From Lingula anatina (lineage: Eukaryota > Animalia > Brachiopoda), in NCBI GenBank assembly GCA_051362555.1, contig JBPQGU010000016.1:2852001-2916000 (forward strand): 64,000 nt of DNA, in the 5' to 3' direction. Positions within the stretch are counted from its first letter, which is position 1; each line of letters opens with the position of its first letter. Positions 1 to 64,000 of this stretch are shown piece after piece. A program made the translations under genes and the position numbers. The notes below the pieces were generated by a model. It did no database searches. It saw nothing but the letters and a program-made list of their open reading frames with translations, and was not told the DNA's origin.

Positions 1-92
1 TAAAAGAACATATAAATAATAAAAAAAATAAATTATAATTTTAATAATCAAAAAAATAAAAATTAAAAAATAAAAATTATTTTAATAAATAT

Positions 93-1100
93 ATGAAAAT
101 AAAATTAAAAATTATAAAAAAAATTATAAAAAAAGAAAATTTAGAAAATATTATAATTTTTACTGAATTAAATAGATTTTGAATAACTAATTTTAAATCT
201 AGTTATGGATTTTTAATTTTTTATAAAAATAAAGAAAAACCTGATTTATTTTTAGATTCAAGATATATACTTGAAGGTAAAGAAAAAGTTAAAAATATAA
301 ATGTTTATAAATTAGATAAATTTATAAAAATTTTTCAAAAATTAAACGGAAACATTGGAATTGAAAATGATTTAAAGGTTGAAACATTAAATTTATTTAA
401 AAAAATTAATAAAAATTTAAATTTTAAAATAATCAATTTTGATGAATTAAGAGAAATTAAAACAAAAAAAGAAATAAAAAATATAGAAAAAATTTCAAAA
501 ATAACAAATGAAATTTGAAATGAAATTTCAAATTTAAAATTAAATAATTTTAATGAAAAAGATATTGATTTAAAAATTAGAGAATTATTTTTAAAAAATA
601 ACATAAAAAATATATCATTTGATCCAATTGTAAGTACAAATTTAAACTCTGTTTTTATACATACAATTCCAACAAATGAAAAAATAAAATCACATTTACT
701 ATGTGATTTTGGTGGAAAATTAAATGGTTATTGTTCAGATTATACAAGAGTAAAAATACTTGAAAAAAATAAAGAATTAAAAAAATATTATGATTTTGTA
801 ATTGATGTAAGTAATGAAGTTTTTAAATTAATAAAACCAGGAACCAAAATTTCAACATTAGTAAAAAAAGCAAATGAAATGTATAAAAAAAACAACTATA
901 AAGTATTACATGCATTAGGACATGGAATAGGTTTAAAAGTTCATGAATATCCATTATTATTTGAAAATAATGAAAAAAAATTAAAAGAAGGAATGGTATT
1001 TACAATTGAACCTGGTGTTTATATAGAAAATGTTGGTGGTGTAAGATATGAAAATATTGTTTTAGTTACAAAAACTGGATACAAAATATTAACAAAATAA
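93..1100 (+). CDS. pepP: Xaa-Pro aminopeptidase (M24)
   Basis: Code-4 ORF from ATG 93; DFGG..NGYCSDYTR, HALGHGIGLKVHE, TIEPGVY and GGVRYE motifs. Confidence 0.92.
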
Positions 1101-1226
1101 ATATATTTTTATTAAAAATTAAATATGATAAATAAATATTAAAGATCAATAAATTTAATACATATAAAAAAATAAAAAAATTATAAATTTTTCAATAATA
1201 ATAAAATATAAATAGGAGTTTTAAAT

Positions 1227-1529
1227 ATGAATAAAAACAAAAATATCATTACAAAAAAACATTTTGTGGAAAATATAAAGGAAGATTTAGATATTGATTT
1301 AAAATCAGCAAAAAAACTATATGATTCTTTTTTTGATACTTTTATAAAATCACTAAAATCAAAAAAAGATATAAAAGTAGCTAATTTAGGTATATTTTCA
1401 ATTGTAAAAACAAAAGAAAGAAAAGGTATGAATTTAAAAACAAATACAGTAATTTTAATACCTTCAAAAAATAAATTAAAATTTAAAGTTTCAAAGAAAT
1501 TAAAAGAAGAAATTGAACAAATTGAATAA
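1227..1529 (+). CDS. hup: HU family DNA-binding protein
   Basis: 100 aa; LGIFSIVKTKERKGMNLKT..IPSKNKLKFKVSKKLKE; AGGAG RBS upstream. Confidence 0.88.
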   Translation: MNKNKNIITKKHFVENIKEDLDIDLKSAKKLYDSFFDTFIKSLKSKKDIKVANLGIFSIVKTKERKGMNLKTNTVILIPSKNKLKFKVSKKLKEEIEQIE

Positions 1530-1555
1530 TAAAAAATAATATTTTTTTAAATAAT

Positions 1556-1588
1556 AAAAGTCTCTATTTTAAATAGAGACTTTTTTTT
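1556..1588. terminator. Intrinsic, probably bidirectional terminator
   Basis: AAAAGTCTCTATTT-T-AAATAGAGACTTTT hairpin with T-run between convergent genes. Confidence 0.8.
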
Positions 1589-1603
1589 ATTAATAAAATT
1601 ATA

Positions 1604-2263
1604 TTAATAATTTTTTCATTCTCTTTTCGAGATTACAAATGCTTCTATATTTTCAAAATCTTTAAAATCAATAATTTTATTCTCAATTAAAAATTTAATT
1701 AAAAATGAAAAAGTTGTCCCAGTTGTAAATACATCATCAAAAAATATTATTTTTTTATCTTTCAAAAATTCTTTATTTTTAAATATTTCTTTATTTTTTA
1801 ACTTTCAAGTTGGATATACTTTTTCTATTTCTTTTTCTCTCTCACTTTCTTTTTTTTGATAAAAAGAAAAATAACAACTTTTAATATCAAAACAAATATT
1901 ATTTTTATCTTTTATTTTATTTTTAATTTTTAAAACATAATCTAAAAACCTTCTAACTTGACAAAAAGTATTTTTTAAACCATTTTTTAATGGTGGTAAT
2001 AAAAAAATAATTTTTGATAAACAAAAAATATTATTTTTTTCTAATAATTTATAAAGAATTTTTTTATTAAAATTGTCTTCAAATATTAAATTAATATTTT
2101 TACTTTGTTTTTTTAAATCTTTTTTTAATTTTAAAATTTTATCTTTAATATTTTTATCTTCATGATAAGGAAATAAATAATTTATTTTAAAATTATATTT
2201 CTTATCTTCATATTTTCATTCATAATTTTGAAATTTTCATTCAAATTTTTTTTCTTTATACAT
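1604..2263 (-). CDS. Phosphoribosyltransferase-fold (ComF-like) protein
   Basis: 219 aa in code 4; PRPP-binding motif IIFFDDVFTTGTT near the C-terminus. Confidence 0.8.
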
Positions 2264-2264
2264 A

Positions 2265-3146
2265 TTAAATCAATTTTAATGTTTTTAAATTTATTTCTTT
2301 AAAATAATTATGATTTTCTAAATAATTTTTATTTTTTTCATAAATTTCTTTAAACATAAATACTTTATTTTTATTTCTAACTGCTTCTAAAACTTGACCT
2401 AAAGTACCAGATTGGCCTTCAAATCATACAACAAAAGTTTTGCTACTTATTTGTGCCATAGTTTTATTTCTTTTTAATAAAAATAATTTATTTCAAGTAT
2501 TAGAATTTGGAAATATTTCACTTAAAATAATTCCATTTTTTAAAGCATAATCTAATATTTCTTTTTTTTCTTCATTAAATTCTTCTTTTAAAATATCTTT
2601 ACCAGGTAAAACAATTATTTTTTTATTTAATTCTTTTGCTTTTTTATGTGCATTTAAATCTGCACCAAAAGCTAAACCTGAAACTATAACTTTACTATTT
2701 AATATAAATTTATCAATTTTTTTAATAAAATTAATTGGTGTTTTTCTACTTCCTACAAAAGAAGTTACATTTTCTTTTTTTAAATTTAATAATTTTAAAT
2801 CACCTTTATAAAATAAAACATCAATATTTTTAACATCTTTTAAAAGATTAAATTTTAAAAAATCAAATTTAGATATAGATTTAATATTATTTTTATTTCA
2901 TTCATTAAGTGTTTTTTTTCATAATTTATAAATTTTTTTATCAATTTGATTTATATTTAAATTATTAAAAAATGATAATTGTTTATTATCTTTAAATAAA
3001 TCATTTTTTAAAGAAATAATTTGTTTATCAAAATCATCAAAGTTTTTGAAAAAATTAAAAATTTTTGAAAATTTTATTTTTTGATCAATTTCTTTTTTAA
3101 TTAAAAATATAGATCAAATTAATGAAATTTCTTTATTTCTATTCAT
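2265..3146 (-). CDS. dprA: DprA/Smf family protein
   Basis: 293 aa; SFVGSR, IVSGLAFGADLNAH, ILSEIFP, LKRNKTMAQ and SGT motifs. Confidence 0.85.
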
Positions 3147-3292
3147 AATATTTTTATATATACTTAATTTTATATTTTAAAAATTAAAAATTTCTAAAAA
3201 TATCTATATATAAATTGTTATTTAAAAAAAATATCTGATTATAAAAGTATAATCAGATATTAAATTAATAATTTTAAAAATAAACTTTTTAA

Positions 3293-3368
3293 TGGTGGAT
3301 CCTACAAGATTCGAACTTGTGACCTCTCCGTTATCAACGGAACGCTCTAACCGCTGAGCCAAGGATCC
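3293..3368 (-). tRNA. tRNA-Ile (GAT)
   Basis: GGATCCT/AGGATCC acceptor stem, anticodon loop TT-GAT-AA, GTTCGAATC T-loop, encoded CCA. Confidence 0.96.
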
Positions 3369-3455
3369 ATACTTATTAATTATTTTATAATAAAAACTCA
3401 AATATTCAAACAAAAACAAATAAAAATAAATTTATTTGTTTTTGTTTTTTCTTTT

Positions 3456-3890
3456 TTATAAATTAAAAAATTCTTTTATTTTATTTTTAATTTTAGATTT
3501 AATAGCAAAATTATTAACATTTGTATTTTCATTATTAATACTTTTATTTTTTAAATTTTTATTTTTTAATTCTTTTAATTCTTTTTTAATTCTATATTTT
3601 TCTTTATATTTTTTAATTAAAATATCTTTATTTTTTTCTCTATATTCTTTTTGATAGTCTTTTGCTTTTTCTTTATTTTTTTCTCTATATTCCTTTTGAT
3701 ATTTTGAAATTATTTCTTTATTTTTAATCTTATATTTTATTTGATAATCTTTATTATTTTTTCTATATTTTCTTTGATAATCTTTTGCTTTTTCTTTATT
3801 TTTTTCTCTATATTCTTTTTGGTATTTTGAAATTTTTTCTTTATTTTTAATTTTATATTGTTTCTGATATTCTTTAATATTATTATTCAT
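3456..3890 (-). CDS. Hypothetical protein with tandem (K/D)YQKEYREKNKE repeats
   Basis: 144 aa ORF with several helical repeats; AAGGA-like RBS upstream. Confidence 0.6.
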   Translation of the reverse strand: MNNNIKEYQKQYKIKNKEKISKYQKEYREKNKEKAKDYQRKYRKNNKDYQIKYKIKNKEIISKYQKEYREKNKEKAKDYQKEYREKNKDILIKKYKEKYRIKKELKELKNKNLKNKSINNENTNVNNFAIKSKIKNKIKEFFNL

Positions 3891-4201
3891 TTTCCATTTT
3901 TCCTTATATTTATTATAAATTTTTTATTATTTTTTTTTATAAAAATAAAATATTATTTTATACTAAAAAACTAATTAATATTTAATTATTTTTTTTATTT
4001 TTTAAAAATTAAAATTTTAATAATTTTTAATACTTATAAATAATAACTTTTTATTTTATAATTATTTAATATTTTTTTTAATCCATACTTATTTTTTTTA
4101 TTTTTATTTAATTTTTTTTAATAAAATAATAAATATTTAAAAAAATAAATAAAAATATAATAAAAAACATAAATTTTTTATACTTTAATTTATTTTAATT
4201 T

Positions 4202-4246
4202 AAAAAAAAAAAAAAAAAAGATAAAAAATAATTTTTATCTTTTTTT
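4202..4246 (-). terminator. Terminator of the agu operon
   Basis: AAAAGATAAAAA..TTTTTATCTTTT hairpin followed on the minus strand by T18. Confidence 0.65.
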
Positions 4247-4266
4247 AAAAAATATATTGAAAATAT

Positions 4267-5358
4267 TTAATATATTTGTTGTGTTATACAATGAATATTT
4301 CCGCCACCTAAAATAATTTCTCTTGCAAATACTGGAATAATTTTTCTGCTTGGATATGCTTTTTTCATTATTGATAAAGCAATTTTATCTGTTTTTATAT
4401 TAAAAATAGGTAATAAAACTGCACCATTTAAAATGTAATGATTAATATATGAACCTGCTTGTCTATCACCTTTTTTTCTTGGTAAAGTTCCAAAAATTTT
4501 ATCAACTCCTAAACTTTCTTCTTCTGTAACTATAATTAATGGATCGGGAATTGGAACTTTTATAATATCAAATTTTTTTCCATTTAAATCAGTTTGTTTT
4601 TTTAAAATTTCATATGCATCTTTTGATATTTTATATTGTGGATCTTTTTTATTATCTGTTCATGCTAAAAGTATTTTTCCTGTTTCACAAACTTGTAATA
4701 TATTATCAACATGTCCACTTGTTTCATCATTATAAATTCCCTTTGGAATTCAAATAATCTTTTCTACTCCAAAATATTCTTTTAAAATATTTTCAATTTC
4801 TTTTTTTGAATATTTTGGATTTCTATTTTTATTTAATAAACATTCTTCAGTTGTAAATAAAGTACCTTTACCATCAACTATAACACTACCACCTTCTAAA
4901 ATTAATGGAGCTTTATAATAATCTTTTTCTTCTAATTGAATAACCTTATGAGAAACTAATTGATCTTGATCTCATGGAAAATATAAACCACTTTCTAATC
5001 CACCTCATGCATTAAATTTTCAAGAAACACAACGTACATTATTTAAAGAATCTTTTAAAAAAATTGGTCCTGTATCTCTAATTCAGCTATCATTATTACT
5101 AATTTCAACAACTTTTACATTTTCATTTAAATGATTTAAAGCATTTAAATATTGTTTTTTACTTACACCAACAGTAACTTTTTCATATAAACTTATTAAA
5201 TTTGCTACTTTTGCAAATACTAATTGTGCTGGTTTTGCACCATTTCTTCAATTATCAGTTCTTTCTGGTCAAAGTAAATAAGTACCTTTATGTTTTTCAA
5301 ATTCTGCTGGCATTTTAAAACCATCTTTTTTTGGTGTACTTTTTAATCATTTTGACAT
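4267..5358 (-). CDS. aguA: Agmatine deiminase
   Basis: MSKWLKSTPKKDGFKMPAEFE..WPER.DNW, WIRDTGP, LEGG, TSGHVDN, GGGNIHCITQQ. Confidence 0.95.
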
Positions 5359-5361
5359 AAT

Positions 5362-6834
5362 TTATTCTCCTTTAAATTCTATTATTTTGTTTTTGTTTTT
5401 ATTTTTTTCTCTTAATGATTTAAAAATTAATAATCATCCAATAAATGTTGTAAACACATTACCACAAAATGATAATAAAATTCCTCATCAACCACCAACT
5501 TCTTCATATGGTTTAATTTTTATTTCTTTACCTAAATTAATATCAAAATTTTGAGTTATTAATGCAATTATTATAATAATAATTCCTCATCAACCTAAAA
5601 TTTTAGCAAATCAATTAGGACCTACTGAAAATTCTCTTTTAGTTTTAGAATCTATTTTTCTTAATTTTATAAATGCAGCAAAAATAAAAATATATGGAAT
5701 AAAAAATAAAACCATTGAAAATGAAAAAACAATATATCATAATTGTCCACTACCAAAATATGTAAATAAAGTTCCAATTAAAATTGCAATTGTAGAAATA
5801 CAACCAGTATATAAAGCTACATTAATAGGAACATTATTTAAATTACTTTTAGCAAATGATTTTGGTAAATTACCAAACTTACCAGCTTCACATGCAGCAC
5901 GATTTGCACCTAAAGTTCAAGTAATCATATTTCCTAATAATGTTAATGAAATTAAAACTGCAACTATATAAGTAAAAATTTTAAAACCTTCTCCAAATTT
6001 TGATAATTGATCAACTGCATGAATTACTACATAAGTATAAATACCATCATCATAATAACTTTCTTGATTTACATCAACTAATATTAATGCAGGAATTGTT
6101 GCTAAAATATAACAAAATAAAATTGCAATACCACCATAAAAAATTGATTTTAAAATTGATTTTTTAGGATCTTCAATTTCTTCTGAAAGATTTGAATTTA
6201 ATTCAAAACCTGCTAAGTTATAAACTATAATTCCAATAACACCTAATGATAAACGAAAATTAGGACCTAATGCTTTACCAGATTCAAAATCTGTTGCAGA
6301 TGTTTTACCTTTTGAAAATCATATTATCATAACTATTATCATAATTAAAACAACAAAAAATTTAATTATTGCACTAACATTTGGAAATCATTTTGCATCT
6401 CCAATTTTTAAAAAATTAATTGCAATTGTTAATCAAGTTGCAACAATTGCTACACCCATTGCTATTCAATTATAATTTTTATTATCTAATAAACTAGGAT
6501 TAATAGCATAGGTTATAGTTGAAGATAAAATTAAATATACTGATGCCATTCAAAAAGCAACATTTACTCAATAAAAATATCCTAAAAATGCTGAACTTTT
6601 TTTACCAAAAGCTCTTGAAACTCAATATTCAACACCTCTACCATTTTTACTATATGTTGTTCCAAGTTCAGCCATCATAAGTCCATATGGAATAAAAAAT
6701 CCAATACCAATAATAATTCATCAAATTATACTTGATCAACCATATGTTGTAACTAATCCAAATGAATCTATTACAAAAACTGCTGAAAAAGTAAATAAAA
6801 TAGCATCTAAAACAGAAAATTTCTTTTTTTTCAT
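5362..6834 (-). CDS. aguD: APC-family agmatine/putrescine antiporter
   Basis: 490 aa polytopic membrane protein; FFIPYGLMMAELG, AGFE and WTLGANRAA motifs; lies between aguB and aguA. Confidence 0.88.
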
Positions 6835-7956
6835 TTATTTATCTCCATTCTTATTATTTTTAATAACATCTTTTAAATATTCAATTTTAAATTTATAATC
6901 ATTATTAAAAGTTCAATTTTTATTTTTAACTTTTTCTTTTTTTAAATCATTAAAAAAATCTAAAATTAATTTTTTATATTTATTTTTTTTATTATTTTTA
7001 TCATCTAATGTTTTTAAATCAGTCATAAAATAACTTAAAACACCCATTGCAGAATATAATTTATTTTCTGATTGATCAAAAATAATTGATTGTTTACCAT
7101 CAAAAACTTCATCAACTAATTCAACATTTCGTGAACATGGTAAACAATGCATAACTTTAACTTGTTTTCCAATTAAATTTAATAACTTTAAATCTACTTG
7201 ATAATTACCATTAATAAATGATTTATATCTTTCATTTGCCTCAGATGTTTGATCAACTCATCATCACAAATCAGTATAAAGAAAATCAACACCCTTTAAC
7301 TTTGTAATATCACTTGTAATAATAACTTTTTTTGAACCATTTAGTTTATAATTTTGATTAGCTTTTTCAATTCATGAATTTTTTGCTAAATATTTTTTTG
7401 GTGCTACTTGAATAAAAGTTACATTCAATTTACTTGAAATCATCATTAATGATCTACAAACATTTGTAGAATCACCAATAAATCCTAAAGTAATTTCTGA
7501 TCATTTTGTTTTTTTAGATTTAAAATTTTCTTTTATTGTTAAAAAATCACCCAAAACTTGTGTTGGATGATTTAAATCAGAAAGACCATTAAAAACTGGT
7601 ACATCAGAATATTTAAAAATCCCTAAAATTGTTTCATGTTTTAATGCTCTACATAAAATACCATCTGTTAATCTTGATAAAACTTTAATAGTATCATATA
7701 AACATTCACGATCACCAAGATGAATCTCTCCAGGTTTTAAATATTGTGCTTTGCCCCCTAGCTTTGTCATTGCAGATTCAAATGAAATCCTTGTTCTAGT
7801 AGATGGTTCCTCAAAAATCATTGCTAAATTATAATTTTTTAACAATTCTGGAACTGATTTTTCATAATCAGCTTTTTTTAAAATTTCCATTAGCTTCAAA
7901 ATTTGTTCTATTTCAAATTTTGTAAAATGATTAATGTCAATAATACCAATACTCAT
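6835..7956 (-). CDS. aguB: Putrescine carbamoyltransferase
   Basis: STRTRISFE, HPTQ and MHCLP motifs; operon context with aguA. Confidence 0.88.
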
Positions 7957-8000
7957 AATGATTTTCTCCTTTTAAAAAATAATTTTAATAATATAAATTT

Positions 8001-8030
8001 ATTAAAATCTTTTTTTTTTTTTTTTTTCAA
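8001..8030 (-). promoter_or_regulatory. Putative agu promoter with A18 tract in the -35/-10 spacer
   Basis: Minus strand reads TTG-A18-GATTTTAAT, ~45 bp upstream of aguB. Confidence 0.5.
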
Positions 8031-8172
8031 GTACTTTTTTAAAAAAACAAAAAAATAATAAATTATATAAAATTATTTAATTATCAATTATTTATAAAAA
8101 AATAAAAAATTGAAAATTTATTTTTTATTTTTTAAAATTTTTAAATATAAATTTATTTTTAAATTATTAGTA

Positions 8173-8595
8173 TTATTTAATTGGAAATCCTATTTTTTTT
8201 AAAGTTTTTTTTATAGTTTTAAAATTACCTTTTATTCATTTTTCTCTATTTAAAAATTCATCAATAATTGAATAATCAATTTGTGGATAATAATAAAAAT
8301 TATTAGGATTATTTTTAAATTTAAGCAAAACTTCTATTCCATAAAGTTCTTTTTTATAACTAGTAATAAACATTTGCAAAATAGATTCACTTTCAGAAAG
8401 AAAATTAAAAAATAAATCATTTTCATAAATATCATGTTTTATATTACCTTTTATAAAATCAGATCATTTAATCATTTTAATTACATTAACTTTTCTATCA
8501 TTTATTATTTCTTCTGTTCTTTTTGTAAATTTTTCAATATTTTTATTTAATTTTTTATTTCAAAAATTATTTTTTTTAATTTTATTTTTTTTCAT
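8173..8595 (-). CDS. Hypothetical protein (140 aa)
   Basis: Open in code 4; no recognised motif. Confidence 0.55.
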
Positions 8596-9149
8596 TTTTT
8601 TAACCTTTATAAACATAAAAAATTATATACTTTTTTTATGTTTTAAATATTTTTTCATGTTCTTTAATAAAAATAATTAAATATAAAAAATATTAAAATT
8701 TTTAATTGCTTTGTTTTTTAATTTTTTTAATTGTTTTTATTTTTTTTCTTTTTAATTATATTCATTTATATTTATCAACAAAAAAAGATAAAAAATAATA
8801 GTGTGTTTGATAATATTTTTTTTATTTTTTTCTTAGTTTTTTCTTTCATACTTTTTTAACCTCTAAAAAATCAAACATTAGCTTAATATAAATATTATCA
8901 TACCTATTAAAAATAAAATAAAAAAATATATAAAAAATATTAAAATTTTTTATTTAGTTTATATCATTTATTTTTAAAATATAAAAAGTATTTAAATCCA
9001 AAAATACCAAATAATACTTTTTCTAATTCATTTTTCAAATTTTACAAATAATTGTATTTTTCATAATTTTAATTTTTTTTATTCTGATTTATAAAATTAA
9101 AAAATAATAACAACTAATAATTATTTATATATAAAATGTTTTTTATTTT

Positions 9150-10295
9150 TTAACTTTCAATAATGTTAAATAATTTATTAAAATGATAATATTTATTTGT
9201 TTCTTTTACATTTATTTTTTTTGAAACATTATTTAAAGTTCTATATATTGTTGTTGTTGGTTTTTTATATTTTTTATTTAATTTTTCAATTATTTTTGCT
9301 TTATTTAATAATGGAAACTTAAAAAAATATTTTAAAACTATTTTTTCACCATCAGTTTTCATATCTTTTAAACAATAATCATAAAGATCAATAATTTTTT
9401 CAACTTTAAAATATATTTTGTTTATAGTTTCAAATAATGATTTTAAAAAAAAATCAATTCAATCATTTCAATTATTTGTTGTTAAAACATTATTTAATTG
9501 ATTAATATATTCTTTTCTATTTTTATTTCAAAAATCAGAAATAAAAATTCAATTTAAATCTTTTGTTAATTTAGAATATGAATATAAATTAACTAATAAA
9601 AGTCTTCCTATTCTTCCATTACCATCTGAAAATGGATGTATACCTTCAAAAAAAGGATGAAACTTTATTATTGTTTTTAAAGTAGAAATTTTTCAACCTC
9701 TATTTTTAATTTTTCTAACTTCTAAAAACATATCTTTTAAATATTCTATTTTTTTTGATGGTTTTATAGGAATTAATTTTGCATTTTTAATACCTAATTC
9801 TAATATACCAATTCAATTTGGTTTTTTATCTTCTAAAACAATTTGTCCAGGTTTTATTTTTTTTATAAGAACTTTAGGATTAAAATTATTTTCATATCCT
9901 TTAACATCATAATTATAAAGTCAAATATGTAATAATTTAAGAGTACTTATATCAAAATCAATTGTTCCTTCTTTAAATTTTTTAAATGATGAAATATATA
10001 AATTAACTAAATTTCTAGTTTCTCATGAATATCTATCATTTATACCTTCTGATATATCAAAGTACATATCTTCAAATGAAGTTTGTGTTCCTTCAATTTT
10101 TGAAGAATCCAAACCTTCTTTATCTAATAAAGAAAAAAGAAAATAATTAAAATCTATATCTAAATTATTTTTTATTAATAATTTTTCAAAATTTTTTATT
10201 TTATTTAAAATTTTTAAAATTAAATCTTTTTGAGATTCATTAAAATTAAAATCTGTTTGACTCATTAATTTTAATATAACTTTATTATTTTTCAT
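9150..10295 (-). CDS. Fic family protein
   Basis: Canonical HPFSDGNGRIGR motif; N-terminal SSKIEGT inhibitory-type motif. Confidence 0.93.
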
Positions 10296-10395
10296 CACAA
10301 AATAATTATATTATATTTTTTCCATTTTTTCCATTTTTTGGAAATAATGGTAATACTTTTTTCCAAAATTAAAAATAAAACTTTTTTTTATATTT

Positions 10396-11121
10396 TTATT
10401 TATTGTTTTCAATAATTTTAAAAAATAAAGAACATAATAATGCAAAATTATGTGCAATATCTCTAAAATTTAAATTTTTCAAAGTTGTATCCTTATGTCT
10501 AAATTTTTTATTAGCTAAAAATTTACATAATTCTGAAGTTTTATTAAATATTGATTTTTGATCATTATTCAATTTATTAAATATTAATTCTTTATTTTTC
10601 AAATTATCATCTATATCATTACAAAGCTGAGTAATTATTCCATATACTTCATCTTTATTTATTAATGGAGTTAATAATTTCTTTATTTTTTCTGCAATAG
10701 ATAACTCAATATTTTCAACATTATCAACAATTGTTTTATTTATTGTTGATTCGAATTTATAATTTTCTCAATCTATTTTATAATCAATTAAATAATTATT
10801 TAAATCTTTTTTAATTTGTATAAATTTATTATTTCAATTATTATAATTATCGGATACAAAAAATAAATTAAAAAGTTTACATATAAATAATATTTTTCCA
10901 ATTATTAATTCTTTATCATTTTCATCATCAGTAGAACCATATTCATTTTCGATATTATCTTTTAAATTATTAAATGATAAATAACCACTTTTATAAAAAT
11001 ATTCAATAATATCATGAATATTTTGATTTTTTCAAGAATATTTAAAATTTAACAAAAAATTTAAATGAGCATTTAAAAATTTTGTTTCTTTTTCTTTTAA
11101 TGTTAATTTTTTTAATACCAT
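10396..11121 (-). CDS. Hypothetical protein, AbiJ/Abi_C (HEPN)-like C-terminus
   Basis: 241 aa; C-terminal FLANKKFRH motif in a helical domain. Confidence 0.5.
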
Positions 11122-11130
11122 TCTTTATTT

Positions 11131-12057
11131 TTAATTATCATACAATTCTTTAAAAGTTTTGTTTTCTTCTGTTTTTCAAGCTTCTTTACCATTTGTATGT
11201 CTATTAATAAAAAAAGAAGCAGAGCCACTTAAAGAATTAAAACAATCATAATCTTTTATAAAAATATATTTATTATCTTTAAATTCAATTATATTTTCTT
11301 TTAAAAGTAATTTTATTAATTCTTTATTTTTTTTAACAATATTAAATTGATAACTTTTTAAATTTTCATAATTATCAATTTCTTTTACTCAAGAATCCTT
11401 TAAAATTAAAACATTATTATTAATTTTAATTCTAGCTTTTGCTTTTACTTTATCTTTGAAATTTAAATAAAAAATTTCTTTTAAATATTTTTCATTATTT
11501 GTTTTATTATTTAAATTTAAATCAGTATTTATACCAAATGTTTTAAACAAATCATATGATAATGTTGCATTAATTAATGGTTTTAATTCTTCAAAATCTT
11601 CTTTTAATTGTCTTTTTTCATATTTTTTAAATTTTGTATTATTTATTAATTGTTTATTTTTTGTTTCAAATGGTAAATTTAACTCTTTTGTTTCTTTAAT
11701 TAAAAGACTTTCATGAAAATTTCTTTTATCAGTATTTGCATAAATATTTGAATTAATTATCAAAACATATTTAAATGAACCATCATTTTTTTTATTATGA
11801 TCATTTCATCTTTTTATAATATTAGATGTTTCACCAATATAAATTGGATATATATTTTCTTCAAATGAATCAAAAAATATATATAAACAATGTTGTAAAT
11901 CAATATTTTTTTTAATATCTTCTTCTCAAAATTCAGATTTTGATAAATTTTGTAAATCAATTAAAAACACTTTTTTATCTGTACCTTCTAATTCAAACAT
12001 TTTGTTTGAAGTCTCTGTTTCAAAGTAAAATTTTAATATTTTAATGTTATTTTTCAT
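11131..12057 (-). CDS. GIY-YIG nuclease + DUF4357 protein
   Basis: CLYIFFD..IYIGETSNIIKRWNDH; C-terminal FNSLSGSASFFINRHTNGKEAWKT. Confidence 0.8.
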
Positions 12058-12095
12058 TTATTTTATGTTAAATATTTTTATTTAAAAACAAAAAA

Positions 12096-13493
12096 TTAAT
12101 TAATATTATTTCATATTTCAAATAAAAAAATTTCTAAATTTTTTACAATTTCTTTAGTTTCTGAAAAACCAATAATTAATTTATAATCATGTATTTTTTC
12201 AGATAATTTTTTTCAAATTTCATTTAAATTATTCAAAAAATTAAAAAAACTAGATTTATTTTCTAATTTAATTAAATGTTTATTACAATCAAAATATTTT
12301 TTAAATGATTTTAATCTTTCTGAAAATTTAAAATGATGGTCTCTTATTTTCTTTTCTTCACAAATTTTATTTTTATATAAAAAATAATTAATACTTACTT
12401 CTATCAAATTTCTTAATGAAATAGCAATTATTTCATTAAAATTTTCAATATTTTTATCTTTAATTTTTTTTAATAACAATAAATAATTTATTTGACATAA
12501 TATATTTCTACTTTTTTCAAATTTTATTAATTTTAAAATTTCTTCTAAATTATTAAAAAATTTTTTATTTTTCTTTTTAGTTTTTGATTTATTTTTATTA
12601 ATATAACTTGTTTCAATCGTTTTCCTAAATGCTTCTTTACTGTTTTTAAAATTTAATTCTTCAATATTATTAATATTATGAATTAACTTTATTTTATTAT
12701 CAATTTTTTTAATGGTTTCTTTTGCTATTTCAATATCATAAAAATTATTAGAATAAGTTCATTTGTTTTCTTCAAAAAGAATAATCATTACATTTATTTT
12801 TTCTAAAAATTCTTTTTCATTTTCAATATTAATTATTTTGTTTTTAACATTAATTCTAAAAAAAATTCTAAATATTTTTAATTGAAAAATCCTGAACCAA
12901 ATAGCTCATTTAATTTTTACTTTAAAAAAATAATTTAGATTATTTTTTTGAAAAAAATCATTTAAAAAAACTGCTATAAAATTTTTATCTTGAATATTTC
13001 TATTAATTGTTTTTCATTCAGTAGTTGTTTCACCACCTGTTTGAACATGAATTCTTCTTGTTCAATCATATGTTTTTTCTTTATTTTCTAAATCAACAAC
13101 TTCTATTTGATTTTTTCTAATTTCTCTTCATTCTTTTTGAAATTTTTTTATTTCAATTGATTTTGTTTTTCAAATATTTTTTATATAATCTAATTCAAAA
13201 TTATTTCATTTTTTTTCATCCATCAATAAAACTTTTAAAGCTGCAATTCTTCTATTACCATCTTTAACAACTCATTTATCATTTTCATTTAAAACTGCAA
13301 TTGTTACTATTGGATTTAATTCTTTTAATTTTAAAATATCTAAAATTAATTCTCTCATAGAACTTTCTAATTCTTTTAAAATAAAGATAAAAATATTTTT
13401 TCTAACATTTTTTGGAAAAGTAATAAATCTTGGATTATTTTCATCCAATGTTAAATCTTCAACTTTTATTTTAAATCTTTTATATTCACTCAT
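12096..13493 (-). CDS. ParB/Srx-like N-terminal domain + putative HEPN-like C-terminus
   Basis: LDENNPRF, VVKDGNRRIAALK; C-terminal helical domain with SLRNLIE..KYH. Confidence 0.7.
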
Positions 13494-13526
13494 TAAATTT
13501 ACAATACATTAAAATTAAATATAATA

Positions 13527-14465
13527 TTAAATTGAATTAATTATTTTTCTTGCAGTTTTAAAATCCAATCTTCTTCTTCTAAAATTATCATCAATATTGC
13601 CTTTAAATGGAGAAAGTAAAACACTATTTGTTTTCTTTCTATAATTTTTTAATTTTTCATTTAATCTAAAAATAAAGTCACTATTTATAATTTGATCTTT
13701 AATTTTAATTTTTGTGATAACTCTTGAACTTATTTTTATTTGTTTTTTATAATTTAATTCACTACTTTTTAAAAATCTTATTTCCTTACCTGAATTTGAA
13801 TCATAACCAATTAAAGCTAAATCACCATCTTCATCATTAAATTTAATATTTAATTTTTTGTTTGATTTTAAAATTTTTTCTGATAATTCTTTAATTTTTT
13901 TTAAATTACCAATTTTTTCATCATTTTTATAAATAATAGTATCTTCAAATTTTTTATTTGGATCAAAACAAATTATACATACAGGTGTTTCAGTATCTTC
14001 AAATGGATTTGGTATTAAAATTGTTATTGAAAAAATATGTTTTTTTGAAAATTTAGAATTAATAAAAGTTTCTGGAACTATTGCAACTCCTGGCATACCT
14101 GATTCAATCATTTTATCTAATGCTATTTGATATAAATCACTAAATTTTGTTTCATTAAAAATATTTTTATTAATTCCTTTTCTTTTATTTGAAACTCTAG
14201 ATAAATATGGTGGATTTGTAACAATAAAAGTATCTTTTATATATTTAATGTTTTTTAATGAATCATTATATTTTCAATGTAAATTTTCATCAATATCATA
14301 ACCAATTATTTTAAAATCTTTTTTAAATTCTTTTAATAAACCACCATCTCCTGCAAATGGATCTAATACATTTTTAAATTTATATTTATAAATAAAATCT
14401 AAAATTTGTTTCTTTTTTCAATAATTTTTTTTAGTAAAAAACTGACCTAATCTATATTTTTTCAT
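13527..14465 (-). CDS. N6-adenine DNA methyltransferase (gamma class)
   Basis: LGQFFT, VLDPFAGDGGL and TNPPY motifs; 312 aa. Confidence 0.88.
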
Positions 14466-15787
14466 ATTTCTTCCAATAAAACATTTAATTTTACTAAATA
14501 TTCTTCTAATTCTTTTAATGATGTGTTTAATTTTTCATCATGTAAATCAGCATTTAAAAATTTTATAAATTCATTCACTTTATTATAATCTGCTCAAAAT
14601 ATTTTAATTGTATTAAAATTATCTAAATTAACATTCTTATTTTTTAAAATCAAATTTGTAACTTTTAATATTTTTTTTGTCAATGAAATTTTATTTTTAT
14701 TTTTTTCATTTAATATATTTTTATTTTCTTTTAAATAAAATTTTATAGAAATTTCAATAACTGGTCTTATTGAACAAAGTATTAATTCTTTATATTTTTT
14801 ATGATTAATTGAATTTAATTGTTCTAAAATTTCTTTTAACTTTCAATATTCTATTTTTGAAATTAGTTTTTTTGAAAATTTAAATTTTATCTTATCTGAT
14901 TTTCTCTTAGAATAACTTTTAAAAATTGATTCTGCATCTTTTAATCTATAATAATTTTGATTTTTATTTTTTAATTCATTATCAATTAATTTAATCAATT
15001 CTAATTGTCTATTTGTATTCATAAAATTTTGTAAATTAATCTTTTTATTTTCAATTAATCTTAAAATTACATAAAATTTTTGAACAAAATCATATTGACT
15101 ATCAAGTTCATATTCTTTATTTTCATTAACTTTAATTCCAAAAAATGGTCTTAAAACATTAACAGATAAAAATATTTTTTCTCAAATTGTAAACTTAATA
15201 TTAACAACATAATCATTTCTATCTATATTTAAATCATGCATCTTATTATTAATAAATTTTGCTATTTTATACCTATGATCTTTTTTTGCATTAAGAACTT
15301 TATCAAAAGTTTCTCATTGTTTTGTACTTGCTGGATCAGTATCTGTATGAATTTTTTTTAATCATTCTTTAGCTTCTTTTCTATTATCAATTAAAACTAC
15401 ATCTATTTCTCTATTTTCATTAACTGTTTTTTGAAAATTTAAAATTTTATCTTTATTTTTATAAAAAAAATCCAACATATTTTGATTTTGGATTTTTTTA
15501 ATTTGATTTTCATTCATTAATAAAAATTTTAAACATGCAATTCTTCGGTTTCCATCTACTACTATATATTCGTTATTTTCAAAAACCACCCCAATACGTA
15601 TAAATGGATTCATACTATTTTCTTCAAATATACTTTTAGCTAATGCAAACATAGATTTTTCTAATTCATTAAATAATAAATTAAACATATCCTCTTTTTG
15701 TTTTTCAGTATAACTTTCAAATCTTGGATTTTTTTTATCTAACTTTAAATCCATTATCTTTAAAGTTTTTTTTATATATTTTTTCAT
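14447..15787 (-). CDS. ParB/Srx-like N-terminal domain + putative HEPN-like C-terminus (paralogue of 12096..13493)
   Basis: LDKKNPRF, VVDGNRRIACLK; C-terminal SIRPVIE..FLNADLH. Confidence 0.72.
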
Positions 15788-15905
15788 ATCTCTTAAAATT
15801 TTAATAATATTAATTTAATTTTAAATAAAAAAATAAAAAAATAATTATTTTTTTTCTATTTTTTTTTGTAAATTTATCAATTAATTTGTTTTTATATTAA
15901 ATTTA

Positions 15906-17789
15906 TTAAGAATTTTTAATTATTCTTTCAAATATCTTTTTAAAATTTTCTTTTGTTTTTTTATTAAAATTAAATTTTTGTTTTTTATTTTTAATAAAAT
16001 TAAAAAAATTAAAATAAAAAAATGTATTTTTATTTTCACTAATTTTCATTCCATCAAATTCATCATCAACAAATAAATTTTGTGTTTCAACTTTATCTTC
16101 AATTAATTTATCAGGTCATTGATTATACAAATTTACAAAAAAAACATGTTTATTTCCTTTATTATCAAAATAATTTTTATTAATGTTATTTAATCCTTGA
16201 TTACCTTGTTTATCATAATCAAAAATAAAAAATGGTATTTTTTTATTAAGTGAAAAAGATAAATTTATTAAAGTATTTTTTCTTTCAGTTGCAGAACCCA
16301 TAAATACAAAGTTAATTTCTTTTAATTTATTAATATCTAAAATTTTTTCATTAATAAAATATTCTTTCATTGTATTAAAAAGAAAAAAATCATGTAAACC
16401 CTCAACAAAAACATGTATACCATTTGATAAATTTAAAAAACTTTTCTTATCAATACCTAAAATCTCTAAAAATGGTAATATACCAATTTTTTTCTCATCT
16501 TCATTTCTAAAAAATGGTGAACTAATTAATATAGTTCCTTTTTCATAGTCATCTTTAAGAACAAGATCAACATTTAACATATTATCTAAATTTATAAAAA
16601 ATGGATTATGTGTTGAAACTATAATTTTTATATTTTTGTTTTGATCAGTAAATTTTATTAAATATTTTTTTAAATCCATTATAGCTTCAGCATGCAAAAA
16701 ATCACCAGGTTCATCTAATAATATAATACTTAAATCTTTATTATCAATATTTTCATTTTTTATTTTTTCAAAAAATAAAAGTAAGGAAATATATTTTTTC
16801 ATTCCATCACTTCTATAATTTAAATTTCTAAATATTTCAGAATCTTTATCTGCAGCATCAATCATAAAACAATCATTACAAATATCAACCTTAAACTTTA
16901 TTGAATTTGTAGCTCAAAAATCTTTTGAAAATGATTCAATTTTATAGTTTAAATCTTTTGAAATTTTATGTTTTTCATCTTTAAATTCATTTGTATCATA
17001 ATTATTATTAATAAAAATTTTAATACTATTTTCAGTTTGTCCCAACAAACTTCAAAAACTTAAAAAAAGTTTATCATTCAATGCATCTTTGAACAAATAT
17101 TTATTTTTTACAATTTCTAATTTATCATATTTATATATTTTTGGTTTTTTTTCATTTAATATTTTTAATTTATTAATAATTTTTTCTGAATGATTAAAAT
17201 CTTTTTTAATTTCTTTAATAAATTTTTCTTTTAATTTATTTTGATCATTATTTAAATTTAAAACATTATATTTTTCTTTAATAAAATCATCTAAATCATT
17301 ATTAGAAAGAAAATATTTAAAATCTTCAACATTTCAATTATAATATTTTATTTTACCCAAATCATCTTTGAATTCATATTGTATAAATCAATTAAAAATC
17401 TTTTTTATATTTTCATAAAAAACATTTAATTTATCAAAATTTAAATCTATTTTTTTTAATTTAAAAAAATTTTTTTCATATGAATTTAATATCAAATTAT
17501 CACTTAATAAATAATTTGAATTAATATCTATTATTCTTTGTAATTGATTTATTTTATCTATTTTAAAGTTATATTGAATTTCAAAATCCTCATTTTTTAT
17601 ATGAAAATTTTTATCTTTTTTATTTAATTTCTTATTATTAATTTCAAATATAGCATCTAATATATTTGATTTACCTACTTCATTTTTTCCAATTAAATAT
17701 TGAATATTATTTTTAATACAATAGTTTAGTTCTCTTATTGATTTATAATTTTTAATTTTAAATTCAATATAATTATTTTTATTATTCAT
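15906..17789 (-). CDS. OLD-family ABC-ATPase/TOPRIM nuclease
   Basis: GKNEVGKS Walker A, RSDG signature, LLDEP, STHNP, FVEGLHD and DYD TOPRIM motifs. Confidence 0.88.
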
Positions 17790-18612
17790 ATAATTCTTTA
17801 AATGTTTTATTTTCTTTTGTTTTTCAAGTTACTTTACCATTAGTAGATCTATTTGTAAAAAATTCTGCTGCACCACTTAAAGATTTAAAAAACATATAAT
17901 CTTTTATAAAAATATATTTATCATTATTTATAAATTCAATAATATTTTCTTTTAAAAATTTTTTAATTCTTTTTTGATTTCTATTAAAAACTAATTTTGT
18001 ATTTATTGTTAAATTTTCATAATTATCAAACTTTTTTACTCATGAACCTTTTAAAATTAAAACTTTATTTTCTTTTGTTATTCTTGATTTAGCATATGCT
18101 TTATTTTTATGATTTAAATAAAAAATTTCTGGTAAATATTCAAGTGAATCTAATTTTTTAATATTGTTGTTATTTAAAAAATTATTATTTTCCAATTTTT
18201 CTAAGTTATTAACTTTTCAATTTATTTTAAAATTAACATTGTAATATGTTGTATATCCAAAAAAAACTGTTGTTGCAATAGTTGGTTTATCAAATATATA
18301 ATCTTGTTTAAAAATATAATTATTATTTTCTAAAAATATAATTTTATTTTTTATTAGTTTTTCAAATACTTCTTTTTTTCTTTTTAAGCAATTTAAAATT
18401 CATATTGATCATTTAGGATGGTTTTTTGCTTTAATAAATATTTTTTTATATTTATCATTTGAATATAATTCTTTTGAAAAATAACTATCTTTAAAAATTT
18501 TTACTCTTTTTAAATCATCATATAAAAAAGCTTTTGCACATATTTTTTGACCATTAATATTTTTATTTAAATAATAAATTGATGATTCTAATTTTTTAGA
18601 ATCATCATAATG

Positions 18613-18654
<42 letters not shown>

Positions 18655-19218
18655 TTTGTTGTTGTTGTTGTTTTTATTATTTATTTTTTTATTTTTTTGT
18701 TTTATTTTGTGTTCTTTATCATTTTGTTCTTCAAATATATTGTATGGTATTACAGAAGAAATTAAATTTTTTATTGTTTCAAAATTACTTTTTAATTCAT
18801 ATTTTTCATATTCATGTAATGTAGAATTTAAATTAATTTGTTTATTTTCAATTTTAAATAAAATATTTGGTTTACTCAACTCTTTATTTAATAAACTTTC
18901 ATAATATTTTCGCTTATCTGTATTTTTTAATTGATTTGAAATTATTATTAAAAGATATTTATATCTTTTTCCTTTTGTGTTTATATGTTCAACAAATCTA
19001 TTTTTAAAATTAAATGTTTGACCAATATACCCTTTATTAATTTCTTTATTAAAAAATATATATAAACTAAAAGATTCTTTTTTAAGTTCAGAAATTCAAA
19101 AATCTGAATTTTTTATTTTTGTAAGATCAAATCAAAACAATTTATATTCACCAAAAATTAAGTACTTATTAGTTGTGTTTTTTTCTAAAAATAATTTAAA
19201 TGATTCAATTTGTGACAT
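17782..19218 (-). CDS. GIY-YIG nuclease + two DUF4357 domains, poly-Asn linker
   Basis: SLYIFFN..GYIGQT..KNRFVEH; C-terminal SLSGAAEFFTNRSTNGKVTWKT. Confidence 0.78.
18613..18672. repeat. (ATT)n/(GTT)n trinucleotide repeat encoding poly-Asn
   Basis: ~14 ATT units plus 5 GTT units, in frame in the linker of 17782..19218. Confidence 0.9.
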
Positions 19219-19335
19219 ATCTATCTTTTTATATTGTATAATTAAATTTTATTATTTTTTTTATTTAAAAATAATAATTTTTTATATTTTGTAAAAATTA
19301 ATAAATAAAAAAATATTTATAAATTTAAATAATAA

Positions 19336-20715
19336 TTATTCATATAATTTTTTAAATGTTTTATTTTCTTTTGTTTTTCATTCTTCTTTTCCATTATTAC
19401 ATCTATTTATAAAAAATCCTGCAGCCCCACTTAAAGAATTAAAAAACTTATAATCTTTAATAAAAATATATTTATTATCTATAAATTTAATAATACTATC
19501 ATTTAAAAGTTTTTTAATTCATTTTTGATTTCTATTAATAACTTTTTTTGTATTAATACTTAAAATTTCAAAATTATATTTTTTTTTAAATCATGATCCC
19601 TTTAAAATTAAAACTTTATTTTCAGTTGTTATTCTTGATGTAGCATATGCTTTATCCTTGTAATTTAAATAAAATAATTCTGGTAAATATTCTTCTATAT
19701 TTGATTCTTTATTATTATTTTTATTTAAAAAATTATTTCTTTTTTTAACTTTTGTATTAATAAAAAATTCGATTGGATTTTCAATTTGTTTGTCTTTTCA
19801 TCTTTTAAATCCATTTATTTCATTTTTTGAATTACCAAAAATAAATTTTGCAGCTATAGAACATGTATTAAATAAAACATCTTCTTTAAAATAATATCTA
19901 TTATTATTAAAATCTTTAATTATTGAATTATTATTTAAATATTGATTTAATAATTTAAAATTTTCATCACTTTTTTCAATATTTTCATAATTTTTAAAAC
20001 CAGTTCAACTACCATTTAAAATTAAAAATTTAAAATCTTTTCTTAATTTACCTATTGCATAAAAATAATCATTTTGTTGATCATTAAAACCTTTAAATAT
20101 AAAAATATTTTTTAAAAATTCTTTGTTATTAAATTCTTTTTTTTCTTCAAAATTTTTTATAATTTCAGATTCTTTTAATTGATTTTTATTATCTTCTTTT
20201 TCATTAAAATCTTTTTGAAAATCACTATTAAATAAACAATATGGAAATATAGATGAAATTAAAGATTTTATTATTTTAAAATTATTATTTAATTCATTTT
20301 TTATATATTTATTAAAATTAAATAATATATTTGTTTCTTTGTTTTTTGATGAAAGAAAATTATAATTTGATTTATTAAATTCATTTTTTAATAAACTTTT
20401 GTGATATTTTCTTTTATATTTATTTTTATAATCTTTTGAAACAATTATTAAAACATATCTTTGTAATTTGTTATATTTTGTACTATTATTAGATCATAAT
20501 TTATAAAAATTAAATGTTTCATCAATATAAAATGGTCTAATATTTTTATCAAATAATATATATAAACAATAAGATTCGACTTTAATATTTTTTCAAAATT
20601 TTGAACTATTTATTTTTTTAATATCAAATCAATATAATTTATAATTATTTTTTTCTAAAAATTTATTTTTTGTATTTCTTTCTTTAAATAATATAAATGT
20701 TTCAATTTTTAACAT
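19336..20715 (-). CDS. Degenerate GIY-YIG + two DUF4357 domains
   Basis: CLYILFD..FYIDET..YKLWSNN (Gly, Arg and His lost); C-terminal SLSGAAGFFINRCNNGKEEWKT. Confidence 0.72.
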
Positions 20716-20726
20716 GTTTATATTAT

Positions 20727-21404
20727 TTATTTTAATATTTTTATTTTTTTATACTTTAAAAAATCATATAATTCATTAAAATTATTAATTGGTTCAAAAA
20801 ATACATTTTTTAAACCATATTCTGGATAATTTGTTCATCTATGTGTATCTGAAAAATGTACTATTTTATCTTTATAAATATCATTTGTTAATTTCATAAA
20901 TTTTTTATGATTTGAATTATTTAAATTTGTAGATTCAATAATAAAAATCTTATCTAAATTATCTTTTAATGTTTCATATCTACAATTATTATGACTTTTT
21001 CCAATATGAGGTATATAAATAGGATTAAATTTATCAAAATTTTTTATAACTTCTTCAAATGAACTAAAAAAAGTAGATGATCTTAATTTTAATATTTTTT
21101 CAATTTCTTTTAATTTTTCATCACTTAATTTATCTGAAAAATTTAATATCATATCTTGTTCATAACCATCTTTTTTAATTATTATTTCAATACCTGGAAT
21201 TAATATTGTATCTACTTGTTTAGCAACTTCTTTTCATTCTTTATAAAAATTAAAATCAAATGTATTTTTATCTGTAAAAGATGCAAATTTTACTTTTTCT
21301 TTCTTTCAACCATTTAAAACATCTACTTTTAAAAAACTAATTTTATCTCCATTTTTTTTAGATAAATCTGTTTGACTATGTAAATCAATTTTAAAACTTT
21401 TCAT
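20727..21404 (-). CDS. PHP-domain phosphoesterase (Ppl/TrlF N-terminal-like)
   Basis: IDLHSQT, SFTDKN, IPGIE, YIPHIGK and FSDTH motifs. Confidence 0.78.
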
Positions 21405-21468
21405 TTTATGTTCCTTTCAATATAAATTAAAGTATTTTACTCTTTTTTTTATATTTTATTTTTTTTTA

Positions 21469-21744
21469 TTATTTAAAAATTGAATCATTTCAAGATTCAA
21501 TAAATTCGTTAAATAAATCTTTTACATAATTAATAAATTTATCATCTTTATTTGTATTTTCATCAAAAATTAAATATACTTTTTCATTTTCATTTACTTC
21601 TAATAAATCAAATAAAAATTTTGAAATCTTTTCTGAAGTTACATCTTTATCAAAAATTACTTTTTTATTAATTTGTATACATTCAACAATTGTTTTTGGA
21701 TTCTCTTTAGAATATTCTTTATCTTTTCTTATTAAAATTTCCAT
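21469..21744 (-). CDS. Hypothetical protein (91 aa) between ATPase and PHP genes
   Basis: Open in code 4, operonic spacing, acidic composition. Confidence 0.65.
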
Positions 21745-21761
21745 TATATTTATTTCCTATT

Positions 21762-23444
21762 TTATTTATTTTTAAATACTTTATTAAATCTATTTTTTAA
21801 AGCTTCTTTACCACCTTCAAGATAATGAACAAGTTTTGTATTTTCTAAATTTTGCATTTCATAATCAATACTTGTATTAAAATATTGATTTTTATTGAAA
21901 TTATTATTATTTTTATCAAGTTTATCAAGTTGACATACAATAACATTTTCAACATTTGTATTTATTCCAATATTTGCATTATGAGTTACAATAAAAATTT
22001 GTTTATCTTTTGATAAATCATTTAATTTATTAATAATATTATTTTGAATTGAATGATTATCTAAATTATCTTCTAATTGATCAAGAAAAATTACACTGTA
22101 ATTTTTCATTTTATTTAATTTTTCTTCAATACCTAAAATACTTCTTTCACCTAAAGACATTTCAGAATATTTTTGATTGTTTTTACTTAAAAGTTCAACA
22201 AAATCAATTAATGACTTTGATTGATTAATATTATTAAATTCATCAATTACTTTTTTTACTAAAAAATCTAAATCTATTTTTTCTTTTTTATTTAAATTAA
22301 GAAAATCTTTTTTATAATTGTTTTTAACTCAATCTAATCATTTATCAGTTTTAGTTGGTTTTGAAATACAAGATCTTAATATTTTTTCAATTAATTCATG
22401 TTTATTAATATTTATATTTTTATCAATTGATAAATTAAAATTTTTAATTTCCTTTGATTCAATTGTTTTTTTTAATAAAATATTAGATAAGCTTTCTTTT
22501 TTTAAATTATTAAATAATTTTTTAACTTTTAATAATTGATTAGTAAATTCTTTTAATTTTTCTTTTGAATTTGTAATATCAGTATTTAATCTTATATTTA
22601 ATTCCTTAGAATTTTTAATTTTATTTTCAATACCATTAATTGAATTATTATAAAATTTAAGTATTTTATTATTATATTTTTCAAATTTAACTTTATATTT
22701 TTCAATTTCATTAATAATTTTTAAGTTTAATTCATTTAATTCATTTAAATTTATATTTAATTTATTATTAAAAAAATTATATTTTTCATCATTTATACAA
22801 ATTAATTGTTTCAAACTTTTTTGACTACTTTTAATTAATTTAATAGTTTCTTTTGAATTATAAAATATATCTTTTTCTATTTTGACTGGTTTTTTTAATA
22901 ATATTTCTTTTAATTGTTTAATTAATTTATTTTCTTGAAATTTTTTAAATTCAAAAAACATTTCTTTTCAATTAATATTATTTAAATCATTAAAAATATC
23001 AGGTATTTTTTTAAATTCTTTTATTGTTTCATTAAAAATTTTTAATACAACTTCTAAATTATTTTTAAGAATTTCATTTAAAAATTCTTTTCTTTCTTTT
23101 TCAATATTTGGTATTTTATGTAATTCAGTTTTTACAGTATCACTTTGTTTTAAAAAATCATCTATATCTGATCTTTTATCATTTCATAAATATTCACTAT
23201 CTGATAATTGTAAAAGAATATCAGAATTTGATCATTTAATTTTTAAATCTAAAATATCAAATTTTTTTAATGCTTTAACTATTTCATTAATTTTTTTATT
23301 ATTTGTTAACATTCATAATAATTTTAATAAGATTGATTTACCGCCACCTTTTGGTCCAATAATTACATTAATTCCAGGTTTAAAATCTAATTCTTTTTCA
23401 AAAGTATTTTCTGTATAAATTAATTTTTCTATATATTGTGTCAT
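21762..23444 (-). CDS. SMC/ABC-type coiled-coil ATPase (TrlF/Ppl C-terminal-like)
   Basis: IIGPKGGGKS, MSLGE, FLDQLEDNLDN, IVTHNAN and LEGGKEAL..R motifs. Confidence 0.85.
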
Positions 23445-23485
23445 ACAAAATAAGTTTATACTTTAATTATAATATTACTATTTTT

Positions 23486-23527
23486 AAAAAAAAGAGTTTA
23501 TTTAATTTTTAAATTTAAATAAACTCT
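23486..23527 (-). terminator. Putative terminator
   Basis: 13-bp inverted repeat AGAGTTTATTTAA/TTAAATAAACTCT followed by a T-run on the minus strand. Confidence 0.55.
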
Positions 23528-23564
23528 ATATATTATTTTTTTAAAAAAAATGAAAACATTTTTT

Positions 23565-23807
23565 TTATTTTAATTTTAAAAAATCTTTTTTGTTTTTATG
23601 TTCTCTTTCAATTGATGCAAATTTTCTTCTATCTTCTAATCTTTTAAATATTTTAATTAAAACTTCTATTTCTTCATTAGAATTAAAATATTCTGTAATA
23701 TATGCAATTAATTCACCTTCTTCTCCAAAATCTTTAGAAGTATTATTAAAATTTTTTACTTCATTTAATAAACCTATCATTTTTTTTATTAATAATGTAT
23801 TATTCAT
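23565..23807 (-). CDS. Hypothetical protein (80 aa)
   Basis: ORF with AAGGGA RBS-like sequence. Confidence 0.55.
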   Translation of the reverse strand: MNNTLLIKKMIGLLNEVKNFNNTSKDFGEEGELIAYITEYFNSNEEIEVLIKIFKRLEDRRKFASIEREHKNKKDFLKLK

Positions 23808-23846
23808 ATTTTTTTATATTAATTTCCCTTATCTTATTTAATTTAT

Positions 23847-24353
23847 TTAAAAACTTAAATTAAAGTCTTCATATTTATAATTATTTTTAATTAAATAAAA
23901 ACTTCCATTTAATCTTTTTTTAAAAACTCTAATTCTGTTTTCATTTGTTTTTTTTACTATTTGTAATGAACCATAAAAATATCTTTTATTGTCAACACCT
24001 TGTGATAATAAATTTTCATCTGCAAATATAATGTCTTTATTTTTTTTAATATAATTTAAAATATCATTAAAATTATTTTCATCATATTGACCATTTAAAA
24101 TCTTTTCTAAAATTTTATTTTCTTTTATTGTTTCTATATTTTTATTTTTAATATAATTAATTTCATTTGTTTTATTATTAATATTTAAATTTAATTTTTT
24201 TTGTTTAAGAATTAAATTATTATTTTCTATTACAAAAATAATAAATAAAACAAAAAAAACTAAAAATAAAAAAGAAACAATAAAACAAGAAACTTTTTTA
24301 AAATTTATTTTTTTAAATTTAGATTTTTTTAAAAACTCTTTATATGTATTCAT
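23847..24353 (-). CDS. Hypothetical membrane-anchored protein
   Basis: Basic N-terminus then one hydrophobic helix (VSCFIVSFLFLVFFVLFIIFVI). Confidence 0.6.
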   Translation of the reverse strand: MNTYKEFLKKSKFKKINFKKVSCFIVSFLFLVFFVLFIIFVIENNNLILKQKKLNLNINNKTNEINYIKNKNIETIKENKILEKILNGQYDENNFNDILNYIKKNKDIIFADENLLSQGVDNKRYFYGSLQIVKKTNENRIRVFKKRLNGSFYLIKNNYKYEDFNLSF

Positions 24354-24574
24354 ATTCTTTTTAACAATATTATATGTTTTTTTTTATTTTTTTTCTTTTT
24401 TTTATTTTTGATATAAAATAATGTTGATACTTTAAAGTTTAAAATATTAAATTAAAAATTTTTATTTCATTTCTCAATCGCTTTAAAGTATCCTTTTTAA
24501 AAAATTACTTATATTAATTTAATTTAATGATTCTTTTATTTTTTTGATATTATAAAAATAATTAAAAAAAATAA

Positions 24575-25756
24575 ATGATAAATAAAATATATAAATTAGA
24601 AAATATTGCAAAAATTAACAATGGTAAAACACCATCTACAAAAAATAAAAGCTTATGAAAAAATGAAATACCATTTTTTCAACCAAACAATATATTATGT
24701 CAAAAAACAAATAGATTTATAACAAAAAAGAAAAACTTTGTAAAAAGAAAAGGAACAACACTTATATCAACTACTACTACAATTGAAAATATAGGAATTT
24801 TAAATCAAGAATCTTGATTTAACCAACAAATAACTTCAATTAAACCAAATAATAAATTTTTATTAGATAAATACTTATTCTTATTATTTCTTAACAAATA
24901 TTAACAAAATTAAAAATATAAAGGTAATAGATCTATTTTTACAATAATTTCAATAAAAAATATTTAAAATTAAAAAAAATATAAATATTACAACAGGACC
25001 ATTAACAAACATAACTGATTAAAAACAAGTAAACATAGATTTATCATTTTTATAGAAAAACAACAAAAAACAATAGATATTATTGAATCATTAGAACTTA
25101 AGTTTAAAAACATAAAAGAAAATATTAAAAATTTGGAAAAAAAATTAATTTTATTAAAAAAAATAAAACATAATTTATTAATAAAATATACTAAAAATTT
25201 AAATAATAAAACATATAAATTAAAAGATCTTTTTGAAATAAAATTAGGAAATTCTAAATTAACTAAAAATTATATAAAAGAAAATCAAGGTATATATCCT
25301 GTATATTCATCACAAACTTCAAATAATGGAGAAATTGGAAAAATAAATACATATGAATATGATGGTGAATATTTAACTTGAACAAAAGATGGTGTTTTTG
25401 CTGGAACAATTTTTTATAGAAATGACAAATTTAATGCTACTGGACATTGTGGATTATTAAAATTAAAAAATATTTTTTTAAATAAAATAAATATTAATTT
25501 TGTTTTTTTTTATTTAAAAAAAGAATTAAAGAAATATGCAATAAAAAATTCAACAATGATATCTTTATCTAAAGATACTATTGGAAATATAGAAATAAAT
25601 GTACCATCTTTTGAAGAACAAAAAAGAATAATTAAAATTATTGAAATTTTATATAAAAAAATTAATTTTATTGAAGAAAAAATTAATTTTATAATTGATA
25701 ATAAAAAAATAAATTTAATTAAAAATTCTTTATATTCAATATATTTTAATAATTAA
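24575..25756 (+). pseudogene. hsdS: Type I hsdS (locus 1, convergent copy): first TRD frameshifted, second TRD intact
   Basis: MINKIYKLENIAKINNGKTPS start, then frameshifts; 25133..25756 open with YPVYSS..DGEYLTW and PSFEEQKRII. Confidence 0.8.
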
Positions 25757-25789
25757 AAAAATTTAAATAAATATTTTTATATTAATAAA

Positions 25790-26839
25790 TTATAAAATTA
25801 TTTGTGAATAAATATAATTTTTAATTTTATTTATATTTTTAAATTCTATTTTATTTAAAAATTTTTCTATTTTTTCTATTTTTTCTATTTTTTCTAATAG
25901 TTTCTTTTGTAATTTTATATCAGGAATAAAAATATTAAAATTTAAAACTTCTTTTTTATTTATAAATGGTTGACTAGTATTTTCTTTTTTTAATTTATTA
26001 AATAAATAATTTATATAAATTAAAAATCAATTTAAATCAACTTTATTATTAAATTCTTTTTTTAACTTTAAAATACCACAATTTGAAGTTGTTGAAAATT
26101 TTTTGAATACTTTTATAAAAGTTCCATAATATTTACCATGTGTTGTAAATAATATATATTCGCCATCATATTGATATTGATTTATTTTTCCAAAAATACC
26201 ATTATTTTTAGTTTGTGATGAATATACAGGAAATATTCCTTTATTATTTTGAATATATTTATTTGTAATTTTATTATTGCCATTATAATTTTCAAACAAA
26301 TCTTTAATCTTATATAATTTTTTATTGAAATTAATTTCATCTTTTTTAATATAAAAATCTTTAATTTTTTGAAAAATAATTGTATTTTTTAATATTTCTA
26401 TTTGTTTTTTTATTTCTTTAAATTTATTTTCTAATGGTTCAATAATATCTATTATTTTTTGTTGTTCTTCTAAAGATGGTAAATTTATTCTTAATTTTTT
26501 TCAATCACTTATTTTTGTTAATGGTCTTGTTGTGTTTTCTATAATTTTTTTTCAGTCATTAAAACTTTTTAATTTAAAATATAAAAATTTTTTATTTACT
26601 ATTTTTTTATTTGTCTCATATATTAAAAAAGCTGTATTAATATTTCAAACAGGAAAATTATAATAAAAAATTTTCATAGTACCAACTCTAGGCAAAGAAA
26701 TTGATGAATTTTCAACTCTAAATTTTGATGTAAAACCCAAAATGCCACCTGAAGATACTAATGGTATTCTACCTTTTTTATCATTGGTATCTTTACCAGA
26801 AATAATTTTACAAATATCTCCTAATTTATATGTTTTCAT
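25790..26839 (-). CDS. hsdS: Type I R-M specificity subunit (locus 1)
   Basis: 349 aa, two TRDs; YKLGDIC and LPSLEEQQKIIDIIEPLE. Confidence 0.9.
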
Positions 26840-26860
26840 AATTATTTAATGAATTATTTT

Positions 26861-28339
26861 TTAATTAAATTCTTTTAAAATTTCTTTTATATTTTTTTGA
26901 ATTTCTTGTATATTTTTTTTAATATTTTTTAGTTCTAAAATTGCTTCTTCTTTATTTAATATTTTTTCTTCTTTAAAAAAAATATTACTTGGATCAATTT
27001 TTAAAAATATATCTTTTTCTAAAATTTTATTATTCGTTAAAATTTTATATGGTATTTTTGTATCAATTGTTTTGTTATTTCTAAAATTAAAAAATATATT
27101 TTTACAATCTTCAATAGTTTTTTTTGAAAAATATTTATCTTTTCTTTCTTTTATAATTTCATCTCTTAAATCTACAAAAATAACATTATCATTCTTTTTA
27201 CTTTTATTAAAAATTCAAATACTGGAAGCAATTGGTGTATTTGAAAAAACACCTTTTGGTAATGCAATTAATCCATCAATTAAATTATCTTGGATCATTT
27301 TTTTTCTGATAAAAATTTCATCTTTTTGATTATTTACACCAGCAGCAATAGACATAACAACAGCAGCAACTCCATCTTTTTTTAAATGACTTATTATATG
27401 TTGAAAAAACATATAATTTCCTTGTTTTTCACCAAAAACAGGTTTATAAATTCACCTTTTATCATTTAATAAATTACCATATGTTTCTTTTGAAAATGGA
27501 TCATTAAATGGTGGATTTGAAAGTATACAATCAAATTTTTTGTTTTCAAATAAATCTTCTGAAAATACATCTTCTGGTTTTTTACCTAAATCAAAATGCA
27601 TTTCTTCTCTTAATAATAAATTCATTTTTGCAATCTTTCAAGTATTTTCATTTAATTCTTGACCAAAAAATTGTACTTTAGATAAGTCAATAATTTTATT
27701 TCTTTTTAAAAAACACAAAGACCTTAAAAGCATACCAGCAGTACCAACTGTTGGATCATAAATTTTAAGTTGATTTTTTCCAGTTAAACTACATTCTGTT
27801 ATATTAACCATTAATTCAACAACAGAATGTGGTGTATAAAATTGTCCACCTCTTTTTGCATCACTTGAATATTTACCTATAAATCTTTCATATATTGCAC
27901 CAAATAAATCACCAAAATTTTCTTTTGAAATATTAATATTATTTTCTAAAATTTCAATATATCCTTCAATATCATTTGATGTAACTTTGTTTTCAGATGA
28001 AAAATAATATAATTGTATGTTTTTAAAATTTATTTGAAATTTTGTTAATGATTCAAATGCTTTATCAATAATTTGCAATTTTTCATCTTTTGGTGTTTTT
28101 TTTATATTAGTTCAAAAATATTCTTTCTCTATTACTAAAAAATCTTCATTTTTTCCATATTTTAAATATTGATCATAAGTTTGTTTTTTACTATAAAAAT
28201 CCATTTCTGCTTTTTCAGTAGCAAATTTTAAAAATAATAAAGATAATCAAATTTTATACAAATATTCAGAAGATCCTTTTTTAAAAATTTTTCTAGATGC
28301 ATGTTCGATTTTTGAAACTTCTGATTGAAAATTATACAT
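26861..28339 (-). CDS. hsdM: Type I R-M methyltransferase (locus 1)
   Basis: GGQFYTP, YDPTVGTAGML and SNPPFN motifs. Confidence 0.93.
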
Positions 28340-28373
28340 TTTTAATATTATTTTTTTATAAAAATATTTTTTA

Positions 28374-31271
28374 TTAATATTTCATTTTTTTTAATTTTAT
28401 TATATCTATAAACTTATTTACAACATCAAATACTTGATCATCTTTATATTCATTAAATTCTGTTTTTAAAAATTTACCCAAATCCTTTTTAATTTTAATA
28501 ATTGATTTTTCTGTTTCTCATCAATCATAATTAAATACTTTTTTACAAAAAGTATTTAATTTTTTCTTTATATCATTTGAAATATCACAATTTAAAAAAT
28601 CTTCAATAACACTTGTTAAAACATAAATCATTTCAGGGTATTTATCTTTTTCAAGTTCATTTAAAATTATTTCAATATCTTTTTTAAATTTTGTTTTTTC
28701 ATAATAATTTGAAGAATTATATTTTTCAATAATTTTTTTTAATTTTTCTAATAAAATTTTCTTTTTTTTCTCTGAAATTTTAATTGATTTTTTAATTTTT
28801 TTAATTACTTTAATATTTATTAAATCTAAAAATTTTTGATAACTTAAATTATCTTCTGTAATATCAATTAAATCAAAAATACTTTTTTTGTCTATATAAA
28901 TAAAAATTTCTTTATCTAAATAAATATCATTTAATATTTCTTTTAATTCATTACTATTTAATGTAAGTAATGTTTTTTCATAATCATTTTTATTTAAAAT
29001 ATTTAAAAATAAAATAGATAAATAACATGCACCTTTATTTACATTTTTATCTGTTCAAAAAATATTAGAAGAAATAGATTTTATTTCTTTTAAATATTTT
29101 TTTAAATTTTCATTATTTTGATATTTATTACTTAAAATAATTTCATTAATTTTAAAGCTAATGTTTTTATATTTTGATAATTTATATAATTTTCAAAAAT
29201 CAATTTCATATTTTTTTTTAATTTTTTTTAATAATTCAACTATTTTTTCTTCATATAATTCAGAAATTTCAATATTTGCTTTTTCATTTAAAGTACCTTC
29301 ATAATTTTCTAATGTTTCTTTTAAATTCTTTTTCAAATCAATAAATGAAATAATAGTTCCATACTCTTTATTTTTAAAATTTCTATTAACCCTACAAATA
29401 GCTTGAAAAAGATTATGTTTTTCCATATTTTTATCAAAAAACATCATTCTTAAATCTGGTACATCATAACCTGTAAGTAACTTATCACAAACAATTAAAA
29501 TATTATATTTTGAATCATATTCTCTAAAATTATCAGTAACTTTTTTATTATCAACATTTTTTAAATAAGTATATGTTTCATTAATACTTTTATCTATTTG
29601 TGGTTTTGATACAATTAATTCTATTTTATTTTCAAAACTTTTATCATTAATTCTAAAATCATTTTTAAATATTTTTTTTAATTCTTTTAAATATTTAAAA
29701 CCAGATTCAATACTATTTACAACTAACATAGCTTTAATATTTTTATTTAAATTAGTTTCATTTTTAAATAAATTATTATTTTGAACATAAAAATCTAAAA
29801 TCATCTTAGAAATTTTTTTAACTCTATCAGGAATTATACCAATAATTTTTTTAGGAATTTCTTTTTTTTTATAATAAATTTCTTTTTTATAAGCATCTTT
29901 TTTTATATCAATTTTATTAAATATTTGTGTATATTTAATATCTACAATAACACCATCTCTTTGTGCTTGTCTCATGGTATATTTGTGAATACATTGTCCA
30001 AAATAATTAAATGTTTTTTTATCACCTTCAAAAATTGGTGTGCCAGTAAATCCAAATTTAATTGCATTTGGTAAAGACTCTTCAAGATTTTCAAAATATG
30101 TTTTTTTACTAATTGATTGTGTTTTATCATTATGAGTTCTATGTGCTTCATCTGAAATTAAAATTAAATCATCTCTTTTTGATAAATTCAAAAATTTATT
30201 AAATTTTTGAATTGTTGTTAAAAAAATACCTTTATAATTAACATTTTTTAAAACTTTCCTTAATTCTTTAGATGAAGTAAATTTTTTAATTTCAGTATTA
30301 GAAAAATGTTTTAAATCAAAAGATTTAATTCTCATTTCTAGTTGTTCTATTAAATCAATTCTATCAACATCTAAAATTATAGAAGAAGATGCAAAATCTT
30401 TAACTTGTGAAACAAATGAACAAAAAGATATTATAGTTATTGTTTTACCAGAACCTTGTGTATGTCAAATATAACCATTCTCTCTTTTTTTTAATTTTTT
30501 TATCATTTCAGTTACAGCTTCTATTTGATGTTTTTTCAAAATTATTTTAATATTTTGATGTTTTTTGAAAAAAATACCATATTTTAAATATCTAACAATA
30601 TTTTTGAATCTAAAAAAATTAAAAAATTTTTCTAAATCTTGTTCTTCATCATTTAAAATTTTAAAATAATGTTCTATATCACAAGATGTATAAGAACCAA
30701 CAAAAGAATGATTAAATGAATTTAATGCAACAGAAAAAATATTAAATGAAAAAAAACTAGGTGAGTTTTTGCTATAAGTATATATTTGTCCAATAGCTTT
30801 TTTTACTAATGTATTTTTATTATTAATTGATATTGATTTTAATTCAAAATTAATAACTGGGAGTCCATTTATAAACAAAACCAAATCTTGTCTATCATTT
30901 AAACTTGTTTTTACTTCTTCTGAAATTACAAAAATATTATTTTCTTCATTTTCTAAATCAATTAATTTATAATTTGGTAATTTTTCTTTTTTACTTCTAT
31001 TTGTTGCAATACCATTATTTATAATATTAAAAAACACAAACTTATTATTCTTAAAAGGTTCTAGATGTTTTGTTTCAATTTGAATATATTTTATAATTTC
31101 ATCAATTTCTTCATTTTCAATATTTTTATATTTTTTAATAAGAAATTTTTTTAAAAATTTTTCAGAAAATGATTGATTTAATAATTTATCATTAAAATGT
31201 TCTTCATTTCATAAATCAAATCTTTTTAAAAATTCATCTATCAATTCTCTTTGAAATTGTTTTTCGTTCAT
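28374..31271 (-). CDS. hsdR: Type I R-M restriction subunit (locus 1)
   Basis: DLVLFINGLP..ELK, WHTQGSGKT, DEAHR, FTGTP, LLTGYD and QAICRVNR motifs. Confidence 0.93.
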
Positions 31272-31656
31272 ATTAATATATATTTTAAATTTTTTTATGT
31301 TTAATTTATTAATTCTTTTAAAAATTAATTTTTTTATTAATTATTTAATATTAAATTATTATTTTTAATACATTATCTTCAAAAATTTTTTAATACATAA
31401 AATAATAAAATGAATTTATAATTTGTTAAATATAATTAGATTCATCAATATAAAATGTGTAGATAAATTATTAAAAATTAACATTATATTTTTTTATAAT
31501 TTTTTATTAAAATTTAAAAAATTAATTCTACATTATTTTTTATTTATAATAATTTTTTATAAATACATAATATATTTTTACAAAAATAATTTATATTTTA
31601 ATTTCTATTTTTTTTAATAGTTTCTTTTGTAATTTTTATATTAAAAAATAAAAATA

Positions 31657-32403
31657 TTAATACTTATTAAATCTATTAAAATTTCAATTATTTCTATTAA
31701 AAAAATTATTATTTTTATTATAATATCTATAATTTGAAACAATATTTTTATTATTGTATTTTTTACCAATAATATATGTTAATCTATTATTTTTTCATTT
31801 ATAACTATTAACTGGATCAATAATTCTATTTCTTTTATAATTGTATTTATTATCCAAATAAATATTATTTCTTTTATATCTATAATTATTATATGGATAC
31901 ATACTATTTCAATTTCTTGAATAATCTGAAACTATATATTCTCTTTGTTTAAAATCAATATCATTTTTTTTATTTAAAATCAAAATAGGAATAATTACAA
32001 TTAATATTGAAAAAATAATAGTTAATAATCAATAAAATTTTTTGTATCTTTTATTTTCTTTATCACATTTTTTACAAATTATAAGATCATTAAGATTATA
32101 TTTTAAATTTTTTTTAAATCAAAAATTTTGAAAACAAACAAAACATTTTGTTTTAATATATTTTTGTTTTAAATTTTTATTTAAATGTTGATCATAACTT
32201 CTTTTTCTTTTTTGTAAATTAGAAAGAACTTGATAAGATTCATTTACTTCTTTAAATTTTTCAGAAGCATGTGGTTCTTTAGAAGTATCTCGATGATATT
32301 TTTTAACTAATTTATGATAATCTTTTTTAATTTGAAATTCTTTAGCATTCTTTTGAACACCTAAAATATTATAATAATTTCTTTTATTTTTAAAACTACT
32401 CAT
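31657..32403 (-). CDS. J-domain protein (HPD replaced by HRD) with Cys pairs and a TM helix
   Basis: NYYNILGV..KKYHRD..KFKEVNESYQVLS; CFVC..CKKC; hydrophobic helix; 248 aa in code 4. Confidence 0.75.
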
Positions 32404-32502
32404 TTATTTTAAAATAAAAAATAACATTTTATTTCTAATAATTTGATTTTTTATATTTAATTTATTTATAATCTAAATTAAAGATTACTTTTTTATTTTT
32501 AT

Positions 32503-32627
32503 ATTCAAAAATAAAAAAATATTTTATATTTAATTTAATTTTATATAATTTATTTATATATTTTTTATTTTTTTAAAATAAAAAAACATAAAAATAAAAT
32601 GAATAATCAAACATATAAATTAAAAGA
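32503..32627 (+). repeat. Duplicated hsdS upstream/5' segment (partner ~41711..41838)
   Basis: Near-identical ~125 bp AT-rich sequence preceding both plus-strand hsdS genes. Confidence 0.8.
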
Positions 32628-33630
32628 AATTATAAATTTAAAATTTGGTAAAAGAATAACAAAATTAAAAAATTCAGGTAATAAATATCCAGTTTATGGT
32701 GGTGGTAAATCACAATTTTTAACTGATTTTTTTAATAGAGAAAATGATTTGGTTATTTCTAGATTTGCACTATCTAATATTTGTGTTAGATTTATTAGAA
32801 AAAAATTTTGATTATTGGATAGTGGTTTTACATTTGAAATTAATGAAAAAAATAATAAAAAAATAATAAAAAAATTTATTGACTATTTTTTATTAATTAA
32901 TCAAAATAAAATTTTTAATTTAGCTAGAGGAACTGGACAAAAAAATTTATTACCAAACAATTTTTTAAATTTAAAAATTAATTTACCAAATTTAGATGAA
33001 CAACAAAAAATAATTGATATTATTGAACCATTAGAAGAGTTAGAAAATAAAATTAAAAATATTAAAAATAAATTAGATATATTAATAAAAAAAATATTTT
33101 TTAATATATCTAAAAATACTAAAGAATATAAACTAAAAGATATTTGTGATTTTAAATCTATTGGTTCAAAAATAACTAAAAAATATATAAATAAAAATTT
33201 AGGTATATATCCTGTATATTCATCACAAACTTCAAATGATGGTGAAATAGGTAAAATTAATACTTATGATTATGATGGTGAATATATTACTGTTACATAT
33301 ATAGGTATTAATGCAGGAATGGTTTTTTATAGAAATGAAAAATTTTCAGGATCTAATATAATTTTATTAAACATTAAAGTAAATATAAAAAATCAATTTT
33401 CTTTAAAATATATTTTTTTAAAATTAAAATATACAAATTTAAAATCATTAAAAATTGGTGGTGCAATACCATTAATTAATATAAATTATTTAAAAAATTT
33501 AAAATTAAATTTACCTAATTTAAATGAACAAAAAAAAATTGAAAATATATTAGAATTTTTTTATAAATTAAATTCATTTAATAAGTTAGAAAAAATTAAA
33601 AATAAAATTATAAAATTATTATTTAAATAA
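32599..33630 (+). CDS. hsdS: Type I hsdS (locus 2, convergent copy)
   Basis: 343 aa, two TRDs; LPNLDEQQKIIDIIEPLE. Confidence 0.9.
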
Positions 33631-33834
33631 TATATATTTTTAAATGTTAATTGAAATAAAAACAAATTAATTATTTTAATTTAGAATTAATACTAGATAA
33701 AACGTTATAAATCATAACTAAATTTTGATTTAAATATTTAAAACTTGTACTAATTTCTTTTAATGTTTTTATTTGTTCTTTTTTTAATCTATTTAAAAAT
33801 ATTTTTTCATTTGTATCCATTTTTTTATACTCCT

Positions 33835-34248
33835 TTAATTATTTTTTGATAAAATAAAATCAATTTTATCAAATTTTATATATTTACTTCATATATTGGT
33901 AATTAAATAATTATTCTCATTTGTATGTATTTTACAAAATGTTAATAAAATATTTCTTTTATATTCTATATTTGTTTTTGTGTTTCTTTTTAAAATAAAA
34001 TTTGAATGTTTTTTTAATTGTTTTTCTATGTCAGTTTTATCTAAATAATCATTATATTCTTTTTTTAATTGTTTTTTAATTTTTTTACATTTAATACATT
34101 TTTTAGTTTTTTTATATAATAAATTTATTTTTTTTATTATGTAATTATTTATATTTTCATATTCATCTAAAAGTTGTATTTTTTCAGGTATAGCATGAAA
34201 TATTTTTTTTCTTAAATAATTAATAAATTTTAATAATCAAACAAACAT
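33835..34248 (-). CDS. Hypothetical protein (137 aa) between the convergent hsdS genes
   Basis: Open in code 4; CIKC motif. Confidence 0.5.
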
Positions 34249-34511
34249 AATTTATTTTTTACTTTTATATAAATATTACACACAAATTATATAACATATT
34301 TAGATAAATTATGAAAAAAATAATAATCTATTTTTGAAAATTATAGAATATAAATTTATTTTTTTGATAATTCTATTATATTAAATAATTTGTATTTAAT
34401 ATTTAAAAATAAAAAAAAATAAAAAATAAAAAGAAATCTAGAAAAATTAATTAAAAATTATAATTTTATAATTAAAAAAAATATAATTTAATTGTTTAAA
34501 AATTAAAATAA

Positions 34512-35110
34512 TTAAACTATTAATAATTTAATTAAATTATTTTTATGACTTATTATTTTGTATAAAATTAATTTAAATTTAATATAAATATTGTTTAAAA
34601 TGATATCTAAATTATTTATATTTATATCTAAATATAATATATCATTATGACTTATATTTAATCTTTCACCATTAGCATATTTTTTAATAATCATTTTTCT
34701 TTTTGTTTTTATTGTTTCTTGTATTTTTAAACAATATTTAGAACTTAATTTTAATGTTCTTTGATTATTTACTATATTTTCTAAAATATTTATTGTTGAT
34801 GTTGCAACTGTTACACCAGTCAAAGCTATTAAAACATCTCCTATATTAATATAATTATTTTTAATTAAATTAGTATATTCATATTTATCATTATTGTTAT
34901 TAATGTTTTTGATAGTAAATATTTTAAATTTACCATTTTTTATTTTATGATTTTTTTTATAAACAAAACCATTTGAATAATTAATTATAATATCTTTTAT
35001 TTTAAAAATATTAATATTAATATTATTTCTTTTAGTTATAAATTCTAATTTATTTAATATTTTTTTTATATTATTTTCTAGCTTTTCTAAAGGTTCAATA
35101 ATATCAATTA
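34512..35110 (-). other. hsdS: hsdS second-TRD cassette, out of frame behind the 23-bp stop cassette (locus 2)
   Basis: IDIIEPLEKLEN...NLIKLLIV* in a shifted frame. Confidence 0.8.
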
Positions 35111-35686
35111 AATATGTTTATTAATATCAATTATTTTTTTTGTATCAATTCTTGTATTTTCAAAACTATTAATTCTTATACAATTAAAATATTTTAAAAA
35201 TAATTTTTCATTAGGTTCAATAATATCAATTATTTTTTGTTGTTCTTCTAAATTTGGTAATTTTGTTCTAAAATCTAATAAATCTTTTTCAGTCATAACT
35301 GGATATGTACTACCAATAGCATTTCTTATTGTATAATTAATAAATTTTGTTGTATTACAAATATATCAAAGATATTTATTATAAACAAAATCAGAATTAT
35401 TAAAAAAACAAGTAAATCCAGATGAAGCATAATTATTATTAATATTTTTTTGAATATAAAAATTATGATTTCTGTTTTTAGGTCTTGTTCTACCTATTAA
35501 GATACAATTTGAAATTAATTTTCATTTTACAGATTTTTTATCTATTTTATTTTTTAAAATACTAAAATTAAAATTTTTAACACCAGATAATTCTAAATAA
35601 TTTATTTCATCAAAAAATAAATTTTTAGATTGTATTTTTTGTTGTAAAAAAATAATATCTTTTAATTTATAAATTTTATTTTTCAT
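35108..35686 (-). CDS. hsdS: Type I hsdS (locus 2), single-TRD form ending KIIDINKHI*
   Basis: MKNKIYKLKDII..STYPV..LPNLEEQQKIIDIIEP. Confidence 0.82.
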
Positions 35687-37100
35687 TTTTATTATTAATT
35701 CTTAAAAATTTTTTTAAAGATTCAAAAAAATCATAAAAATTACCTTTTTCATTAATTATTTGTTTTTTTAATTCTTCAATCTTAAAAGAAGTAAATGGGT
35801 TTCATTGTTTTTTATTTTTAATACCAAAATATTTTTCAATATTATTTTCAAATGGAAAAGAAAAAACATTTTTTTTGTTGTTATTTAAATCTTCAATATA
35901 TTCATTTATTTCTTTTAATTTTTTTCAATTATTTTTTTTCTTTTCAATTGAACAAAAATCATCATCATAAATAAAAAAATATTTTTGATTTTTAATATAT
36001 TCAGATAATGTAGCATATTTTTCTTTAAAATTATTTTTGATTTTATTTCTATCATTTTTATTATATTTTCCATTTGTTTCTATAATAGTAATATCTTTAG
36101 AAAATATATTACATTTTTCTTTTTCTTGCAATTCCAAAAAATCATAAAAATAATAAAATATAAATTCTAATAATTTTTGATCATTATTACCTTCACAAAA
36201 TATAATTTTTTCAGAAAACAAAGTTTTTATAAATTCTTGTCTATTTTTAAAATTATTAAAAATTTTAAAACCTGTTATAAATATTTCATTAAATTCTTTT
36301 TCATTATAATTAAATTTATAATAAATTTTTGTATTTTTATCCAAAAAAAAATTAACAAATTCATAAGAATGTGATGAAAAAATTAATTTAATTTTTTTTG
36401 AAATTTTTCTTAAAAAATATGAAACTTTTCTTTTCAATGAATGATGCAAAAATATTTCTGGTTCATCAATTATTAATGCAAATTTATTTTTTAATTTTTT
36501 TTCATTAAATTTTTCTAATATTTTAGAAATTAAAAATATTTGAAAAAAGGCAATTTTTCCAGAACCATGATTTAAAAATTTATTTTTGGAATTTGATCTT
36601 GTAGGAAAATTAAAATTGAAATTTACTGCTCTAATTGATACTGTTATTTCTTTTTCTTGTTCTTTAAAGCTTAAAAATTTATTTTCTTCAAATAAATTTT
36701 TTTTATCTCCATATTTAAACATACTACTTAAATCATTATCTTTTAAAATTTCATTATTAATTTTTTTGAAATCTTTATCTTTAAAATTAATTTTTTGTTT
36801 TTCTCATGTTTTTAATTCTTTTAAAATTTCACTATTTTTACCTAAATTTTTAATATTTTCTTCTTTTAAATAATTAGAATGAGAAAAATTTAAAATTTCA
36901 TTAATATATTCTTCTAAATCCTGAATTGAATCACTTCTACCTTTTAAAACATCTTCTTCATCATTACCTTGAAAATATTTAATATAAAAACATTTATAGT
37001 TTTCTTTTTTTAAATCTTCGATTCTTTCTTCTATTTTGTTTGTTTTTCCAACACCATTTGGACCTATATAAATTTCTGTAAAATTTTTTGGATTATTCAT
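35676..37100 (-). CDS. OLD-like ABC-ATPase/TOPRIM protein between hsdM and hsdS
   Basis: GPNGVGKT, HGSG, IIDEPEIFLH, SSHS, FCEGNND and YDDD motifs; overlaps both neighbours. Confidence 0.85.
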
Positions 37101-38628
37101 TATCTTGATTTTTATTATCTTCTTCTTTTAATATTTTTTTAATTGATTCTTTGACTTTAGGTTTTAATTTATCAAATTCATCAAAAAGTTTTTCTAATTC
37201 ATCAAAAGATTTTTTAATTTCTTCTTTTGTAGCTTCAACATCAATTTCTTCTTCTAATATTTCAACATATTGACCAGGAACAAAAGATAAATCATTTTCT
37301 TCTATTTCATCTTTTGTAACAGTTTTTGCAAATCCTTTTTCATTTATTAATTCACCATTTTCATGTTTTTCAAAAATATCTGTTATTCTTTTAATATCTT
37401 CTTCTTTTAATTCACGTAATTTTTTAGAAACCATGTTACCTTCTAAATCTGAAGCTGAAATCATTAATATATTTTTTGTTTTTTTATTATTATTAAATAT
37501 TCAAATACATGCAGGAATTCCAGTAGTAAAAAATAATTTATCAGGTAATTGAATTATTGCATCAACTTTATTTTGTAATAAAAAGTTTTTTCTTATTTCT
37601 TTTTCATGTTTTTGATTTGATGAAAGTGAACCATTTGCTAAAACAATTGCAGCTTTACCTGTTTCATTAAGTTTTGATAACATATGCGATAATCATGCAA
37701 AATTTGCATTACCTTTTGGTGGTAATCCTCATTTTCATCTTTTATCATTTATCAGTTTTTCATATCCTCATTTTTTTATATTAAATGGCGGATTTGCTAA
37801 AATAAAATCAAATTCCCTTCCATTTTGTAAATCTTCTGTAAATGTATCTGCTGATTTGTGTCCTAAACAAAAATTATCTGTATAAAAACCATGAATTAAA
37901 AGATTTATTTGTGAAAGTTTTCAAATTTTATTTGATAATTCTTGTCCATAAACAACTACATTATGTGGATTACCACCATGTTTTTCAATATAAATCTTTG
38001 ATTGAATAAACATACCACCAGTACCACAACATGGATCATATAGTTTTCCTTTATCTATTTTTAATAATTCAACCATTAATTCAACAATTGATTGTGGTGT
38101 ATAAAATTCACCACCTTTTTGACCTTGTTTTTTAAAAAAATGACCTAAAAAATATTCAAAAACTCTTCCAACAATATCTTCTCCAAATTTAGTTAAATCC
38201 ATATTTGAAAAATTTGAAATTAATATTCCTAATCTTCTTTGATCTAATTCTTCTCTACTATAATTTTTTTCAAAAAGTCCTCTTAATTCTGTGTTAGAAT
38301 TTTCAATTAAATGAAAAGCTTCATCTACTATTTGTCCAATATTTTCATTACTTGTAAATTTACTAATATATTTTCAATTAGCTTTTTCTGGAATAATAAA
38401 TGGAGATCCATATTTTTTTAAAATAATTCTATTTTTCTTTAAAATTTGATAATCTTTATGTTTTTCATCAATGATTTGAATTGCTTTTTCATATTTATCA
38501 GACATTTGTTTTAAAAACATAATTCCAATAATTACATACATATATTGTTCAGATGAAATATTATTTCTTAATACATCTGCAGAATCTCATAATTTTTTTA
38601 AAAGTTCATTATCCATTTTTTTTGTCAT
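37093..38628 (-). CDS. hsdM: Type I R-M methyltransferase (locus 2)
   Basis: LWDSADVLR, GGEFYTP, YDPCCGTGGM and ANPPFN motifs. Confidence 0.95.
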
Positions 38629-38633
38629 AATTT

Positions 38634-41600
38634 TTAATTTCCATTCTTATATTGATTTTGTTCTATAATTTGTTCACAAACTTCATTTGAAGTTATAATG
38701 CATTCTTCTGGTGGATAATTGTGTTTTGCAAGAAGAATAATCATCTCTGCTTTTACAACATCTATCATTGCTTTGTTATATCTTCATGTTTCATTAACTT
38801 TATTTGAATCATTTATTATTTTTAATAATTCATCTAAAATTTCTTTAATTTTTAAATTATCTCAATTGGTTCTATTTTTAACTGGTTTTAACAATATATT
38901 GAAAAATGATTGTTCTTTATTGTTGTAACCCATATCATTTACTTCATAAATATCTGAATTTTTTTCTGCTTCTAATGCTAATTGATACAATCCTTCTTCA
39001 AGATTTGATAAACTAATATAATTTGAATCATATTTATTCAATAATTCTTGTAAATCTTGACTTAATTTTTTTGAAAATGAAATATTTATTGATCTCATTT
39101 CTTTTATTATTTTTTTAAATGCAGATATTTTTTCTTTAATTTCTATTGGTTTTAATTTTGTAAATTCTTTTCTTTTAATTACAAAATCAATTATTTGTTT
39201 TAATTTAATTGTTTTTCCATAAACTTTGTTAAAAGATGTAATTTTATTATGTTTTACAGATTTTGCTAATTGTTCTAATAATTCTTTTTTAATATCAGTA
39301 AAATCTAATTCACTAAGAGCTAATTTTATTAAATGTCCTCTCGCAAGAATTAATAATTTATATTTAATACTTTCTTTTTCAGTTAAAATTGAAATAATTT
39401 CATGAAAATTATTTTTTAAAATAAAAACATCATCTACAAATTGTTGTTCTTTTTTAATTTCACAAACTTTATTAAGTAAATCATCTAATTTTGAAAATCT
39501 ATATTTTTCATCATTAAAAACTTTATTAAAATCAATTTCAAAATCATCTCCTAAGTATTTTTTATATATAAGATTTAAATTTTCTATATATTCTGGTTTT
39601 AATTTTACAATGTCAAATTTTTTTGAAATTTCTTTAATATCATTTCCAGAATAATAAGCTAGTGCTTCTTCAAGTTTTTTATAAATACCAATATAATCCA
39701 CGATAAGACCAAATCTTTTTGTTTTTATTGGTTTTTTTTCACTTGTATAAACTCTATTAGTTCTTGTAATTGCTTGAATTAAATTATGCATTTTCATTGG
39801 TTTATCAATATACATTAAATCTAATGATTTAACATCAAAACCTGTAAGTCACATATCAACAACAATTGCAATTTTAAAATTTGAATCAACTTTTTTAAAT
39901 TCAATAGCTTTTTTTCTTCTATAAGTTGATGTTCCAGAAAGTCTTATTAATTCAGGATCATCACTTTGATTATTTGTATTTGTAACAATTAAAAAAACTT
40001 TATCTTTTAATGTTGGTTCTAATTTTAAAATTTCTTTATAATATTTAAGTGCAATTTTTCTATTAAAAGCAACAAACATTGCTTTACCTTCTAATAAATT
40101 TTTTCTTTGATGATAATGATTTAAAAAATCTTTAGTAATTCCATGAATTCTGTCTGAATCATCAATAAAATTTTCTAATTTTTTTACTATTTTATTTATC
40201 TTTTTTTGGGTTTCTTTTGGTAATCTAGAATGACTAATTATTTTTTTTGAAATCTTTTCATTTAAATAATCTAAATTTTTTAATTCATCTGGATCAAAAT
40301 GTAATTCTGGTTTTCTTGATTCATATTCAATTGGTACAATAACACCATCTCTTTCTGCGTCTTGTAATAAATATTTTGATACACATTTTCCAAAAATTTT
40401 ATATGTTGATTTATATTTTGATTCAATTGGTGTACCAGTAAAACCTATAAAAGTTGCATTTGGAAATGCATCTCTTAAATATTTTGCATTTCCATATTTC
40501 TTTTTAAAATTAATATCATATATTACATCAATATTATTATGAGATCTATGTGCTTCATCTGTAATTACAAAAACATTTTCTCTATCAATAAGTTTTCCAA
40601 CTGTTTCATTAAATTTTTGTATTGTTGTAAAAAAAACACCATCTTGTTTTAAATTTTCTAATTTTTCTTTTAAATCTTTAATGGTTTTAATTTGATAAAT
40701 TTTTGTTCTTATATAATCTTTTGCTTCATTAAAAGTATTAAATGTTTGATCATCTAAATCATTTCTATCTGTTACTATAATAAAAGTTGAATTTTTCTTT
40801 ATATTTAACATTCTAGCAACAAAAAAAACCATTGAAATTGTTTTTCCTGATCCTTGAACATGTCAAAAAATACCACCTTTTTTATCTTTATTTGTTTCTA
40901 ATTTTGAAATTAATTTTTTAACACCATAATATTGATGATACATAGAAATAATTTTTTTATCATTACTATTTCAATATGTAAAATTTGAAATAATATCTAA
41001 TATATTTTCGTGCTTAAATAAATCAGAAAAAATTTTATTGGAATCTGATTTAAAATCTTTTCCTCTTCAATATTTATACATGTCAAAAGTTGATGTTAAA
41101 GTACCAATTTTAGTTTCTGTATGATTAGAAATAACACTAAAACAATTGTATACAAATAATTTATAAATATATTTTTGATAATTTTTAATTTGATTGTATG
41201 CATCTTCAAGACTTTCAAATTCTTTTTTTGGTGATTTTAATTCCATAACAATTATTGGAATTCCATTTAATCAAAAAACTAAATCAGGTTTTTGATTTTT
41301 ATAATTTGGATGTAAACTTTTAATTGAAAATTGCTTTGTAAAAAAAAATAAATTATTTTTAATATTTTTTATATCAAATAATTTATAAACTATATTTCTT
41401 TGTTTTTTTGTATCATAAATTTTTATACCTTCTTTTAAAAATTTTAAAAATTGAATATTTGATTTTTCTAATGAAGATTGATTTATAAGATTTAACTTAC
41501 ATCAAATTTTATTAAAAATTTCTTCTTTAAGATAATATTTTCTTTTTAAAAAAATTCTTAAATGTTCTTCAAGAATAGCATTTGTTGTATCATTTTTTCT

Positions 41601-41708
41601 TAAATTAGAAATTTCTTGTGGTGTTTTATAAATTCAATTTAATTTTTGAATTTCTTTAACTATATAATTTTCAAAATCAGATTCACTAAAAGGTTTTTTA
41701 ATATTCAT
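38634..41708 (-). CDS. hsdR: Type I R-M restriction subunit (locus 2)
   Basis: PDLVFWLNGIP..ELK, WHVQGSGKT, DEAHRS, FTGTP, MWLTGFD and YPP tail. Confidence 0.95.
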
Positions 41709-41809
41709 TATTCAAAATAATAAAAAAATATTTTATATTTAATTTAATTTTATATAATTTATTTATACATTTTTTTATTTTTTTAAAAATAAAAAAAATA
41801 TAAAAACAA

Positions 41810-42949
41810 ATGAATAATAAAACATATAAATTAAAAGATCTTTTTGAAATAAAATCAGGAAATTCTAAATTAACTAAAAATTATATAAAAGAAAATCAAG
41901 GTATATATCCAGTATATTCATCACAAACTTCAAATAATGGAGAAATTGGAAAAATAAATACATATGAATATGATGGTAAATATATAACTTGAACAAAAGA
42001 TGGTGTATTTGCTGGAACAATTTTTTATAGAAATGACAAATTTAATGCTACTGGACATTGTGGAATTTTAAAATTAAATAAAAATTTTTTAAATAAAATA
42101 ATTATTAAATTTGTATTCTTTTATTTGAAAAAAAGAATTAAAAAATATACAATAAATAATTCTATAATGGCATCTCTAGGTAAAGGATCTATTGAAAATA
42201 TTAAATTAAAATTACCAAGTTTACAAGAACAACAAAAAATAATAAACATTATTGAACCAAATGAAAAACTATTTTTAAAATATTTTAATTGTATAAGAAT
42301 TAATAATTTTGAAAATACAAAAATTGATACAAAAAAAATAATAAACATTATTGAACCATTAGAAATAATAATTGAAAAAATAAATAAAATAATTAATATA
42401 TTAAAAAATATATTAAAAAAAAATTATTTAATTAATCAAAATCAAAAAATAAAATTAAATCAAATAATTAAATTAATTAATTCAAAATATAAAAATCAAA
42501 AAAAATATTTTGCAACAAATGCATTTTCTGAATTTTATTTAGATTATAAAAAAATAATTAATATAAGTATTGATTCAAAACCATCAAGAGCAAATTTAAC
42601 ACCAATAAAAAATACATTCATAATTTCAAAAATGATTGGTGAAAACAAAGTTTATTTCTTTAATAATGAATCAGATTTTGTTATTTCTACTGGTTTTTTT
42701 AATATCAAAACAAATTTTATTGATCATTTTTCAGGATTTTTATTATCAAAACATTTTAAACATCAAAAAAATATTTATTCAACTGGAACAACAATGATTT
42801 CTTTAACTAATAATAATTTAAAATTTTTAAAAATAAAAAAAACAAAAAATAATAATTTTTGAATAACAAAACAAATCATTCAATTTTCAAATTTAAAACA
42901 AACAATTGATTTAATTAAAAAAAATATTATTAAACTATTAATAATTTAA
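41810..42949 (+). CDS. hsdS: Type I hsdS (locus 3, convergent copy) with 33-aa linker cassette
   Basis: 379 aa; EQQKIINIIEP-NEKLFLKYFNCIRINNFENTKIDT-KKIINIIEPLE. Confidence 0.9.
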
Positions 42950-43558
42950 TTAAATTATGTTTTAATTTATTAATTTTTTCATTAAACAAAAAAAGTTTAT
43001 TATAAATTTTTAATGAATCATTTATTTTTATTTGTTCTTTAAAAGGAGGTACTTTAATTTTTATATTTTCTATAATATTTGACATTATTCTATTTCTTGT
43101 TGCACCCTTTAAAACATATTTTTTAATTTCTTTTTTAATTAAAAAATATAAAAATTTTGTAATATATTCTTTACTAAAAATTTCTTTTAATTTTAATAAA
43201 CCACAAACATTGGTACAATTAAATTTACCATTTCTATAAAAAACAGTACCAGCAAAAACTCCATCTGTTGTTCAAGTTATATATTCGCCATCATAATCAT
43301 ATGTATCTATTTTTCCAAATATTCCATTATTTGAAGTTTTTGATGAATAAACCGGATATATTCCAGGATTGTTTTTAATATAAACATCATTAATAACTCT
43401 ACCTCTTGTTATTTTGAAAATATCTTTTAATAAAAAAATTTTTTTATTTGATGAATTTAATATTTTTAAAATTAAATTTTTATTTAATAGTTTCAATTTT
43501 TCTTTTATTTTTAAAATATTATTTTCTAAATTTTCTAACGGTTCAATAATGTTTATTA
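42930..43558 (-). other. hsdS: hsdS second-TRD cassette, out of frame behind the 23-bp stop cassette (locus 3)
   Basis: INIIEPLENLEN..YPVYSS..PPFKEQ..NLIKLLIV*. Confidence 0.8.
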
Positions 43559-44065
43559 AATTTGTTTATTAATGTTTATTATTTTTTGTTGTTCTTTTAA
43601 TGGTGGTAAATTTATTTCAATATTTTCTAATATTTTTTGTGTTATATAAAATCTTGTAAAACCTAATACATTTTTTATAAATTGTTTTCTAATATTATTG
43701 CTTCTAAAATAATAAGATGCATATTTAGGTAATAAAATATTATGATTGTATCTATATCTTTTTGAAAAAGCAGTAAAAACAGCATTTTCATTTAACAAAT
43801 ATACTGAACTTAAAGCTATTTCATCTCTTGTTTCTGATGTTGCGGTGAATAAACAATCACCATATTTTAAATTAAATCTTTTAAATTCATTTTCATTAAC
43901 ATCATAAGTATTAAAATTTTTATTATTTAATTTTGAATTTCTATAAATATCAACATAATTTATAAAATAAGTATTTCCTAAATTATATTTTTCTTTTTTA
44001 AATGGTGATAAACCACTTTTAAATTTACCAATTTCTTTTAATTTATAAACTTTATTATTTATCAT
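43556..44065 (-). CDS. hsdS: Type I hsdS (locus 3), single-TRD form ending KIININKQI*
   Basis: YKLKEIG..GDCLFT.TSE..LPPLKEQQKII. Confidence 0.85.
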   Translation of the reverse strand: MINNKVYKLKEIGKFKSGLSPFKKEKYNLGNTYFINYVDIYRNSKLNNKNFNTYDVNENEFKRFNLKYGDCLFTATSETRDEIALSSVYLLNENAVFTAFSKRYRYNHNILLPKYASYYFRSNNIRKQFIKNVLGFTRFYITQKILENIEINLPPLKEQQKIININKQI

Positions 44066-45635
44066 CTTGATTTTTATTATTTTTTTCTTCTAATATTTTA
44101 TTAATTGATTTTTCAACTTTTGGTTGTAATTCATTAAATTCTTTAAATAATTCTTTTAATTCATCAAAAGATTTTTTAATTTCTTCTTTTGTAGCTTCAA
44201 CATCAATTTCTTCTTCTAAAATTTCAACATATTGACCAGGAACAAATGATAAATCATTTTCTTCTATTTCATCTTTTGTAACAGTTTTTGCAAATCCTTT
44301 TTCATTTATTAATTTGCCATTTTCATGTTTTTCAAAAATATCTGTTATTCTTTTAATATCTTCTTCTTTTAATTCACGTAATTTTTTAGAAACCATGTTA
44401 CCTTCTAAATCTGAAGCTGAAATCATTAATATATTTTTTGTTTTTTTATTATTATTAAATATTCAAATACATGCAGGAATACCAGTAGTATAAAATAATT
44501 TATCTGGTAATTGAATTATTGCATCAACTTTATTTTGTAATAAAAAGTTTTTTCTTATTTCTTTTTCATGTTTTTGATTTGATGAAAGTGAACCATTTGC
44601 TAAAACAATTGCAGCTTTACCTGTTTCATTAAGTTTTGATAACATATGTGATAATCATGCAAAATTTGCATTACCTTTTGGTGGTAAACCTCATTTTCAT
44701 CTAGGATCATCAATTAATTTTTCTTGACTTCATTTCTTTAAATTAAATGGAGGATTTGCAACAACAAAATCAAACATTTTATTTTTATGTAAATCATTTG
44801 TAAATGTATCTGCAGCATAATCACCTAAAACACAATGTCCAAATCCATCTATTACTTCTAAACCGTGTAATACAAAATTTAATTTTGCAATTTTTCAAGT
44901 TATATTATTGTATTCTTGTCCAAAAAAATGTGTTTTTGTTAAATCACCATCATGTATTTGAATATATTTTTTAGCTTGTATTAAAATACCTCCTGTTCCA
45001 CATGCAGGATCATAAATCTTACATCCATATTTTATTGAATTTAATAATAATAAATTAACCATTAATTTAACTATTGATTTAGGAGTATAAAATTCACCAC
45101 CAGCTTTTCCTCTATCTTTAAAAAATTTACCTAAAAAAAATTCATAAATTCTACCAATTACATCTTCTTTTCTGTCTTCAGAAAATTCAACATCAGAAAA
45201 AATTTTAACAACTTCACCTAATTTTATTTGATCTAAACCTTCACGATTATAATTTTTATTAAAAATTCCTTTTAAAACTTTATTATTTTTTTCTAATAAT
45301 GTAAATGCATTATCAATAACTGCACCAATTTCTGGAGAAGATGCAAATTGTTTAATATAATTTCAATTTGATTTTTCAGGTACTTTAAAACCTTCATAAA
45401 TATAATATAAATCTTCTTCACTAATTGTATTTACATCATAAATACCTTCTTTTTCAATCTTTTCAAAAGCAAATTTTGTTGTATTACTAATAAATTTAAG
45501 TGTCAAAATACCAATTATAATATGTTGATATTCTTCAGATGATAAATTACCTCTTAAAGAATTTGCAGCATTTCATAATTTATTTTCAATATCTTTTATA
45601 TGAGAAATTTTATTATTATTTTCTTTATTATTCAT
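44055..45635 (-). CDS. hsdM: Type I R-M methyltransferase (locus 3)
   Basis: LWNAANSLRG, GGEFYTP, YDPACGTGG and ANPPFN motifs. Confidence 0.95.
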
Positions 45636-45637
45636 AT

Positions 45638-46087
45638 TTATTTTTTTATTCCTTGTAATTTTTTTAAATTTCCTTTTTTTTGTTTTGTTTTTATTTTTAA
45701 CTCATTATAAAATCTTTCAACAATTAAACTAGAAACATTTTTCATATTTTCAGGTGGATAATTATATTTATTTTTTAAAACTCATTTTAATTTATATGAA
45801 AGTTTACTTCTAACTTCTAAAATACTTTTTAATTCAGAATTTTTAAATTCTTGAACTTCTTTTAATAAATCTTTAGCTATTTCTCTAATTACTTCTGAAT
45901 TCTTTTGAATAAATTTATCAGATGCAACAATTTCATAAAATGGAATTAATTCAGGATTATCAACAGGTAATTTTTCATCATTTTTTCTTTTTACTTCTTT
46001 TGATAATTCAACAATCATATTTTTAATTTTTTTTATACCTTTTATATTAGAATTTTTATTATTATTTTCTTTATTATTCATATTCAT
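45638..46087 (-). CDS. Stand-alone HsdR C-terminal domain created by a 440-bp tandem duplication
   Basis: HsdM-like start MNNKENNNK fused to a near copy of the HsdR3 tail (KNMIVELSKEV..YPPE); 149 aa. Confidence 0.75.
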
Positions 46088-46110
46088 TCAAATTATTCCT
46101 TACATTTTTT

Positions 46111-49100
46111 TTAATCAAAATTTTTTCTTTTAATTTTTAATTCATTATTAATTCTATCAACAATTAAACCAGAAACATTTTTCATATTTTCAGGTGGATA
46201 ATTATATTTATTTTTTAAAACTCATTTTAATTTATATGAAAGTTTACTTCTAACTTGTAAACTACTTTCAAATTCACAACTTTTAAAACCTTTAACTTCT
46301 TTTAATAAATCTTTAGCTATTTCTCTTATTACTTCTGAATTCTTTTGAACAAATTTATCAGATGCAACAATTTCATAAAATGGAATTAATTCAGGATTAT
46401 CAACAGGTAATTTTTCTTCATTTTTTCTTTTTACTTCTTTTGATAATTCAACAATCATATTTTTAATTTTTTCAATATCTTTTTCTTTATCCATTTGAAA
46501 AATAATATCTTTTAATTTTTCTGATGCTTTTTGATAATAAACTGGTCTTTTAGTTGAAATTTCTTCAATATCTAATTCTAATGATTCTAATAAAAACTTA
46601 ATTGCTGTTCTAGGTTTTTTATCAAATAAATGTTTTCCTTCTTTTCAAAGTAATAAAGAAATTTCATTTAAATTACTTTTATCTAAATTTGAATCATAAA
46701 TATTTACATTTGGTTTATTTGTTTTTACAGCATTAAAAACAGCTTCTTTAATTTTTTCAACAGAAAATTGAAGTTTATTATCAGTTTTAATTTCATTTGT
46801 AGTTAATAATTTTTTAATTACAATAATAATTTTTGTTAATGTTTTTTGTTTTTTTGTTAATTTAGTAAATGCAGCTTTATATAAATATTCTAATTTTCTA
46901 CATAAATTTAAAAATTTGTTTTTTTCTAAATCATCTAATTTTAATAATTCTTCATTTTTTGAAATAACAAAATCATATAAATAATAACTTTTAGAAAAAT
47001 CAACTATTTTTAATAAACCTTTAACATATCAATTATTAATTAATTCTAAACATTCTTGAAGTTTTTCTTTTGATCTTTGAACATCTTCTAATTCAAATTC
47101 AATTTTATCTCCATCTAATCCACCAATTGCATATGTTTGTAATGCTTTATGAAGTAATTCAGTTATACCAACATAATCAACAATTAAACCATTTCTTTTT
47201 TTTAAACTATCAGTTTCATATGTTCTATTAACTCTTGCAATTGCTTGCATTAAATTATGTTTTTTTATAATTCTATCTAAATATAATGTATCTAAATCTT
47301 GACAGTCAAAACCTGTTAATCATTTATTTACAACTATTACAAATTTATATTTTTGAGTATTTTTAAAATCTTTATCAACTTTATTTAAATCTTCATCATT
47401 TACTCTTGCATTTAACATTTCTTTAGTATCTTTGTTATATTTTGTAATAACTAAAATAACTTTTTCTTTCAATTCAGGTCTTAATTCAATAATTTTTTTA
47501 TAATATTTTAAAGCTGCTTTTCTTGAATTAGCAACAATCATTGATTTTCCGTTAAGTATTTTTTTTCTTTCATCTCAATGACTTAAAATGTGTTTTGTTT
47601 TAGATTGAATAACATCATCATCTTCAAATATTAAAGTTTTCCTAATTGCTTGTAATAATTGTTTTTGTTTAATCTCAGATATTTGAGAATTAGGTGCTAA
47701 AGTTTCTATATATTTTTTTTGTATTTCATTCATTTCATTTAAATATTTTTTATCTAAAATCAAATTTATGTTTACTATTTCATAATGAATCGGAACAGTT
47801 ACACCATCATTAACAGCTTCAAACATATGATATTGATCATTATATGGACCAAACTCTTTTCTAGTATCTTTTGATAATTCACTTATTAATGGTGTACCAG
47901 TAAAACCTATAAATTTAGCATTTGGAAATGCTTTTCTTAAACATATTGCATATCCTGTTTTTTGTAATAATTTTTTTGTTTTTTCTGAAACTTTAAATTC
48001 ATCTTCTGTATTTTGACTTCTATGTGCTTCATCAATTAAAATAAAAACATCATCTCTTTTTGAAAGAGTACCAGTTTCTTCAATAAATTTTTGTATAGTT
48101 GTTGTATAAATTCCAAAATGTTCTTTATTTTTCAATTCATCTATTAATTCTTTTCTAGAATTAATAGTTTTTATATTTTCTGTTCATAAAAAATTTTTTG
48201 CATTTTTAAATCTTGTATGTATTTGTTGTTCTAATTGTTTTCTATCAGTAATTAAAATTATTGTTGATGTAGGATAATTATTAAAAATTTGTTTACATAT
48301 TAAAATCATTGTTAATGATTTTCCAGATCCTTGTGTATGTCAAATAATTCCACCTTTATTTTTTTCTAATTTATCTTTATTTTTTAAATCATTTAATCTT
48401 TTAATTGTTTTTTCTGTCGCTTTTATTTGATGATTAGCAGCAATAAATTTTATATCATTTGTATCTATAAAAGAATATTTACAAATCATATCAATTATTT
48501 TTTGTTTATTAAAAAACAAACAAATATTAGATTCAAAATTATTTTCATCATTTTTAATTTTTTCATCATATTTAAATAAATTAAAATAATGAGAAAGATC
48601 TGAAGTTATACTTCCATATTTAAATTGTCATCTATTTGTTATTACATTAAATAAATTAAATTTAAATAATTCAGGAATATTTTCTTGATAATGTTTAATT
48701 TGTTCATATGCATCTTTTAAACCTTCTCTTGCAACTTCAGATTTTATTTCAATTACAATAATTGGTAATCCATTTATAAATAAAACCATATCTAATCTTT
48801 TTAAATTTTTACCATCAGAAACTTCTAATTGTCTAATTAATTGAAAAGAATTTTTATCTATGTTTTTAAAATCTATTAAATTAATATTAATTCATTTTTT
48901 ATAAATATCATCATAAACTTTAACAGAATTTAATAGTAAATTTCAAAATTGTTTATTCATTTCTATTAAACTATTTGATGTAATACTTTTTAATTTTGAT
49001 AATACTTTATTTGCAATTGATAAATCAATATTTTTATTAATTTTTAATAACGAATCAATTAATAATCTTTCATTTAAAACATATGTATAATCTATTCTTC

Positions 49101-49209
49101 TAATTTCATCTTGATTTATAGAAACTCAACCAATTTTATTTAATTCTAATTCTATTTTTTTTTCTAAATATTCTTCTTTTATAGAAAAATTTATTTTAAT
49201 ATTTTCCAT
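46111..49209 (-). CDS. hsdR: Type I R-M restriction subunit (locus 3)
   Basis: DMVLFINGLP..EIK, WHTQGSGKS, DEAHRS, FTGTP and QAIARVNR motifs. Confidence 0.95.
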
Positions 49210-49308
49210 TTGTTTTTATTTTTATTTTATATTTTTTTTAAAAAAATAAAAAATAAAAGAATAAAAAAATAAAAGAATAAAATATCTATTCAAATTTAAA
49301 ATAAATAT

Positions 49309-49908
49309 ATGGATGAAAATTTAATACAAATTCAATTAGAAAAAATTATAAAAAATACAAATTTTTCATATAAAGAATCAAAAAAATTTTTAAAAATTTG
49401 TAAACAAAAAATCAAAAAAACTAAAAACAGAAAGAATTGTTTAAATAATAATTGTAATGGTAAATTTTCATCTTTTTTTATAAATTTTTTAAATAAAGAA
49501 TATTTTGTTACTTTATGTAATAAATTATGTTTACCAATTACTATTAGTATTGCTAAAAAACAAACATATCAAATTAAAACAAAATCAAAACAAGAAATTG
49601 AATATTTAAAATTTATAAAACAAAATGATTATTTTATAGATAATTTAAATAAAAATCAAATTAAACAAATAGATTATATTATTGAAATATTATCAAATAA
49701 TTTTTTAATTGAAAAAAGATATTTTAAAAATTTAGATAAAGAAACAAAAGAAACAAAACCAGGAAAAGATATTAAGTTATTTTTTCCAGGAAAAAAAGAA
49801 ATATTTTTTGAAGTATTTTCAACATTTGATGGAAATAATATAACATATGACACATTTCAAAATATAAAAGAAAATGTTGAAAATAAATTAAAAAATATAA
49901 AAAATTAA
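49309..49908 (+). CDS. Hypothetical protein, possibly the 5' part of a frameshifted PD-(D/E)xK-like gene running to ~50335
   Basis: KPGKDIKL..IFFEV motif; downstream coding-like fragments in other frames. Confidence 0.45.
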   Translation: MDENLIQIQLEKIIKNTNFSYKESKKFLKICKQKIKKTKNRKNCLNNNCNGKFSSFFINFLNKEYFVTLCNKLCLPITISIAKKQTYQIKTKSKQEIEYLKFIKQNDYFIDNLNKNQIKQIDYIIEILSNNFLIEKRYFKNLDKETKETKPGKDIKLFFPGKKEIFFEVFSTFDGNNITYDTFQNIKENVENKLKNIKN

Positions 49909-50396
49909 ATTTAGATAAAAATATAAATTTAATCATTTTTAATATGATTCATGAATTTGATAAACAAGAATATTATAAAACAAAAAATGAATCTTTTCAT
50001 ATAGTAAAACACATAAATAATTTATATAAAACTAAAGAAGAAATATTAAATAAAATTGAAATATTTTTTAAAAATAAAAAAGAATTTAATAATGTAATAT
50101 ATATATTACAAATAAATTTTCTAATATTTACAACATAGAAATTCATTTATTAAAAATTAATATTAATTTTGCATTTCAAAAATTTATAGATTTATCAAAA
50201 TGAACTTGAAATATAAAAGATATAAATATATTTTTTATTTGAATTATTAAAAATAAAATACCTTATAAAATTGAAAATGAAAAAATTATTATTCATAACT
50301 TTTATTTTGATTTATTTAAAAATTCTATTTTTTAAATAATTTATTTATTTTTAAATTCATTATAAAAAACTCTTCAATAACAACAAAAATTATCGT

Positions 50397-50948
50397 TTAT
50401 ATTTTTTTATTATTTATTTTAAGTTTATTACAACATTTGTTTATTTTATAATGTTCAAAATTTAAATTAATTAAATCTGTTGTTTTTAATAAATTTTTTT
50501 TATTTTTTTTAATAAATTCTTCAAAATTATCAAAAATTATTTTTTCATCATTAATATCTAAAAAATTATTTTTATAAATTAATTTTGAAATAAAATTTTC
50601 ATATTTAATTATTAAATAATTTTTAAAATATAAAATTGACTCTTTCCATGGAAAAATTAATGGATAATGCTTTTTTATATCGATTAAAATTGTATTCATT
50701 TTTTTAAAAAAATGAATTTCATATTTTTCTCTATTTTCTTTAATTTTTTTAAAAATAATTTTATCTATTTCACCTCTTTGTAATTTTTGTTTTATTTTAA
50801 GAGAATAAATAGTATTAAATGGACAAAGATATATCAAATCATTTTCAACTTTGAAAATTAAACAAAAATGATCTTTATTATTATCTTTTGTATATTTATT
50901 ATTGAATGGAATAACTATTTTAATAAGATCACCAGGTCTAATTTCCAT
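50397..50948 (-). CDS. PemK/MazF-like toxin candidate
   Basis: N-terminal RPGDLIKIVIPF..KDHFCLI..LCPF pattern; directly downstream of the Panacea gene. Confidence 0.55.
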   Translation of the reverse strand: MEIRPGDLIKIVIPFNNKYTKDNNKDHFCLIFKVENDLIYLCPFNTIYSLKIKQKLQRGEIDKIIFKKIKENREKYEIHFFKKMNTILIDIKKHYPLIFPWKESILYFKNYLIIKYENFISKLIYKNNFLDINDEKIIFDNFEEFIKKNKKNLLKTTDLINLNFEHYKINKCCNKLKINNKKI

Positions 50949-50950
50949 CT

Positions 50951-51508
50951 TTAATTTTTAAAAATATCTTTAAATTTATCTTTTCAATTAATTCATAAAT
51001 TAAAATATTCATCTTTATATTTAAACATTTCTAATTCTTTTGATTCTTTTTTATATTTTGATTTATATAATGTTTTTGTTTTTTCAATTCATGCTGGATC
51101 TAAATGTGAAATATTAATTAATCTTGAAATTGGAATATCTTTAAATAAATCAATAAATTTTTTCAAAAACTTTGATTTTATAATATGTTTGTTTTCAAAA
51201 TCTTTTATATCTTTTTCAGTAATTTTTTGATTAATTAAAGAATTATATTTTTTTAAAACACTTAAAACAACACCACCATTTATAAAACAAATTACCTTTT
51301 CATCAAATAATTTTTCTTTTTTAAAAACTATATAAATCATTTGTGCAATATGTAAATATTTATTTAAAATAACATTACCAACTTGTGGTAAATTTTTAAT
51401 TATTTGTTCTTCTTTTTGTTTTTTAAATTCATTAAACTCAATACTAAAATTTAATTTTTTAATTTGAGGATCTAAATATATTAAATATTTACAAATTTGA
51501 TTTATCAT
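50951..51508 (-). CDS. Panacea (DUF4065/SocA-like) antitoxin
   Basis: LNKYLHIAQ..KLFDE..NGGVV..LINISHLDPAW pattern. Confidence 0.72.
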
Positions 51509-51755
51509 TTTATTTGCTCACTTCTTTTTAAAAAATTTAATAAATTATATTTAAAATAAAAAAATATAAACTTTAATATTTTTGATGTTTAACCTATACA
51601 TTTTTATAATATAGTGTTTTTATCAAATTATATTAATTATTAATTTTATATAATTTTTATTATTCTTAATATTATATTTTTTAATATTTATTTTTTTATT
51701 TTTTATGAAAAAAACAATATAATTATTTATGTATTAAATGATACAAGGAGAAAAA

Positions 51756-52008
51756 ATGAATAAAAAATTATATATATATTATTAGCTTTAAGTTTATTAA
51801 TTGGTTTAATTAGTTTAATTATTGGATCAATTTCTTTTTATAAATTAAATAAATTTATATATTTAAATAAAAAACAACAGAAATTACTTTAAATAAAAAT
51901 TTAAATCAAATAGAAAAATTAAAAAAAGTAAAAGAAGTTTCTAAAGAATTAATTGATTTTTATGGAATTGATAAAAATAAAATAAATGTTTCTATTTTTG
52001 AAAATTAA
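51756..52008 (+). pseudogene. Small membrane-anchored protein gene, frameshifted at (TA)5 and once more downstream
   Basis: AAGGAG RBS, MNKKLYI start, then LLALSLLIGLISLIIGSISF in a shifted frame. Confidence 0.45.
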
Positions 52009-52192
52009 TAAAAATAAATATTTATTATATTAATTTAATAATTTATCTTTTATTAATAAAATTTAAGTAATAAAATAATTAAAAATGATCAAAAATAATA
52101 AAAATAAAATTTTAAATGAATTTTTAAATAAAAAAAGAATTGAAAAAATTATTAAAAATCAATTAAAAAATCAATTTGTAATTAATGTTTTA

Positions 52193-52227
52193 AAAAAATT
52201 ATCTAAAAAATAATTATAGATAATATT
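52193..52227. repeat. 35-bp direct repeat, copy 1 (copy 2 at 52799..52833)
   Basis: AAAAAATTATCTAAAAAATAATTATAGATAATATT occurs twice, 606 bp apart. Confidence 0.85.
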
Positions 52228-52471
52228 TGTTTTTTAATCTTTATTTTTCAAAAATTTTATAATTTTTAATAAATTAATTAATATAAAAATTTTTTTTATT
52301 AATATTTTTTAATTTATATGTTTTTAATATTTTTTATTTAAAAATTTTAAAATATATTATATAATTACTTAAATGCAAAAAATCAATTAACTTTTTAAAA
52401 ACAAAAAAATAAAATTAATTGATTTTTTTATTTAAAATAATAAATAAAATTTTTTAGACTAGTTTATTTTA

Positions 52472-52573
52472 TTATTTTTTTCTATAATATGGATTAATTC
52501 ATTTTCCATTTCTAACGTGTCCTTTAACTCTTGTTAATGGACCATTAAGATTATTTAAAATAAAATTTTTCAT
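52472..52573 (-). CDS. Small basic protein (33 aa) MKNFILNNLNGPLTRVKGHVRNGKWINPYYRKK
   Basis: AGGAG RBS, locally GC-richer, downstream hairpin at ~52377-52428. Confidence 0.55.
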
Positions 52574-52808
52574 TTAAAATACTCCTATTAATTCTTATAA
52601 ATAATAATTCAATTTTTATAATTGTTTTTATTGAAATTATTATTTACTTGTATTATAAATCTTTTAAATTAATATAGATAAAAAAAATGTTTTTTAATAG
52701 TTTAATATTAATGAGTAACAAAATTACTTAATTTTAAGATTTTTTAATACTTTATTTAGATAATTTAAACATATTACAAACTTTAAAATATAAAAATTAA
52801 AAAATTAT

Positions 52809-53375
52809 CTAAAAAATAATTATAGATAATATTCATTTTTTAACTTCTTTATATTCTTTTAAATTAAAATCAGAACAATCTTTGTTTTCAAAATTTTTAA
52901 CAAAATCTTGACATTTTTGATAATGTTTATTTTCTTTATCTTCTTTATATCTATATCCAAATATTATTAAAGAACTATAAAGCGTTAATATTGCAAGTCT
53001 TTTATTTCCATTAAATAAATAATGTTTTGTTAAAATTCTTAAAAATACTTGTGTAATAAAATCAAATGTAGATAAATTTTTAGAATATAAAAATCTTTGA
53101 AAAATAGATAAAATCATATGTTTTAAACTATTTTTATAAATTTCATTTCCTATTTTTAATTTCTCTTTTTCAAATAACTTTTTTAAATAATTAAAATTAA
53201 TTAAAACAACATTTTCATAAAAAAGATTTGCCAATTTTTCATTTAAAGAATCTAATAAAATTAAATTTAATTTTATTTTATTTATATCAAAATCTTTAAA
53301 AGAAAATAATATTTTTAAATCTTCTTCTTTATTAAAACTTCATATTATTTTTTTTTGATCCAAAAAATTATTCAT
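52809..53375 (-). CDS. Doc (death-on-curing) family Fido protein
   Basis: HYLFNGNKRLA motif; 188 aa. Confidence 0.8.
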
Positions 53376-53676
53376 TTTTTTTATTTTTTGTTAAATTAAT
53401 AATTTATATTACTTAATTTCAATAACTTCTTTTATTTCTTTATTATTAAATATTTATCATCTAATTTTATTTATGATAAATTTGAAAATAATGTATGTGT
53501 TTCATTTTGTGCAATTCATCTTAATTTAGTTAATTCTTCTTGGTAATTAACCCCTCACTCAAGGTATTTTAATAAATCAAAAAAGAACAGACCACTTATT
53601 TTTATTCTTTTTTCTTATCCTTTTGAGTTTTAACAGATTTCTTTAATAATTTTTCAAATACATTTGGATTTTGGGA

Positions 53677-54201
53677 TTAATTCTTATTGTGTTTTATGTG
53701 TATTATACCTTTTATGAATTTATTCTCATCAACAATAACATCTTTAATAAAATTTTCCATATATTCTCAATCTGGATTATTATCTTTTGCTGGCAACAGT
53801 ATTATAGTTTCTGCTAACTTGGTAGCTCTACCTCTACCGAATGACCATTTAGGTCTTTCTAAATCCAATATTGTTACTAAAAATAATGCATTGTACTTAT
53901 TTAAATTTTTGTTATACCCTAATGTATTAGATGTTGTTTGAATAGTTTCTTTTTCAAAATAATTTTGAAAACCATTACTTCCAGCACCTTGACATATAAA
54001 TGAAATTGCATTTCCTTTAGAAATTAATTTTTCATTATATGCAACTAATTTCATAAATCCATTCTCTGATTTCTTTGCACCAACATAAACAACATCCTTA
54101 CCTTCTTCCAAATCCGGAGCATTAGAACACTTTCCCTTCTCAAAAGTAAAAATATCATCTAGTTTAAATTTTTGTCATTTTTCAATCCCTTTAATCATCA
54201 T
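53677..54201 (-). CDS. BcgIB-like specificity subunit, single TRD
   Basis: WQKFKLDDIF, WSFGR and ILLPAKDNNPDWEYMENFI motifs. Confidence 0.78.
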
Positions 54202-55920
54202 AATCTCCAGTTTTTATTAAATATGATACAAAATTTCTATATGTCTCTCTAAAAGAATCTTTATTAAGTTTGGAGTAATCAGTATCCATATAAGCCTCGG
54301 CCAATCATTCATCTTTATAACCTACTTTTCTTTTAACACTAAAATTTGGTTTCTCATCAAGATTGTCATATGTTTGAATTCACTTATCTTTAGTGATTTT
54401 TCAACTAAATTTTTCTATTCTTCCTAAGTTTTTTTTCTTTCTAAAACCATCATTTTTATAGTACCCAAAAAAAGTATTTTTAGAACTATCATGGGGGATA
54501 CCTAGTTCAAATAACATTATGCAAGAATTTACATTTGCTCCAGGATGAAAAATATCATCAGGTAATGTAAATACTGCCTTTAAAGTATGATTTTCAAGCA
54601 TTTTTTTTTATATAATTCAACTTTTGAATCTGATCCGATGGCACATTGTAATGGTAGAATAGTTGCAAGCATACCATTGTTAACAAAATTTGCAGTTTGT
54701 TCCACGAAATATAATCCTTTTGTGGCATCAACTCCATTTTTTGTTGTTGGACAGTCTTTAGGCATTTTTTTTCCATTGAAAGGTGGATTCATTAAAACAA
54801 CATTTATTTTATTTTTTTTTATTCAATCCCTTCTGTTAAAAAGAGAGTCAAGAACTACATTAGATTTCCCATCTTCATGAATGAGCATGTTTGTTGTTGC
54901 TAATCCAAATGCTTGTTTTTCATTCTCTATACCAAATAATTGGTTAGTTTTTATACTTTTTCTTTTTTTTAAATCTTTACCTGCTTTAATTAACATTTGA
55001 GTCATAGCTTGAACTAAAAATGAACCTGAACCGCACGTTGGGTCTAGAACTTTTGAATTTTTGTTTAACTTTACTATTGAACACATGAATTCAGTAATAT
55101 GAGGGGGTGTGAAAGCCTGATTCTTATCTTTTTTTCCTACATATTTATTAAATGTATTGAAAAATAAATTTAATAAATCTTCTCCCTTATCAGTTTTACT
55201 ATTTATAAAAGGTTTTAATTTTTTATCAACTATTTCCAACAATTGAGTGATTTCATTTGGTTTTAAAGATTGTATATCCTGTTCTTTAATAATTTTAATT
55301 AAAATATCAGTTTTAATTTTTTTGTTTTCATCAAAATCTATTTTTGATTCCAATATTTTTTTTATACGTTCAAGTAGTTCTGATGACTTCAAATAACCAT
55401 TATATTCAAGCCCATTATTAACAGCAACCAAAATACTACCCATAAATTGAGATCTTCACCTCTCCTTAATGCCAAATTTATTCATTAATATATTCAAAGA
55501 ATTTGTTGCTTTAAGAACTGCTGATCTATTATTAATTCTTTTTTCATATAAATCAACATAGTAAGAGAATGGATTAATTGTAATTTCACTTTCCAATTCC
55601 TCATCATCTTTTCAAACTTTTGTAATTTCAGTTTCAGTATCATGTAAAATTGCTATTATTTTATTTTTTGGTTTATATTTTTTTTCATGAGAAACATATA
55701 CCATAAGCTGATTAATATCTTCTTCCGAAAATAATTTTCTACGAAATTTTGTTTCAATCAAAATTGAATAACCAGACTCTTCGAATCTTAGGTCTAAAAA
55801 TTTATGTTTTTTATTTTTTATTTGTTGCCCTAAAACTTTTGAATATGAAAATTCTCCATTTTCTATGTTTTCTTTATGAAAATCATAGCCAACTTTGTTT
55901 ATTATTGCTTTTCTTTTCAT
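54191..55920 (-). pseudogene. BcgIA-like (Type IIB/IIG) restriction-methyltransferase, frameshifted at an A9 tract
   Basis: FLDLRF..ILIETK, QAFTP, LDPTCGSGSF, MNPPF, EWLAEAYMDTDYSKL; single frameshift at 54601-54609. Confidence 0.85.
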
Positions 55921-55944
55921 TATATTCTCTCTAACAATTCTTTA

Positions 55945-56190
55945 AATATAATTTTTTCTTTTTTGTTTTGTCTGAACACAAACTCATTTATGTAGCTTTA
56001 TATCCATTTTTTACTCAATCCAATATAAGAATCTTTAATGCCTTTTTTGAATACACTTCAAAAGTTCTAAATTCCATTAGTTGATATATTTAATTTTACA
56101 TTATCTATTGTATCTTGTTTTTTATATTCTATTTTTGAGTGATTAATTTTTTTATGTAATCAATATACTAATTAGTAATCCAAACAAATT
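55945..56190 (-). mobile_element. IS1595-family transposase remnant
   Basis: INHSKIEY..STNGI*NFWSVFKKGIKDSYIGLSKKWI*SYINEFVFRQN with nonsense codons. Confidence 0.75.
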
Positions 56191-56198
56191 TTCATTAA

Positions 56199-56320
56199 GT
56201 TTCAGACCATTACTAAATGCAATAACTCAAAAACTAATGTTAAAAATTCAAAAACTAATGTTAAAAATTTTGATGCAATAAAAAATTTCAGGCCATTACT
56301 AAATGCAATAGTTCAAAAAC
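56199..56320 (-). CRISPR. Degenerate orphan type II-like CRISPR remnant (2 repeats)
   Basis: 36-bp repeats GTTTTTGAGTTATTGCATTTAGTAATGGTCTGAAAC and GTTTTTGAACTATTGCATTTAGTAATGGCCTGAAAT; 50-bp spacer = 29 bp plus a 21-bp duplication. Confidence 0.65.
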
Positions 56321-56350
56321 GTCAAATATATTTTAATATTAATTTATTCT

Positions 56351-57376
56351 TTATTTAGTAACAAGTGTTAATAAATAAATTATTAAAATAAAAAATAAAA
56401 TTAAATTTAATGAAAATATAATAAAAAAATATTTTTTTGTTAATCAAAAATGTGGTTTTTCATTTAATAAGTTTTTAGAGAAAAAATCATTATTTAATGT
56501 TCCTATATAAATTTCATTTTTTAAAAATAATGGATTTGGATTATTAAATTTTGTATTTAAAACATTATCTAAATCTAATTTAAATTCTTCTGGGTTTTGA
56601 TATCTTTCTTCAGGATTTTTAGCTGTTGCTTTAACAACGATATTTTCCATTAATTGTGAAATTGATTTATCAAATTTTCTAACTCTAAATAATCTTTGAT
56701 ATAAATGTTTTTTAATCATATCTGTTGATTTAAAGCTATAAAATGGATGTTGTCCTACCAAAGCTTCATATAACATTAATCCTAATGCATAAATATCTGA
56801 TTTAATTGTTGCTTTTTTACCAGCAATTACTTCAGGTGAAATATATTTTAAACTACCAGCTGCTTTAGTATTTTCTAATTTAAAATCAAAATATTTATCA
56901 AAAGCAATTCCAAAATCTAATATTTTAATTTTCTTTTTATTTAAAATCATTATATTTTCTGGTTTTATATCTCTATGAATTATATGTTGTCTTAATGTAT
57001 AACTTAATGTATCTAAAATTTGACCAAAAATTTGTACAATTTTTGTTTCATTTAATGTATTTTCTTTCCCTAAATATTCTCTTAATGTTATTCCATCAAC
57101 ATATTCAAGAACTAAACATCATAAATTGTTAAATTTAAAATAATCATATAATTTTGCAATATTTTTATGTTTTAATTTAGCTGTTATTTTAATTTCATTT
57201 TTAAAAAAATCTTCTTTTTTTTGATTTGAAAAAATATTTTTAAATAATATTTTTAAAACACATTTTCTATTTAGTATTTGATCAAATACTAAATATACAA
57301 ATGATGTACCACCAACTGAAATTTTTTTTAAAATTTCATATCTATCTTTTACTATTTTCCCTATATTTGTATCCAT
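56351..57376 (-). CDS. prkC: Ser/Thr protein kinase PknB/PrkC
   Basis: HRDIKPEN, DFG, YISPE and SDIYALG motifs; C-terminal TM helix. Confidence 0.93.
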
Positions 57377-57384
57377 TATTAATT

Positions 57385-58107
57385 TTAGTTTATCTCAAAT
57401 AAAATTATTGTAATATCATCTAATGAACCATTAAATACTGCATTTTCATAAATTAAATCTACTTTTGCATTTAATGATAATTTATCATTATCTAATAATT
57501 TTTTTAATTCTCTATTTTTTAAAAAACTATGTACACCATCACTTGTTAATATATATTGTCCTTTTAAAACATTTAATTTATAAAAATCAACATAACAATT
57601 TGATGAGTTTGAAACTGAATTACTTAAAAACTTTTTTTCTTTTACAAAAGAAAAGATTTGATCTTTATCTGTTCTAATATCATGATCATTTGTTATTTGA
57701 AATAATTTTTTAGAAAATAAAGTTTTATTTGATTTTAATTGATAAAATCTTGTATTTCCAACATGAAAAACATAAAAATTATCTTTAACTAAAATTACAA
57801 ATGTTAATGTTGTAGCAATTTGTGTTTTTAAACTTATCAATCTATTTTTTATAACAATTTTTATAAGAATATCACCTCATTCATTAATTTGTCTATCAGA
57901 AAGTTCAGCAAAATTTTTATTTTTAAATGCTTCTTTAACAGTATCACATGAAATTTTAGATGCAAACTGTGATTTTTTATATGAACCTACACCATCTGCA
58001 ATTGCAAATAAAATTTGATTGTATTTGTTATATTCAACAACAAATGAATCTTGATTTATATTTTTTATTTTTCCTATTACACTTTTTGTTGCAATTTTAA
58101 TTTTCAT
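57385..58107 (-). CDS. prpC: PP2C-family protein phosphatase
   Basis: NQD, AIADGVG, HVGNTR, LTSDG and DDIT motifs; upstream of the kinase. Confidence 0.88.
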
Positions 58108-59261
58108 TATTTTATTATTTTTTTTAAATAGTTTTTTATTTCTTTTGTTGCTTTATCTATTGTATTATTAAATACAAGTAAATCACATTGATTGTTTGAA
58201 CTAATAAAATTTAATTCTTTTAATGCTTTTTTCAATCTTTTTTCTAATTGTTCTTTAGATTCTGTTCCTCTTTTTTTTAATCTTTTTTCTAATTCTTCAA
58301 TATTTGGAGGAAAAATAAAAATTCAAATTGCATTTGGAATTTGTTTTTTTATTTTTAAAGCACCAATAATTTCAATTTCAAGTAAAATATTTTTATTTTT
58401 ATTTACTAATTCTTTAATTTTTGCTTTTGATGTTCCATAATAATTATCAACAAATTTAGCATATTCAATAAAATCATTAGAATTTATTTTTTTTTCAAAT
58501 TCACTTTCTTTTATAAATTCATAGTCTTTTCCATTAATTTCATCATTTCTTATTTTTCTTGTAGTTGTTGAAATTGAAAAAGCTAAATTTAAATCTTTAT
58601 CATTAATTAAATTTTTAATAATTTGTTTTTTACCAACACCACTTGGTCCAGAAATAATTAAAATTTTAGAATCTTTAAGTTCATCTTGAATTGTTAAAGT
58701 TTTATTTTTTTTATATTTTAAAAAATAAATAAAATTTTTACCATATTTTTTTTCTAAAAATAATTCTAATTTATCAAATTTTTCAAAAGTTTTTTTTAAT
58801 GGTGAAGTAAAAACAATAAAACCATTTTCATTTAAAATATCTTCATCATTTAAAATTTGTAAAGATGTAAAAAGCATTTTTTGTTCTTTATATGGTGGAT
58901 CTACAAAAATTAAATCTACTTTTTTATTTAATTGTTTTAATTTAACTAAAAATTGTAAATAATTTAAATTATTAACTTCACTTTTTTTATCTTTTAGTGA
59001 ATATAACAATTCTTTAATTCTTTTACAATTTAAATTGTTAATATCATTAAAATAAACATATTTTGCACCTCTTGAAAGTGTTTCTAATCCAAGATTTCCA
59101 GTACCTGCAAATAAATCTACAACAACTAAATTATTAAAATCAATTTTATTTTGTAAAATATTAAATATATTACTTTTTAAAAATGAAGAAATTGGACTAA
59201 AATTTATATCTTTGGCAACATTAATTTTTTTAAATTTATACTTTCCTGCCAAAATTCTCAT
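58107..59261 (-). CDS. gmk: RsmD methyltransferase-guanylate kinase fusion
   Basis: MRILAG, DLFAGTG and DPPY (RsmD), then ISGPSGVGK, TTR and YYGT (Gmk) in one 384 aa frame. Confidence 0.9.
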
Positions 59262-59414
59262 AATATTATGTGATATATTAAAATAAATAATTATTTATAT
59301 TATCTTATAAAATATTTGATTATTGTTATATAATTAATTAACATTTCAAATATAATAACAAAATTATAAAAATTAAACTTAATTAATTTTTTATTTATAC
59401 AAAAAATTTAAAAT

Positions 59415-61070
59415 ATGATAAAAACAACAAAAATATTTGCTTTAGGTGGACTTGAAGAAGTAGGTAAAAATACATATTGTATTGAACATGATAACGAAAT
59501 TATAATTATTGATGTTGGACTTAAATTTCCTAAAAAATCAATGTTAGGAGTTAATGCAATTATTCCTGATTATGCTTATTTAGAAAAAAATAAAAATAAA
59601 ATTATAGGAATTTTTATAACACATGGTCATGAAGATCATATTGGTGGAATACCATATCTTTTAAATAAAATAAATATTGATAAAATTTTTGCTCCTAAAC
59701 TTGCAAGTGATTTAATTAAATTAAAATTAAAAGACAAAAAATTAAAAGCAAACATAATTGAATATAATGAAAATTCAACTTTTAAATTCAATCATTTTGA
59801 ATTATCTTTTTTTAATGTTACACATTCAATACCAAATTCATTTGGTATTTTTATTAAAACACCAAATGGAAATGTTGTAACTACTGGTGATTTTAAATTT
59901 GATCTTACTCCATTAGGTAATAAATCTGGATTTCAAAAAATTAGTGAAATTAGAAAAGAAGGTGTAACACTTTTACTTTCAGATTCAACAAATTCAGAAT
60001 TAGAAGGTTATACATTAACTGAAACAAAAATTATAGAAAATTTAAATAATTTATTTTTAAAATCAAAAAAAAGAATTTTAGTAACAACTTTTGCTTCAAA
60101 TGTTGATAGAATTTATCAAATAATTTTAAGTGCTCAAAAAATAGGTAGAAAAATTGCAATATCTGGAAGATCAATTGATAATATTATTGAAATTGTAAAA
60201 AAAAGGAAATATTTAACTCTTGATCAAAATCTTTTTGTTGAACTTGAAAATATTTATAAATTTAAACCAGAAGAAATAATTGTTTTATGTACTGGTTCAC
60301 AAGGTGAAATTAATTCAGGAATAACAAAAATTGCATATAATGAACACCCTATAATTAAAGATTCTGAAAATAATATGGTTGTTTTTTCATCAAAACCAAT
60401 TCCTGGAAATCGTTATAGTGTTGAATTTATAATTAATAAATTAAAAAAACAAAATATAAAAGTAGAAATAAGTTCTAAATCAAAAGAACTACATACTTCT
60501 GGACATGCAAGACAATATGAGCAAAAATTAATGATTTCATTATTACAACCAAAATATTTTATGCCTATGCATGGAGAATATAGAATGTTAAAAATTCATG
60601 GTTTAACAGCACAGTCAACTGGAATTCCAAAAAAAAATATTTTTATTTTAAAAAATGGTGATCAATTATTAATGAAAAATAACAAAATAAAACTTGGTCA
60701 TTCAATAGAAGTAAATCCAATTTTTATTGGTCGTAACATAAATGATGTTTGTTCATTAGAAATATTAAGAGAAAGACAAATAATGTCAAAACATGGTATT
60801 TTGGCAATATTAATTTTAATTGATTTAAAAAATAACAAATTATTAAATATTTCTAATTTAGAAACAAAAGGAAATTTTTATTTTTGAAATGAACCAAAAC
60901 TTAAAAAAAATGTAATTGATAATACTGAAACAGTAATTAGTAAATATTTTAATAAAAAAAAATATTCAAAAGAAAATCTTACAAAAATTATAATTGATAA
61001 TATATCAACAATCATTTTTAAAGAAAAAAAATTAAATCCTATTATTTATCCAATAATAATTGAAAAATAA
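59415..61070 (+). CDS. rnj: Ribonuclease J
   Basis: ALGGLEEVGKN, THGHEDHIGG, HTSGH and PMHGE motifs. Confidence 0.96.
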
Positions 61071-61074
61071 AAAA

Positions 61075-61626
61075 TTATTCTTTATTTGCTTCTTTATCTA
61101 AAATTTTTTTTAATTCTTTTGTTTTACCTAAATGTATTAAATCTTTATTTTTTTCAAATCTTTTAAAAGCTTTTAATACTATATCATTTGCTTCTTCTTT
61201 TGAAACTCAATTGCCAATTTGTGTAATTTTATTTTCTAAATTTTTATAATTTTTAAAAAAATCAACAATTTTATTTTTAATATTTATATTTAAATCTTTA
61301 TAACTTTTAATGTCTGAATTTTCAATATCTTTATCAAAAATACCAATTAATTTTGTATCCCTATCTCCATTATCTATCATTTTCAATGCACCAATAAGTC
61401 TTACAGACATGATTGAACCTGGTAAAACAGGTTTTGAACATACAACTAAAACATCTACAGGATCTCCATCAAGTTCTAATGTATTTGGAATATATCCATA
61501 ATTTCCTGGATAAACATTTGAACCAAACAAAAAACGATCTACAACTAATTGACCACTTTTATGATCAAATTCATATTTAATACTTGAATCTTTTGGGATT
61601 TCAATTACAATTTCATAATTTTTCAT
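61075..61626 (-). CDS. ppa: Inorganic pyrophosphatase (family I)
   Basis: EIPK..KYE, YPGNYGYIPNTL, DGDPVD and D.GD.DTK motifs. Confidence 0.95.
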
Positions 61627-61655
61627 ATCTTATAAATTATATAATAAATAAACAA

Positions 61656-62288
61656 ATGAATAAAACAAAAAAACAAAATATTTGTTTTCATAAAAAAATA
61701 AATTTTAAAATTAAAAATATTATTTTTACATCAATAATTATTGCAATTTCATTATTTTTAAATATGTTTCATATACCATTTTCTGTACATGGAATAGAAT
61801 TAGAAAAAATAGAATTTGGAATCATTATTCTTTTTTCATTAATTGGAATAATTAATATTAAAATTATTTTAATTGCATCAACATTAATACCATTTTTAGA
61901 TTCACTTTTACATGGACATTATTTATCAACATTTTTTATTGAAAGTATTTGTAATTTTTTAATTATTTTATTTATATTTATTTTTTATAAAATATTTTTA
62001 GATAAAAAACAACATTTTTTTAAAAATATATTTTTTTTATTTTTTTCAATTTTAACGACAATGTTAATAAGAATAATATATTATCATTTTATGATATTTT
62101 TATTTATAGAATCAAATAGTAATAATATTTTTAAATTAATACTTGATTTTAATAACAAAGAATATATTAAAATAATTATGTGATTACAAATAGTTTTTAT
62201 TGTTGCTTTAATAAAATATTTTATTATCTTTTTAACAACAATATTAATAAAAAATAAACTTAAAAATATAAAATTTTATGACAATTAA
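61656..62288 (+). CDS. Membrane protein, ECF S-component-like
   Basis: 5-6 hydrophobic segments; usual mollicute position between ppa and cmk. Confidence 0.55.
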
Positions 62289-62934
62289 AACAAATACAAG
62301 AATCAAAAAATACCAAAAATTAAGAAATCAAATTGAAAAAGATATTGTTTTTTTAAAACATAAAGAAGAAAATAAAGAACAAATTGAAAAATTAAAATCA
62401 TTAATTGAAAAAATTGATAAAAAAATATTTCAAGAAAAATTATTAATTTCTGAAAATGCTTTTTTAAATCCAAAATCAATTTCAAGAATTGAAGAAGAAC
62501 AAAAATTAGAAAAATTAAAATTAATTTTATCAAAAATAGAAAAACAAAATGAAAAAATTAAAGAAATAAAAATAACTAAAAATTCAAAAATTGATGATTA
62601 TATTCCTAAATTAGAAAATGAAATTTTTGTATTAAATAATTTAAATTTAATAAAAATAAAAGAAAAAGAATTATTAAATAAATTTAAAAATATTCAAATT
62701 GAAAAAGAAAAAATTAAAGATAAAGCAGAAAAAATTGATGATTTTTTAATAAAAGATTTTCAATTAGAAACAGCAGTACAAGAAAATAATTTTAGAATTG
62801 AAGAACAAAAAAAAATTATTAAAAAATTAACTTTTACAAAAGAAAAAAAAACAAAATGATTATTTTTTATAAATATTTTGTTTTTAATTTTACAAATAAC
62901 ATGCCTAATAATAATGTTTATAATAAAAAAATAA
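62278..62934 (+). CDS. Coiled-coil protein with C-terminal TM anchor
   Basis: TRIKKYQKLRNQI N-terminus and hydrophobic tail after TGA read-through. Confidence 0.65.
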
Positions 62935-64000
62935 TAATAACAATTGATGGACCATCTGGTGCTGGAAAAACAAGTTGTGGAATTTTATTATCTAAAAAAT
63001 TAAACTTTAAAATTTTAGATTCAGGAAAAATTTATAGATTATTTACTATATTTTTAAAAAATTTAAAAATTGATTGAAATAAATTAAATTTAGAAATTAA
63101 AAAAAATATAAAGAATTTTAATGTATTATTGAAAGATAATGTTTTTTATTTAAATAATAAAAAAATTGATGACAATAAATTAAATAATTTAAATATTGAA
63201 AAACTTACTACAAAAATAATAAATATAAAAAATGTAAGATACAAAATTAATCAAATTTGTAGAAACATTATTAAAGATAAAAATTTTATTTTAATTGGAA
63301 GAGATGCAGGAAGTGTAATTTTTCCAGAAGCAGATTTTAAATTTTTTTTAGATGCTTCACATAAAATAAGAGCAGAAAGAAAAAATAAATTATTAAATAA
63401 TCAAAATAAAACAATAAACTTTGATCAAGAATTAAAAGAAAGATTAAAAAAAGAAACAAAAGAAAATATTTTATTAAAAAGTTGAGATTCTTTTTATATA
63501 AAAAATGAAAATTTAACAATAGATGAAACAGTAAATAAAATATTAAAAATAATAAATCAATATTTAAAAAATATTTCATATAAAGTTGGAATAATTGGTG
63601 AAATAAATGTTGGTAAATCATCTTTATTTAATTTATTAGTAGGAAAAAAAGAAGTTATAGAAAGTAGTTTTGAAAATACAACTAGAGATTTTTTTGAAAA
63701 ACAAATAAAAATAAATGAAAAAGAAATTACACTAATTGATACTGGTGGAATGGAAAAAGAAAAAAATGATTTTTTACTTAATAAAATTTGAGAAAGAAAC
63801 TTAAATATTTTAAACAAATTCAATTTAATACTTTGAGTAACAAATTTTAAAACAGGTATTACAAAAAATACAAATTTAATAAATAAAAATTTAAAAAAAT
63901 ATAAAGACAAAATCATTTTAGTAATAAACAAAACTGAAAAAGAAGTTAAAGAAGAAAATATTAAAAATTGAAAAAAATTAGGAATTAAAAAAATGATATT
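62901..64000 (+). CDS. cmk: Cytidylate kinase-Der (EngA) GTPase fusion, partial at window end
   Basis: ITIDGPSGAGKT, DSGKIYR and GRDAG, then in frame GEINVGKSSLFN, TTRD, DTGG and NKTE. Confidence 0.85.

What the first reader, a model, noticed from the sequence alone, without database searches (positions are those of the whole stretch)
35099..43581. Movable 23-bp stop cassette and 99-bp linker cassette in hsdS: two loci caught in different states
Both operonic hsdS genes are cut after TRD1 by the same 23-bp unit: site + 11 bp (ATAAACATATT or ATAAACAAATT) + site, giving KIIDINKHI* and KIININKQI*. Both loci also carry a 99-bp in-frame cassette (NEKLFLKYFNCIRIN.FENT.IDTKK) between two sites. In locus 2 both cassettes lie in the minus gene; in locus 3 the linker is in the plus gene and the stop in the minus gene. 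Inversions between the four sites interconvert these states. The system could therefore switch TRD pairing, spacer length and full versus half HsdS (palindromic target or OFF). I know no description of this cassette logic; function is inference.
Basis: partly seen in the sequence, partly recalled or inferred. Interest (0 to 1): 0.92.

Follow-up and report, generated by a model that had tools for sequence, protein, structure and literature searches.

The report
Shuffled linker and stop in hsdS
In a wall-less bacterium, two restriction-enzyme loci each hold a pair of DNA-recognition genes with four matching sites that likely flip. They carry a 33-residue insert common across Mollicutes and a 23-base stop unit found only here, which likely switches off whichever gene it lands in.

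Summary
Two Type I restriction-modification loci each have a convergent hsdS pair, four 12-bp sites, one 99-bp in-frame linker and one 23-bp stop unit. The site core is locus-specific: TGAT in 4 of 4 sites of locus 2, AAAC in 4 of 4 of locus 3.

The linker is not new. It occurs with exact 33-residue spacing in 70 of 80 homolog clusters, including HsdS of the studied Mycoplasma pulmonis inversion system. One homolog pair differs only by it.

The stop unit was found only here. It sits in the operonic gene in both loci, so only the linker is caught in two places. Its upstream neighbour differs between loci, so its first site recombined at least once. Simulated inversions give 12 states per locus, each with exactly one full-length hsdS. 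The truncated proteins lack the predicted coiled coil, so OFF is likelier than a palindromic half-S.

No reads could be laid and no recombinase lies in the scanned genes, so switching in this organism is inferred. Verdict: new variant of a known kind.

The parts
32599..33630 (+). Locus 2 plus-strand hsdS, full length (343 aa), no cassette
   Evidence: PF01420, two stretches
33011..33022 (+). Locus 2 site, core TGAT; part of a 32-bp exact inverted repeat with the site at 35232
33835..34248 (-). 137-aa ORF of no Pfam family inside the predicted invertible segment of locus 2
34512..35110 (-). Locus 2 TRD2 behind the stop: open frame, begins with the fourth site (35110-35099)
35111..35133 (-). Locus 2 23-bp stop unit (site + 11 bp), ends the operonic frame as KIIDINKHI*
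35134..35232 (-). Locus 2 99-bp in-frame linker (site + 87 bp, 33 aa)
35108..35686 (-). Locus 2 operonic hsdS as assembled: TRD1 + linker + stop, 192 aa
35676..37100 (-). ATPase-like gene (weak AAA_21 hit) between hsdM and hsdS
37093..38628 (-). Locus 2 hsdM
   Evidence: PF02384, PF12161
38634..41708 (-). Locus 2 hsdR
   Evidence: PF04313, PF18766
41810..42949 (+). Locus 3 plus-strand hsdS, full length with linker (379 aa)
42240..42338 (+). Locus 3 99-bp linker; sites at 42240-42251 and 42339-42350, core AAAC
42930..43558 (-). Locus 3 TRD2 behind the stop: open frame, begins with the fourth site (43558-43547)
43559..43581 (-). Locus 3 23-bp stop unit, ends the operonic frame as KIININKQI*
43556..44065 (-). 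Locus 3 operonic hsdS as assembled: TRD1 + stop, 169 aa
44055..45635 (-). Locus 3 hsdM
46111..49209 (-). Locus 3 hsdR
24575..26839 (.). Locus 1 hsdS pair, the comparator: no cassettes, core AGAT in both sites (25071, 26454), intact operonic gene, plus gene broken after 109 codons with a decayed site

Best explanation
Each locus holds a convergent hsdS pair with four locus-specific sites that likely act as a Mycoplasma pulmonis-type inversion switch, shuffling the second recognition domain, a 33-residue Mollicute linker and a 23-bp stop unit that would switch off whichever gene carries it. Shown: the anatomy, the frames and the locus-specific cores; the linker's spread across Mollicutes and its clean gain or loss in a homolog pair; two states at this site family in one M. 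neurolyticum strain. Inferred: a tyrosine recombinase encoded elsewhere pairs one plus-strand site with one minus-strand site of the same core, which would also keep the three loci from recombining with each other. Computed: 12 states per locus; in each, one gene is full length and the other truncated; the operonic gene is full length in 6 of 12. Predicted: the truncated products lack the coiled coil and are inactive. The stop unit probably began as a scar of imprecise or wrong-way recombination and now rides between the two genes.
For: (1) All four sites of a locus share its core, including the locus 2 site wedged between linker and stop unit, whose flanks are shared with locus 3; the cores differ at 3 of 4 bases. 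A single inherited insertion does not explain this. (2) The stop unit follows TRD1 directly in locus 3 but follows the linker in locus 2, so its first site recombined at least once; inversion alone links the states in two steps. (3) The domains on both sides of both stops are open frames. A substitution-only simulation gives P = 0.13 or 0.019 for both operonic TRD1s staying open at 2.5% or 5% neutral divergence per lineage (rough). In locus 1, which lacks the cassettes, the plus gene has decayed. (4) 70 of the 80 hits of the linker profile have two site-coded motifs exactly 33 residues apart. P0072 and P0089 are identical over 287 of 287 aligned residues apart from one 33-residue gap. (5) M. 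pulmonis UAB CTIP S2A has the linker; two neighbouring M. pulmonis genes have and lack it. (6) M. neurolyticum records L001 and L006 share 3,325 bp and then differ by junctions at this site family and at the start-codon repeat; a recombinase-like gene lies in L001. (7) The model (pLDDT 94) places the linker as helix-turn-helix, and the best coiled-coil match, PacII S, aligns from model residue 84, after the second site.
Against: No inversion was observed in this organism: no reads could be laid and no genome is held. The stop unit is in the same gene in both loci. Its two sites share only 12 bp on one side with their partners and have one degenerate arm each. No integrase family was found in 54 window proteins scanned. 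The exact unit had 0 matches in genome contigs and metagenome contigs, so it has no independent support. Expression of the plus genes is unproven; the promoter scan found 3 sites against 4.2 expected. The decay test assumes the TRD1s are as old as the linker divergence. The M. neurolyticum records could include misassembly.
Confidence: 0.55

Rival explanations
1. The 23-bp unit is a dead scar. It arose once from aberrant recombination, spread to both loci by conversion, and now silences the operonic hsdS for good. The plus gene supplies HsdS, and only TRD2 and linker still shuffle.
For: It is in the operonic gene in 2 of 2 loci, and its arms are degenerate. A wrong-way junction reading IIDIN occurs in M. 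neurolyticum, where the linker is inverted in place. P0090 ends in an out-of-frame second site about 22 bases after the first, inferred from protein only, so such short units arise elsewhere. Loci 2 and 3 exchange sequence: their HsdM C-terminal 215 aa are 92.6% identical against 47% for the rest.
Against: Both flanking sites carry the core of their own locus, the upstream neighbour differs between loci, and the operonic TRD1s are intact.
Confidence: 0.25
2. The stop unit makes an active half-HsdS. TRD1 plus linker plus stop dimerises and recognises a palindrome, as NgoAV and EcoR124I delta-50 do, while stop alone is OFF. A variant is that the TRD2 frame is re-initiated at the overlapping non-ATG codon.
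For: The linker-plus-stop product has 48 residues after the conserved proline, like the 43 and 49 of two natural C-terminal helices in locus 1; stop alone leaves 15. Half-S enzymes with palindromic targets are established (PMC3874165 section 26; PMC7383803 passages).
Against: Those precedents keep the whole first dimerisation helix. Here the linker is predicted to break into two helices around a turn, and the standard coiled coil is encoded after the second site.
Confidence: 0.12
3. The assembled states are chimeras or errors from assembling a mixed population.
For: Frameshifted genes occur elsewhere in the window (locus 1 plus gene; 54191-55920), and the assembly could not be checked against reads.
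Against: The unit appears twice with different cores and a one-base difference, which an assembler would not invent. Three public DNA runs from two studies hold more than half of the region's sampled words, though the best may be the source sample.
Confidence: 0.05

Closest known systems
Mycoplasma (Mycoplasmopsis) pulmonis hsd1/hsd2 inversion loci, vip and hrs sites, HvsR recombinase
   Same: Two opposed hsdS per locus; recombinase not in the locus (PMC7672463 passages); some rearrangements abolish R-M activity (PMC4948785 passage). Its S2A protein has the same site-linker-site block with a 33-residue linker. That the published hrs site is the stretch coding IKIIEP is my recollection, not checked in print.
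   Different: Here hsdR and hsdM lie outside the invertible segment; in M. pulmonis they lie between the hsdS genes (recalled). Three loci with private cores. No 23-bp stop unit in the three M. pulmonis proteins seen (their DNA was not examined).
Mesomycoplasma neurolyticum NCTC10166 hsdS array (records NZ_LR214952.1, NZ_LR214954.1)
   Same: Same site arms, the same 99-bp linker present in some genes and absent in others, and a convergent pair with overlapping ends.
   Different: Core AGAT; a recombinase-like gene in the locus; a conserved start-codon repeat that also switches; wrong-way junctions, including an in-place inverted linker. No 23-bp unit.
NgoAV and other repeat-driven full-versus-half hsdS switches; EcoR124I delta-50, EcoDXXI truncations
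   Same: A switch between full-length and TRD1-only products.
   Different: Those switch by slipped repeats or were made in the laboratory, and keep the dimerisation helix; here the cut comes before the predicted coiled coil.
Clade-2 hsdS invertons of Huang et al. 2020
   Same: Inversions predicted to give truncated HsdS and so ON/OFF switching (PMC7672463 passage).
   Different: There truncation follows from where the repeats lie; here a discrete stop unit flanked by two sites would travel between genes.

Membership tests
Inverting Type I R-M locus (hsdS inverton) | hsdR, hsdM and two or more hsdS in opposed orientation | tested here: met
Inverting Type I R-M locus (hsdS inverton) | Inverted repeats at the TRD boundary of the hsdS pair | tested here: met
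   Longest exact inverted matches are 32 bp (locus 2) and 27 bp (locus 3), both at the site
Inverting Type I R-M locus (hsdS inverton) | Inversion products are in-frame hsdS alleles | tested here: met
   Simulation: 12 states and 8 distinct full-length alleles per locus
Inverting Type I R-M locus (hsdS inverton) | Inversion observed in the organism | not testable with these tools
   No reads could be laid on the region; no genome or close relative was found
Inverting Type I R-M locus (hsdS inverton) | A site-specific recombinase, in the locus or elsewhere | tested here: inconclusive
   None among 54 window proteins scanned; rest of the genome unseen; HvsR acts from another locus
M. pulmonis hsd type | Two direct-repeat sites around a 33-residue linker in the central region of hsdS | tested here: met
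   Window against P0056 and P0058
M. pulmonis hsd type | hsdR and hsdM inside the invertible segment (feature recalled, not read) | tested here: not met
   Core identity pairs the convergent genes, leaving hsdM and hsdR outside
Half-HsdS homodimer (NgoAV, EcoR124I delta-50) | Truncated subunit keeps the whole first dimerisation helix | tested here: inconclusive
   Stop alone leaves 15 residues, too few; linker plus stop leaves 48 but is predicted as helix-turn-helix
Half-HsdS homodimer (NgoAV, EcoR124I delta-50) | Dimer with a palindromic target | not testable with these tools
   No complex prediction or methylome available
Simple-repeat phase-variable hsdS | A simple sequence repeat tract between the TRDs sets the frame | tested here: not met
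   By inspection the frame is set by the 23-bp unit; only A6-7 runs precede the sites

The most novel reading that the evidence does not exclude
Both hsdS genes of each locus are transcribed, and the travelling stop unit is an allelic-exclusion device. Every inversion state makes exactly one full-length HsdS, chosen from eight (two TRD1, two TRD2, with or without linker). The pan-Mollicute 33-residue linker is a plug-in module that repositions TRD1 and so changes the target.
Probability: 0.3. Interest if true: 0.72.

Novelty: new variant of a known kind. Interest (0 to 1): 0.45.

Why it matters
Inverting hsdS loci are known, and M. pulmonis is the founding case. Two things here are testable additions. 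First, a switchable 33-residue insert in the central helix of HsdS runs across Mesoplasma, Spiroplasma, Ureaplasma, Williamsoniiplasma and Mycoplasma, and I found no account of what it does. It can be tested in culturable species such as Mesoplasma florum. Second, a stop unit flanked by two recombination sites would be a compact way to keep one specificity per cell, or to turn restriction off without flipping hsdR and hsdM. If the unit is only a scar, the finding is an ordinary Mollicute inverton.

Tried and rejected
No whole genome is held.

Exact-pattern scans for the stop unit: 0 in genome contigs and 0 in metagenome contigs. A looser short-unit pattern gave 1 locus in viral contigs, L005, an unrelated repeat protein. 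Related-locus searches found nothing in genomes, metagenomes or viral contigs. These rest on a few peptide patterns and missed named genomes known to hold the linker, so they are insensitive.

The 192-aa protein has no homolog of similar length, and four window proteins are absent from the collection. The relatives of locus 3 TRD1 lack the linker. A single-sequence fold of the 192-aa protein failed (pLDDT 32), and no dimer prediction was obtained. No solved structure matches the linker profile. The promoter scan was at chance level.

Rejected: pairing the genes as hsdS-hsdM-hsdR-hsdS (35686 with 41810), because their cores differ. Rejected: the linker as a straight 33-residue extension of the coiled coil.

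Literature: ten searches found no description of a 99-bp or 33-residue hsdS cassette or of a movable stop. Two primary M. pulmonis papers asked for are not held, the others were not looked up, and no supplements were opened; they may describe the linker. Five look-ups of earlier scan notes gave nothing on this locus.
Full report
Setting. The window is 16.7% G+C and reads with TGA as tryptophan. Homologs of its HsdS that carry the linker and a name are all Mollicute; the taxon was not determined further. It holds three tandem Type I restriction-modification loci, each hsdR-hsdM-hsdS on the minus strand facing a plus-strand hsdS. No whole genome is held.

Observation. The anatomy is as described. 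Locus 2 has sites at 33011(+), 35232, 35133 and 35110(-); locus 3 at 42240, 42339(+), 43581 and 43558(-). The 23-bp unit occurs twice in the window and in none of 100 shuffles. The linker copies are 92/99 identical. The frames behind each stop are open for 199 and 209 codons. The finding's range leaves out the partner site at 33011. The stop unit lies in the operonic gene of both loci, so only the linker is seen in two places.

The site. It is a near-palindrome with a four-base core: TGAT in 4 of 4 sites of locus 2, AAAC in 4 of 4 of locus 3, AGAT in 2 of 2 of locus 1. Exact identity between partner sites runs through the core within a locus and stops at the core between loci. The longest exact inverted repeats between the paired genes fall on it, 32 and 27 bp. 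The locus 2 site between linker and stop has the locus 2 core although both of its flanks are shared with locus 3. I infer that all four sites have taken part in recombination within their own locus.

States. Simulated inversion between opposed sites gives 12 states per locus. In every state one gene carries the stop and the other is full length. The operonic gene is full length in 6 of 12, and eight full-length alleles are reachable. The locus 2 arrangement is two steps from the locus 3 arrangement, through a state with the stop in the plus gene. Excision of the linker could also link them, but it too uses the stop unit's first site.

The linker is a Mollicute-wide module. A profile of eight linker regions found 80 clusters at 50% identity; 70 of 80 have two site-coded motifs exactly 33 residues apart, and in the other ten the script found no such pair. 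Three of the 80 were in the profile. Named members come from Mesoplasma florum, Williamsoniiplasma lucivorax, Ureaplasma urealyticum, three Spiroplasma species, Ca. Mycoplasma pogonae and M. pulmonis, including UAB CTIP S2A. P0072 and P0089 are identical over 287 of 287 aligned residues with one 33-residue gap. Adjacent M. pulmonis genes have and lack it. In M. neurolyticum NCTC10166 the same site and linker occur with a recombinase-like gene (weak Phage_int_SAM_4 hit). Two records of that strain share 3,325 bp and then differ by junctions at these sites. This shows activity of the site family in another species, subject to assembly error.

Structure. A model of residues from the end of TRD1 to the C-terminus of the locus 3 plus protein (51-row alignment, pLDDT 94) has helix 39-58, a turn and helix 68-109. 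It matches HsdS structures. The best match that includes the coiled coil, PacII S (Z 11.6, rmsd 4.7, 193 aligned), starts at residue 84, just after the second site. The linker is therefore likely a side module rather than a longer ruler. Its effect on spacer length is unknown; four residues change the gap by one base in EcoR124 (PMC3874165 section 25). Both truncated products end before the coiled coil. Stop alone leaves 15 residues after the conserved proline and linker plus stop leaves 48. Known active half-S proteins keep the whole helix (PMC3874165 section 26; PMC6158711 passages). OFF is the likelier outcome; a half-S role for the 48-residue form is not excluded.

The stop unit. It had no exact match in public genomes or metagenomes. 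For mobility: private cores on both flanks, different upstream neighbours, and intact domains on both sides. The rough decay test gives P = 0.13 to 0.019, and the cassette-free locus 1 has a decayed plus gene. Against: the same position in both loci, one degenerate arm on each site, no recombinase among 54 window proteins scanned, and no reads. Its first junction reads like the wrong-way junction in M. neurolyticum, and P0090 implies a similar 22-base unit elsewhere, so an origin as a recombination scar is plausible. That origin does not settle present function.

Comparison with print. I saw passages only of PMC7672463, PMC4948785, PMC5149525, PMC7383803, PMC6158711, PMC9465063, PMC11062135, PMC7394358, PMC9881135, PMC13736764 and PMC10073500, and passages plus two whole sections of PMC3874165. 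They establish hsdS inversion in M. pulmonis at vip and hrs sequences by a recombinase encoded elsewhere, loss of activity in some states, inversion-made truncations predicted in other clades, and full-versus-half switching by simple repeats. Ten searches found no account of the linker or of a movable stop. The two primary M. pulmonis papers I asked for were not available. My identification of this site with hrs, and the position of hsdR and hsdM in M. pulmonis, are recalled; an earlier scan note repeats the latter and is not independent.

Verdict. It works like the M. pulmonis hsdS inverton and shares its site-linker-site block, but has a different layout and an added stop unit. New variant of a known kind. 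Mobile OFF unit 0.55, dead scar 0.25, active half-S 0.12, artefact 0.05.

Noticed in passing
window 32614/35671 and 41825/44047: A 14-bp exact inverted repeat over the YKLK codons near the starts of both genes in loci 2 and 3. It may be a second site class like the start-codon repeat that switches in M. neurolyticum, or only protein conservation. If active it would swap whole genes.
   Followed up: partly
window 25193-25492 and 41804-42103: The second TRD of the locus 1 plus gene is 95% identical to the first TRD of the locus 3 plus gene: a domain moved between positions and loci.
   Followed up: no
window 37093-38628 and 44055-45635: HsdM of loci 2 and 3 are 92.6% identical in the last 215 aa but 47% in the rest, while their HsdR are 37% identical. 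This suggests conversion of the S-binding half and exchangeable S subunits.
   Followed up: partly
window 34513-34541 and 42931-42959: The same 29-bp overlap of two convergent gene ends occurs in both loci. In locus 2 the plus gene now ends 880 bp earlier, with an unknown ORF between.
   Followed up: no
window 45638-46087: A separate copy of the 3' end of locus 3 hsdR (94% over 300 nt) between hsdR and hsdM.
   Followed up: no
window 53677-55920: A further restriction system: a methyltransferase gene split in two frames plus a one-TRD specificity gene.
   Followed up: no
window 9150-23444: A defence-island-like run: Fic protein, three DUF4357 proteins (two with GIY-YIG hits), ATPases and a methyltransferase-like gene.
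   Followed up: no
L001:15650-16787 and L001:7529-7538: M. neurolyticum: a linker inverted in place that still reads through in frame, and a head-to-head site between two TRD2s. The site appears to recombine in either orientation.
   Followed up: partly
proteins P0090, P0075, P0080: Unnamed homologs truncated just after the site. P0090 ends in the site read out of frame, which implies a unit of about 22 bases. DNA not seen.
   Followed up: partly
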